Positions 1 through 64,000 of a stretch of DNA of 64,000 nt are shown here, piece after piece. Position 1 is the first letter of the stretch, and each line of letters starts with the position of its first letter. Source of the stretch: Malacoraja senta (lineage: Eukaryota); NCBI GenBank assembly GCA_038087875.1, contig CM075990.1:2358001-2422000 (forward strand), in the 5' to 3' direction. Below the pieces are notes generated by a model, which worked only from the letters and a program-made list of their open reading frames with translations, did not search any database and was not told the origin of the DNA. The position numbers and the translations under genes were made by a program.

Positions 1-615
1 TCTCCTCCCGATGTCAGAGTCAGAGCCCCCGCGGGCGATGGAAAATAAGTCCCGCGGTCATTAAAGCCACGCCGGGCGATCCAAGGCCGCCCTCCGGGTC
101 TTGATGTTGGAGCCCCCGGTAGCGCTAGCAAGTCCCACCGCCCTTAAAGCCGCGCCGGGTGATGTTAGACCCAGCTCCAGGTCATCTTCAACCCCGCAAC
201 TCGGGCGGGAGAAGTTGCCGTTGCGGGAGCGCCGAAAAGCGGTCTCCCACCAGGGACCCGCGAGCTCCCGATGTTACCGTCCACCAGGCCTGCGGCTGTA
301 GCCTCCGAATCTCCGGGGTCGGGTCACAGCCGCGCGTCACCGCAGCTCCTCCACGCTCCGAACTCGGCCAGCTCCACGATGGTGAGTAGTCCGCAGGCTC
401 CGCGACTGGAGCCCCAGGTCGTTCCGGTTGGAGGCCTCTCCACGGTGCTGGGCCGCAACGACAACGGAGACCCGACAGAGAAAGGTCGGGTCCTCCATAC
501 AGGGAAGAGATTTTTTAAAGTTTCCCCCTCCCCCCCGCCCCCCACATATACACAGTTAAAAACAATATAAAAAACCACAAACAACTACATTTAACTAGAC
601 AAAAATTAAAAAAAA
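1..615 (-). mobile_element. GC/CpG-rich dispersed repeat (partial), same family as 44438-45209
   Basis: Clear colinear similarity to 44640-45200 (ccgatgtcagagtc...ggtctcccaccaggg...gacaacggagacccgaca). Confidence 0.75.
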
Positions 616-734
616 GACAGACTCCAGTTACTCCAGCACTCTGTGAAACGTCACCTATCCATGTTCTCCACAGATGCTGCCTGAACCGCTGAGTTACTCC
701 AGCACTGTGTGTTGTAATCAATCAGTCGATGTAG

Positions 735-1275
735 GTTGATGTTTATTATTGTCCCGTGCACCGAGGTACAGTGAAAAGCTTTGTGTTTGCACACTACCCA
801 CTCAAATCAGATCATACTATACATAAATACAATACAAGCCAAACTCCAGTACAATAGGTAGAGCAAAGGGGAAGATACAGAGTGCAGAATACATTTCTCA
901 GCATTGTAGCGCATCAGTTCCACAGACAAAGTCCAATGTCCACAATGGGTAGAGGTGAATGGGACAGTACCCTGTCTTACGGAAGGACCGTTCAGAAGCC
1001 TGATAACTGAGGGGAAGAAGCTGTTCCTGAGTCTGGCGGTGCGCGCTTTCAAGCTTCTGTATCTTCTGCTGGACGGGAGCGGGGAAAAGAAGGAATGACC
1101 GGGGTGGGACAAGGACACGTCTTTGATTAAGTTGGCTGCTTTCCCGCGGCAGTGTGCAGTGTAGATGGAGTCAATAGTGGGGAGTGTGGTGTGTGTGATG
1201 GACTGGGCCACATCTACAATGGTGGGGAGTGTGGTGTGTGTGATGGACTGGGCTACATCTACAACTCTGTAATTT
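735..1275 (-). mobile_element. LINE 3' fragment (Rex/Babar- or L2-like)
   Basis: Minus-strand ORF HPGHSFFSPLPSSRRYRSLKARTARLRNSFFPSVIRLLN, a typical ORF2 C-terminus, followed by a 3' UTR seen repeatedly in the window. Confidence 0.8.
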
Positions 1276-1345
1276 CTAGTGGTCTTCAGCAGAGCTGCTA
1301 CCAATCCAAGCTGGAACGTAACCAGCCACTCTTACTGAAGACTAA

Positions 1346-1704
1346 AGGGCCTGTCCCACTGTACGAGATCATTCAAGAGTTCTCCCGAGTTTTCCCCTGA
1401 TTCAAACTCGGAGAATGTCCGTAACGGGTCCGTCGGAGTTCGTGGATGTCCCGTAGCGGCTCGTAATGATAACGGTAGGTACTCGGGAAATCCGGTAAAC
1501 TCGTGACGTTTTTTCAACACTGAAAAATGTCCACGAGTAAAAAAATATTTGTGATGAAAAAAAATGGTTACTTTTTACTCGTACGAGCCGCCACGAGACA
1601 TCCACGAACTCCCACGGGCCCGCTGCGGACATTCTCCGAGTTCGAATCAGGGGAAAACTCGGGAGAATTGCTCTTGAATTACCTCGTACAGTAGGACAGG
1701 CCCT
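1346..1704. mobile_element. Fold-back MITE, PIF/Harbinger-like
   Basis: TIR AGGGCCTGTCCCACTGTACGAG... / ...CTCGTACAGTAGGACAGGCCCT with ~75-bp inverted arms, flanked by TAA/TAC. Confidence 0.85.
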
Positions 1705-2519
1705 TACCAAGCCTGCAAACAATTAATATGTAGAAATAAGGAACTGCTGATGCCAATTTACAAAAAAAAAAAGACACAAAGTGCTGGAGTAACTCAGCGG
1801 GTCAGGCAGCATTCCTGGAGAACAAGGATAGGTGACGTTTCAGGTCGGGGCCCTTCTTCAGACTCTGAAAGCAGTAGGAATCACAGAAGGGAAGCAGAGA
1901 GAGGGGGTGCTGCCGAACTCTTGTCGGAGAGAGCGGAGGAGACCTTCAAAGTGGGCATTCCTTGAGGAGATCTCACAATGGAGCAGTCAACATGTTGAAA
2001 CATGGAACATGCAGATGATGGTTTACAACAAGAAAAAGATACAAAGTGCTGGAGTAACAGCAGGCCAGGCAGCACCACTGGAGAAACAATGGTTTAACAT
2101 GTGAATGATAGACGCACAGTGCTGGAGTAACTCAGCGGGTCAGGCAGCATTCCTGGAGAACAAGGATGGGTGACGTTTCAGGTCGGGACCCTTCATCAGT
2201 TACCAGGTCCCAAAACATTACATGTCCATGTCCTCCAGAGATGCTGCCTGACCCGCTGTGTTACTCCAGCACTCTGTGTCTATCTTTGGTATAAACCAGC
2301 ATCTGCAGTTGTTTCCCACTACAACATGCAAACAATGATGATGGCTCAACTTGCTTAAACTGGAGTGGAGGAACCTTGCCTCACTGGACCTGCTATTTAA
2401 TAATAAATAAAGTCTTATTAGATTTTGATCATTTTTGGTGACACTTCATACTGTGCATGTCTTGTTTTTAAAAATAAATAGATTTTTCTGTGTACGTTTA
2501 TCACATATCATGTACATTT

Positions 2520-2817
2520 AGTTTAGTTTAGTTTAGAGATACAGCGCAGAAACAGGCCCTTCGGCCCACCGAGTCCGTGCCGACCATCGGTCCCCGCACA
2601 CTAACACTATCCTACACACACCAGGGACAATTTACATTGATACCAAGCCAATTAACCTTCAAACCTGCACGTCTTTGGGATGTGGGGGCACCCGGGGGAA
2701 ACCCACGCAGGTCACGGGGAGAACGTACAAACTCCGTACAGACAGCACCCGTAGTCGGGATCGAACCCAGGTCTCCGGCGGTGTAAGACAGCAACTCTAA
2801 CGCTGCGCTACCGTGCT
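2520..2817 (-). mobile_element. tRNA-derived V-SINE (HE1-like)
   Basis: Reverse strand shows a tRNA-like head (A and B boxes, GGTTCGATCC), the V-domain ggtttcctcccac..ccaaagac and a (CTAAA)n tail. Confidence 0.85.
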
Positions 2818-3361
2818 GCAGAAGCCACCATTTATCCTGTATGTGTACACTGTGGATGTTCTAATTGTAATCATGTATTGTCTTTCCGCTGACCGGTTAG
2901 CAAGTAATGAGAAGCTTGTCACTGTACCTCGACACACCTGACCATAAGCGGAACTAAAGGCAACTATGCAGTTGTCCACAGAGTTGAGCTGGGGGTGGTT
3001 TGTTAGCTGTGTTCCAGGCTAGGTTAGCGGTCAGCCACAGAGGCTGTATACTGTATGTTCCCTGTGTGGCTTTGCACAGATGTTGTTGTGTTTGCTTTCA
3101 TTCCCAACTGCTTCCTGTTGTGGTACATTCTGAAGCCACTGTCCCGATCACAACTGCGGCCTCTGCAGGCCCGGCAATGTGGCTCGGAGATCGGGGGGTT
3201 GTCGGCATGGAGCGGCACATGGTAATCCTCCGGTTTTTCTCCAGTTCCGAGCTGGGGGCAGGGGGGGGGGTTTAGCAAGATGCCTGCTGCCCCTGCCAAC
3301 TCCCATTAGCCTTCTAAGCTTACTGAGCCTGCTGGTGTTGGACAGGCCAACTCAGTAGCTG

Positions 3362-3531
3362 TAGAGAGAGGGGAGAGAGGGGGAGTGAGGGAGGGAGGGA
3401 GGGAGGGAGGGAGGGTGAGGAAAAGAGAGAAGAGGAGATAAAGAGTGAGAAAGAAAGAAAGAGAGAGATGAGAGTGAGAGAGGGTGGGAGAGAGGGAGGG
3501 TCAGAGAGGGAGGGAGGAGAGAGGGAGAGAG
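3362..3531. repeat. GA-rich polypurine tract
   Basis: Nearly pure purine sequence. Confidence 0.95.
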
Positions 3532-3782
3532 AATCACATTTGCTTACTACAGCTTAGGGGCTGTCAAACTGTAAATGCTTTTGAACAACGGGCCACATCT
3601 GGCAAGTTCTGTGAGATGCGTGAGAGGCAGAGTTGAGGTGTGACCAAACTGAAACATGGTGGTTGTTTTAACCTAAACTTGTGGCGTTAAAGCAAAGTGT
3701 GCACGTTGTCGCAGGGAGGGTTAAGGATTGTCATAATTAGGGGTCAGGTTAGAAACGTTTGAAGTTCAATGTGGGTGGGTCA

Positions 3783-4387
3783 GTGTGAGAGTTAGTGTGT
3801 GAGTGTGTGGGTCAGTGTGTGTGGGTCAGAGGTGGGGGGGGGGGGGGCAGTGTGTGAGAGTTAGTGTGTGTGGGTCAGTATTGTGTGTTAGTGTGTGTGT
3901 TTGTTAGTGTGTGGGTTAGTGTGTGGGTTAGTGTGTGTGCGTGGGAGGTCAGTGTGTGGAGTGGGGTCAGTGTGTGTGGGGGTGTGTGCGTCAGTGGGGT
4001 GTGTGCGTCAATGTGTGTGTCAGAGTGTGTGTGTGTGTGTGTGTGTCTGTGTGTGTGGTGAGTGTGTGTGTGTGTGTGTGTGTCAGTGTGTGATAGTGTG
4101 TGTGTGTGTGTCACTGTGTGTGTGTCAGTGTCAGTGTGAGTGTGTGTGTGTGTGGTGAGTGTGTATCAGTGTGTGCGTGTCTGTGTGTGTGTGTGTGTGA
4201 TAGTGTGTGTGTGTGTGTTTGGGGTCAGTGAGAGTGTCAGTGTGTGTGTGTGTGTGAGTGTGTGAGAAAGTGTGTCAGTGTGTGTGTCAGTGTGTGTGTG
4301 TGTGTGTGTGTGATAGTGTGTCACTGTGTGTGGGTGTGTGAGTGTGTCACTGTGTGTGTGTGTGTGTGTGTGTGGGTGTGGGTGTGT
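3783..4387. repeat. Imperfect (TG)n microsatellite
   Basis: Directly visible. Confidence 0.98.
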
Positions 4388-4500
4388 TTTCAGAGACCAG
4401 TTGAAAGGTTCCCCTGTTTCTGGCTCCGTGCAGAATGACTCATTCACTAACAAAAGAAGAACGCTGTGTAAGGACCCGCACACGGGCGGGGTTTATTCGT

Positions 4501-4526
4501 CACACAACACCACACCACACACACAC

Positions 4527-4586
<60 letters not shown>
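4501..4586. repeat. (CA)n microsatellite
   Basis: Directly visible. Confidence 0.98.
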
Positions 4587-4587
<1 letters not shown>

Positions 4588-4639
4588 CCATCTTCACTCG
4601 CTCCCCCTCTGTCTACCCCGCTCTCACCCGTCTTCCACC

Positions 4640-4716
4640 CCTCTTTTTTCACTCTTTTCTCTTTCATTCTCTCTCTTTCCTCTTTCTTATTTTCTCCTTC
4701 CATCCTCAGTTTCTCT

Positions 4717-4790
<74 letters not shown>

Positions 4791-4906
4791 CTCCCCAACA
4801 CTCTCTCTCTCCATCTCTCTCCCCCCTCCCTCTCACTCTCTCCCCCTCCCCCCTCTCTCTCTCTCCCCCTCCCTCCCTCTCTCTCTCCCACTCTCTCTCC
4901 CTCCCC

Positions 4907-4944
<38 letters not shown>

Positions 4945-5045
4945 CCACTCTCTCTCTCTCTCTCTCTCTCTCCATCTCTCCCCCAACACTCTCTCTCTCC
5001 CCCTCCCTCCCTCTCTCTCTCCCTCTCTCTCTCTCCCTCCCACCC

Positions 5046-5085
<40 letters not shown>

Positions 5086-5161
5086 TCTCTCCCTCTCTCT
5101 CTCTCTCCCCCTCTCTCCCACTCTCTCTCTCTCTCTCCCTCTCTCTCTCTCCCTCCCACCC

Positions 5162-5201
<40 letters not shown>

Positions 5202-5233
5202 TCCCTCCCTCTCTCTCTCTCTCCCCCCTCTCT

Positions 5234-5274
<41 letters not shown>

Positions 5275-5283
5275 CCTCTCTCT
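4640..5283. repeat. (CT)n / polypyrimidine tract
   Basis: Directly visible. Confidence 0.98.
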
Positions 5284-5529
5284 GTAGCCCTCCCCCCCAA
5301 TACCACCCTGTGGGAACTTCTCAAATCACTGGTTGCATTCAACCAAACAAGGGACTGTGCCTTGGAGCATAAGAGCTGTGTGTGAGTTGAAACTAATGAC
5401 CAGAGCTGATTGTACAGCCCTGCTCCCTATCAGTCTGGGCAGGGCAGCGAGCCTTGCCTCTTGCCCCTTCTGTTCTTGTCTGCGTTTATTTCAGATTAAT
5501 TAATGACCCTCTTTGTTTTGTCCTTACAG

Positions 5530-5580
5530 AGCACAACGCTGTATTCTCCCCTTGGAAATCCCGCCCGACCGTTCAACTTA
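5530..5580 (+). CDS. SORBS1: SORBS1 small internal coding exon (..LEIPPDRST-Y)
   Basis: Polypyrimidine tract + CAG acceptor (5527-5529) and GTAAGT donor (5581). It ends in phase 2 (TA), which joins the C at 20501 to give Tyr. The position matches the mammalian 'SSAISPTPEISSETPGY' exon as I recall it. Possible extra C in the run at 5548-5551. Confidence 0.65.
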
Positions 5581-6204
5581 GTAAGTACCATCTGTGGCCC
5601 GTGTACCTAAATATCGGTTAGTGGCTGGTAGAGAGATCTCTCTGCCTCAGCGAACTCCAGCCTGTGAGATTCTGTTGAATGCGCTGTTTTAATTACGCCC
5701 AATCCTCTCGCCTTTAAATGTTCCTACGTGTATGTGTGTACGCTCGGCAAAAACATATTAGACAATCGGTGATTATTGTCCCATGTGCGATTGAAGAGAG
5801 CTTTTGTCCGCGTTTCAATGTGAGCGTATATCGCTAGCTCAAGTTGTGAAGTGATGCAAAGAGGTATTGGAAACCTCTTGAAGAGTTTCTGAGTATTTAA
5901 CCTGAATGGTAAATCCTTAAAGTTTGCCGGAGATTTTCTGCAAAGGTTTCATGAATGTGCCCTTCTACATGCCGAGTTTGTTTCGTTTATTGTCCCGTGT
6001 ATCGAGGTACAGTGAAAAGCTTTTGTTGCGTGCTAACCAGTCAGCGGAAAGACAGTACATGATTACAATCGAGCCGTCCACAGTGATAAAGGTAAATAAC
6101 GTTTAGTGCAAGATATTATGCCAGTAAAGTCCGATCACAGATAGTCCGAGGTCTCCATTGAGATAGATAGTAGTTCGGGTTAAATATCCTGGAGATGTCA
6201 ATCC

Positions 6205-6492
6205 TTTAGTATGGTTTAGTTAGAGATACAGTGCGGAAACAGGACCTATGGGCCACCGAGATCGCACCGACCAGCGATCCCCACGCACTCTCGTACTATC
6301 CTACACGCACCAGGGACAATTTACATTCTACACCAAGCCAATTAACCTAGAAACCTGTACGTCTTTGGAGTGTGGGAGGAAACCGGAGACCCGGAGAAAA
6401 CCCCACGTGCAAACTCCGATGTGGTCGTCACGATCGAGACCCGGGTCTCTGGCGCTGTAACGCAGCAACTCTACCGCTGCGCCACCGTGCCG
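6205..6492 (-). mobile_element. HE1-like V-SINE
   Basis: Same family as 2520-2817. Confidence 0.85.
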
Positions 6493-6510
6493 ACCAATGT
6501 ATTTTCCAAC

Positions 6511-6649
6511 TGATTTCTGCACATGATTTCTGCAGCGTGATTTCTACACATGATTTCTGCGCGTGATTTCTACACGTGATTTCTGCGCGTGATTTCTGCA
6601 TATGATTTCTGCGCGTGATTTCTACACATGATTTCTGCACGTGATTTCT
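6511..6649 (+). repeat. 13-bp minisatellite (GATTTCTRCRCRT)n
   Basis: About ten tandem units. Confidence 0.95.
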
Positions 6650-9600
6650 TAATGTAATTTCTGGAGAAAGAGATCAAAGTTTCACCCTCGACTGCAATCC
6701 TCTCCTCTGGAGAATAGATGCGTTTTTCCGATCTCGAGATTGGACTGCAGCATCTTAGAGTTCTTCCTGTGGCGCTAAGGAGATGTTTATTTGTTGTGAG
6801 ATCCTCAGGGACATTCATTAGACAGACAGGCTGGATGTGCTCGTGTCCTTGGAGATGCATTTCCTTATGAAATGCTTTCCCGATTTACTTCAGATTATTT
6901 TGTTTAAAACTGAGATTATACATTACAGAGAGCCACTGTTAAAGGGGCAGCGCAGAGTTCATGGAGATCGGGCAGACCCACTACCAGCTGCGTTAGTCAT
7001 GGTGTCGTACAGCACGGAGACAGGCCCTTCGGCCCAGCTTGTCCATGCTGACCAAGACGCCCCATCCACGCTGGTCTCGTTTTCCGGGCTTCAGCCCGTA
7101 TCTCTCTAAACCTTTCCTGTCCGTGCGCATGTCCAGGAATGAGAAGCTGTCTACAACCTGTCTGAGGAAGGGCCCCATCCCGAAACGTCACCCGTCTATT
7201 TCTCCAGAGATGCTGCACGACCCGCTGAGTTACTCCAGCACTTTGTGTCTATCTTGCATATTTCTGTCCAAATGACTTTAAAATGCTATTATTGTATCTG
7301 CCTCAACGACCTCCTTTAAATTAGTTTGGAGATACAGTGCAGAAACAAGCCTTTTCCCATGGGTCAGGATCATAAGGCCATTCCGGCCCATCAAGTCTAC
7401 TCTGCCATTCAATCATGGCTGATCTATCTCTCCCTCCTAACTCATTCTCCTGCCTTCCCCCCATAACCTCTGTCACCCCTACACCTTCCATCCACCGAGA
7501 CATCGTCTGTCCATTCCCTCCCCAGATGCTGCCCGACCCACTGAGTTCCTCCAGCACTTTGTGTTTTGCTCAAGATTCGAGCATCTGCAGTTCCTCGTGT
7601 CTCCATGAGCAAAATAATTCAATATTTAAATATTCAGTTACGTTTTCAATGGTGAAGAGGAGGCCTGTTGCACAATCCACACCTCTCACAATGCTGGTCC
7701 TGAACTCTTTGCTTAATTAAGTTTAGTATAGTTTAGAGATACAGCGCGGAAATATGCCCTTTGGCTTACTGAGTCCGCGCCGCCAGCGATCTCCGTGCAC
7801 TCACACTATCCTACACACGGCTCAATGTACAATTTTACCGAAGCCAATTAACCTAAAATCCTGCATGTCTTTGGAGTGTGGTAGAAAACCAGAGCACCCG
7901 GCGAAAACCCACGTGGTCACAGGGAGAATGTACAAACTCCGTACAGACAGCACCCGTAGTCAGGATCGAACCCTGGTCTCTGGCGCTGTGAGGCAGCAAC
8001 TCTACCCCTGCACCCCCGTGCTGCCCTTCTATTCAATACAACCAAATTGGCCGATAACAGAGGTGAATAAGAATATAACTAGTGTATAGGAAGGAACTGC
8101 AGATGCTGGTTTAAACCGAAGATAGACACAAAAAGCTGGAGTAACTCAGCGGGACAGGCAGCATCTCCAGAGGAAAGGAATAGGTGGTGTTTCGGGTTGA
8201 GACCCTTCTTCAGACTGAAATGAGAGATATAGACGGTGATATAGAGAGATACAGATTGAATTAATGAAAGATATGCTGTGGACTGGGTGAAAATGGGTTA
8301 CAGACAATGAGACTCAACAAGGCGATTTTAAAGATAGTTTAAGAAAGAACTACAGATGCTGAAAATCGAGAGGTAGACAAAAGTGCTGGAGAAACTCAGC
8401 GGGTGAGGCAGCATCTATGGAGCGAAGGAAATAGGCAACGTTTCGGGCCGAAACCCTTCTTCAGACTTTAAAGCTAGTATTACTTGGGAGAGATGGGGAG
8501 AGAGTGGATGCTTGATCTTCACTGACTGATATAACTAAATAATTAATAGTGGACGAAGGTGGCAATTCTCCTGCTGAGGATACTGGTGTCCCAGTCTACT
8601 TACTCGAGGATCAGGGATCCGTTTACACTATGTCTACCTCCTCCCCTGAGCCAGAAGCTAGCTTCATATTTAATCCCAGATGAACCGTAATCCTTCTGCT
8701 CCACTCCCCGACCATCTGATAGCATATTGTGTTTCATGTTGTGAAAAATTGAGAACTTATAATCTCCCTGGAGTCCTTTCGGCTGTGGGACCTCATAAAT
8801 AAACCATCAGGACAGTAATATGCCACTGCCCACATTTCATCCTTTCCTACATTCAGTTTGGAATCCTGTGCCTGTACAACTCACCAACTAACTATACTGC
8901 TCTGATTTCAGCTAACTAGTAGATTGACACAAAGTGCTGGAGTAACTCAGCAAGTCGGGCAGCATCTCTGGGGAGCAGGAATGGGTGACGTTTCGCTTCG
9001 AGACCAGTCTGAGTTACTCCAGCATTTAGTGTCCATCTTCGGTTTAAACCAGCATCTGCAGTTCCTTCCGCAGCAAAATATTAAGTTTAGTCACAGAGTC
9101 ATAGAGTGAAACAGTGTGGAAACAGGCCCTTCGGCCCAACTTGCCCATACCGGCCAACATATCCCAGCTACATTCGTCCCACCTGCCTGCACCTGGTCCA
9201 TATCCCTCCGAATCTAGTTTAGATACATAGATACATAGACAATAGGTGCAGGAGTAGGCCATTCGGCCCTTCGAGCCAGCACCGCCATTCAATGTGATCA
9301 TGGCTGATCATCCACAATCAGTACCCCGTTCCTGCCTTCTCCCATGTCCCTTAATTAGTTTAGTTTATTGTCACATGGACTGAAGTACAGCAAAAAGCTT
9401 TTTAGTAGCTCAGGAACTCTGCCGTGGCACCACCGTGGCGGCTACAGATATGTACCGCGCCATATATACGGATATGTTGGATGAATATGAGCTGATTAGT
9501 AAGTTTGCAGATGGAACAGCGATTATGGAGGAGTGTGACTAGTTCTCCTTCCTCACTAGCCACAAGATATAGGTCAGTTGGAAACGTAGGTGATTTATAG

Positions 9601-12124
9601 AGGATGGAGTTTTATCCAGACAATTGCAAAGTGTTTCATTTGGAGAAATTAAATCCAAGAGGAAAGTATATAATAAGTTGCAGGGCTGTTGGATGTAGTG
9701 ATGTACAGAGAGACCTTGAGGTGCATTTCCATCGCTCCCAGAAAGTAGCAACGCAAGTGGAAAAGGTGGTAACGAAGGCAACCAGCAGGGAGAGGCTGCG
9801 AGGCAATCTTGTAGAGGCGTGTAAAAGCATGAGGGTAATAGATAGGGATATTGATCAGTCTTTTTTGCCAGGATAATGGAATCGAGACGAAGAGGCCATT
9901 GGTTTAAGTTGGGAGGGGATAGATTTAAAAGGAACCTGCGGGGCAACCTTTTTTCCACACGGTGGCGCAGCGGTAGAGTCGCTGTCTTACAGCGCTTACA
10001 GCACCAGAGACCCGGGTTCGATCCCGACTACGGGTGCTGGTCTGTACGGAGTTTGTACGTTCTTCCCTTGACCTGCGTGGGTTTTCTCCGAGATCTTCGG
10101 TTTCCTCCCACACTCCAAAGACGTGCAGGTTTGTAGGTTAATTGGCTTGGGATGAATGTAAAAGTCAAGTCAAGTCACATTTATTTAGATAGCACATTTA
10201 AAAAACAACTCTCGTTGGCCAAAGTGCTTTAGGATAGTGATAGTGTGCGGGGATGGCTGGTCGGTGCGGACCCAATGGGCCGAAGGGCCTGTTCTCTCTA
10301 AAGTCTAGTCTAGAATATGAAGGATAACAGATCTTGGAGTCACATCAATTAGCCACAGGGTTGAACGAAAAGTAAGTTTTGCCAAAAGGAGATTTCTCTG
10401 TGCGGCAGCATTTTGATTTTATGATGTACCAAAGCACTTCACAGCCAATGAAATGCTTTTGCAACGTAATCATTGTTACGATGCAGGAAGCACAAAAGCT
10501 CCCGTCATTTGTAAGGAATGAGTGACTGTATAATCTGTGCACAATGCTGCTGGCAGAGGGACAAGCATTTGTTCAGGATAGGAGAGAACTCCCCTCGATA
10601 TTCTTTGAGCCGGTTTAGGGAACAGCTCCATCCAACGCCGGCTATAAATCGCAGAGAATTGTGGAGCTGCCAAACTCAAGTACAAGTGGGATAGTGGAGA
10701 GAAAGATGTCGGTGTGCAGATAATATTCTCAGCGTGGTGGTGTAACGCTTCCAGAGAAAAGGTCCAGTCTGCAATGAGGTTGGTTGGAGATTTGGGGCAG
10801 GACTCTCTTTTATGGAAGGGCCTTCAGTCATCTGATGAGAGAGGGGAAGAAGCTGTTCCTGAGTCTGGTGGTCATGATACCTGCCTCAATACAAGGAGTT
10901 TTGTGAACAAGTTGGAATATAATCCATGGAAAATAGCGATACATGATGGTATAAAACCTTGATGACAGATAGGTGGCTTAAGGAGCATTTTCACCGAGAT
11001 CTTCGGTTCCCTCCCACACTCCAAAGACTTACAGTTTGTAGGTTAATTGGCTTGGTATAAATATAAATGATTGTCCCTGTAGGGTGTAGGGTAGAGTTAG
11101 TGTGCGTGGATCACTGGTCAGTGCAGACCCGGTGGGCTGAAGGGCCTGTTTCCGCGCTGTATCTCTAAACTAAACTAAGCTGAGGACTTCAAACAAGGTG
11201 GACTATGACCCAGTGGGCCAGCGAGAACAAGGATGGCCCTGGTGGGCTGCCAGGAATGAAGAACCGCAGGTCCACCGTGGCCACGCATGGCAACAGATCT
11301 GGCTCGCCGCTGCGATGGAAGAAGGACCCGGGGGGAACCGGGGTATTGTCTCCAGCGCCTTCAAGCACTGCAGGAGGCGCCCCTCCCCGCAACACAGAGG
11401 CGGTCGGGCAAGGAGAGCGACGTCAGTTAGTGGGCTGAGGATGACAGAGGAGGCCCTGCAGCAGCCTGGGGCTCGCCTGAATCGGGAGCCGCTCCGGTGC
11501 ATCCAGCATGTGGACCGGACTTTGGACTTTGTTCTTTTCTACCCCCCAGAGCGGCCTCTTGTGCTGTAACTACTGAGTGATATCCCTTAGCTCCGTGACC
11601 TGCAGCTATGCTTCAGAGCTGGGAATCCAAGCGTTAATGGTTTATTTTGAACAGAACTTACTGAGTCACTCGGAAAGGGATTAACTCAAACACAAATGTT
11701 GGCGGCGATCTACATTGGCGTGCGGTGTGTATGCCTTAAATAGTGAGATGTTGATGTACCCTGTAATTTGGGCCCATCTGTTCATACATATTGGAGGTCT
11801 GTCTTTGAAGGCCGGGCCTGTCCACTATTAAGCATGGTCAGGTTCATCTGTGACATGCCTCCTCACTCATTTACAGACAAATTGCTGCACTAATCTTTGC
11901 GCTGATTACACGTCCTTTCCAAAGTAAGCTTGGGCCTCATCAGAGCAGAACAGAAGCTGGTTTAAATTGTTCCTGGCGTGTCAGTGTACAAGGCTTCCGT
12001 GGCTGTGAAAGGTTGATAAATGGCTCAGGAATTTAGAGTTGCAGTAGAATCTTGTGCAGAAATCATGCATAGCAATCATGGGTAGAAATCATGTGTAGAA
12101 ATCATTAGATTAGATTTATTATTA

Positions 12125-12430
12125 GCTTAGAATAGAGATACAGCGCGGACACAGGTCCTTCGGCCCACCGAGTCCACACCGACCAGCGATCCCCGTACAT
12201 TAACACTACCTTACACACACTAGGAACAATTTTACATTTACACCAAGCCAATTAACCTACAAACCTGTACATCTTTGGAGTGCGGGAGGAAAACGGAGAT
12301 CCCGGAGAAAACCAACGCGTATCACGGGGAGAACGTACAAACTCTGTACAGACAGATCCCGTTGTCAGGATCGAACCCAGGTCTCTGGCGCTGTACGGCA
12401 GCAACTCTACCGCTGCGCCACCGTGCCGCC
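12125..12430 (-). mobile_element. HE1-like V-SINE (left member of an inverted pair)
   Basis: Full-length reverse copy. Confidence 0.9.
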
Positions 12431-12460
12431 CATGTGTAGAAATCATGTGGAAATACATTG

Positions 12461-12775
12461 GGCGGCACGGTGGCGCAGCGGTAGAGTTGTGGCTTCACAG
12501 CGCCAGGGACCCGGGTTCGATCCTGACCACGGATGCTGTCTGTACGGAGTTTGCACGTTCTCCCCGTGACGTGCATGGGTTTCTTCTGAGATCTACAGTT
12601 CCCTCCCACACTCCAAAGACGTGCAGGTTTGTAGGTTAATTGGCTTGGTATAATTGTAAATTGTCCCTAGTGTGTGTAGGATAGTGTTCATTAGCGGGGA
12701 TCGCTGGTCGGTACAGACTCAGTGGGCCGAAGGGCCTGTTTCCATGTTGTATCTCTAAACAAATCTAAACTAAAC
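12461..12775 (+). mobile_element. HE1-like V-SINE (right member of an inverted pair)
   Basis: ggcggcacggtggcgcagcggtagag...gggttcgatcc...ctaaac tail. Confidence 0.9.
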
Positions 12776-13199
12776 AATGAATGGTTTTGTAACTATATTC
12801 CAAGGCCTATAATAACTGGAATGTGGCTTGTAGAAACCGCTACGATCCTCATTTGTTCCACTGTGGCATTGCTCATGAGAGAGTGATTATTCAGCATGAC
12901 TTCTGAGATGGGAAATTCCCCCCCAAAATTAACCAAAAATTGAAGCGGCCCTTTTAAGTCACCACATGATGAGACAAATGGTTTTTATGCCTGAATCTGG
13001 CTACTTAATATTAAAATGCTGGAGCTTGTGTTTAAAAATCATGCGGATTTCTATTTGTGGAGCAACGCATGATTTAAGCAGGCTGAAGAAGTGCCCCCAA
13101 CCTGAAGTGTCCACACAGATGCTGCCTGACCAGCTGAGTTACTCCAGCACTTTGTGTCCTTTTAAAAAAAAAATCTGCATCTATAACTCCTTGTATTCC

Positions 13200-13683
13200 A
13201 CATGATTTCTACACATTTTTGCACTTGATTTCTACACGTGATTTCTACACATGATTTCTACACTTGATTTCTACACATGATTTCTTCGCTTGATTTCTAC
13301 ACATGATTTCTGCACTTGATTTCGACACATGATTTCTACACATGATTTCTGCACTTGATTTCTACACATGATTTCTTCGCTTGATTTCTACACATGATTT
13401 CTGCACTTGATTTCGACACATGATTTCGACACGTGATTTTCTGCACTTGATTTCTACACATGATTTCTTCACTTGATTTCTACACATTTCTACATGTGAT
13501 TTCTACACGTGATTTCTAAACTTGATTTCTACACATGATTTCTACATTTGATTTCTGCACTTGATTTCTACATGATTTCTTCACTTGATTTCTACACATG
13601 ATTTCTACGTGATTTCTACACATGATTTCTACACTTGATTTTTGCACGTGATTTCTACACATGATTCTACATGATTTCTACAT
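13200..13683 (+). repeat. 13-bp minisatellite (GATTTCTACACAT / GATTTCTGCACTT)n
   Basis: More than 30 tandem units. Confidence 0.97.
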
Positions 13684-14009
13684 TCAGAACTACTACGTGA
13701 AATCAATGGTCAGCACGGACTCGATGGGCCGAAGGGCCTGTTTCCACGCTGTATCTCTCAAAAGAACTAAACTTAAAAGATAATTCTGAGGTTACCCTGT
13801 CTGTGTGAAGGGAATGGTTAGGTCAGGTCGGGGGGAGATCCCTCCTCCACGGGTACCATGTAATCCCGTGCTACCTGCTCCATGGTCGGATAGTCGACGA
13901 CTAAACCGTCTCCCCGCCTGGTTTGGCCAGGTGAGGAGGGGGCTGTGGACCCCCAGCAGGATTGCAGTCTGAGTTCAAGAACGTGAGCAGCATAGTTTAG
14001 TTTAGTTCA

Positions 14010-14105
14010 GTCTGAAGAAGGGTCTCGACCCGAAACGTCACCCATTCCTTCTCTCCAGAGATGCTGCCTGTCCCGCTGAGTTACTCCGGCATTTTCTGTC
14101 TACTT
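14010..14105 (+). mobile_element. Penelope-derived short terminal repeat with a minimal hammerhead-like motif (representative of many copies)
   Basis: GT-CTGAAGA-A-GGGT-CTCG-ACCC-GAAA-CGTC-AC. The same sequence terminates the GIY-YIG-encoding remnant at 46640-47540. Confidence 0.75.
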
Positions 14106-15209
14106 TTGGTTTAGTTTAATTTAGTTTAGAGAAATAGTGCGTAAACAGGCCCTTCAGCCCACTAATGCTGGCTGACGTGATCCCTGCACACTTGCACATC
14201 CCTACACACTATGTACAAATTACAATTTAACTGAAGTCAATTAACCTACTAACCTGTACGTCTTTGGTTCGTGGGATGAAACCGGGGCACCCGGAGAAAA
14301 CCCACGAGGTCACGGGGAGAACGTACAAACGGCATACAGACGGCACCCGCAGTCAGGATTGAACCCGGTGTCCCTGGCGCTGTAAAACAGCAACTCTACC
14401 GCTGCGCCACTGTGCCGCTCAAACCATCTTGGCTTGTTCTTGGTTGTCACTCCTGTGCAGGGCTGAAGGTGTGTCAATGTTCCAACTTCCAGATTGGGGA
14501 TTAAACTGAGGGTCTCGGCCCAAAACGTCACCCATTCCTTCTCTCCAGAGATGCTGCCTGTCCCGCTGAGTTACTCCAGCATTTTGTGTCTGTCTGTGTG
14601 CCTTCTGTGGCATTGAGCTTCACACACTGCTCAAAATCTGTCCTCACAACAGATGCCACATACGACCGGTGACCTGTTCATGGTCAGTTCGTGCAGTTGC
14701 TTGTGGGAACATGCTGTGCACAGTGTGCCTGTCATATGCTCACACAGCTCCAGCCAGCAAAAAAATCTTCCACCATAACCCTTATGAGGTAGGAAAGGTT
14801 TAGAGGGAATGGGCCAAACGCAGGCAAATAGCACCAGCACGGTGGCGCAGCGGTAGAGTTGCTGCCTTACAGCACCAGGGACCAGAGTTCAATCCAGACT
14901 ACAATTGTAGAAATCAAATGTAAGAATAAGGGTGTAGGACTGAGATGAGGAAAAACTTCTTCACCCAGAGAGTTGTGAATCTGTGAAATTCTCTGCCACA
15001 GAAGGCAGTGGAGGCCAATTCACTGGATGTTTTCTAGAGAAAGTTAGATTTAGCTCTTATGGCTAATCGAATCAAGGGATATGGGGAGAAAGCAGGAATG
15101 GGGTACTGATTCTGGATGATCAGCCATGTTCATATTGAATGGAGGTGCTGGCTCGGAGGGCCGAATGATCTACTCCTGCACCATTTTCTATGTTTTTATC
15201 TGTTTCTAA

Positions 15210-15392
15210 ATGTAGAAATCATGGGCAGAAATCACGTGTAGAAATCACGTAGAAATCACGTGAGGAAATCACGTGCAGAAATCACGTGCGGAAATCACGC
15301 GTGGAAATCACGTGTTGAAATCACGTGCGGAAATCACGTGCAGAAATCACGTGCAGAAATCACGTGTAGAAATCACACGTTGAAATCAAGTG
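15210..15392 (-). repeat. 13-bp minisatellite in reverse orientation (AGAAATCACGTGC)n
   Basis: Reverse complement of the 6511 and 13200 arrays. Nine units contain CACGTG. Confidence 0.95.
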
Positions 15393-17109
15393 ACTGTCTG
15401 TATGGAGTTTGTGCGTTCTCCCTGTGACTACGTGGGTTTCCTCCGGGTGCTCCGGTTTCTTCCCACAATCCAAAGATGTGCAGGTTTGTAGGCTAATTGG
15501 CTTCTGTGTATAGGATATGAAACTACGCTAACATGGAACTAGTGTATGGGTGATTGATGGTCTTCCCAGGAAGTGCTTCAAGGCAGTTCACAGTCTGGAG
15601 TTGAGATGGAGGTTGTAGTATTCAATAGCCTGATGATTGCAGGGAAGACGAAGGTGTTCCCTAAACTGGGTGTTACAGTTTTCAGGCTCCTGTACCTTCT
15701 TCCCGATGGCAGGAGTGATATGAGAGCCAGGATGGTGTGGGTCTCTGATGATGAGGCAGCGACTGCCGTAGATCCCTTCGATAGCGGGGAGGTCAGCAGC
15801 TGTGATGGACCACTTTGCTCCATTAGTTCATGAACAATCCTCACATTACACGGTGGCGCAGCGGTAGAGTTGCTGTCTCACAGCACCAGAGACCCGGGTT
15901 CGATCCTGACTACAGGTGCTGTCTGTATGGAGTTTGTACGTTCTCCCCGTGACCACACGGGTTTTCTCCGGGTGCTCCGGTTTCCTCTCATATTTTGAAA
16001 GACATGCAGGTTTGTAGGTTAATTGGCTTCCGAAAATTGTCCCTAGTGTGTTGGATAGTGCTGGTATATGGGTGATTGTTGATCAGTGCAGATTCGGTGG
16101 GCTGAAGGGCCTGTTTCTATGCTGTAACTAAACTAAACTAAACTACACTATATGCACCCTGTTATGTGTCATGTTATGGAGGTGTATAAAATCATGAGAG
16201 GAATAGATCGGGTGGATACACAGACTCTCTTGCCCTGAGTAGGTGATTCAAGGATCAGAGGACATAGATTTAAGGTGAAGGGGAAAAGATTTCATAGGAG
16301 TCTGAGGGTAACTTTTTTCACACAAAGGGTGGTGGGTGTATGGAACAAGCTGCTGGAGGGTGGGACTATCCCAACCTTTTTAGAAACTGTTAGACAGGGA
16401 CATGGATATGACAGGTTTGGAGGGACATGCTGGCAAGTGTGGGCAAGTTGGGCCGAAGGGCCTGTTTCCATGCTGTATCACTCTATGACCAGACTGGTTC
16501 GTTGGTAAAATCACTCCTCTGGGATAATTTCAGCATCTTTGATGCCACCGAGCCAAGCACAGTGAGATTAAATGTGAGGACTGAGGAGACGGACACAAAA
16601 AGCTGGAGTAACTCAGCGGGACAGGCAGCATCTCTGGAGAGAAGGAATGTGCGATGTTTTGGATCGAGACCCGTCTTCAGTCTGATTCAGTCACCCGTTC
16701 CTTCTCTCCAGAGATGCTGCCTGTCCCACTGAGTTACTCCAGCTTTTTGTGTCTTTCTTCGGTTTAAACCAGCATCTGCAGTTCCGTCATACACAGGACT
16801 GAGGAGATGTGATTCTGAATGTCAAAGTTGTTCTGGCAAGTTGGCTGCTGGTGGGCCCCACAGCTTAAAGGTCAGTGTCCCTGATGTGAGCCACTGATGT
16901 GCTGCAGCTCCCCTATGAGATGAACTTAATCTCCAAGATGATGCGCAGTTCATCGAAGGAGCCGGCTTTGCACTCATCGCCCTCAGAGTGAGCCGTACAA
17001 TGAGACCACTCACGGACAAAGGTCACAGCATTCCTGGTACATATTTGAATGGGTGCGTGCGTGAGTCATGTAACATTTCTAAGCTCTTGCGAGAACCTTG
17101 TGTCCTGGT

Positions 17110-18197
17110 GTCGAGACCACAACCTTCCTCTCAATGTCAGCAAGACAAAGGAGATAGTGATGGACCTCAGGAAGTGAAGCAGTACACATGCCCCAGTTTG
17201 CATTGACGGCTTGAAAACTTCAAGTTCCTGGGAGTCAATATCACCAGATAAAAGCTGTCCAGGGTCTGACCTCCCCTGAGGAGCATGGGTGAAGCTCAAC
17301 AGACTCCGTACTGGAGTTGGCCGTTTCAATGCCAGCGTGTGGAGATGGGGACTCCGCCAGAGCCCAGCCTGTGAATGCGGAGCAGAACAACAGACAGCCA
17401 ACCATGTCATCTCTGGGTGCCCGCTCTTCCACCCACCAAATGGAGCTCAGGGCCCGGCAGACATTGATGCAGAGACAACAACCTGGCTGCTCAACACCCG
17501 GCTTGAAATCTAACTATTCCTTTGGTTTATGTTTCATTCGCAAGAAGCATGAAGAAGAATATCACCAACAACTTCTCCTGAGCCACCCATTTTGAAGCTA
17601 CGACCAAGAAAGCACACCGATGCCTCTACTTCCTTAGAAGGCTTGGGAAGTTTGTCATGGCCCCCTACAGCTCTCACAAACTTCTACAGAAGTGCCGTGG
17701 AAAGCATTTTACGGGATGCATCACAGCTTGGTTTGGGAACAGCTCCGTCCAAGACCGTAAGAAACTGCAGAGAGTTGTGCACGTAGCCCAGACCATCGCA
17801 AGAAACCAACGTCCCTTCTATTGACTCTACCCTTGCATGAGCAAGGCCAGCAGCATAATCAAGGACCAGTCTCACCCCCTCTTCTCCCCTCTCCCATTAG
17901 GCACGAGGTTCAGAAGTTTGAAAACGCACACCTCCAGATTCAGGGACAGTTTCACTGAGCCGTCCTCTCATCTGCTAGAGAGTGGACTTGATCTCCCATT
18001 GGAGACCTTCTAACTGTCTTTAATCAGACTTTATTGGACTTTAATGTTATTTGTTGCACTAAATATTGTACCACTTATCCTATATCTGCGCAGCGTGGAC
18101 AGCTTGATTGTAATCATGTGTGGTCATTTCTTTCACTGGATAGCACGCAAACACAAGCTGTTCACTGTACCTTGGTACACGTGACAATAATACACTA
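17110..18197 (+). mobile_element. Degenerate Rex/Babar-like LINE 3' fragment interrupted by a nested insertion
   Basis: FKFLGV..I motif before the insertion and LTNFYRSAVESIL after it, then the conserved 3' UTR. Confidence 0.75.
17247..17557 (+). mobile_element. 5'-truncated non-LTR retroelement 3' end (Vingi/RTE-X-like) with GAA tail and 10-bp TSD
   Basis: WVKLNRLRTGVGRF...CECGAEQQTANHVISGCP zinc-knuckle. AATATCACCA is duplicated at 17237-17246 and 17558-17567. Confidence 0.8.
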
Positions 18198-18637
18198 AAT
18201 GAAGCTTTATAGGACGTTGATCAGGCCACATTTGGAATATTGCATGCAGTTCTGGTCGGCCCATTACAGGAATGATGTGGAGGCTTTGGAAAGGGTGCAG
18301 AGGTTTACCAGAATGTTACCTGGATTCGGGGGTATTAGATGCGGGGAGAGGTTGGACAGACTTGGATTGCTTTTCCCTGGAACTCCAGAGGTTGTGGGGA
18401 GACCAGGTAGAGGTTTATAGCATTGTGAGATGCATAGAAAGAGTAGACAGTCAGAATCTTATTCCCAGGATAGAAATATCAAATACTCGAGTTCACCGCT
18501 TTATGGTGAGAGGGGCAAAGCTTAAAGGAGATGTGTAGTGCAGCTATTTTACAGAGAAGGTGGTGTGTGTCTGGCAGGCACTGCCAGGGGTGGTGGTTGA
18601 AGCAGATACGATAGTTGTATTAGTGGTATTTAAGAGA

Positions 18638-18962
18638 CACGGTGGCGCAGCGGTAGAGTTGCTGCCTCACAGCGAATGCAGCGCCAGAGACCCGGGTTCG
18701 ATCCCGACTACTGGTACTGTCTGTACGGAGTTTGCACGTTCTCCCCGTGACCTGCGTGGGTTTTCTCCGAGATCTTCGGTTTCCTCCCACAATCCAAAGA
18801 CGTACAGGTTAGCAGGTTAATTGGGTTGGTATAAATGTAAAAATTGTCCCTAATGTGTGTAGGATAGTGTTAATGTGCGGGGATCGCTGGTCGGCGCGGT
18901 CTCGGTGGGCCGAAGAGCCTGTTTCCGCGCTGTATCTCTAAAAATAAAAATAAAAACTAAAC
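18638..18962 (+). mobile_element. HE1-like V-SINE inserted in a CR1 fragment (18199-19030)
   Basis: Full SINE. The flanking CR1 ORF reads LYRTLIRPHLEYCMQFWS. Confidence 0.85.
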
Positions 18963-20500
18963 ATTTGGATAGGCATATCGATACGCAGCGGGATATGGAG
19001 CTTGTGCAGGTAGATAAGAAACGGTTTTGAATAGGAGACCCTCAGATTATAATTAGACTTTACTGAACCTATCTTGCACTAAACGTAATTCCCTTTATCC
19101 TGTATCTGTACACTGTAAGTGGCTTGATTGTAATCATGTACAGACTTCCCGCTGACTGGATAGCATACAACAAAGATAAAGGTTTTCACTGTACCTCGTG
19201 ACACGAAACTAAACGAAGCCAAGCTCATCCACTCACTACGCACTCGGGGAAACCTTACAGTGGCCAATTAACCTACAAAACCGCATGTCCTTGGGATGTG
19301 CGAGGAAACCGGAGAGCCCGGAGGAAACCCACGCAGTCATGGGGAGAACGTGCAAACTCCACGCAGACAGCAGCTGAGGTCAGGATCAAGCTGGGGTCTC
19401 TGACACTGAGAGACGACAACTGTAATCTTGCACCACTGAAACAACAAAAAGCTTCTCTTTGTTCCTTGGTACACGTGACAATAAACAAAACTAACCTAAA
19501 AATGTTCAACACAGACATTGTGAACTGAAGGGCCGATTCTCTACTGTTCAATGTGTAGGAAGGAACTCTAGATGCTGGTTTAAACCGAAGATAGACACAA
19601 AATACTGGAGTAACTCAACGGGACAGGCAGCATCTCTGGAGAGAAGGAATGGGTGAAGTTTCGGATCGAGACCCTTCTTCAGACTGATGTTAGGGGAGAG
19701 GGAGGTACATAGATAAGGAAGTTTGAGGTGTGAAAACAGGACAAAGGGAATGAAGATCATTAATGGAGATCTACTGTTCAATGTTCTCTGTTCTATGCCA
19801 GTGTATTTTTAGCCAGTGGGACAAATTGCCCCAGAAGCAGACTAAATATGTAGGAAGGAACAGCAGATGCTGGTTTACACCAAAGATAGACACAAAATAA
19901 TTGAGTAACTCAGCGTTCTTGCAGCATCTCTGGAGAGAAGGAATAGGTGACATTTGGGGTTGAGACCCTTCTTCATACTCACGTTTCGGGTCGTAGAAGA
20001 GTCTGAAGAAGTGACTCGACCCCAAACGCCACCTATTCCTTTTCTCCAGAGATGCTGTCTGACCCGCTGGGTTACCCCAGCACTTTGTGGCTGACCCAGT
20101 AACAGGCAGTGGAATTTTGTAGTTTAGTTCAATTAGAGATACAGCGCGGAAACAGGCCCTTCGGCCCACCGAGTCCATGCCAACCAGCGATCCCCGCACA
20201 ATAACAATAGGGACAATTTATAACAAGCCAATAGACCTACAAACCTGTACGTCTTTGGAGTGTGGGAGGAAAGTAAAGTATCCTTTATTGTCATTCAGAC
20301 ATTTCAGTCTGAACGAAATTGTGTACCTTGCATTCATAACATAGAATAAAATAACAAAACGCACACTTAACACAGATTAACATCCACTGAACATCTCGAA
20401 CAAACCGAACATCTCGGGGAAAACCCACGCAGGTGCAAGAACGTGCAAACTCTGTTCAGACAGCACCCGTAGTCACTTGCACTTCTGTTGTATTTTGCAG

Positions 20501-20679
20501 CTCGCTGTTTGCGCCCAGTTACGAGGCAGCGAGTCGACCGTCCGAGCCGAGAAGCGGAGAGTCGATCACCCAGGAAAACGAGAGGCAAATCTACAAGACG
20601 GTCCTAGAAGGCGGAGACATTCCCTTCCAGGGGCTGAGTGGGTTGAGCAAGAGAACGTCCAGCTCCTCTTCAACCAAAG
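20501..20679 (+). CDS. SORBS1: SORBS1 coding exon (SLFAPSY...ENERQIYKTVLEGGDIPFQGLSGLSKRTSSSSSTK)
   Basis: TTTTGCAG acceptor, AAG|GT donor, phase 2 to phase 1. The peptide matches the SORBS1 motif ENERQIYKSVLEGGDIPLQGLSGLKRPSSSASTK. Confidence 0.93.
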
Positions 20680-21544
20680 GTGAACATGCTCATAGCAGTT
20701 CCGTTTAGTTTGTAGTCACGCGTACCGAGGTACAGTGAAAAGCTTTTGTTGCGTGCTAACCAGTCAGCAGAAAGACAACACATGATTACAATTGAGCCGT
20801 TCCCAATGTATAGATACATAAGGGAATGGTGTCTAGTGCAAGGTAAAGCCAGTAAAGTCCGATCAAGGATAGTCCGAGAGTCATCAAAGAGGTAGATAGC
20901 AGCTCAGGACCGCTCTCTAGTTGTGGTAGGATGATTCCATTGGGAAACAGCTGGGAAGAAACTGTAGCAACTGATAATAGCTGGGAAGAAACTGTCCCTG
21001 AATCTGGAGGTGTGCGTTTTCACACTTCTGTACCTTTTGCCCGATGGGAAAGGGGAGAAGAGGGATTGGCCAGGGTGAGACTGGTCCGTAATCATGCTGG
21101 CTGGCCTTGCCGGGGCAGGGTGAGGTGTAAATGGAGTCAATGGAAGGGAAGTTGGTTTGTGTGATGGTCTGGGCTGCGTCCACAATTCACCCAAATGTCC
21201 ATCAGTGGTTTATCCAGACCCTCGCGTCTACTTGTTACTGACCTGCCCGTCAACGGGAACTCACCCCAATGGAGGGTGGGCATGTGAATGGATGAATACT
21301 TTATTGTTACATGGGACTAGTCACAGTGATATTCTTTGTTTGCATTCTCGAGGTATGCAAAGAGTGGCCACATAAAGGGCGCTGACAAAGTTACAAAGTA
21401 TCCCGTGCCGGGTCCTCCTTTGTTCTTTTGCCCCCCTCCCCCCCTCACAGCAGTCCCCCCACATCGGGTCCTTCTTTGTACTCCCCCCCCCCTCCCACCC
21501 ACTCCCCCCCCCCCACCCCATCACGGGCGTTCAATCTGGCTGAG

Positions 21545-22290
21545 AATCTCCATCCACGGTTTATTCACAACATCTTGCATAAACAACTGTGTAGATGTCT
21601 TTCCTTTGTACCCCTCCACCTCACCTCAACAAGTTCCGGGCCTATCATGACATACATCTCTTCTTCTGTCGCCTCCGTGCACTCGCCTGCCCCACCCCCC
21701 CACCCTTGTCATGTCTTCCATCATCCCCCCTGACCGCCCCCTTTCCGACACGGAACGGTCTGACCTCAGCAGAGGCCTCACTTTTGTTCCCCTCCGCCCC
21801 CCCTCAACGAGTTCCAGGCCCGCCATGATGTCGAGCTCTTCTTCCGTCGCCTCCGCATCCGGGCCTTTTTCCTCATGTCCCAGTGGCGATCCCATCTCCC
21901 GTCTCCAACATTCCACGTCCTCTGCGATTCCCCTCCGTGCCTGCCTTCTACCCTCTCTGGACCTTTCTATTTCCATTTGCCAGCGTGACGTCAACTATGT
22001 TGACCTCTTCACTCCCCTCACCCACTCCAACCTCACCCGCTCTGAACACACAGCCCTCTGCTCACTCAGCCCCCCCTCCCGACACTGTTATTAAAGCTGC
22101 CGACAAGGGGAGGTGCTCTTGTAGTCTGAGGCCAGTCACCAGCTCTCGGACACTTCCTCATCCCCATCCCTTGACCATGACCCCCCAGATGAACATCAAG
22201 CCACCATCTGACAAGCTGTTGGAAGAAGGGTCTTGACCTGAAACGTCACCTACCATGTTCTCCGTAGATGCTGCCTGACCCGCTGAGTTA
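21545..22290 (+). mobile_element. Penelope-like element 5' ORF remnant plus terminal repeat
   Basis: IPPDRPLSDTERSDLSRGLTFVPLRP and VIKAADKG motifs, typical of the PLE pre-RT region. Confidence 0.7.
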
Positions 22291-23746
22291 TTCAAGGGTC
22301 TGAGCTATAGGGAGAGGTTGAGTAAGCTGGGTCACAATTCCTTGGAGCGCAGGAGGATGAGGGGTGATCTTATAGAGGTGTATAAGATCATGAGAGGAAT
22401 AGATCAGATAGATGCACAGTCTGTTGCCCAGAGAATGGTGAATCGAGAACCAGAGGACATAGGTTTACGGTGAACGGGAAAAGATTTAATCAGAATCTGA
22501 GGGGTAACCTTTTCAAACAAGGGGTGGTGGTCATATGGAATAAGCCAGAGGAGGTAATTGAGGAGGGGACTATCCCAACTTTTAAGAACAGTGAGACAGG
22601 TGCATGGATAGTGTGTGTGAAGGAACTGCAGATGCTGGTTTAAACCAAAGATGGACACAAAATGCTGGAGTAACTCAGCGGGACAGGCAGCGTCTCTGAA
22701 GAGAAGGAATATGTGACGTTTCGGGTTGAGACCCATTCTTCAGACATGGATAGGATGGATTTGGAGGGATACGGGCCAAATGCGGGCAGGTGGGACCAGA
22801 GTAGTTGGGACGTTGGGCAAGTTGGGCTGAAGAGCCTGTTTCCATGCTGGATCACTCTATGCCTCGGTATCACTTTGTGTCCTTTTATGTAGATGTTCAC
22901 TGAAGGTTTCGCCCCTTCCCTTTGGTTTTGCTGGAGCCAGTGGACCTTCAATGTTAAGATGCAGAGCTCGTGTCCTGATAACGCTTCAATGGTTGGAAAG
23001 CACAAGATTTCGTAATTTAGTTTAGTTTGGAGTTACAGCGTGGAAACAGGCCCTTCAGCCCACCAAGTCCGTACTGACCAACAATCACCCCGTACACTGG
23101 CACTGTCCTACACGCTAGGGACAATTTACAATTTACAGAGGGACAATTAACCTACATATCTGCACCTCTTTGGAGGGTGGGAGGAAACCGGAGCACCCGG
23201 AGATAACCCATGGGGTCACAGGGAGAAGGTGCAAACTGTATAGACAGCACCCGAGGTCAGGATTGAACCCGGGTCTCTGGCGCTGTAAGGCAGCAACTCT
23301 ACCGCTGCACCACCGAGCTGCCCATAATGTCTGGGTTGTTTGTGGTGCTGGTATAGGAATTGCACAAACTTGGGTCAATAGGAGGATCTATATATTCCTG
23401 GCATGGGCAGTTTAGCAATGTGATTCAGAGCCAAGGATTGGAGTTTGACTTCATCTCCAAGCTAGTTTCCATCACGACCCATCAGTCTTCTCACCAGCCT
23501 TCAACCCACCATATACTCAGTGGGACTGAATGAACAGGTTGTGGACCGGGCAAAGTTTATGTGCAGCTTGCTTCTACCATGAGGTCCATGTAGCAACACA
23601 CACAAGGAGGCAGCAGAGTGCAGCCTATCCCCTGCATTGATAATAACCTTCCATTGACTACATACAACAGCGGACCACAAAACCTCCCCTGACCATTCAT
23701 GTCTGGCATTGCAGGCTTACTAACTAATTGTCGTTTCACACACTTA

Positions 23747-24053
23747 AGGGTCTGTCCCACTGTACGAGGTAATTCAAGAGTTCTCCCGAGTTTCCCCTGA
23801 TTCGAACTCGGAGAATTACGGTAATAGCCGTTCGTAGGTACCCGGGGCTCTCGTGGACATTTTTCACAGTGCTGAAAAAACTTCACGAGTTTCCGCGTTT
23901 CCCGAGTACCTGCCGTTAGTATTACGAGCCGCTACGAGACATCCACGAGCTCCAACGTAGCCGCTACGTACATTCTACGTACTTACCACGAGTTTGATTT
24001 TTTTTTAAACTCGGGAGAGCTCTTGAATTACCTCGTACAGTGGGACAGGCCCT
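23747..24053. mobile_element. PIF/Harbinger-like MITE, TTA TSD
   Basis: TIRs AGGGTCTGTCCCACTGTACGAGGTAATTCAAGAG / CTCTTGAATTACCTCGTACAGTGGGACAGGCCCT, with TTA on both sides. Confidence 0.9.
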
Positions 24054-24909
24054 TTATCCTCAAACTGAAGGATAGTTAATGGCAAAAATATACTGGAATA
24101 ACTCAGCGGGTCCAGACAGCATCTCAGGAGAAAAGGGTCGAGACCCTTCTTCAGACAGAGATTTTTAATGGCCTTCCTTTATTTAAGAAGGGACCTATTC
24201 CTATACTGCCTGAACGTCAGAGTTACTCCAGCATTTTGTGTCTAACTGCAGTTTAAACCAGCATCTGCAGTTCCTTCCTACACAATCTGGATCGAAAATA
24301 GGCTTGGTGATATGGATTTGAGAAGGGCAGCAGAGATGAACAAGCTGGTGGATCTTAATCAGAGGAGTAAATCTATGGGGAAAATCCAGAGGGGTGGGAT
24401 TTACTCTTGGAAAGGCAGGGGTTGGGTGGGAATAGTCAACACGGCTTTGAGTGAAGAAAATTCTACCTCCCTAATTTCAGTGTAGTTTAGAGATGCAGTG
24501 GGGAAACAGGCCCTTCGGCCCACCTAGTCCGCACTGACCAGCGATCCCCGCACATGAACACTATCCTACACACACTGGGGACAATTTTACATTTACACCA
24601 AGAGAATTAACCTACAAACCTGTACGTCTTTGGAGTGTGGGAGGAAACCGGAGATCGCGGAGAAAACCCACGCAGGTCACGGGGAGAATGTAGAGACAGC
24701 ACCTGTAGTCAGGATCGAACCCGGGTCTCTGGCGCTGCAAGGCAGCAACTCTACCGCTGCACCACCGTGCCACCCTTGATTGAAGAGTTAACTATGATGA
24801 TTGATGAAGGCAGAACAGTAGGCATTGTCCACTTGGATGTAGTGAGGCTTTTGACAAGGTTCCAAGTGATAGGGTGGTACAGATGGTTAAGGTACATGGG
24901 ATCCAGGGC

Positions 24910-25335
24910 AAACAGCCAGGCGGCCACCTCATATTTCGCTTGGGCAGCTTACACCCCAGCGGGATGAATATTGATTTCTCAAAGTAACCCTTGCATCCCC
25001 TGACTCTCTGTCCCTCCCCCACCCTAGTCATACGAGTTTCACTGTTGTCCTGTTGAGTTTCACCGTCTGTATAACTCGTTATCACCGAGCCCACAGCCAA
25101 CAATGGACCATTGTGGGCTCCACCTTTTTTCACATCTTTCATTCATTAGGTCTATATCTCTCTCTATCACCGTCTACATCTCTCGTTTCCCCCTCCCCTG
25201 ACTCTCAGTCTGAAGAAGGATCTCAGCCCAAAACGTCATCCATTCCTTCTATCCAGAAATGCTGCCTGACCCGCTGAGTTACTCCAGCTTTTTGTGTCTA
25301 GCTTTGGTTTCAACCAGCGTTTGCAGTTCCTTCCT
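24910..25335 (+). mobile_element. Penelope-like element 3' end with terminal repeat
   Basis: HLIFRLGSLHPSGMNIDFS endonuclease C-terminus, then the ctgaagaagg..aaacgtc repeat. Confidence 0.75.
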
Positions 25336-25832
25336 ATATAATCTGGATCCAAAATTGGCTTGGTGATTTGGGGGCAGAATGTAGAGGTGTATAGATGTTT
25401 TTCTGCTTGGAAGTCTGTGACCAGTGGTGTACCATGAGGATCTGTACTGGGACCCTTGTTTGTGATATATATTTACGACTTGGATATGAATGTACGAGGA
25501 ATCATTAGAAAGATTGCAGGTGACAGAAAAGTTGGTGGTGTTGTGGAAAGTGAGGGAACTTGTCAAGAAAAAAGATTTTAGTTTTTATACACAAAGGGTG
25601 GTAGGTATATGGAACGAGCTGCCGGAAGAGGTAGTTGTGGCAGTTACTTAGTTTAGGGTTTAGATATACAGCACGGAAACAGGCCCTTCGGCCCACTGAG
25701 TCCTCACAGACTGTTACACTAGCACACTAGGAACAATTTAAACCAAAGCCAACTAACCTACAAACCTGTACATCTTCGGAGTGTGGGAGGAAACCAGAGC
25801 AGGCGTGGTCACGGGGAGAATATACAAACTCA

Positions 25833-26803
25833 AGAGAGCTTATTGTCATGTGTCCCTGATAGGACAAACAAATTCTTGCTTTGCTTTAGCACAACAGAAC
25901 ATAGTAGGCATGAATACAGAACAGAGCAATGTGTCCATATACCATTATATAAATATATACACACATGAATAAATAAACTGATAAAGTGCAAATAATGGGC
26001 TATTAATGATCAGAGTTTTGTCCGAGCCAGGTTTAATAGCCTGATGGCTGTGGGGAAGTAGCTATTCCTGAACCTGGTCGTTGCAGTCTTCAGGCTCCTG
26101 TACCGTCTACCTGAAGGTAGCAGGGAGATGAGTGTGTGGCCAGGATGGTGTGGGTCCTTGATGATACTGCCAGCCTTTTTGAGGCAGCGACTGTGATAGA
26201 TCCCCTCGATGGAAGGGAGGTCAGAGCCGATGATGGACAGGGCAGTGTTTACTACTTTTTGTAGTCTTTTCCTCTCCAGGGCGCTCAAGTTGCTGAACCA
26301 AGCCACGATGCAACCAGTCAGCATGTTCTCTACTGAGCACGTGTAGAAGTTAGAGAGAGTCCTCCTTGACAAACCGACTCTCCGTAATCTTCTCAGGAAG
26401 TAGAGACGCTGATGTGCTTTCTTTATGATTACATCAGTGTTCTCAGACCAGGAAAGATCTTCAGAGATGTGCACGCCCAGGAATTTGAAGCTCTTGACCC
26501 TTTTCACCATCGACCCGTTGATATAAACAGGACTGTGGGTCCCCATCCTCCCCCTTCCAAAGTCCACAATCAGTTCCTTGGTTTTGCTGGTGTTCAGAGC
26601 CAGGTTATTGTGCTGGCACAATTTGGCCAGTCGGTCGATCTCACTTCTATACTCTGACTCGTCCCCATCAGTGATACGTCCCACAACAGTGGTATCATCA
26701 GCGAACTTGTTGATGGAGTTCGCACTATGACCGGCTACGCAGTCATGAGTATAGAGTGAGTACAGCAGGGGGCTGAGCACGCAGCCTTGAGGTGCCCCCA
26801 TAC
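25833..26803 (-). mobile_element. 5'-truncated Rex1/Babar-like LINE (RT C-terminal 263 aa still open), nested in a SINE
   Basis: GAPQGCVLSPLLYSLYTHDC...KFADDTTVVG RT motifs. SINE halves flank it at ~25650-25832 and ~26823-26900. Confidence 0.92.
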
Positions 26804-27504
26804 TGATATATAGTCTATATGGTCCATATAGACAGCGTCCGTAGTCAGGATCGAACCCCGGTATCTGGCGCTGTGAGGCGGCAACTCTACCGCTGCCCCT
26901 ATTGCACCATTTAAGAGAAATCTGGACTGGTACATTGAAAGGACAGGTTTAGAGGGATATGGGCCCAGCGCTGGCAGGTTGGGACTAGTGTAGATGGGAC
27001 ATGTTGGTGGGCATGGACAAGTTGGGCTGAAGTGCCCATTTCCACACTGTAGCACTCTATGACTCTAAGTTGGAAGGAAAGTTGGGTGGGATGATGGCAG
27101 ATAGACTTTAATCCACACATGTGTGAGGTGATGCATTTTGGTTGATCAGGGAAAAGTCGAAGAAAGACATATGCAGTAAGTACTGAGGAATGATAATGAA
27201 CAGGACCTTGGGTTTCAAGTCCATAGTTCCCTGAAAATGCCAGTGCAGATGTATAGAATGGTGTAGAATGGATATATAGAGTGATACAGCGTGGAAACAG
27301 GCCCTTCGGCCCAACTTGCCCACACGGACCAACCTGTCCCATCTACAGTGGTCCCACCTGCCTGCATTTGACCTATATCCCTCCAAACCTGTCCTATCCA
27401 TGTACTTGTCTAACCATTCCTTAAATGTTGGGATAATCCCAGCCTCAACTACCTCCTCTGGCAGCTCGTTCCACACTGTGAAAAGGTTACCCCCTCAGCT
27501 TCCT

Positions 27505-28072
27505 ATTGTACAGAGCCCTAGTGAGACCACACCTGGAGTATTGTGTGCAGTTTTGGTCCCCTAATTTGAGGAAGGACATTCTTGCTATTGAGGGAGTGCA
27601 GCATAGATTTACAAGGTTAATTCCCGGGATGGCGGGACTGTCATATGCTGAGAGAATGGAGCAGCTGGGCTTGTACACTCTGGAGTTTAGAAGGATGAGG
27701 GGGATCTCATTGAAATATATAAGATTGTTAAGGGCTTGGACACACTAGAGGCAGGAAACATGTTCCCAATGTTGGGGGAGTCAAGAACCAGGGGCCACAG
27801 TTAAAGAATAAGGAGTTAGCCATTTAGAACGGAGACGAGGAAACACTTTTTCTCACAGAGAGTTGTGAGTCTGTGGAATTCTCTGCCTCAGAGGGCGGTG
27901 GAGGCAGGTTCTCTGGATGCTTTCAAGAGAGAACTAGATAGGGCTCTTAAAAATAGCGGAGTCAGGGGATATGGGGAGAAGGCAGGAACGGGGTACTGAT
28001 TGGGGATGATCAGCCATGATCACATTGAATGGCGGTGCTGGCTGAATGGCCTACTCCTGCACCTATTGTCTA
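27505..28072 (+). mobile_element. CR1-type LINE 3' fragment
   Basis: LYRALVRPHLEYCVQFWSP motif and CR1 3' UTR. Nearly identical to 62020-62455. Confidence 0.9.
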
Positions 28073-29143
28073 TCTCTTTTATTTTTTAAACGTACCATGA
28101 CAAATTAATCTGCGTGCATGAGATCCACACCTTACTATTCCCTGCATATCCATGTGTCTATCTTAAATCCTTTTAAACGCTATTGTATCTGCCTCCACCA
28201 CCACTCATGGCAGTACATTCCAGGCAGCTACCACCCTCTGTGTTTAAAATAAATTTGCCCTGCACATATTGCTTAAACTTTGCCCTTTCACCTTTGAGCT
28301 GTGCCCTTTAGTCTTTGATATTTTCATCCTGGGGAGAAAAGGCTTTGACTGTCTACCTTGTCTACGCCTCCCATCATTTTATATACTTCTATTAGATCTC
28401 TCCTCAGCCTCCGACGCTCCAGAGGACACAATCCAAGTTTGTCCAACCTCTCCGTGCAGCAGGCAACGTTTTGGTCAACCGCTTCTGCCCCCCCCCCCCC
28501 CTTCTCCAAAGCCTCTCCATCCCTATCCTCCCTGCATTGGGGCAACGGGAACTGCATACAATGCCACGAATGTGGCCAAAGTGAAATCCGCGTCATGACT
28601 GCCTGACTCCTATACTCAAAGTGTAAGGAGGACCTGCAGATGCTGGTTTAAACCGAAGACAGACACAAATATCTCAGCGGGTCAGGGAGCATCTCTGGAG
28701 AAAAGGAACAGGTGACATTTTGGGTCGAGACCCTTCTTTAGACTGAGAAACGGGAGAAAGGGAAACTAGGGATATAGACAGGAAATAGGAGAAATAATGA
28801 GCAAAAAGCAATGATAATCAAGGATAGGTGGAGCCCACAATGGTCTATTGTTGGCTGTGGGCTCGGTGATAACGAGTTAAACAGATTTATACTCAATGCC
28901 CTGACCGATGAGGCAAATATACCATATGTCCTCTGTTCCACTCTTATCCACCCGTGCTGCCATTTTCAGGGCTATTGACTTGTACCCCAAGGTTCCTGTG
29001 TATGTTAGTACTGTTAAGGGTCTTGCCATTAGCTGTTCGTTTTATCCATTGATAATGGTGAGATGGTTCGGATGTGTATACAATAGTTTACTAACACGTT
29101 TTATTCTAACATTTGTGTCTGTTCTGTTCCGCATGCTTTCCAG

Positions 29144-30563
29144 TGGATACTAAAGGTGGGAAAGGCCACAGCATTTCAACTATGTCAGTTAATAGTACAG
29201 CAGATATCTCTAGTTCTGTGCTAAGCTATAAATGTAGGTCCAATAAGTCCCTATCGGCAGCAAAAGCCTGCATATTTGAAATCCTTCCCACTAAGTTCAA
29301 ACCCAAGTTACCTGTAAATGTCATTCTGCCCCAGGATAGAGAGAGTGTCTCTCCACAGAGGGCACAGAGCTGTGAGAACCTTCTTGGTGATGACTACCAG
29401 CTGCACAACAGGAGAGCGGTGGTGAAGGAGACCGGGCAGAGCTGTGAGTCCCTCTTGGTCAAAGAGGCAGAGGAGCCATCTCTTTGTTTGAGTGATGAGC
29501 GGAGAGCGCAGGAGTTGGATGGCGCTGCGAGAAGATGCCCGTTCCCACACGGCCTTGTTGATGATGCTGCCCACTTTACCCAACCTGGAGTCAACGTGGA
29601 CCGGATCAGTGGGCCGGTGCCCCCGCCAGTGGAGTCCCGGTTGGAGTGCGGTCCACGGGTCGGGGACGAGCGGGGTAGGGTCCGGGGGGAGTCGGACGGC
29701 CCCCTGTGGTCTTCCGTGTCCTCCAGGGGTCAGTCAGTTTGAGCAGATCATCCAGAGGTCCCAGTCGATGCCTTCGCTGAATCTGGGCAGCGACTCGACG
29801 GCGTGCAAGAGCCCGCTGCCCTCTCCCTCCGTGCCATACATGCAGCTGGCACAATCGGCCGAGTCGCTCTTAGACCTCCCGCCTTGGGGCAAGGAGACCC
29901 TAGCCGACGTGCAGATCACCGTCCACCAGGCTTCAGCCTCAGGCAGCGAGGTGGAGGAGGTGGCTTCAGGCCACGGTGAAGTGGTGGTCTCCGAGACGCC
30001 CTCTCCTTGCCCCGACCCCGAGCTCGTCTTCCTGTCCACCCTCTCGGGGGACATCTGTGCCAACAGGCGGCCATCCCTCACCACGCACGATGCCAGCCAA
30101 CACAAGGAACCCCTCCTCACCTCTGGCACCAGCTTCGCTGCCCTTCCCCGGCACGTGGGACCTGCAGACCACCAGCCGGCTACGCCATGTCAACCGCTCC
30201 CTCTCTCCAGGAACCTCTACCTCCTGAGTCCAAGGCCATTCAGGCTCAAAAGGCCCTCTCTGCACAAGTTCCGAAACCCTTTCACCTTGGTGGACTCGGC
30301 CAGCCAGACCGAGGTGGAGGACAAGGCGGGAGGTTTGCTGGCAAGACCAGTCGCGCTGAGGCGGCAGCCCAACGCCAAGCCGCCCCACCCCACCCGCACG
30401 ACTTCCTTCAACGTCGTGGAAGCGCTGAGACGCTCGGCTGTAACCACACCTGCCCGAGATGGCGGCATCTCAGGTTCTGATCTCTCTAATGGAAGCCGTG
30501 CACCATTGTGTGCGCCCGGTCCAAATCGCAGCCGGCGCAGCGAAGTGGAGATGTTTCCTCAAG
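29144..30563 (+). CDS. SORBS1: SORBS1 large alternative (cassette) exon, ~473 codons, with an apparent 1-bp frameshift at 29726-29729
   Basis: TTTCCAG acceptor in phase 1 gives VDTKGG...LSAAKACIFEILPTKFKPKL...AQSCENL. The second frame continues VSQFEQIIQRSQSMPSL. A candidate donor AAG|GTGGAC at 30563/30564 is phase 1, and 1420-1 nt is divisible by 3. The 3' boundary is uncertain because the ORF runs on to 30697. Confidence 0.75.
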
Positions 30564-33500
30564 GTGGACCTTCCAGTATCTCAACAACGCTCTGTCTCTC
30601 TGCACTCTCTCTTCCTGTGTTTCTACTCCAACATCTACCTCCCCCCCCCCCCAATCTACAAGTCCCAGCATGTGGTCTTCATCTCTGGAGTCAGTGATGT
30701 TACTTCTCCTTGGAGTCTCTGCTGTTCCTCCCTGTTTGACACCATAATCCTCTTGCAGAGAGTGGATGTGGAGAGGATGTTTCCACCAGTGGGAGAGTCT
30801 AGGTCCAGAGGTCATAACCTCAGAATTAAAGGACGTTCCTTTAGGAAGGAGATGAGGAGGAATTTTTTAGTCAGAGGGTGGTAAATAAGTGGGAATCGTT
30901 GCCACAGACGACTGTGGAGGCCGTCAATGGATATTTTTAAGGCAGAGATAAATAGATTATTGATTAGTACAGGTATCGGGCAAGAAGGCAGGAGAATAGG
31001 GTTAGGAGGGAGAGATAGATCAGCCATGTTTGAATGGCAGAGTAGCCTTGATGGGCTGAATGGCCTAATTCTACTCTTATCACTTATGAACTTGTGAACA
31101 TGACTTGTTAGGCACAAAGTGCTGGAGTAACTCAGTGAGTCACACAACATCTCTGGAGAACATGGATAGGTGACGCTTCAGGTTGGGACCCATTTTCTCC
31201 AAAGATGCTGCCTGACCTGTTGAGTTACTTCAGCTCTTTGCGTCTATCTTTGGTAGAGTCTGAAGAAGGTTCCCGACCCAAAACGTCACCTATCCTGTTT
31301 CTCCAGAGATGCCGCCTGACCCACTGAGTTACTCCAGCACTTTGTGTCTATCTTTGGTATAAACCTGCATCTGCAGTTCTACTTTTTTACTCGAGTCGTT
31401 GACTGCCTGTGGTCAGTTTGCCCATTAAGTAAAGAAGTATTTTATGATCCTGGTCTCAAGATCACATATTGCCAGCTTAGAAAGCCCCTGGTGTACAACT
31501 AATAGCAACTCGGTATGAAATTGGTGATTCAGGAATCCCGTGGTCATGGAAACAGAAGACCCTCCCCCCAGTTGAAATGGTCACCCTAACCGCTCTTGCA
31601 TCTTACGGTCCCACCCAAACATTTAGACTGAATCTTTACCCTAGCTCTCAATACATTGACACTGGAGTGTTAGGGGGTCCTAACTCACAAATTGCAACTA
31701 CCCTTTCTCTAAGTCACGGTCGATACAAGATCTACCTTAATAAAAGATACAGTAACTTTTACAATTGCAATGTTTAAGAAGCATTTAGACAGGTACAGGT
31801 TTTCGAGGGATATGGGCCAAAACATAGGCAGATGGGACTAGTGTAGATGGGGCATGTTGGTCGGTATGGGCCGAAGGACCTGTTTCCAGGCTGTATGGCT
31901 CTCTAACCTCATATTCCGCTTGGGTAGCTTACAACCCAACTGTATGAACTTTGAATTCTACAAACCCTCGCCCTATCCTTTCTTCCCTCAACATCCCCTC
32001 CTCCATTCCCTCCCCCCTCCTCCCCTGTGCCCCTCCTATTTATCCCATCAACCACCTCCATTCCTTGCACTAGCTTCACAATTTGTAACTCTTTAATCCT
32101 TTTGTCTCACACCTTTTTGTCGCACAGTTGCGCAGTGGTAGAGTTGCTGCCTTACAGCGGTAGAGTTGCTGCCTTACAGCAACAAAGATCCCGTTCAATC
32201 CTGACCAGACTGCTCGGAGTTTGTACGTTCTCTCTCTGCGAGGGTTTTCTCCAGATGCTCCACTTTCCTCCCACATTTCAAAGACGTGCAGGTTCATAGG
32301 TTAATTGGCTTCTGTAAATTGCCCCCTAGCATAGGGTGATCAATGGTCGGCGTAGACTTGGTGGGCCGAAGGACCCGTTGCCACGCTGTATCTCTAAACT
32401 AATCCCTAAAGCAAACTAAAACCTTCCATGTTTCCATCTGTCTTTTGTCCATCATCTGCCATCAACCCCCCCCCCCCACCTCACCTGTATCAACCTATTA
32501 CCTGCAAGGCTTTTTCCTGCCCCTCCTCTCTACCAGCTTCCTTCCCCTGTCCCTCTTACAATCAGTCTGAAGAAGGGTCCCAACACGATACGTCATCTAT
32601 CCATGTTCTCCAGAGATGCTGCCTGACTCGCTGAGTTACACTAGCAATTGATGTCTTCCCATAGTCATGTTATTGAATGTAAAGATGTGTGTATATACGT
32701 CTATGTATATAGGTTCACACTGACACATAGACCATTAGGTGGTTACCTCTTGGTAGCTTGTTTGCCTAGACTTGGTTGGTATTTATTGCTGGCTTTAGCA
32801 GCCAGTTACTCAAAATCTACCTACACAAATTAGTGGCACAGCGGTAGAGTTGCTGCCTCACAGAGCCAGAGACACGGGTTCGATCCTGACTACGGGTGCT
32901 GCCTGTATGGAGTTTGTACGTTCTCCCTGTGACTGCGTAGATTTTACCCGGGAGCTCCGGTTTCCTCCCACACTCCAAAGATATACAGGTTTGTAGGTTA
33001 ATTGGCTTGGTAAAATTGTAAATTGTCCCTAGTGTATGTGGGATGGTGTTAATGCGCGGTGATCGCTGGTCGGCGTGGACTCTGTGGGCAGAAGGGCCTG
33101 TTTCCACACTGTATCTATAAACTAAACTAAATTAAACTAAAAATAAACTAGAGTTGGCTTTTAAATGCTTGGTCCAGGATGGTTTCTCTCAACCGTCATC
33201 TTAAGAGAAGTAGAGACGTGGAAAAATATAGGGAGGGAATTGACTTTAGTTTATTGTCACGTGTAGCGAGGTACAGTGAAAAGCTTTTGTTGCGTGCTAA
33301 CCAGTCAGCGGAAAGACTATACATGGTTACAATCGAGCCATTCGCAGTGTATACATACATGATAAGGGAATAACGTTTAACGCAAGGTAAAGCTGGTAAA
33401 GTCTGATCAAAGACAGCACGAGGGTCACCAAAGAGGTAGATAGTAGATCGGGACTGCTCTCTGGTTGTGGTAGGATGGTTCAGTTGCCTGATAACAGCTG

Positions 33501-34302
33501 GGAAGAAACTGTCCCTGAATCTGGAGGTGTGTTGCCGGGTCCACAGCTGCCGGAAGTGGGAGATGGAAACTGGGAACGTTCGGGGTCTGGAATTAAAGGA
33601 ATGCTGATTCAGGAAGCTGGAGCGACAGAGATTGTTCCAATGGTGAGGGGAACTGGACTGTAGAGAGATTAGGCAAAGGGATAGGGGTTTTATTACGCTT
33701 GATGTGTTACTGGACCAGTAGTTACCGATTATTAGCTTTGTTTTAACCAGGTCCCTGAATGTTGGGTTCAAAAGGGCAGGTAGTGGATGTTGTAGATAAG
33801 CTATCAAGGTTCACACTGGTAAGTGGCGATATAGGTGATTAAAGCAAGGGGGCTTCACCACTCCTCTTTACACCCTCTTTATACCCTGAGTAGGTCATGA
33901 GTATAGTTGGGAGACAGACACAAAATGCTAGAGTAACTCAGCGGGTCAGGCAGCATCTCTGGAGAACAGGAGTAGGTGACATTTCGGGTTGAGACCCTTC
34001 TTCAGGTGCTTCTTCAGAAGTTGGGAGGTCATGTTACAGTTGTATAAGACATTGTTGAGGCCACATTTAGAGTATTGTGCTCAGTTTTGGTCGCCATGTT
34101 CTAGGAAAGATGTCGTCAAGCTGGAAAGGGTGGAGAGAAGATTTACAAAGACGTCGCCATGTTTCAAGGGCCTGAGCTACAGGGAAAGGTTGAAAAGGCT
34201 AGTTCTTTATTTCTTGGAGTGCAGGAGGACGAGGGGGTGATATTATAGAGGTGTACATTATCATGAGAAGAATGCATTGGGTAGACGCATAGAGTCTCCT
34301 GG

Positions 34303-34502
34303 NNNNNNNNNNNNNNNNNNNNNNNNNNNNNNNNNNNNNNNNNNNNNNNNNNNNNNNNNNNNNNNNNNNNNNNNNNNNNNNNNNNNNNNNNNNNNNNNNN
34401 NNNNNNNNNNNNNNNNNNNNNNNNNNNNNNNNNNNNNNNNNNNNNNNNNNNNNNNNNNNNNNNNNNNNNNNNNNNNNNNNNNNNNNNNNNNNNNNNNNNN
34501 NN
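34303..34502. other. Assembly gap (200 N)
   Basis: Run of N in the sequence. Confidence 1.
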
Positions 34503-35385
34503 TTTTGACTTTACATCTGCCACTTGTCTGACCATCTGCCTATCAGCTAAATCCCTCACCCGTGTCAACCTATCACTTGCCAGGTTTTGTCTTGCCCCCA
34601 TCTGTCTTCCAGCTTTCTCCCCCTTCCGCCCCACGACAATCAGACCGAAGAAGGGCCCTGACCCGAAACGTGACCTATCCATGTTCTCCAGTAGAGTTGC
34701 TGCCTTACACCGCCAGAAATGTTTTACAGCCCGGGTTCGATTCTGTCTGTACATTCTCCCTGTGACCACATGGGTTTTCTCCAGGAGCACCGGATTCCTC
34801 CAAAGACATACAGATCTGTAGGTTAATTGTCCCCGGTGTGTACGATAAAACTAATGCACGGGGATTGCTGGTCGGCATGGACTCGATGGGCCGAAGGGCC
34901 TGTTTCCACGCCTTATTTCTGAAGTCTAAAGATGCTGCCTGACCCTGCTGAGTTACTCCGGCATGAGGAGGAATATCTTTAGTCAGTGGGTGGTGAATCT
35001 GTGGAATTCATTGCCACAGGCGGCTGTGGAGGCCAAGTCAATGGATATGCGACTCTGGCTCGAAGGGCCGAATGGCCTCCTCCTGCACCTATGATATTTT
35101 TGATATCTGATATTTTTAAGCTAGGTGGAAACCAAAGATCTCGGAAAAACCCCACGCAGGTCAGGAGGAGAAGGTACAAACTCCGTACAGACAGCACCCG
35201 TAGTCGGAATCGAACCGGGGTCTCCAGCGCTGCAAGCTCTCTAAGGCAGCAACTCTACGCGCTGCGCCACTGTTTAGTTTAATTTACAGATGCAACGCAG
35301 AAACAGACCCTTTGGCTTAATTTTGCTCCCTGAACCTCTGACGTTTTTGTTTTTTATCTTCTATCGCTGATTTTCCCCGTTACAG

Positions 35386-35511
35386 CTGCTGCCTCCAACG
35401 GAGCGGGCGCAACCCAAGAAGCCCCCGCCCCTGCAGGTGTTGGAGTACGGTGAAGCCGTGGGCCGCTTCAACTTCGCCGGCGACACGCACGTGGAAATGT
35501 CCTTCCGAAAG
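35386..35511 (+). CDS. SORBS1: SORBS1 exon: SH3-1/SH3-2 linker and start of SH3-2 ([42 protein letters not shown])
   Basis: TACAG acceptor, AAG|GTGAG donor, 126 nt, phase 0-0. Strong match to SORBS1 [38 protein letters not shown]. Confidence 0.96.
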
Positions 35512-35667
35512 GTGAGGAGCGGGGCGATCCCGGCCATTCGTGGTTTGCCGACAGAGGGATGGGCTGGAATGGTCGGCTCTGTGGGCTGGCACAGACTCAA
35601 TGGGCCGAGCGGCCGCCTACCGCTTCACAAAAATGGCCCCATTCGGGCAAGTGTGATCATTAAGGGG

Positions 35668-36002
35668 AGCACGGTGGCGCAGTGGCAGAGTTGCTGCCTT
35701 TCACCGCTTACAGAGCCACAAACCCTGGTTCAATCCCGCCTACGGGTGCTGTCTGTATGGAGTTTGCACGTTCTCCCCGTGACCTGCGTGGGTTTGCTCC
35801 GAGATCTTCGGTTTCTTCCCACACTCCAAAGACGTACAGGTTTGTAGGTCAATTGACTTGGTATATATGTAAATATGTATGTACGTAAAAATTGTCCCTA
35901 GTGTGTGTAGGATAGTGTTAGTGTACAGGGTGGTCGCTGTTCTGCACGGACTCGGTGGGCCGAAGGGCCTGTTTCAGCACTGTATCTCTAAACTAAACTA
36001 AA
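35668..36002 (+). mobile_element. HE1-like V-SINE
   Basis: Full-length copy with CTAAA tail. Confidence 0.88.
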
Positions 36003-38543
36003 ATTTCCACGCAGCGCATACCATGGGCGTGAACGATCATTGTACCCCCCCCCCCCCCACTCTCGTCAACCCACCCCCCCCCCACCCCACCCCCCTGGGA
36101 GAGGAGGGGGCAGGACAAAGACTGGCAAGTGATAAGTGATAGGAACCGAGGACTCTGCTTCCGAATAAAAAGACGTGCTTTCAGATTGGAAATAAGAAGG
36201 CATTTCTTTAGCCTGAGGGTGGTGCGTCTGTGGAATTAATTGTGACAATAAACTAAACTATACTAGATGGCAGTGGAGGCCAAGGCAACAGAGTTTAATA
36301 AGTGCAGGAAAGAACTGCAGATGCTGGTTTAAATCGAAGGTAGACACAAAATGCTGGAGTAACTCAGCGGGACAGGCAGCGTCTCTGGAGAGAAGGAATG
36401 GGTGACGTTTCAGGTTGAGACCCAGAGTTTAATAGGTTCTGGATTCGTTAGGGTGTCATAAGTTACGGGGAGAAGGCAGGGGAATAGGATTGAGAGGGAA
36501 AAATAAAATGGTGGAGCATACTCGATGGGCTGAATGGCCTAATTCTGCTCCTATGACATGGTCTTCCTCCCACCCCACCCCCCTGGGAGAGGAGGGGGCA
36601 GGACAAAGACTGGCAAGTGATAGGTGATACAGATTTAGCTGATAGGCAGATGGTCAGGTGAATCATAGAGATGAAAAGTCACAGGCTGTGAGATTGAAGA
36701 ATGTAGTCATATACTTCAGGAGCGATGCCAGGGTTCAGATTGTACAGTACAACAAAGCAGCTAATCAGAAGAAGTCTGAAGAAGGGTCGGCACGGTTGCG
36801 CAGCAGTAGAGGTTCGATCCTGACCACGGGTGTTGCCTGTACGGAATTTGAACGTTCTCCCCGTGACCTGCGTGGGTTTTCTCCGGGTGCTCTGGTTTCC
36901 TCCCACACTCGAAAAGACGTGCGGGTTTGCAGGTTAACTGGCCTCAGTAAAATTGTCCCTCGTGTGTGTAGGATAGTGCTGGTGTACGGGGTGATCATTG
37001 GTTGGGGCGGACCCGGTGGGCCACAGGGGCCTGTTTTCGCGCTGTATCTCGGTAAGCTAAACTCAGCAGGACGGGCAGCATCTCTGGAGAAAAGGAATAG
37101 GTGACGTTTCGGGTCGGGACCCTTCTTCAGACTGAGAGTCAGGGGGAGGGAAACCCCCCCTCTCTTGCCCATGCCCCCATTGAGGATTCGCGAAGGTTTT
37201 CACTGAGGTGCGACGTTGGGATCTTGGCTGTGCCCACCCCCCCATGGCCCCCCCCTCCCCCCCCCCCATGCCAGCCTCAAGGAAGAGGAAGTTCCCTTTC
37301 CCATTAACGTACAAAGTTCACAGTACTTGGAAAACATTCCACCGGATATCCTCCGCCTGATCTCAGATGTTTCCACAAAGTTAGCAAGGAATGTTCCCCT
37401 ACTGAAATAATGGATGATGAAAGCCCTGTGGAATGTGGAAAGGATGTTTCCAGCAATGGGAGAGTCGAGGAACAGAGGACTTTGCTTCCGAATAAAAAGG
37501 ACGTGCCTTCAGATTGGAGATAAGAAGGAATTTCTTTAGCAAGAGAGTGGTGCGTCTGTGGAATTCATTGTGTCAATAAACGAAACTATTATAGATGGCA
37601 GTGGAGGCCAAGGCAACAGAGTATAATAGAACTGCAGGAAAGAACTGCAGATGCTGGTTTAAATTGAAGGTAGACACAAAATGCTGGAGTATCTCAGCGG
37701 GACAGGCAGCATCTCTGGAGAGAAGGAATGGGTGACGTTTCAGGTCGAGACCCAGAGTTTAATAGGTTCTGGATTAGTTAGGGTGTCATAGGTTATAGGG
37801 TGAAGGCAGGGGAATAGGATTGAGAGGGAAAAATAGAATGGTGGAGCATACTCGATGGGCTGAATGGCCTAATTCTGCTCCTATGACTTCAGCAGTGTTT
37901 TTGCTCGAGGTTCCAGCATCTACAGTCTCTTCAGTCCGACAAGAAGTTGCATTTAGTTTTGGCTTTAGTTTTAATTTCAGAGATACAGGATGGAAACAGG
38001 CCCTTCGGCCCACTGAGTCCGCGCCGACCAGAATCTCCCTGCACACAACATCTATCCTGCACACACTAGGGAAAATTTACAATTTTCTGAAGCCAATTAA
38101 CCTACAAACCTGTGGGAGGAAACTGGAGCTCCTGGAGGAAACCCACGCAGGTCACGGGGAGAACGTACAAGCTCCGTACAGACAGCACCCACAGTCAGGA
38201 TCGAACCCAGGACTCTGGCGAAGTGAGGCAACAACTCTACCGCTGCGCCACCGTGCTGCCGTTTCGGACATAGAACACTTCAGTACAGAAACAGGCCCTT
38301 CGGCCCACAATACGCACACCGAACATGAAGCCAAGACCATCACTTATATACCTGCACTTAATCCATGTATAGATTCCCTGTATATCCATGTGCCTATCCA
38401 AAGGTCTTTTAGATACGTACATAGATACATAGAAAATAGATCCGCCATTCAATGTGATCATGGTTGATCATCCAGAATCGGTACCCCGTTCCTGCTTTCT
38501 CTCCTTATCCCTTGATCCTGTTAGCCTTAAGAGCTATATCTAA

Positions 38544-38705
38544 AGGGCCTGTCCCACTTACGGGATTTTTTCAGCGACTTGCTGAGACCCGGCATAGTCG
38601 CAGCAGGTTGCCGAAAAATGTCAAAATGTTGGACATCCACCGGTGACCAGAAAAAGGTACGACTCTTTGGGCGACTACTCACGGCCACACAGGCGTCATG
38701 TGTCG
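38544..38705. mobile_element. Truncated Harbinger-like MITE (left arm only), related to 44180-45287
   Basis: TAA + AGGGCCTGTCCCACTTACG... and shared internal gtacgactctttgggcgactactcacg. Confidence 0.8.
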
Positions 38706-39232
38706 GCATGTCCAGTGCATTCCAGGCACCCTCTGTCTAAAAAACGTGCATCTCCTTTGAAACTGTGCTCGACATCCACTTTGTGTTGCTTTCAGAATTA
38801 AAGGACGTTCTGTTTGGACGGAGATGAAGAGGAAAATCTTTAGTCAGAGGGTGGGAATTCTTTACCACAGAAGGCTGTGGAGGCCAAGTCAGTGGATATA
38901 TTTAAGGAAGAGATAGATAGATTCTTGATTAGTACGGGTGTCAAGGGTTATGGGGAGAAGGCAGGAGAATGGGGTTTGGAGGGAGAGATAGATCAGCCAT
39001 GGTTGATTGGCGGAGTAGACTTGATGGGCCGAATGGTCTAATTCTGCTCCTATCACTTACGACCTTATGGCTTTTTCCTCCAGCAGTATCTTTTTTAAAA
39101 ATCAAGATTCCAGCATAGGTCGTGTTGGGGTCAGGAGGGTGGTCTCGAGCACGCGTGTGCCACCCTGGAACACGTGTGTATTCTGCGTGATGGCCATTCA
39201 TTCTTCCTCTCCTCCCCCCCCCCTCCCCGCAG

Positions 39233-39426
39233 GGTGAACCCATCACGCTTGTGCGGAGAGTCGATGAAAACTGGTTTGAGGGGAGAATCTCGGGCACGAA
39301 CCGGCAGGGTATCTTCCCGTCTCATACGTGGAGGTGATTAAACGGCCCAGGGTGAAGAACGCCGTGGACTACCCCGACCCGCCCGGCTCTTACTCTTCAG
39401 GCCGAAGCTCCACCAGCTCGCCACAG
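39233..39426 (+). CDS. SORBS1: SORBS1 exon: remainder of SH3-2 ([47 protein letters not shown]...SSPQ), 1-bp deletion at 39316-39318
   Basis: CCGCAG acceptor and CAG|GTATGT donor. Adding one C to the CCC run restores the canonical SH3 GIFPxxYV motif and a 195-nt phase 0-0 exon. Confidence 0.94.
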
Positions 39427-42400
39427 GTATGTATCCCCTCCCTCACCGCCAGCTCTCAGCAACACCTACGTTACTTTCGTCCAGAGATACAGCGCGGAAA
39501 CAGGCCCTTCCGCCCATCGTGTCCACGCCGAGTCGCAATCATCCATTCACACTGTTCCAGATTGGATCTAATATTGTCTTAATGTAATGGAATGGATCTT
39601 AGTTTAGTTTAGTTTAGAGATACAGCACAGAAACAGGCCCTTCGGCCCACCATGTCCGCGCCGACCAGCAATCATCCGTTCACATAGTTCTAGATCGAAT
39701 CTATAATGGAAAGGTCTTAGTTTAGTTTAAAGATACAGTGCGGAAACAGGCCCTTCCGCCCATCGAGTCTGCGCCGGCCAGCGATCCCCGCGCATTAACG
39801 CTATGCTACATACGTCAATTTACGATTATAACCAAAACTAATTAACCTACAAACCTGCACGTCCTTTGGAGTGTGGGAGGAAACCAGAGAACCCGGAGAA
39901 AGCCATTACAGGTGACGGGGAGAAGGTACAAACTTCGTACAGACAGCACTTGAGATCAGGATGGAACGCGGGTCTCTGGCGCTGTAAGGCGGCAGTTCTG
40001 CCACCGTGCCACCGTGCCGGCCACTATTACATGCTTGTACCACATCCAGTGCTAAGTGTGTGGACAAGTGAGCAGCCTCAGGGTGGCGCTGTGGGTAGAG
40101 TTGCTGCCAGAGACTCCGGTTTGATCCTGACTTCGGGCACCGTTTGTCTGTGAGGAGTTTGCACGCTTTCCCTGTGACCACGTCATTGTGGACTCGGTGG
40201 GCTGAAGGGCTGTTTCCGCGCTGTATCCCCAAAACTAAACTTAGCAACCTGCTTGTATCACATCCAGTGCTAAGTGTGTGGAAAGCAAAACTAGGTCAGT
40301 GCGACGCAGTGGCGCAGCGGTAGAGTTGCTGCCTCACAGCACCAGAGGCCCCGGTTCGATCCTGACCTCGGGTGCTATCTGGGTGGAGTTTGTACGTTCT
40401 TTCCCTGACTGCGTGAGTTTTCTCTGGTTTCCTCTCAATTCCAAAGACGAGCGGGTTTGTAAGTTTATTGGGCTTCTGCATATTGTGTAGGGAGTGGATG
40501 AGAAAGTGGGATAACGAAGAACTAGTGCAAACGGGTGATCGATGGTCGGCAAAGGCTCAGTGGGCTGATGGGCTTGTTTCCACACTCTATCTCTAAACTC
40601 TGAACATTATCCCTTCGTCTCAGACAAAAAATGCTGGAGAAACCCAGCGGGTGAGGCAGCATCTATGGAGAGAAGGAATAGGCGACGTTTGGGGTCGAGA
40701 CCCAAACGTCGCCTATTCCTTCTCTCCATAGATGCTGCCTCACCCGCTGAGTTTCTCCAGCATTTTTTGGCTACCTTCAATTGTTCCAGCATACACAATA
40801 GACAATAGACAATAGGTGCAGGCGTAGGCCATTCGGCCCTTCGAGCCAGCACCGCCATTCAATGTGATCATGGCTGATCATCCCCAATCAGTACCCCGTT
40901 CCTGCCTTCTCCCCATATCCCCTGACTCCGCTATTTTTAAGAGCCCTATCTAGCTCTCTCTTGAAAGCATCCAGAGAACCTGCCTCCACCGCCCTCTGAG
41001 GCATCTGCTGTTCTTTCGTAAACATCCCTTCGTTTTGCTTCCTTGGGTTATGTATACCCCTTCTGAGGATCAAATTAGGCACAACTGCCTCCCCCACCCT
41101 CACCCATTCCTTGATTTTGACCTCCTTCTCTTGTTCCATCAAAGAGTCACGTGTGTTTTATTGCCATATCTCTTGAAATGGAAAATTGAAATTCCCCCTT
41201 GCAGCAGCGCAACAGACATGTAGACTTCATGTACAGTAAACACCATCAAAACAGCGAAAAAAGTTCAATATGTAAAAATATAACAGAAATAATCTTGTGT
41301 AAAGACAACAATAAACCCCAAGTCCCTCGGGCATTCAAGACAGTCCATAGTTCTGAGCTTATTTGGAGGTTGTAGTGTTTAATAGCCCGATGGTTGGTGG
41401 GAAGAAGCTGCCCCTGAGCCTGGACATTATGGGTATCTTCTTCTCGATGGCAATAGTGAAAGCATGGCCAGGGTGGTTCGGTGGCACGATGGCGCAACGG
41501 TAGAGCCCGGGTGTGATCCTGACCCTATGTGCTGTCTGTCTGTGTGGAGTTTTGCACGTTCTCCCTGTGACCTGCGTGGGCTTTCTCCGGGTGCTCGGGT
41601 TTCCTCCCACACTTCAAAGACATGCTGGTTTGTAGGCTAAATGGCTTTGGTAAAATTGTAGGATAGTGCTGATATGGGATGATCACTGGTCGGCACGGAC
41701 TCGGTGGGCCGAAGGGCCTGTTTCTGCGCTGTATCTTTAACATTAAAAGCTCAAACTAAAAGTCCCCAATGTATTGAAGGCAGTTCATAGTTCGGATCTC
41801 AGTTGGAGGTTGCGGTGTTCAAGAGCCTGATGGCTGTGGGGAAGAAGCTGCTTGTGAAACTGGACGTTACAGTTTTCAGGCTCCTGTACCTCTTCCCGAT
41901 GGCAGGGGGGAGATGAGAGCGTGGCCAGGGTGGTGTGGGTCTCTGATGATGCTGGCTGCCTTTTTGAGGCAGCGACTCCTGTAGATCCCTTCGACGGTGA
42001 GGAGGTCAGCAGTGGCCAGACTCGAAATGTTGTCTGTTCATTTCCCTCTGCAGATGCTGCCTGACCTGTTGAGTTACAACAGATTCTTGATTGGTACAGG
42101 TGTCAAGGGGAGAAGGCAGGAGAATGGGGTTGAGAGTGAGAGATAGATCAGCCATGAGCGAATAGCGGAGTGGACTTGATGGGCAGAATGGCCTAATTCT
42201 GCTCCTATAACATGAACTTATGAACTGATAATAAATTATCAGTTGCACAGGGTAACTAGACCATATCAATGCAAACCCAAGTGTATAGTGTAACCAATGC
42301 AACCAAAACTACCTCTGTCCAACCTCGGTATTAGCCACTAAGCACTGGAATTATTCCAGAATTATTATGGAATGGAACCATTCTACATTTCTTGACCATC

Positions 42401-42848
42401 GTCTCCTTTGATATGTCATTTTCACACCTTACCCCTCCATATCTCTAGTCTCCCTCTCCCCTGACTCTCAGTCTGAAGAAGGGTCTCGACCCGAAACGTT
42501 GCCCATTCCTTCTCTCCAGAGATGCTGCCTGTCCCGCTGAGTTACTCCAGCACAGTGTAAACCAGCATCTGCAGTTCCTTCCTACACAAACACTGGAATT
42601 AATCAGCAGCAGGGCATTGGGTTTTCAGCATACTTGGTTCAATTTTTCGAAGTAGACAAAATGCTGGAGTAACTCAGCGGGTGACGCAGCATCTATGGAG
42701 CAAAGGAATAGGTGATGTTTCGGGTCGAGACCCTTCTTCAGATTTAATTTTTCAGTTTCTTTCCTCCCATGTGTCTTTTTATTGATCTGTTGTTGCCTCT
42801 CCCTCTCTATCTAGTGACTCATGCCTTTCTCTTCTCTTTTGTTTGAAG

Positions 42849-43416
42849 TTCTCGGGTAATTCTGCTCGCCCCACGCCATCTCCTCCTCCTCCCCCTCCAC
42901 TGCCTCACTATCGCAGGGTGCTCTCTCCCGATCTGCAATCCATCACATCCGACTGGATCTCGCTGACCATGGGGGTGTCCCCACTCGCCACCCCTCCACT
43001 GCCCCCTCTCCCGAAGACTTCCCGGCGGACTGGGACGATGCTGGCACCCTGGCGGTGAACGCCGCCCCGCACCCGGCTGCCGGGGCCGGTGACGCCACCC
43101 CCGGCCTCCGCCCCGGTGCCAACGCTCGTGGGAGCAGGCGCAGGGCGCGTCCCTTCCCGCCGTCGCAACTGGTCGCGGATCTCCAATTCCGTCTGCCGCT
43201 CGTCCAACGGCTGACGCGGAGAGCGAGCTACGCGGGCGAGACGCGGGCGACCCTTTGTCGGCCAGTGGGCAGGGTCCAGGTGGTCTTGACCCGCCCCGGC
43301 GGCCATGGGCAACAGAGAGGCTCCCTACCGCAGCGTCCAGAGACCACGCGCTGTCCGAAGAGCTTCTAAGGATGATGCAGGGACAGACCAGGCAGCAAAC
43401 GGAGATGAAGGATAAG
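42849..43416 (+). CDS. SORBS1: SORBS1 proline-rich alternative exon (FSGNSARP...RRVLSPDLQSITSDWISLTMGV..TPPLPPLP), two apparent -1 frameshifts
   Basis: Pyrimidine tract + AAG acceptor, AAG|GTAC donor at 43416/43417. The N-terminal part matches SORBS1 RRALSPEMHAVTSEWISLTVGV..TPPLPPLPE. Three consecutive ORFs are each shifted by -1, and 568+2 nt = 190 codons. Confidence 0.8.
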
Positions 43417-44179
43417 GTACCAGTAGCATGGTGGTGTGCAGTGGACCACATCTCCTGTGTGTGACATCACAGCATGCTCACCCCCAGCGGTTAACCCCTT
43501 AACAATGACTGGTGAAGAATCAAGAAGGTTGGGCAATGGGCGGAGCAAATCTCATCACCCACATCACGTATTGTCTTTCCGCTGGCTGGTTAGCATGCAA
43601 CAAGAGCTTTTCCACTGTACCTCGGTACACTTGGCAATAAACTAAACCCACCTGAGCAGTGACATTTAGACCATTGAGCCCTCTGGTCTGATACCATCCT
43701 TACAGGCAGCAAACCAGCCACCATTGCCATGGAGCTCTGCGGCACAGAACAGGCCCTTCGGCCCATCACGTCCAGACTGGCCAGAACGTGACTGCAGACT
43801 CGCCAACCTGACCGACTCTTTAACTCCTCGGGGGAGTGGGAAATAAAAGCCAGGCGGTCTTTGGTGACCTGGAGAAGGGTCCCGACCCAAAATATCACCC
43901 ATCCTTCTTCTCCAGAGATGCTGCCTGACCCGCTGAGTTACTCCAGTGCTTTGTGTCTATCTAGAGTAGCATCAGCTCTATCCACAGCCTTTGGTGACAC
44001 AACCATACAGAACCACAGCACTGTCCATGATAGCACCTGGCAATGATGGAGAGACAGGATGTTGCTTTACAATGGGCATTATTCCATCGCTTTCTATTAT
44101 CTCCATCCCTTCCTCATATCCGTTGTCATCTCCCTGTCCCCCTGTCATTCCATCTTCACCCCAACCCCATAGATTCTTA

Positions 44180-45287
44180 AGTGCCTGTCCCACTTACGCG
44201 ATTTATTTCGCTGACTTGCTGGCACCCGTCATAGTCGCAGCGGGTCGCCGAAAATGTTCAACATGTTGAAAATCCAGTGGCGACCAGAACAAGGTACGAC
44301 TCTTTGGGCGACTACTCACGACCATACAGGCGTCGCCACGACCGTACAGGCGACAGGTCGCGGTGTGACGCCTGTACGGTCGTGAGTAGTCGCCCAAAGA
44401 GTCGTACTTTTTTCTGGTCGCTGCTGGATTTTCAACAATTCAATTCAATTCAATTCAATTTATTTGTCTTTTGGACAAATTTGTCATTTGGACCCCTTGA
44501 GGTCCAAACGAAATGTCGTTTCTGCAGCCATACATTACAAAACGAAGAAGACCCGAGACACAACACAATTTACACATACATCCATCACAGCGCTGTGATG
44601 GAAGGCAAAAAAACGTATCTCTCCACTGCACTCCCCCCCCCCCCCCCGATGTCAGAGTCAAAGTCAAAGCCCCGGCGGGCGATGGTGATTGTCCCGCGGC
44701 CATTAAAGCCACGCCGGGTGATGCAAGGTCGCGCACCGGGTCTTGGTGTTAGAGCCCCGGCGCGCGCCCGCAAAGTCCGGTGGCCATTCCAAGCCGCGCG
44801 GGGGGATAAAGCCCCGCTCCAGGTGCGCATCAACCCCGCAACTCGGGCGGGAGAAGTCGCCGCTGCGGAAGCCCGAAAGCGGTCTCCCACCAGGGGACCC
44901 GCGGGCTTCCAGTGTTGCCGTCCGCCAGACCCGCGGTTGTAGCCTCCGAATCTCCGGGGGTCGGGTCGCAGCAGCGATTGTCTCCACCACAGCTCCACCC
45001 GCTCCGGACTCCGCCAGCCCCGTGACGGTGAGTAGTCCGCAGCTCCACAACTGGAGCCCCAGGTCGTTCCTGCTGGAGGCCGCTCCACGGTGCCCAGCCC
45101 CAAGGACAACGGAGACCCGACAAAGAAAAGGTCGGGTCTCCCATGCAGCGGAAAGATTTCAATGTTTCCCCCCCCACCCCCACCCCCACCACCCCACACA
45201 CATACCCCGAACATGTTGAACATTTTTGGCCACCTGTGACAGGTGTGGGCAAGTCGCCATAAAGATCGCGTAAGTGGGACAGGCCCT
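44180..45287. mobile_element. Fold-back Harbinger-like MITE with TTA TSD, carrying a nested insertion
   Basis: TIRs AGTGCCTGTCCCACTTACGCGAT / ATCGCGTAAGTGGGACAGGCCCT. TTA at 44177-44179 and 45288-45290. Confidence 0.9.
44438..45209 (-). mobile_element. GC/CpG-rich non-autonomous retroelement with (TTGAA)n tail
   Basis: (ATTCA)n at the left end, AACA duplicated at both junctions, second copy at 1-615. Confidence 0.75.
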
Positions 45288-45549
45288 TTAATTAGTACAG
45301 GTGTCAGGGGTTATGGGGAGAAGGCAGGAGAATGGGGTTAGGAGGGAGGATCCCATAGCTGGGATTGCCTGCAGGTTGGGTTTATTCCTGGAGGATACAT
45401 CATGGGATCTCCGGCTGCTTCATTGAACAGTCTTTCTCCTTCACCATTTCTTACCGCACCAAGCCATTCAAAGAAAATGGTTTTAAACGTCAAGGATTCC
45501 AGTTCCTGGCGCCCCAGGCTGCTGTGTTTATGGGATAAACTTCAATACC

Positions 45550-46175
45550 TGGAGTTGCCCAGACCACCCGAGTTCTCCAAAACACCCTGAGATCTCCAGG
45601 ACACCGAGAGATCTCCTAAACACCCAGGGACCCTTGGATCTCCTGGCCTGCCTAAGACTTCTTGGCCATCTTAGGAGTTCCTGGCCAGTCTGAGATTTCC
45701 AGGCCTCCCTGAAACCTTAAAGCCACACATGTACATCCAAGCGACTCTGCGATCTCCTGTCCAACCTGGGATCTCCTAGCCATACTTAGACCTTCAGGCC
45801 ATCCAAGGACATCCAAGCCACTCTGAGATCTCCTGTCCAACCCGGGATCTCCAGGTCACCCTGATACCTCCAGGCCACAATGAGATCTCCTGGTCACCCT
45901 TGCACCTTTCCCACCCTGGAACCTCTGCGCATCATTGCATCTTCCATGGCCCCTTTGGAATCTCCATGATCTCCAGGCCACCCTTGGACCTCCAGGCCAT
46001 CTGAGACCTTCAGGCATCTCTGGGACCTCCGGTCAACCTTGAAACGTCTATGCACCCCTGGAAACTACGCAACCATGGACCTCCAGGTCATCTGGGGATC
46101 TTCATGACCACCATGGGACTTCCTGGCCACCCTGGAGTCTCCATGACACACTGGAATCTCCATGCCACCCTGGCC
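45550..46175. repeat. Decayed ~20-bp tandem repeat (ccctgagatctccaggcca-like)
   Basis: Recurrent gatctcc/acctccaggcca/ccctg motifs at roughly 20-bp spacing. Confidence 0.7.
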
Positions 46176-46639
46176 TGTTGGCAGGCGTGCCATGTGCTGT
46201 GCTGGGCATGTGCATGCCGTGCCGTGGTTTGACGGATGAAGGACTAACACCAACCGCGGGAGGTGGGGGTGGGGGGGGGGGGTTGGTGGGGGAGAGTTGC
46301 AACCTCTCAAGGCGACAGTGCTCCCACCTACCACGTGCTTGACTAGTTCTGCTCTCCCACTAACGAGGAGTATCTCCGATCTCCCGGAAGGTGTGTGCGG
46401 GGAAAGTGCCTGCGTTTCTGGAGCCTGTTGGACACAGCTTGTTTTCCGGAAAAGCCAACATCGCATGAACCGTGTTGGAGTGTTGGTAAACAATGTCCGC
46501 CCATGACCTAATCATCCTCGGGCTCGCGTTCTCACTCTTTCCAGCTGCTCCCACCTCATCCCCCCTCTGACCCCCTTCTCCATATTGTCACCAGTTCCCC
46601 AGCGCCCCATGTAACCGCTCTACTGTACGTCCACGTCTC

Positions 46640-47540
46640 CCTGTGCTCCACTCCTCCCCCACCAGCCGTCACATACAGCACAAAACCCTCCGACATTTTC
46701 GCCACCTCCAATGGGATCCCACCACTAGTCACATTTCCCATCTCCCTTTCCACTTTCTCCCTCCGCAACTCCCTGGTCAACTCGTCCCTTCCCACCCACA
46801 CCACCCCTCCCCAGGTACCTTCCCCTGCAACCGCAGGAGATGCAACACCTGTCCCTATACCTCCCCCCTTGACTCCGTCCAAGGACCCTGACGGTCCTTT
46901 CAGGTGAGACAGAAGTTCGCTTGTACCTCCTCCAACCTCATCTGCTGTACCCGCTGTTCTCAGTGTGGGCTCCTATATTGCAGACTGGGCGATCATTTCG
47001 CTGAACACCTCCGCTCAGTTCACCTATACCTACACGATCTCCTGCTTGCCAAACATTTTAACTCCCCACCCCTTTCCCACACTGACCTTTGTGTCCTGGG
47101 CCTCCTCCACTGTCAGAGTGAGGCCCAGCACAAATTGGAGGAACAGCACCTCATATTTCACTTGGGCAGCTGACAACCCAGCGGTATGAACATTGCTTTC
47201 TCTAATTTCAAGTAACCCTGCCAACCATCATTCAACACCCCACCCTCATCCTAGTCATCCTGCTAGTTCCACTTTTCACATCCCTGTATCCTTTCCTAAT
47301 CGCCACTTCCCCAGCCAACAATGGGCCATTGTGGGCTCCACCCTTCCTTGGACATCTGTTGCCGGCCCTGCTTTGTTCTGGTCTTTCCCTACCTCCAGAT
47401 CCCCCTCCCCTCTACTTTCAGTCTGAAGATGGGTCCAGACCCGAAACGTCACCCATCCTTTTTCTCCAGAGATGCTGCCTGACCCGCAGCACTGTGTATC
47501 TAGCTTTGGTATAAACCAGCATCTGCAGTTCCTTCCTACG
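46640..47540 (+). mobile_element. Penelope-like (Neptune-type) element 3' remnant: Cys-rich linker, GIY-YIG endonuclease and terminal repeat
   Basis: PGTFPCNRRRCNTCPY, FACTSSNLICCTRCSQCGLLY, RLGDHFAEHLRSV, LEEQHLIFHLGS. Stops and deletions are present. Confidence 0.88.
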
Positions 47541-47799
47541 CGTCTCAACTCTTGCTATCACTGACGTGCTCCCTTGTAGCCTCTGCTGCTCCATTCTCTT
47601 TTCCCCAAGTTCCTCTTACACTTTGACCCTCTATCACTGGTCTTCCGCACTGTCGCACCCTCTCCCACCTGCCTCTCACTTGTTTTTCCTTCCTCTCTTC
47701 AACACGTCCTTTCTTGTGAAGTGCTGCCACACTTTCACCCTCTCCCCGCTCTAACCCCTGAGAAATATTAATGCGGGTTTGCGTCTTTTGTGCCTTCAG

Positions 47800-47898
47800 C
47801 CCAGTTCGAGGAGTGACAGTGGAGCGGGAGGGCGATTTGCAAGGAGCCCTGTCTTTTCTGATTCTCCAGTTCACACGCTGAACTCTGCTTCTCTTGTG
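47800..47898 (+). CDS. SORBS1: Probable SORBS1 cassette exon (PSSRSDSGAGGRFARSPVFSDSPVHTLNSASLV)
   Basis: CTTTTGTGCCTTCAG acceptor and GTAAGT donor, 99 nt, open frame, phase 0-0 like its neighbours, in non-repetitive sequence. Confidence 0.6.
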
Positions 47899-48167
47899 GT
47901 AAGTCCGGGTCAGTCCGATCAATGGTGTGAGTGGTGCAGTCTCTCAGAGATGGTGAGCTGCACGAGACATCACTGCTACCTGCTGCATTTCCGAGGGACC
48001 TTTCCTGACCTCAGCACATCCCACTGAGTCCGCACCAACCCCACACATTAACACTAACCTACACACACTAGGGACAATATACAATGTCACCGAAGCCAAT
48101 TAACCTACAAACCTGCACGTCTTTGGAGTGTGGGAGGAAACCGGAGTGCCCGGAGAAAACCCACATG

Positions 48168-49223
<1,056 letters not shown>

Positions 49224-50489
49224 CCTACATGGTAGGAGAATGTACAAACCCCATACAGACAGCACCCGTAGTCAGGATCAAACCCACGTCTGTGGCGCTG
49301 TGAGGCAGCAACTCTACTGCTGCGCCACCCAATTAAAGTATGGACTGACTAATCCACAAACCTGAATAGAGAATGTGTGTGAAATGCATCTCAATATTAG
49401 GGTCATAGAGTCACACAGCCTGGGAACAGGCCCATCAGCCAAACTTGCCCCACCTGTCTGCTTTTGGTCCATGTCCACAGTAGTGCAGTGCAGAGTCGCT
49501 GCCTCACAGCGTCAGATGCTCAGGTTTGATCCTGACTACAGGTGCTGTCTGTACGGAGTTTGTACGTTCTTTCCGTGATCTGCGTGGATTTTCTCCGGGT
49601 GCTCCGGTTTCCTCCAAAGCTGCACACGTTTGCAGGTTAATTAGCTTCAGTAAAATTGAACATTGTCCCTCGTGTGTGTAGGATAGTGTTAGCGTGTGGG
49701 GATCGCTGGTCAGCATGGCGGTGGGCCGAAAGGCCTGTTTCTGGGCTCTATCCCTAAACTACACAAAATATCCCTCTCAACCTTTCCTATCTGTGCACCC
49801 GTCCAAATGTCTTCTAACCTGATCAGTGCCACCCCGATTACACCCGGGTCAGGGCCAATAGTGAAAATAAACATTCAACAGGTTAAACTTTGTTATAGTA
49901 ATATTGTAATATATTAGTGATGTTTTGTATCCAAGCACATGGACTGAAGGAACTGACGTGATCACATATATCATCCTTCCACGCTCTTCATTTCCGACCC
50001 TTCCTGTCACTTATCGAGTGCTAGTACTTGCTGCCAATCCTTCCCTGTGTTGCCTCTCTGCTACCCCCAGCCCCTTCCCATGCTACTGAGCTCACGATGT
50101 ACGGCTGGTTGTCTGATAATGCTGTTGGCCTTCGTATAACCTGTGTGAAGTGAATAACACATGCTGCAATTTTTCCCTTTCTAATTTGCCCGCAGCCTTC
50201 TCATCATTCATTGCGAGGACCAGACCTCACAGAGTCCGAGAGGAGCTATGTGGTAAGATGCAACTCACACAGCAGGGCTTTGCCAGGCTTGACAGGCATT
50301 GTACTGAACTAACACTGGTACAGGTCCACCTCCGATTTCCCAGCAGCCTTGGTTCCACAGATTGCATGAATGGACGATACTTTATTATCACACGTGACAA
50401 GTCACCGTGACATTCTTTGTTTTGCGTACCCAAGGTATGCCAAGAGTGGCCACATAAAGGGCACCGACAAGGTTACGAAGTATCCAGTG

Positions 50490-50925
50490 CTGGGTCCTGT
50501 CCTAGACCTCCTCCATTGTCAGAGTGAGGCTAAACGCAAATTGGAGGAACAGCATCTCAGATTTCACTTGGGCAGCTTACAGCCCAGTGGTATGAATATT
50601 GATTTCTTTCACCAGGCATTCCCTCTCTCTATCCCTCCCCCACCCAAGTCGCACTAGCTTCCAGTTTTCGCCCAACAAACAGCTAACAATGGCCTGTTTC
50701 CTTTATCATCGTTACTTTTTTGCATAACTTTCATTCATTGTTCTTTATCTCTCCACATCACCGTCTATATCTCCCGTTTCCCTTATCCCTAACCAGTCTG
50801 AAGAAGGGTCTTGATCCGAAACGTCACCCATTCCTTCTCTCCAGAGATGCCGCCTGTCCCACTGAGTTGATCCAGCACTTTGTGTCTATCTTCGGTTTAA
50901 ACCAGCATCTGCAGTTCCTTCCGAC
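50490..50925 (+). mobile_element. Penelope-like element 3' end with terminal repeat
   Basis: LLHCQSEAKRKLEEQHLRFHLGSLQPSGMNIDF, then the hammerhead-like motif at 50796-50827. Confidence 0.82.
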
Positions 50926-51432
50926 ACAAAATATCCCGCTCCAGGTTCTCCCCCCCCCTCCCCCCCATGGCAGTTCCCCCCACACCGGGTCCTCCTTTGT
51001 TAAAAGCTTTCCGCGGATTATCTGTTTTGCCGGCCTCCGAGAGGAGTCCAACGGTACGGGAACGGTCTGCCTTGGCCGCCGGGATACCGGCCTGCAAAGT
51101 CGGCCTCGGAAGTCGGCTATGGGAACGGATCCGCCTGCTCCGGCCGGGCCAGAGTTCCAGAGCCCTGGAACAGGGGGTATATCCGACCCCCCCCCCCCCC
51201 CCCCGATCGGCCCCGAAAGTCCCGATGAGGTCGAGTTCGGCCGTCTCACCCGACCTGGGTGCCACATTTTTGGGGGGACTTCTGAGGGTGGGATTTCAAG
51301 TGCGTTCCCGTAATTTTGTCTGGATTAAAAGAGGTGCCGGACGACCAGTTGCCGGAAAATCGCTAGTGGACCTATAATCGCATAGAGACTGTGAGCAGGC
51401 AGGAGCCCAGTGCTTTATATGGTAGATGTTAA

Positions 51433-51956
51433 TGCCCCTGTCCCACTTAGGAAACCTGAACGGAAACCTCTGGAGACTTTGCGCCCCACCCAAGATTTCC
51501 GTGAGGTTCCCAGAGGTTTTTGCCACTCCCTAATGGTCAAAAGTGGTTTCCGCATAGTCGAGCTTCTTCTATGTTCTGGCAATTATTTCAAAAAATTCAA
51601 AACCGGCCTCGACTAAAAATAGGTTGCCGTTTTAAAAATCGGTAATTTTTTAGTCGAAGCCGGTTGCGATGCTAGTTAAAGGTGGTTGCCGGAGGTTGGA
51701 GGTAGTGGAAGGTAAGACCCGGCAACCAACTGCAACCTCCGGCAACCACCTTCAACTAGCATCGCAACCGGCTTCGACTAAAAAATTACCGATTTTTAAA
51801 AAATTTTGAAATAATCGCCGGAACAAAGAAGAAGCGGAAACCACTTTCGACCATTAGGGAGACTGACAAAAACCTCCGGGAACCACACGGAAACCTTGGG
51901 TGGGGCGCAAAGTCTCCAGAGGTTTCCGTTCAGGTTTCCTAAGTGGGACAGGGGCA
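51433..51956. mobile_element. Near-fully palindromic Harbinger-like MITE, TAA TSD
   Basis: TGCCCCTGTCCCACTTAGGAAACCTGAACGG... / ...CCGTTCAGGTTTCCTAAGTGGGACAGGGGCA. TAA at 51430-51432 and 51957-51959. Confidence 0.93.
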
Positions 51957-52329
51957 TAATGGTCCAACAATGACTCAGCTCTTGTTTTGCGTTTGGGGAG
52001 AGCATGGAATCTGCTTTAAAATCAATAATTCACTGAAAGAGTGCATGATTATTAATCAATTGTGTTTACGATAAAGACAAACTAACTGCTGCATCTTTGT
52101 GCTACATTTTTTAATCCTGGAATTAAATCTGCTTTCTTCTCTATCTTGCCTGTTTCTCCATGCTTGCCTCTGGATTACTCCGCGACCTTCCGGATCCTTC
52201 GACATGCCGTAACTTGCTGGAACCCTCTTCCCTGTCTCCCCTTGTGTGTCTCTCTCCCCCTCCTGCACCTCTCCCCCCCCCCCCCCTGTCTCCACCTGGG
52301 CGCTTGTGTGGACGGCCCTAACCTGTCAG

Positions 52330-52520
52330 GAAACCGTCTGCAATGAAATCATTAACATTGCAGAAAAATCCGTTCACTACTGCAGTAACCTGTCCCACCC
52401 ACTGCACTCTCTCCACAAGGTGTCTGCCCATGACAGTAAACAGTCTCTCATCATTTCTCACCAACCTCAGGGGCAACAGCGAGGAGGCAGCCTAGAGCGG
52501 GCCCACACTCCAACGACCCT
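52330..52520 (+). CDS. SORBS1: SORBS1 exon preceding SH3-3 (ETVCNEIINIAEKSVHYCS...SLIISHQPQGQQRGGSLERAHTPTT-L); 5' boundary uncertain
   Basis: GTAAGT donor at 52521 in phase 2, matching the next exon. TGTCAG acceptor at 52329, with an in-frame alternative CAG at 52470. QPQGQQR resembles SORBS1 QPQAQQRR. Confidence 0.75.
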
Positions 52521-52556
52521 GTAAGTACTCTCTACATCTCCTTCATTGTTTGGTGG

Positions 52557-52860
52557 TGGCGGCACGGTGGTGCAGCGGTAGAGTCGTTGCCTCACCGCGC
52601 CAGAGACCCGGGCTCGATCCTGACCACGGGTGCTGGTTTTGTACGTTCTCCCCGTGACCCGCGTGGGTTTTCTCCGAGAACTTCGGTTTCCTCCCGCACT
52701 CCAAAGACATCCAGGTCTGTAGGTTAATTGGCTTGGTGTGTGTGTAAAAACTGTCCCCAGTGTGTGTAGGGTAGTGTTAATGTGCGGGGATCGCTGGTTG
52801 GCGCGGACTCAGTGGGCTGAAGGGCCTGTTTCTGTACTGTATCTCTAAACTAAACTAAAA
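52557..52860 (+). mobile_element. HE1-like V-SINE
   Basis: Full-length copy just downstream of an exon donor. Confidence 0.87.
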
Positions 52861-52877
52861 TCATCGTCTGCTTTCGT

Positions 52878-53518
52878 AAGTTCATGTTCAAAATTGATAG
52901 GAGCAGAATTAGGCCATTCGGCCCATCATATCTACTCCGCCATTCCATCATGCCTAATCAATCATTCTCTCTCAATTCTCCCACCTTCTTCCCATAACCC
53001 CTCACACCCGTACTAATCAAGAATCTATCTATATCTATCTTAAAAATATCCATTGACTTGGCTTCCACAGCCTTCTGTGGCAATGAATTCCACAGATTCA
53101 CCACCCTCTGACTAAAGAAATTCCTCTCCTTTCTAAAGCGATGTCCTTTAATTCTATGGCTATGACATATGGTCCTAGACTCTCCCACTAGTGGAAACAT
53201 CCTCTGCACATCCACTCTATCCAAGCCTTTCACTATTTGGTAATTTTCAATGACGTTCCTCCTCATCCTTCTAAAGTCCAGTGAGTACAGGCCCATGGCC
53301 GTCAAACGCTCTTCATATGTTAACCCACTCCTTCCTGGGATCATTCTCGTAAACATCCTCTGGACCCTCTCCAGAGCCAGCATGTCATTCCTCAGACATG
53401 GTGCCCAAAATTGCTCCCAATACTCCAAATGTGGTCTGACCAGCGCCTCATAGAGCCTCAGCATTACATCCCTGTTTTTGTATTCTAGTCCTCATGAAAT
53501 AAATGCTAGCATTGCGTT
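52878..53518 (-). mobile_element. CR1-type LINE 3' fragment
   Basis: MLRLYEALVRPHLEYWEQFWAP...FFSQRVVNLWNSLP. Confidence 0.9.
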
Positions 53519-54487
53519 GATCTGTCGTTTTCACACCTTACCCTTCCATATCTCTAGTTTCCCTCTCCTTGGCTCTCAGTCTGAAGAAGGGTCTCAACCC
53601 GAAAGGTCATCCACTCCTTCTCTACAGAGATACTGCCTGGCCCGCTGAGTTACCCCAGCTTTTTGTGCCTGTCCTGTAAGTATCCAGGCAAGGACCATCC
53701 AATCCATGTTCGCACCTGTAGCAAACTGGACTAGGTTTAAGTGGGTTATTGGAATGAAGTGCCTCTCACTGTGATAACGTTCCTATGCCCCCGAGAGAAC
53801 TGATCCTCAGAATAATGCAGAAGATAGACACAAAATGCTGGAGTAACTCAAAGGACAAAGGTCAAAGGACAAAGGACATTTATTGTCACATACACCTATT
53901 GGTGTAGTGAAATTTGAGTTGCCATTTGCAGCAAAACCAATAAAAATATAACACAACATTAAAGAAGAATTTAACATTAAACATAAAATCATCCCCCCAC
54001 AATAGTTCCCACTGTGAGGGAAGGCAGCAAAGTCCAGTCCACTTCCTCTTGTTCACCCCGTGGTCGGGGCCTATTTGGGCCTAACTCGATAAAACCGTTG
54101 CAAAAATATGCCCCACCATTTTGACGATTGGATATTTTCTACAGAAAATGAAGCCTACGAGGGGGAGAGGCATTTGCTCCTTCATCTTTGTGATGTGGTG
54201 AGGGTGGATCTAGGGGCCAGATGAAACAAAGCCGGGTGGAATCCTTATCTTTACTGGAGGTGAGGTGAGGATGTGGCTCCCACACCTGATGTGGTTGTGG
54301 CGACCGACACTGAGGCTTGTCAGAGGAAGAGGAATGAACACGAGAAGTAGAGCAAGGACGACACGACACGATAGAATTTTTTTTTAAATCTCAGGTGGGA
54401 AATTGATCTGCCAACAGTCATAAAAACACAAGATCCATGAAATACATGAAAGTAGATAGAGCGTTGAAGAAGGCATATGATCAGCTT

Positions 54488-54656
54488 ACGATTGCGGACA
54501 TCCAGACCAGACCATCCCACACATCGTGAATGACTGCCCACTGAGGCTTTTCCCTGGTGGCATCAACGCCATCCACCCAGTAACTGATGCTGTCCTGGCC
54601 TGGATGTCTACCCTTGACCTACAACTTTAGGCTGTGCACGCCTTGCGCAAGAAGAA
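54488..54656 (+). mobile_element. Short Vingi/RTE-X-like 3' end with GAA tail
   Basis: DCGHPDQTIPHIVNDCPLR..LDLQL* then gcgcaagaagaa. Flanks GATCAGCTT / GATCTGCTT resemble a TSD. Confidence 0.65.
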
Positions 54657-55647
54657 GATCTGCTTGCTCTCATAGATCAGGACATTGAGTACAAGAGCCA
54701 AGAAGCCATGATGCAGCTTTGTACCACTTTGGCTAGAGTATTGGGTGCAGTTAAGGTCGCCCCATTACAGGAAGTATTTTTAGTTTAGTTTAGAGATACA
54801 GCGCGGAAACAGGCCCTTCGGCCCACAGAGTCCACACCAACCAACGATCACTGCACACTGAAGAAGGGATCGACCCGATACGTCATCCATTCCTTTGCTC
54901 CATAGATGCTGCCTCACCCGCTGAGTTTCTCCAGGATTTTTGTCTACTACCGCACGCTAATGCTATCCTACACACACAGGGGATAATTTAAAATTAGACC
55001 AAGCCAATTAACCTACAAACCTGTACCTCTTTGGAGTGTGGGAGGAAACTAGAGTTCCCGGAGAAAATCCACGCAGGTCACGGGGAGAACGTATGAACTT
55101 TGTACAGACAAGCGCCCGTGGTCAGGATCAAACCCGGGTCTCTGGCGTTGTAAGGCAGCAACTCTACCGCTGTGCCACCATGCCGCCCTATGCGAAGGCT
55201 TTGGAACGGGTAAAGAGGAGGTTTATCGGAATGGTGCCTGAATTAGGGGGGCATTAGCTACAGAGGTGTTGGACAGAAATAGTCGGGGTGGGGTGAAGGA
55301 TAATGGTGGGGGGGGGAGTGGTATTGCCCTATTGTGATATTGGGAGAAATGGTTTGCAGATCTAAGTGGGGTACAGGGAAGACAGGGGGGAGAAACAGGG
55401 AGGGTGATTGTTGGTTAGTTAGCTGACCAACTGCATCGATCCGATCAGGTGCAGCACTTTAATTATAGAGTGATTCAGCGTGGGAACAGGCCTTTCGGCC
55501 CAATTTGCCCATGCTGACCAACATGTCCCAGCTACACCAGTCCCACTTGACCGTGCCTGGCCCATATCCCTCCAAACCTGTCCAATCCGTGTACCTTTCT
55601 CAATGGACTTTCTCGAGTTAAATGTGTGGAATGTTTTTTTCCCCCAG

Positions 55648-55754
55648 ATTCCAAGCACTGTACAGCTACATCCCACAGAATGAAGATGAGTTGGAGCTAC
55701 AGGAAGGCGACGTGGTTGATGTGATGGAAAAGTGCGATGATGGCTGGTTTGTCG
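55648..55754 (+). CDS. SORBS1: SORBS1 exon: SH3-3 ([36 protein letters not shown])
   Basis: TTTTCCCCCAG acceptor, G|GTGAG donor, phase 2 to 1. Near-identical to the third SH3 domain of SORBS1. Confidence 0.97.
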
Positions 55755-57184
55755 GTGAGCACGGGGTCTTTCCCGAACAGGAGATGTCCGCTCCGAGGGT
55801 GGTGGGTGTGTGGAACGGGCTGCCAGAGGAGGTAGTTGAGGCAGGTCACAGAGTCATACAGCATAGAAACAGGCCCTTCAGCCCAACTTGCCCACATCGG
55901 CCAACATGTTCCATCTACACTAGTCCCACCTGCCTACCTTTGGCCCATATCCCTCCAAACCTGTCCTATCCATGTACCTATCTACCTGTTTCTTAAACAT
56001 TGGGATAGTCGTAGCCTCAACTACATCCCCCAGCAGCTCGTTCCATACACCCACCACCCTTTGAGTGAAAAAGTTAACCCTCAGGTTCCTATTAAATCTT
56101 TCCCCCTTCACCTTTGAACCTATGTCATCTGGTCCTGGATTCCCCTACTCTGGGCAAGAGACCCTGTGTGTCTTCCCGATCTATTCCTTAAACACATGTA
56201 CTATAATGGCATTTAAAATACACCAATATCATTAGGGGAATAGATAGGGTGAATGCACAGAATCTTTTAACCAGAGTAGGGGAATCAAGACAAGAGGACA
56301 TAGGTTTAAGGTGAGAGGGGGAAAGATTTAATAGGAACGTGAGGGGTAGCTTTTTCACACAGAGATTAGTGGGAATATGGAAGGAGCTGCCAGAGGAGGT
56401 GGTTGTGCCAGATACTGTAACACATTTAAATGACATTTGGACATCTACAAGGATAGGAGCAGTTTAAAGGGATGTGGACGAAAAGCAGGCAGATGAGACT
56501 AGCTTAGCTGGGGCATCTTGGTCAGCATGGGCAGGTTGGGCCGAAGGGCCTGTTTCCATACTGTGTGACTATGTTTCCATGACTCTAGTAGGGGAATCAA
56601 GATGTTTTGGGTCGAGTCCCTTCTTCAGACAGGGATATGAATGGAATGGAGGGATCTGGGTCACTTGCAGGCACAAGAGATTAGCTTACCTTGGCATCGG
56701 GGTGGCACGGTGGCGCAGCGGTAGAGTTGCTGCTTTACAGCAGCAGAGACCCGGGTTCGATCCTGACTACACGTGCTGTCTGTACGGAGTTTGTACGTTC
56801 TCCCCGTGACCTGCGTGGGTTTTCTCTGAGATCTTCAGTTTCCTCCCACACTCCAAAGGCGTACATGTTTGTAGGTTAATTGGCTTCTGTAAAAATTGTG
56901 TGTAGGATAGTGCTAGAGTACGGGCATCGCTGGTCAGTGCCGACTCAGTGGGCTGAAGGGCCTGCTTCCATACTGTATCTCTAAACTAAACTAAAATAAA
57001 TATAATGATCAGAACTGCACCCAATACTCTAAATTCGACCGAACCAAAGATGTATAAAGCTGCATCATGGCTTCTTGACTCTTATACTCAGTGCCCCGAG
57101 CTATGAAAACTGGCAGGTCACATGCCTTCTTTACCGCTCTATCTACCTATGTTGCCTTCTCGTATTTATTCATCTTCCTCTTAC

Positions 57185-58295
57185 AAGCATGTGTTCAGTT
57201 GTGTTCAGTTCTGGGCACCATGTTATTGGAAAGATATTGTCAAGCTTGAAAGGGTTCAGAGAAGATTTATGAGGATGTTGCCAGGACTAGAGGGTCCGAT
57301 CTATCGTGAGAGGTTGATTAGGCTGGGTCTCTATTCCTTGGAGCACAGGAGGATGATGCACAGAGGATTTGTGTATAGGAGCAGGGAGGTTCTACTGCAG
57401 TTGTACAGGGTCTTGGGGAGACCACACCTGGAGTATTGCGTACAGTTTTGGTCTCCAAATCTGAGGAAAGACATTCTTGCCATAGAGGGAGTACAGAGAA
57501 GGTTCACCAGACTGATTCCTGGGATGTCAGGACTTTCATCTGAAGAAAGACTGGATAGACTCGGCTTGTACTCGCTAGAATTTAGAAGATTGAGGGGGGA
57601 TCTTATAGAAACGTACAAAATTCTTAAGGGGTTGGACAGGCTAGATGCAGGAAGATTGTTCCCGATGTTGGGGAAGTCCAGGACAAGGAGTCACAGTTTA
57701 AGGATAAGGGGGAAATCTTTTAGGACCGAGATGAGAAAAACATTTTTCACACAGAGAGTGGTGAATCTCTGGAATTCTCTGCCACAGAAGGTAGTTGAGG
57801 CCAGTTCATTGGCTATATTTAAGAGGAAGTTAGATGTGGCCCTTGTGGCTAAAGGGATCAGGGGGTATGGAGAGAAGGCAGGTACAGGATACTGAGTTGG
57901 ATGATCAGCCATGATCATATTGAATGGCAGTGCAGGCTCGAAGGGCCGAATGGCCTACTCCTGCACCTATTTTCTATGTTTCTATGTCTCTTGCCCAGAG
58001 TAGGGGAATCGAGGACCAGAGGACATAGGTTCAAGGTGAAGGGGAAAAGATTTAATAGGAATCTGAGGGGTAACCTTTTCACACAGGGGGTGGTGGGTGT
58101 ATGGAACAAGCTGCCAGAGGAGGTAGTTGAGGCAGGGACTATCCAAACGTTTAAGAAACAGTTAGGCAGGTACAAGTTTGGAGGGTATATGGGCCAAACG
58201 CGGGCAGGTGGGACTAGTGTTCCTGGGACATGTTGGCCGGTGTCGGCAGGTTGGGCCGAAGGGCATGTTTCCACACTGTATCACTCTATGACTCC
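57185..58295 (+). mobile_element. Nested CR1-type LINE 3' fragments
   Basis: A younger CR1 fragment (~57360-57988) lies inside an older one. Repeated VQFW.P and QRVV..WN.LP motifs. Confidence 0.88.
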
Positions 58296-58614
58296 AGCAT
58301 CTTCCCCACTACTGATGTCAGGCTAACTGGTCTATAATTCCCTGTTTTCCCTCTCCCTCCTTTCCTCTGTTTGTATGTTAATTGGCTTGATATAAATGTA
58401 TAATTGTCCCTAGTGTGTGTAGGATAGTGTTGGTGTGCGGGTATCGTTGGTCAGTGCGGACTCTGTGGGCTGAAGGGCCTGTTTCCACTCTGTATCTCTA
58501 AACTACACGAAAAAGAATCATGTGCGGCAGAGCCATTGTGGGCCGAATGGCCTGTCTCTGTGCTGTATCATTCTGTGTTCATCCGGACTGACTGTGCTTT
58601 TGCTCCTGCTACAG

Positions 58615-58682
58615 GGACATCCAGAAGAACCAGGCAGTTTGGCACGTTTCCAGGCAACTATGTCAAGCCTTTGAATTTGTAG
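58615..58682 (+). CDS. SORBS1: SORBS1 terminal coding exon (GTSRRTRQFGTFPGNYVKPLNL*)
   Basis: CTACAG acceptor in phase 1, TAG at 58680-58682. Matches the SORBS1 C-terminus GTSRRTKQFGTFPGNYVKPLYL. Confidence 0.97.
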
Positions 58683-58840
58683 AACGCGGGCTTGGCGGTG
58701 AACATGCGGCGATCCAACGCTTGCTTTGACACGGGTGGAGGTTCCCTCAGCAGTGGGGTAGTCTGAACAGCGCATCGCAGTCTGTAGCCTGGCATAAAAC
58801 GTTCTGCTTGCTGTACAAAGGGTCTTTACTTTACCTGAAC

Positions 58841-59422
58841 TAGGGTTGCCAACTTTCTCACTCCCAAATAAGGGGCAAAATAAGGGACAAATTCCCGACG
58901 GAAATTCGTTGACAGACTCGGCCGTGGCTGGGTGAATGATGAGTTGGCCCGGGTGCTGGACTGCACACAAAGCCCAGCCGGTGGGCCAGCTGAGGAGTTT
59001 TGGGCTGGGCGCCAGACTTTGAGCGCGACATGGCGCGGCCCCGGCCAAAACTCCTCAGCTGACCCGCCAGCTGGGCTTTAGTGTTCTGTTGCACGCACCC
59101 CATCCAACTCATGAACCGATGATCGGCCATGAGAAGGAGGGGTGGTGGTGGTGTCGGCGGTAGTAAGCGAAGGTCCGAAGGTCGGACAGCTGTCCGGGCT
59201 GCCGACCGACGGGGCCACTGGCGAGGTGCTGTGGCTGCACTCCATGGGCTGCACTATGTCGGGACGGGTGAGGCGGGGCCTGACACGGTGCTCCGACCCG
59301 AAAGTCCCCTCGACCAGAGTAGTAGCAGTCAAATATGGGGCAAGGGCGGTCCCGTATGGGACAAACCAATTTAGCCCAATATACGGGATGTCCCGGCTAA
59401 TATGGGACAGTTGGCAACCCTA
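58841..59422. mobile_element. Non-autonomous hAT-like element in the SORBS1 3' UTR
   Basis: TIR TAGGGTTGCCAACT / AGTTGGCAACCCTA. Perfect 8-bp TSD ACCTGAAC at 58833-58840 and 59423-59430. Confidence 0.93.
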
Positions 59423-60988
59423 ACCTGAACACACGTGGAGTGCACTGGCTAAGAGAGAAGGCGTGAGTGGTACGTTAGCGAAGGTCGTGAGTTTGCTGAC
59501 TGTGGGTGTGTGTGCATTGGCCATCGTGTGGTCTCAGGGGGAGGGGAACAGAAAGGGAGACGGGACAGGGTTCCCTGTCCAAAGGGGAAATCAAACACCC
59601 ATATTGGTGAAGATAGGCACGAAAAGCTGGAGTAACTCAGCGGGACACACATCTCAGGAGAGAGGGAATGGGTAGACGTTTCATTTCGAGAACCTGTCCC
59701 ACTGAGTTAGTCCAGCTTTTTGTGTCTCCCTTCGGCTTAAACCTGCATCTGCAGTTCCTTCCTGCCCATGTTGGCGTGAAGCCCGATCTCTCTCTTCATC
59801 CTGCCCTCCTCCCTGCCCACGTGTCGAGAGTCCGATGGCCACCGAGACAATGTTGAGAGGTTTAACGGGCATGTGTAATGGTGTGCAGCCAGGGGTCTGA
59901 AGGGAGAAGGAGTGTGGTTAGAAGCGGAGCTTCACTAACGATGACAACGGGAATGGATATATTAAAACCCAAAGCATTTACAGCCAACACCCTTCGTTTA
60001 TTGCCGGATGCAGTGTCCGATCCTCTGAGAAACCTCTCCCTTTTCACCCTCACATTTAAAAAAAATTGCTTTACTAAAGAAGTTAGAAATGACTGATTAT
60101 CCGCAGCAAAAGCTTTTCCCTGTACCTCGGTACAGGTGTCAAATAAACTAAGCTGAATTAAGTTAACACACACACGTAAGCAAAAGACTCACCTCCATCC
60201 CCCAGCTGAGATGCACTGCTCTTGTGACAAATTACCGCCGTTATATTCTTGAGTTGATGCTCGGATTGAACAAGTTTCTTCCACAGTGGACTTTGAGCTG
60301 CGACACCTCCTATTTTTCAGCTTCACAATCTATAAATATAAATATACATATATATATATATATATTTTAAAAAAAAAGAATAAGCACACCCTTTTTCCCC
60401 TCACCAAAGGGAATTAACCCAATGCTGGGATGCAACTATGTGTAAAAGTGTACATTTGATTTTTGTATAAAACCCGTGTACTTATCCTGTATAGAAAATA
60501 ATTTAACATAAAGGAATTTAAATGGCGGACAGAATGGAGCATCACTCTCTGCGGAGCTCTTGAATTTTACAGCTGATATGAGAGGAAAGGGAAGTTGGTG
60601 CATTGAGTGTAAAGGCAGGAACTCTACCGCTTACATGGAACCGTAGAAAAGAAACTTGGCAAGAACACAGCCCGATGGAAACGATATCTTTCAACCAACG
60701 CCAGCCCCTGGGGGATTTCCTTCTTGACTATGTCCAGGAAATTCGCTTGCAAAACCACTTCTTTGCCTTTTTGTTTTCGGCAGGCCGGCAGTGAATCACT
60801 GAGACTAAGTAACATGAGTGTATGTAATCCAACACTATCATGCCTTTATTTACCATTCTTTTGTGAGCAACTGACCTTTATAACCAGACATCTTGCGTTG
60901 AGCGATTTTTTTTTTTTTTTTTTTTTTGCAGTGCTTCATGGTTCGATAAGAAGATAAGAGCTTTATTACTGCTGTGGTTACAATATTT

Positions 60989-60994
60989 AATAAA
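60989..60994 (+). promoter_or_regulatory. Candidate polyadenylation signal AATAAA
   Basis: Canonical hexamer at the end of the unique UTR block, with TG/T-rich sequence downstream. Confidence 0.6.
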
Positions 60995-61134
60995 CTTTAT
61001 TCAAGCCACTTGTCTGCTTCAGTGTTTCACAACCTCCTTGTCTTTGGAGGCTTCAAGCGACGGTGGTAGGTCAACTGAGTCTGTCAGTTGTCCAGTTTAG
61101 TTTAGTTTATAAGGTCCGTTCCTGTGGATTGGAA

Positions 61135-62456
61135 GTCCATTCCTGTGGGATTGGAGGGTAGCTAATGTTATCCCACTTTTTAAGAAAAGCTGGAGAGAGA
61201 AACAGGGAATTATAGACCAGTTAGCCTGACATCGGTGGTGAGGGAAGATGCTGGAGTCCAATTATAAAAGCTGAAATAGCCACACATTTGGATAGCAGTA
61301 ACAGGCTCGGTCCGAGTCAGCATGGATTTACGAAGGGGAAATCATGCTCGACTAATCTTCTGGAATTTTTTGAGGATGTAACTCTGAAAATGGACAAGGG
61401 AGAGCCAGTGGATGTAGTGTACCTGGACTTTCAGAAAGCATTTGATAAGGTCCCACATAGGAGATTAGTGGGCAAAATTAGGGCACATGGTATTGGGGGT
61501 AGAGTGCTGACATGGATAGAAAATGGTTGGCAGACAGGAAACAAAGAGTAGGGATTAACGGGTCCCTTTTCAGAATGGCAGGCAGTGACTAGTGGGGTAC
61601 CGCAAGGCTCGGTGCTGGGACCGCAGCTATTTACAATATACATCAATGATTGGATGAAGGATTCAAAGTACATTAGCAAATTTGCAGATGACACAAAGCT
61701 GGGTGACAGTGTGAACTGTGAGGAGGATGCTATGAGAATGCAGGGTGACTTGGACAGGTTGGGTGAGAGCAGATGCATGACAGATGAAGTTAATGCGGAT
61801 AAATGTGAGGTTATCCACTTTGGTAGCAAAACAGGAAGGCAGATTATTACCTAAATGGCGTCAAGTTGGGAAAAGGGGAAGTACAACGAGATCTGGGAGT
61901 CCTTGTACATCAGTCTATGAAAGTAAGCATGCAGGTACAGCAGGTAGTGAAGAAAGCGAATGGCATGTTGGCCTTTATAATGAGGAATCGAATATAGGAG
62001 CAAAGAGGTCCTTCTGCAGTTGTATGCTGAGAGAATGGAGCAGCTGGGCTTGTACACTCTGGAGTTTAGAAGGATGAGATGGGATCACATTGAAACATAT
62101 AAGATTGTTAAGGGCTTGGACACGCTAGAGGCAGGAAACATGTTCCCGATGTTGGGGGAGTCCAGAACCAGGGGCCACAGTTTAAGAATAAGGAGTAAGC
62201 CATTTAGAACGGAGAAGAGGAAACACTTTTTCTCACAGAGAGTGGTGAGTCTGTGGAATTCTCTGCCTCAGAGGGCGGTGGAGGCAGGTTCTCTGGATGC
62301 TTTCAAGAGAGAGCTAGATAGGGCTCTTAAAAATAGCGGAGTCAGGGGATATGGGGTGAAGGCAGGAACGGGGTACTGATTGGGGATGATCAGCCATGAT
62401 CACATTGAATGGCTCGAAGGGCCGAATGGCCTACTCCTGCACCTATTGTCTATTGT
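61135..62456 (+). mobile_element. CR1-type LINE fragment with RT domain (frameshifted)
   Basis: SQHGFTKGKSCSTNLLEFF, VYLDFQKAFDKVPH, SGVPQGSVLGP, KFADDTKLG. Confidence 0.95.
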
Positions 62457-63379
62457 CATGTGATAGGAGCAGAATTAGGCCATTCGGCCCATGTACTCTG
62501 CCATTCAATCATCAGTTATCTATCAATCCATCTATCAATCCATCTATCTAGCCATCCATCCATCCATCCATCCCAACACCTCACTCCTATCCTCATCCTC
62601 CTGCTTTTTCCGATAATCCCTGACATTCCCATAACTTGTGTAGAAAAGACACAGTGTGGAAACAGGCTCTTCGTCCCACCGAGTCCCCGCCGACCAGCGA
62701 TTACCACGCTGGGCTGTCATGGTGGCGCAGCGGTAGAGTTGCTGCCTTACAGCGAAAGCAGCGCCGGAGACCTGGGTTCGATCCTGACTACGGGTGCTGT
62801 CTGTACGGAGTTTGTACGTTCTCCCCGTGATCTGCGTGGGTTTTCTCATGCTTCGGTTTCCTCCCACTCCAAAGAGTGGGTTGATAAAAATGCTGGAGAA
62901 ACTCAGCGGGTGAGGCAGCATCTATTGAGCGAAGGAGTAGGTGACGCCTCGAGTAGAGACCCTTCTCTACGACCACATCTTAACCCAGACCCGTTATCAC
63001 AGCCACGTTTGCTTTCTCTACGACCAAAGAGTGGGTTTGTAGGTTAATTGGCTTGGTAAATGTAAAAATTGTCCCTAGTGGGTGTAGGATAGTGTTAATG
63101 TGCGGGGATCGCTGGTCGGCGCGGACCCGGTCGGCTGTAGGGCCTGTTTCCGCGCTGTATCTGTAAACATATCTCTAAACCCCGTACACTAGCACGATCC
63201 TACACTAGGGACAATTTACAAATTTTACTGATGCCAATAAACCTTCAAACCTGTGTCGGAAGGAACTGCAGATGCTGGTCTACACCGAGGATAGACACAA
63301 AATGCTGGAATAACTCAGCGGGTCAGGCAGCATCTCTGGATAAAAGAAATAGGTGGTGTTTCGGTCTGAAAAAATCATA

Positions 63380-63960
63380 CCGCTGGGGTGTAAGCTGCCC
63401 AAGAAAAATATGAGGTACTGTTCCTCCAAGGATAGAAAGGTCGGTATAGGAATGGGAGAGGGAGTTAAAGTGTTTGGCAACCGAGAAATAATGTAGGCCA
63501 AGTCGGACTGAGCGGAGGTGTTCCGTGAAACGATCACCGAGCCTGCGCTTGGTCTCTCTGATATATAGAAGTCCACACCTGGACAGCGGATGCAGCAGAT
63601 GAGGTTGGAGGAGGTGCAATAGAACCTCTGCCTAACCTGAAAGGACTGTTGGGGTCCTTGGACAGAGTTGAGGGGAGAGGTAAAGGGACAGGTGTTGCAT
63701 CTCCTGCAATTGCAGGAGAAATTACCTGGGGAGGGGATGGTTTGGGTGGGACGGGACGAGTGAACCAGAGAGTTGCGGAGGGAATGGTCTCTGCAGAAAG
63801 CGGAAATGGGTGGAGATGGGAAGATGTGACAAGAGGTGGTATCCCGTTGGAGGTGGCAAAAATGTCGGGGGATTATGTGCTGCATGCGACGGCTGGTGGG
63901 GTGGAAGGTGAAGACTAGGGGGATTCTGTGTCGGTGCAAGATGTTGCTGAGTGATGCCGA
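63380..63960 (-). mobile_element. Penelope-like element remnant (GIY-YIG region)
   Basis: CNCRRCNTCPFT, CTSSNLICCIRC, CGLLYIRETKRRLGDRFTEHLRSV. Confidence 0.87.
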
Positions 63961-64000
63961 GGGCTACCTGCAGGTGGCAGCACCTGCAATGCAGTGGCAC

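What the first reader, a model, noticed from the sequence alone, without database searches (positions are those of the whole stretch)
14010..14042. Dispersed Penelope-derived repeats each carry a minimal hammerhead-ribozyme-like motif
Seen: one of the commonest short repeats here reads GU-CUGAAGA-A-GGGU-CUCG-ACCC-GAAA-CGUC-AC. That is the hammerhead core boxes CUGANGA and GAAA around a 4-bp helix II with a tetraloop, a palindromic ACGU in place of helix III, a GUC triplet and only ~2 bp of helix I. Good copies on + are at 14010, 42471, 47421 and 50796, and on - at 8435-8466 and 37101-37132. More than a dozen degenerate copies also occur (e.g. 1831, 7161, 19655, 22715, 25208, 31258, 32565, 53579). 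It directly follows Penelope GIY-YIG remnants at 25208, 47421 and 50796, but most copies stand alone. Known: Penelope-like elements carry minimal type I hammerheads proposed to work as dimers. Inference: a highly amplified non-autonomous, retrozyme-like family in this lineage places many potential self-cleavage sites inside a host pre-mRNA.
Basis: partly seen in the sequence, partly recalled or inferred. Interest (0 to 1): 0.7.

Follow-up and report, generated by a model that had tools for sequence, protein, structure and literature searches.

The report
Penelope retroelement end-pieces with minimal hammerheads
The motif is a real but already described "minimal hammerhead" ribozyme that sits at the head of the terminal repeat of a Penelope-like jumping gene, and its dozens of short copies in this ray or skate gene look like inert by-products of that element's copying, not a separate ribozyme family that cuts host RNA.

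Summary
The motif heads a ~134-nt unit with 51 copies in the window (0 in a reversed control). It is the minimal type I hammerhead (min-HHR) described in 2014 in pseudo-LTRs (pLTRs) of Penelope-like elements (PLEs). The parent has a Neptune-type Cys linker and GIY-YIG nuclease. Support: non-CpG core positions are better conserved than the rest of the unit (95% vs 86%), and 40 distinct relatives from other hosts covary in helix I. 'Retrozyme-like' is not supported: there are no tandem arrays and no canonical hammerhead. Copies show PLE hallmarks instead: two 3' ends about 40 nt apart (the 'tail'), head-to-head pairs and 8-13-nt target duplications. Their 5' ends pile up at the ribozyme's 5' edge, not at its cleavage site, here and in reads from related animals. 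They look like run-off copies of uncleaved RNA. Only 7 of 20 complete motifs are intact, none folds as a hammerhead in context, and SORBS1 introns show no sense-strand depletion (26:21). Cleavage was not tested. The scan found this kind before in three other shark windows. Known kind, new host family; the sharp 5' boundary is the only fresh point.

The parts
14010..14042 (+). Minimal type I hammerhead motif (2-bp helix I, CUGAAGA, extra A, 4-bp helix II, GAAA, palindromic ACGU, C17); predicted cleavage 14039|14040
14009..14113 (+). Short pLTR-type copy carrying the motif; starts at the motif's 5' edge, lacks most of the tail, lies inside a (GTTTA)n tract
46538..47215 (+). Broken PLE ORF end: CX3CxxC linker and GIY-YIG nuclease remnant (Neptune-type)
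   Evidence: tblastn, about 50% identity to Mobula protein P0002
47216..47542 (+). 3' UTR followed by pLTR unit (hammerhead at 47420) and tail
50508..50928 (+). GIY-YIG C-terminus, UTR, unit 50795-50928 with tail; reference stretch for the read lay
24925..25340 (+). GIY-YIG C-terminus, UTR, unit 25207-25340
63252..63933 (-). Linker and GIY-YIG remnant joined by an internal deletion to a unit that lacks its first ~16-21 nt
21723..22296 (+). N-terminal PLE ORF fragment fused to a unit that begins at position 5-6
16586..16795 (.). Head-to-head pair (tailless arm on -, tailed arm on +) inside one 13-nt target duplication; 1 of 8 such pairs
22612..22745 (-). Complete unit (positions 2-134) with a 9-nt target duplication
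40622..40792 (.). Fold-back pair centred on helix II; source of the spurious Rfam miRNA hits
8336..8467 (-). Intact copy of a second subfamily (GUU/G site, UUCG loop)
37059..37133 (-). Intact motif with short UTR
42470..42588 (+). Intact motif (GUU/G site) with UTR and tail
20502..58679 (+). Host gene SORBS1: exon matches at about 20502, 29143, 35356, 39230, 42906, 47797, 50196, 52330, 55649 and 58614; copies in this span are intronic

Best explanation
The motif is the min-HHR of the pseudo-LTR of a Neptune-type Penelope-like retrotransposon of a cartilaginous fish, probably a batoid. Shown: the motif, its link to a GIY-YIG ORF end, its conservation, and the copy anatomy. Inferred: (1) the element's RNA begins at or next to the hammerhead's 5' edge, where the sequence fits an initiator (consensus recalled, not tested). 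(2) The PLE protein nicks DNA and starts reverse transcription inside the RNA at two sites, about 95 and 134 nt from that end, as shown for Poseidon of Anolis. (3) When this happens on the 5' pLTR, the enzyme runs off after 95-134 nt and leaves short dead-end copies, often as head-to-head pairs; on the 3' pLTR it leaves 5'-truncated copies with UTR and ORF. (4) The copied RNA was uncleaved. (5) The hammerhead works, if at all, as a dimer or with the PLE protein's help on element RNA; the solitary intronic copies are inert passengers.
For: Parent: 11 of 51 copies extend into a shared UTR, 3 of them to GIY-YIG remnants. 104 of 122 long homologues carry CX2-5CxxC before the YIG motif. Structure class: 24 of 40 distinct metagenome relatives have helix I >=3 bp, against 7.3 in shuffles (0 of 10000); N17 is H in 123 of 125. 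In 14 of the 15 loci (of 122) with a nuclease hit, it lies 116-637 nt upstream on the same strand. Core conservation 0.949 vs 0.863; no non-CpG core position has a variant shared by 4 or more copies. Anatomy: 3' ends are bimodal, 18 at 90-99, 22 at 120-130 and 2 between, of 51; 8 inverted pairs; flank repeats >=8 nt in 9 of 28 insertions vs 17 of 500 random. 5' ends: 18 of 39 UTR-less copies start at positions 1-6 (p=2e-9), 2-3 of 51 near the cleavage site. In 4 of 4 runs laid, the top loose ends include 50794-96 and 50922/50928 and not 50825/26. Inertness: helix I probability <=0.001 in 7 of 7 intact copies; strands 26:21. Precedent: PMC11167929, PMC4209133.
Against: No cleavage, start site or RT start was measured. 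Inside this family there is no compensatory covariation: 288 of 500 shuffles reach the score. Core G12 and C11.1 are only 74% conserved (CpG decay), and non-core segments 51-58 and 109-116 are as conserved as the core. Helix I (2 bp) is shorter than in most relatives. One search lists only the top 6 loose ends per run (2200 not shown), so a smaller pile at the cleavage site is not excluded; part of the 50794 pile is other subfamilies' UTRs. Head-to-tail joints of 126-135 nt exist in those runs (5-19 contigs per joint in X17/X18). No full-length element of this family was seen. Neptune rests on the linker, not an RT tree, and Nematis shares the linker.
Confidence: 0.75

Rival explanations
1. 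The 134-nt unit is a non-autonomous element in its own right (SINE- or retrozyme-like): it carries its own promoter, is transcribed alone, and is moved in trans by the Neptune protein.
For: Fixed ends with target duplications. The unit is 7-15 times deeper than the nuclease region in reads. Head-to-tail joints occur. One subfamily's 6 of 6 copies lack UTR. bioRxiv 10.64898/2026.07.22.740005 derives retrozymes from pLTRs and reports some in one chondrichthyan.
Against: No tandem array in the window; 1 partial tandem among 51 copies. 95% of polyA reads run on into unlike sequence. In Anolis the protein needs RNA beyond the RT start sites, which short copies lack. Other subfamilies occur both with and without UTR.
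Confidence: 0.13
2. The sharp 5' boundary is not the start of transcription but a processing or stalling point: a 3' splice site (pyrimidine tract plus CAG) ending at helix I, as in Drosophila virilis Penelope, or an RT block at the protein-bound hammerhead.
For: UTR-bearing copies show a pyrimidine run ending in CAG at unit positions 0-2. PMC4209133 states that the D. virilis intron ends at the 5' end of helix I.
Against: Spliced copies should begin at position 3 behind a common exon. Loose ends at 50795-96 have no common upstream sequence (agreement 0.31-0.34), and position 3 is among the top six in only 1 of 4 runs. The reference laid lacks the likely donor, so a splice joint could not show.
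Confidence: 0.15
3. The motif in this lineage is a catalytically dead remnant, kept for promoter or protein-binding reasons.
For: Helix I is only 2 bp; no covariation within the family. The core strand is predicted to pair with the downstream pyrimidine run. The D. virilis promoter is internal (passages). Uncleaved RNA is the substrate in Anolis.
Against: Every catalytic position, the extra A, G10.1-C11.1 and the palindrome are kept; subfamily changes fall in loop II, give G-U pairs or give another allowed H17. The same core covaries structurally in relatives.
Confidence: 0.2
4. Intronic sense copies cleave the SORBS1 pre-mRNA, alone or as long-range dimers, with a regulatory effect.
For: 4 of the 7 intact copies are on the sense strand; three lie 3.4-5.0 kb apart.
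Against: Folding is unfavourable in 7 of 7 intact copies; there is no strand bias. Published single min-HHRs showed no cleavage.
Confidence: 0.04

Closest known systems
Minimal hammerheads (min-HHR) in pLTRs of metazoan PLEs (Cervera and De la Pena 2014, PMC4209133)
   Same: Type I, no helix III, palindromic 15.2-16.2, extra base after A9, G10.1-C11.1, located in the pLTR, mostly solitary copies of truncated PLEs.
   Different: Helix I is 2 bp here (4-5 bp in Schistosoma; 2 bp also in D. virilis) and helix II is 4 bp. No chondrichthyan appears in the text or in the 2 supplementary files searched; file 1 was not searchable.
Poseidon PAc of Anolis carolinensis (Frangieh et al. 2024, PMC11167929)
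   Same: Hammerhead a short way upstream of two internal RT start sites that bound the tail; uncleaved RNA is inserted; no reads at the cleavage site.
   Different: Poseidon clade; its ORF begins at stem II, whereas here no frame is open through the unit in most copies. A pile-up of 5' ends at the hammerhead edge is not mentioned in the parts read.
Neptune clade PLEs (as described in Craig et al. 2021, PMC8557442)
   Same: C-terminal GIY-YIG with CX2-5CxxC linker, 5' truncation, inverted 5' copies, 30-40-bp tail at one end, microsatellite insertion.
   Different: No RT tree was made; very high density of pLTR-only copies (0.8 per kb here).
Non-LTR retrozymes (Cervera and De la Pena 2020, PMC7229834; bioRxiv 10.64898/2026.07.22.740005)
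   Same: Non-coding, type I hammerhead, pLTR-related, long target duplications.
   Different: Those are tandem repeats of 150-450 bp with canonical, efficiently cleaving hammerheads and circular RNAs; these copies are solitary or inverted and carry the minimal motif.

Membership tests
PLE min-HHR | CUGANGA, GAAA and UH core around helix II | tested here: met
   7 of 20 complete copies intact
PLE min-HHR | Extra base after A9, G10.1-C11.1 pair, palindromic 15.2-16.2 | tested here: met
   A9a 32/35, G10.1 38/39; ACGU
PLE min-HHR | Located in the pLTR downstream of a PLE ORF | tested here: met
   (3 copies behind GIY-YIG ends, plus 63369 by deletion)
PLE min-HHR | Compensatory changes in helices | tested here: inconclusive
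   met across relatives; not above shuffles within this family
PLE min-HHR | Self-cleavage as dimer or with protein | not testable with these tools
   needs an in vitro assay
Neptune-type PLE | CX2-5CxxC linker before a C-terminal GIY-YIG | tested here: met
   also in 104 of 122 long homologues; shared with Nematis
Neptune-type PLE | RT phylogeny within Neptune | not tested
   no core RT in the window; no named reference set
Neptune-type PLE | 30-40-nt tail at one end; inverted 5' copies | tested here: met
Non-LTR retrozyme | Tandem repeats with a hammerhead in consecutive units | tested here: not met
   1 partial tandem among 51 copies; minority tandem joints in other genomes
Non-LTR retrozyme | Canonical type I hammerhead with helix III and loop 1-loop 2 contacts | tested here: not met
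Non-LTR retrozyme | Abundant monomeric circular RNA | not testable with these tools
   only a polyA library was available

The most novel reading that the evidence does not exclude
In batoids the Neptune RNA starts exactly at its hammerhead, so that initiator, ribozyme and a paired RT-start domain (unit 51-58 with 109-116) form a self-contained 134-nt module. The module has become a mobile mini-element with fixed ends and occasional head-to-tail copies, an intermediate between pLTR and retrozyme. Its very many fossils would map the RNA's 5' end and both RT start sites at base resolution, and would show that cleavage plays no part in integration.
Probability: 0.15. Interest if true: 0.55.

Novelty: new member of a known kind. 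Interest (0 to 1): 0.25.

Why it matters
As a ribozyme it is ordinary: min-HHRs in PLE repeats, mostly as solitary copies, have been known since 2014. The modest value is mechanistic. What the PLE hammerhead does is still called unclear (PMC8557442), and this very abundant family records where copied RNAs began and ended. If the 5' pile-up holds genome-wide and the cleavage site shows none, it extends the Anolis in vitro result (uncleaved RNA, two internal starts) to a second PLE clade in vivo. It also warns that such motifs in shark and ray introns should not be counted as active ribozymes.

Tried and rejected
Own genome: none held, so there is no genome-wide count or intron test in this species. 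Rfam: no hammerhead among 21 weak matches; the miRNA hits come from inverted pairs and microsatellites. Pattern scan of viral contigs: 0. Pfam on 6 window PLE fragments: 0 of 6; they were identified through homologues instead. No RNA holder listed on record. No pile of molecule starts or ends in the polyA run, and its strand balance is uninformative because strandedness is unknown. Unit as coding sequence: one frame is open in copy 50795, but 33 of 49 copies have A at position 63, which makes a stop, and the unit's translations have no meaningful match among 267 proteins; rejected. Covariation within the family: none. Sequence look-up in earlier findings: nothing. Lunse et al. 2017 is not held. 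Literature: 'Penelope + cartilaginous + hammerhead ribozyme' gave 0 papers; 'hammerhead + Penelope + shark' gave 4, of which 1 is on ribozymes and names the shark only for the shape; 'solo pLTR' occurs in 0 of 13 listed; one search's listing showed nothing on this family. Supplements I could not see (PMC4209133 file 1, the figures of PMC11167929, the bioRxiv tables) may already show chondrichthyan examples or the 5' boundary.

Full report
Observation. They head a longer unit. A profile built from 11 copies finds 51 copies (27 +, 24 -) and none in the reversed window; they cover 7.7% of the window. Of the 20 copies that span the whole motif, 7 pass a strict descriptor (core, helix II, palindrome, 2-bp helix I). 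The other 31 copies lack part of the motif in the alignment and were left out of this count. Rfam gives no hammerhead match.

Host. SORBS1 exons match on + from 20502 to 58679. The N-terminal 924 residues of the best homologue do not match in the window, so 14010 probably lies in an upstream intron, in sense orientation (inference). The best named homologues are from Pristis, Chiloscyllium and Mobula, so the host is a cartilaginous fish, probably a batoid. No whole genome is held.

Parent element. Eleven of the 51 copies extend into a shared pyrimidine-rich UTR. Three of them (25207, 47420, 50795) reach the end of a GIY-YIG ORF about 190-225 nt upstream; 63369 is joined to one by a deletion. 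The remnants are about 50% identical to Mobula proteins that score RT and GIY-YIG below Pfam's cut-offs. They carry CX3CxxC before the nuclease. Of 122 long homologues, 104 have CX2-5CxxC there. PMC8557442 (passages) gives this linker as the mark of Neptune and Nematis; I made no RT tree. An N-terminal ORF fragment at 21723-22223 is fused to a unit starting at position 5-6.

Is it a hammerhead? PMC4209133 (text parts 1-2 of 4; 2 of 3 supplements searched) defines the min-HHR by the core, an extra base after A9, G10.1-C11.1 and a palindromic 15.2-16.2; all are present. In the window, non-CpG core positions match the majority base in 371 of 391 cells, against 2325 of 2695 for positions 34-92 (per-position test p=4e-4; copies are not independent). 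No non-CpG core position has a variant shared by 4 or more copies. The two CpG core positions fall to 63 of 85. Helix I was not in the pattern, yet 24 of 40 distinct flank combinations form 3 or more pairs, against 7.3 in shuffles (0 of 10000), and N17 is G in only 2 of 125. Fifteen of the 122 loci hit the window's nuclease; in 14 it lies upstream on the same strand. Against: inside this family the 13 long copies aligned show no covariation beyond shuffles, helix I is 2 bp, and segments 51-58 and 109-116, which can pair, are as conserved as the core (355/376, 188/201).

Anatomy of the copies. 3' ends fall in two groups, 18 at positions 90-99 and 22 at 120-130, with 2 between; complete copies end at about 134. 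There are 8 head-to-head pairs, typically one tailless and one tailed arm; 16586-16795 lies within one 13-nt duplication. Flank repeats of 8 nt or more occur in 9 of 28 insertions examined, against 17 of 500 random pairs; two of the nine are doubtful (a microsatellite, an adjacent copy). These are the PLE features listed in PMC8557442. PMC11167929 (text parts 1-2 of 4; supplement search empty) explains them: RT starts at two internal sites that bound the tail, the ribozyme cleaves only with protein, and unprocessed RNA is the main substrate.

The 5' boundary. Of the 39 copies without UTR or ORF, 18 start at positions 1-6 and 28 at 1-12 (p=2e-9 and 4e-13 against a uniform spread over 1-66). Two or three start near the cleavage site (29-33). 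Caveats: the profile begins at position 1, upstream homology was judged only against UTRs in the window, and some copies are duplicates or partners. Laying 4 of the 23 listed runs (other, related organisms) on 50480-50960 gave the same picture. Top loose ends lie before 50794-50796 (unit positions 0-2) and behind 50922/50928 in all four runs. The cleavage site (50825/26) is not among the six shown per run; 2200 rows were not shown. Joints link the 5' edge to the opposite strand at positions 85-89, and the tail back to the 5' edge (126-135 nt; 5-19 contigs per joint in X17/X18). Peak depth over the unit is about 7-15 times that over the nuclease end. In the polyA run, 13,350 of 7.3 million reads were laid, 95% ran on into unlike sequence, and no pile of molecule ends appeared; this fits passive transcription but proves little.

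Mechanism. Most likely the RNA's 5' end lies at the hammerhead edge, and RT started at either internal site runs off there. The sequence fits an initiator (consensus recalled, not tested); the D. virilis promoter is internal (PMC2377424, passages), and transcription from the upstream pLTR is described in PMC6765202 (passages). The copied RNA was uncleaved, since the whole motif is retained. A splice site or RT block at the same place is the main rival: a pyrimidine tract and CAG precede the motif, and the D. virilis intron ends at helix I.

Effect on the host. In 200-nt context, helix I has probability of at most 0.001 and the hammerhead fold costs 4.2-9.4 kcal/mol in 7 of 7 intact copies; helix II forms in only 1 of 7. 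The core strand often pairs with the downstream pyrimidine run. Strands upstream of the stop codon are 26 sense and 21 antisense (p=0.56), and 4 of 7 intact copies are sense. Published single min-HHRs did not cleave. Folding models ignore proteins and tertiary contacts.

Comparison. It works like, and meets the testable features of, the PLE min-HHR. It fails the retrozyme features of tandem arrays and a canonical hammerhead (PMC7229834, passages). The bioRxiv preprint 10.64898/2026.07.22.740005 (parts 1-3 of 5; supplements closed) already reports retrozymes and PLEs in a sample with one chondrichthyan, and pLTR-derived monomers. PMC6155905 was seen as passages; Lunse et al. 2017 only as a reference. 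My searches found no paper on this family, but unseen supplements and unheld journals may cover it. Three earlier notes of this scan on other shark DNA reached the same class; they are not independent support.

Verdict. Real motif, known kind, new host family, probably inert here. Interest 0.25.

Noticed in passing
unit positions 51-58 and 109-116 (e.g. window 50845-50852 and 50903-50910): Two highly conserved, complementary 8-mers enclose the inner 3' end; candidate RT-start structure. Predicted by RNAalifold but without covariation.
   Followed up: partly
unit positions 35-55 (e.g. window 14043-14063): Pyrimidine tract, AG and then ATG: a second acceptor-like site inside the unit, which could drive exonisation of sense copies.
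   Followed up: no
window 39230-39387 and 29143-30601: SORBS1 exons show frameshifts against homologues, probably assembly errors.
   Followed up: no
window 36141-36557 and 37468-37887: Local 420-nt duplication (93%) that includes one unit copy; these two copies are not independent insertions.
   Followed up: partly
window 26010-26948 (-): 312-aa frame with RVT_1 and ALKBH8_N matches: a LINE remnant of another kind.
   Followed up: no
window 14110-14444 and about 30 other places: Another ~300-nt dispersed repeat with some 30 copies; the 14010 copy sits in the (GTTTA)n tract at its edge. Family not identified by a call.
   Followed up: no
L039, L084, L094, L032: Head-to-head min-HHR pairs and two 3' end classes also occur in the metagenome host loci, but their 5' ends are more scattered.
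   Followed up: partly
window 34303-34502: 200-N assembly gap.
   Followed up: no
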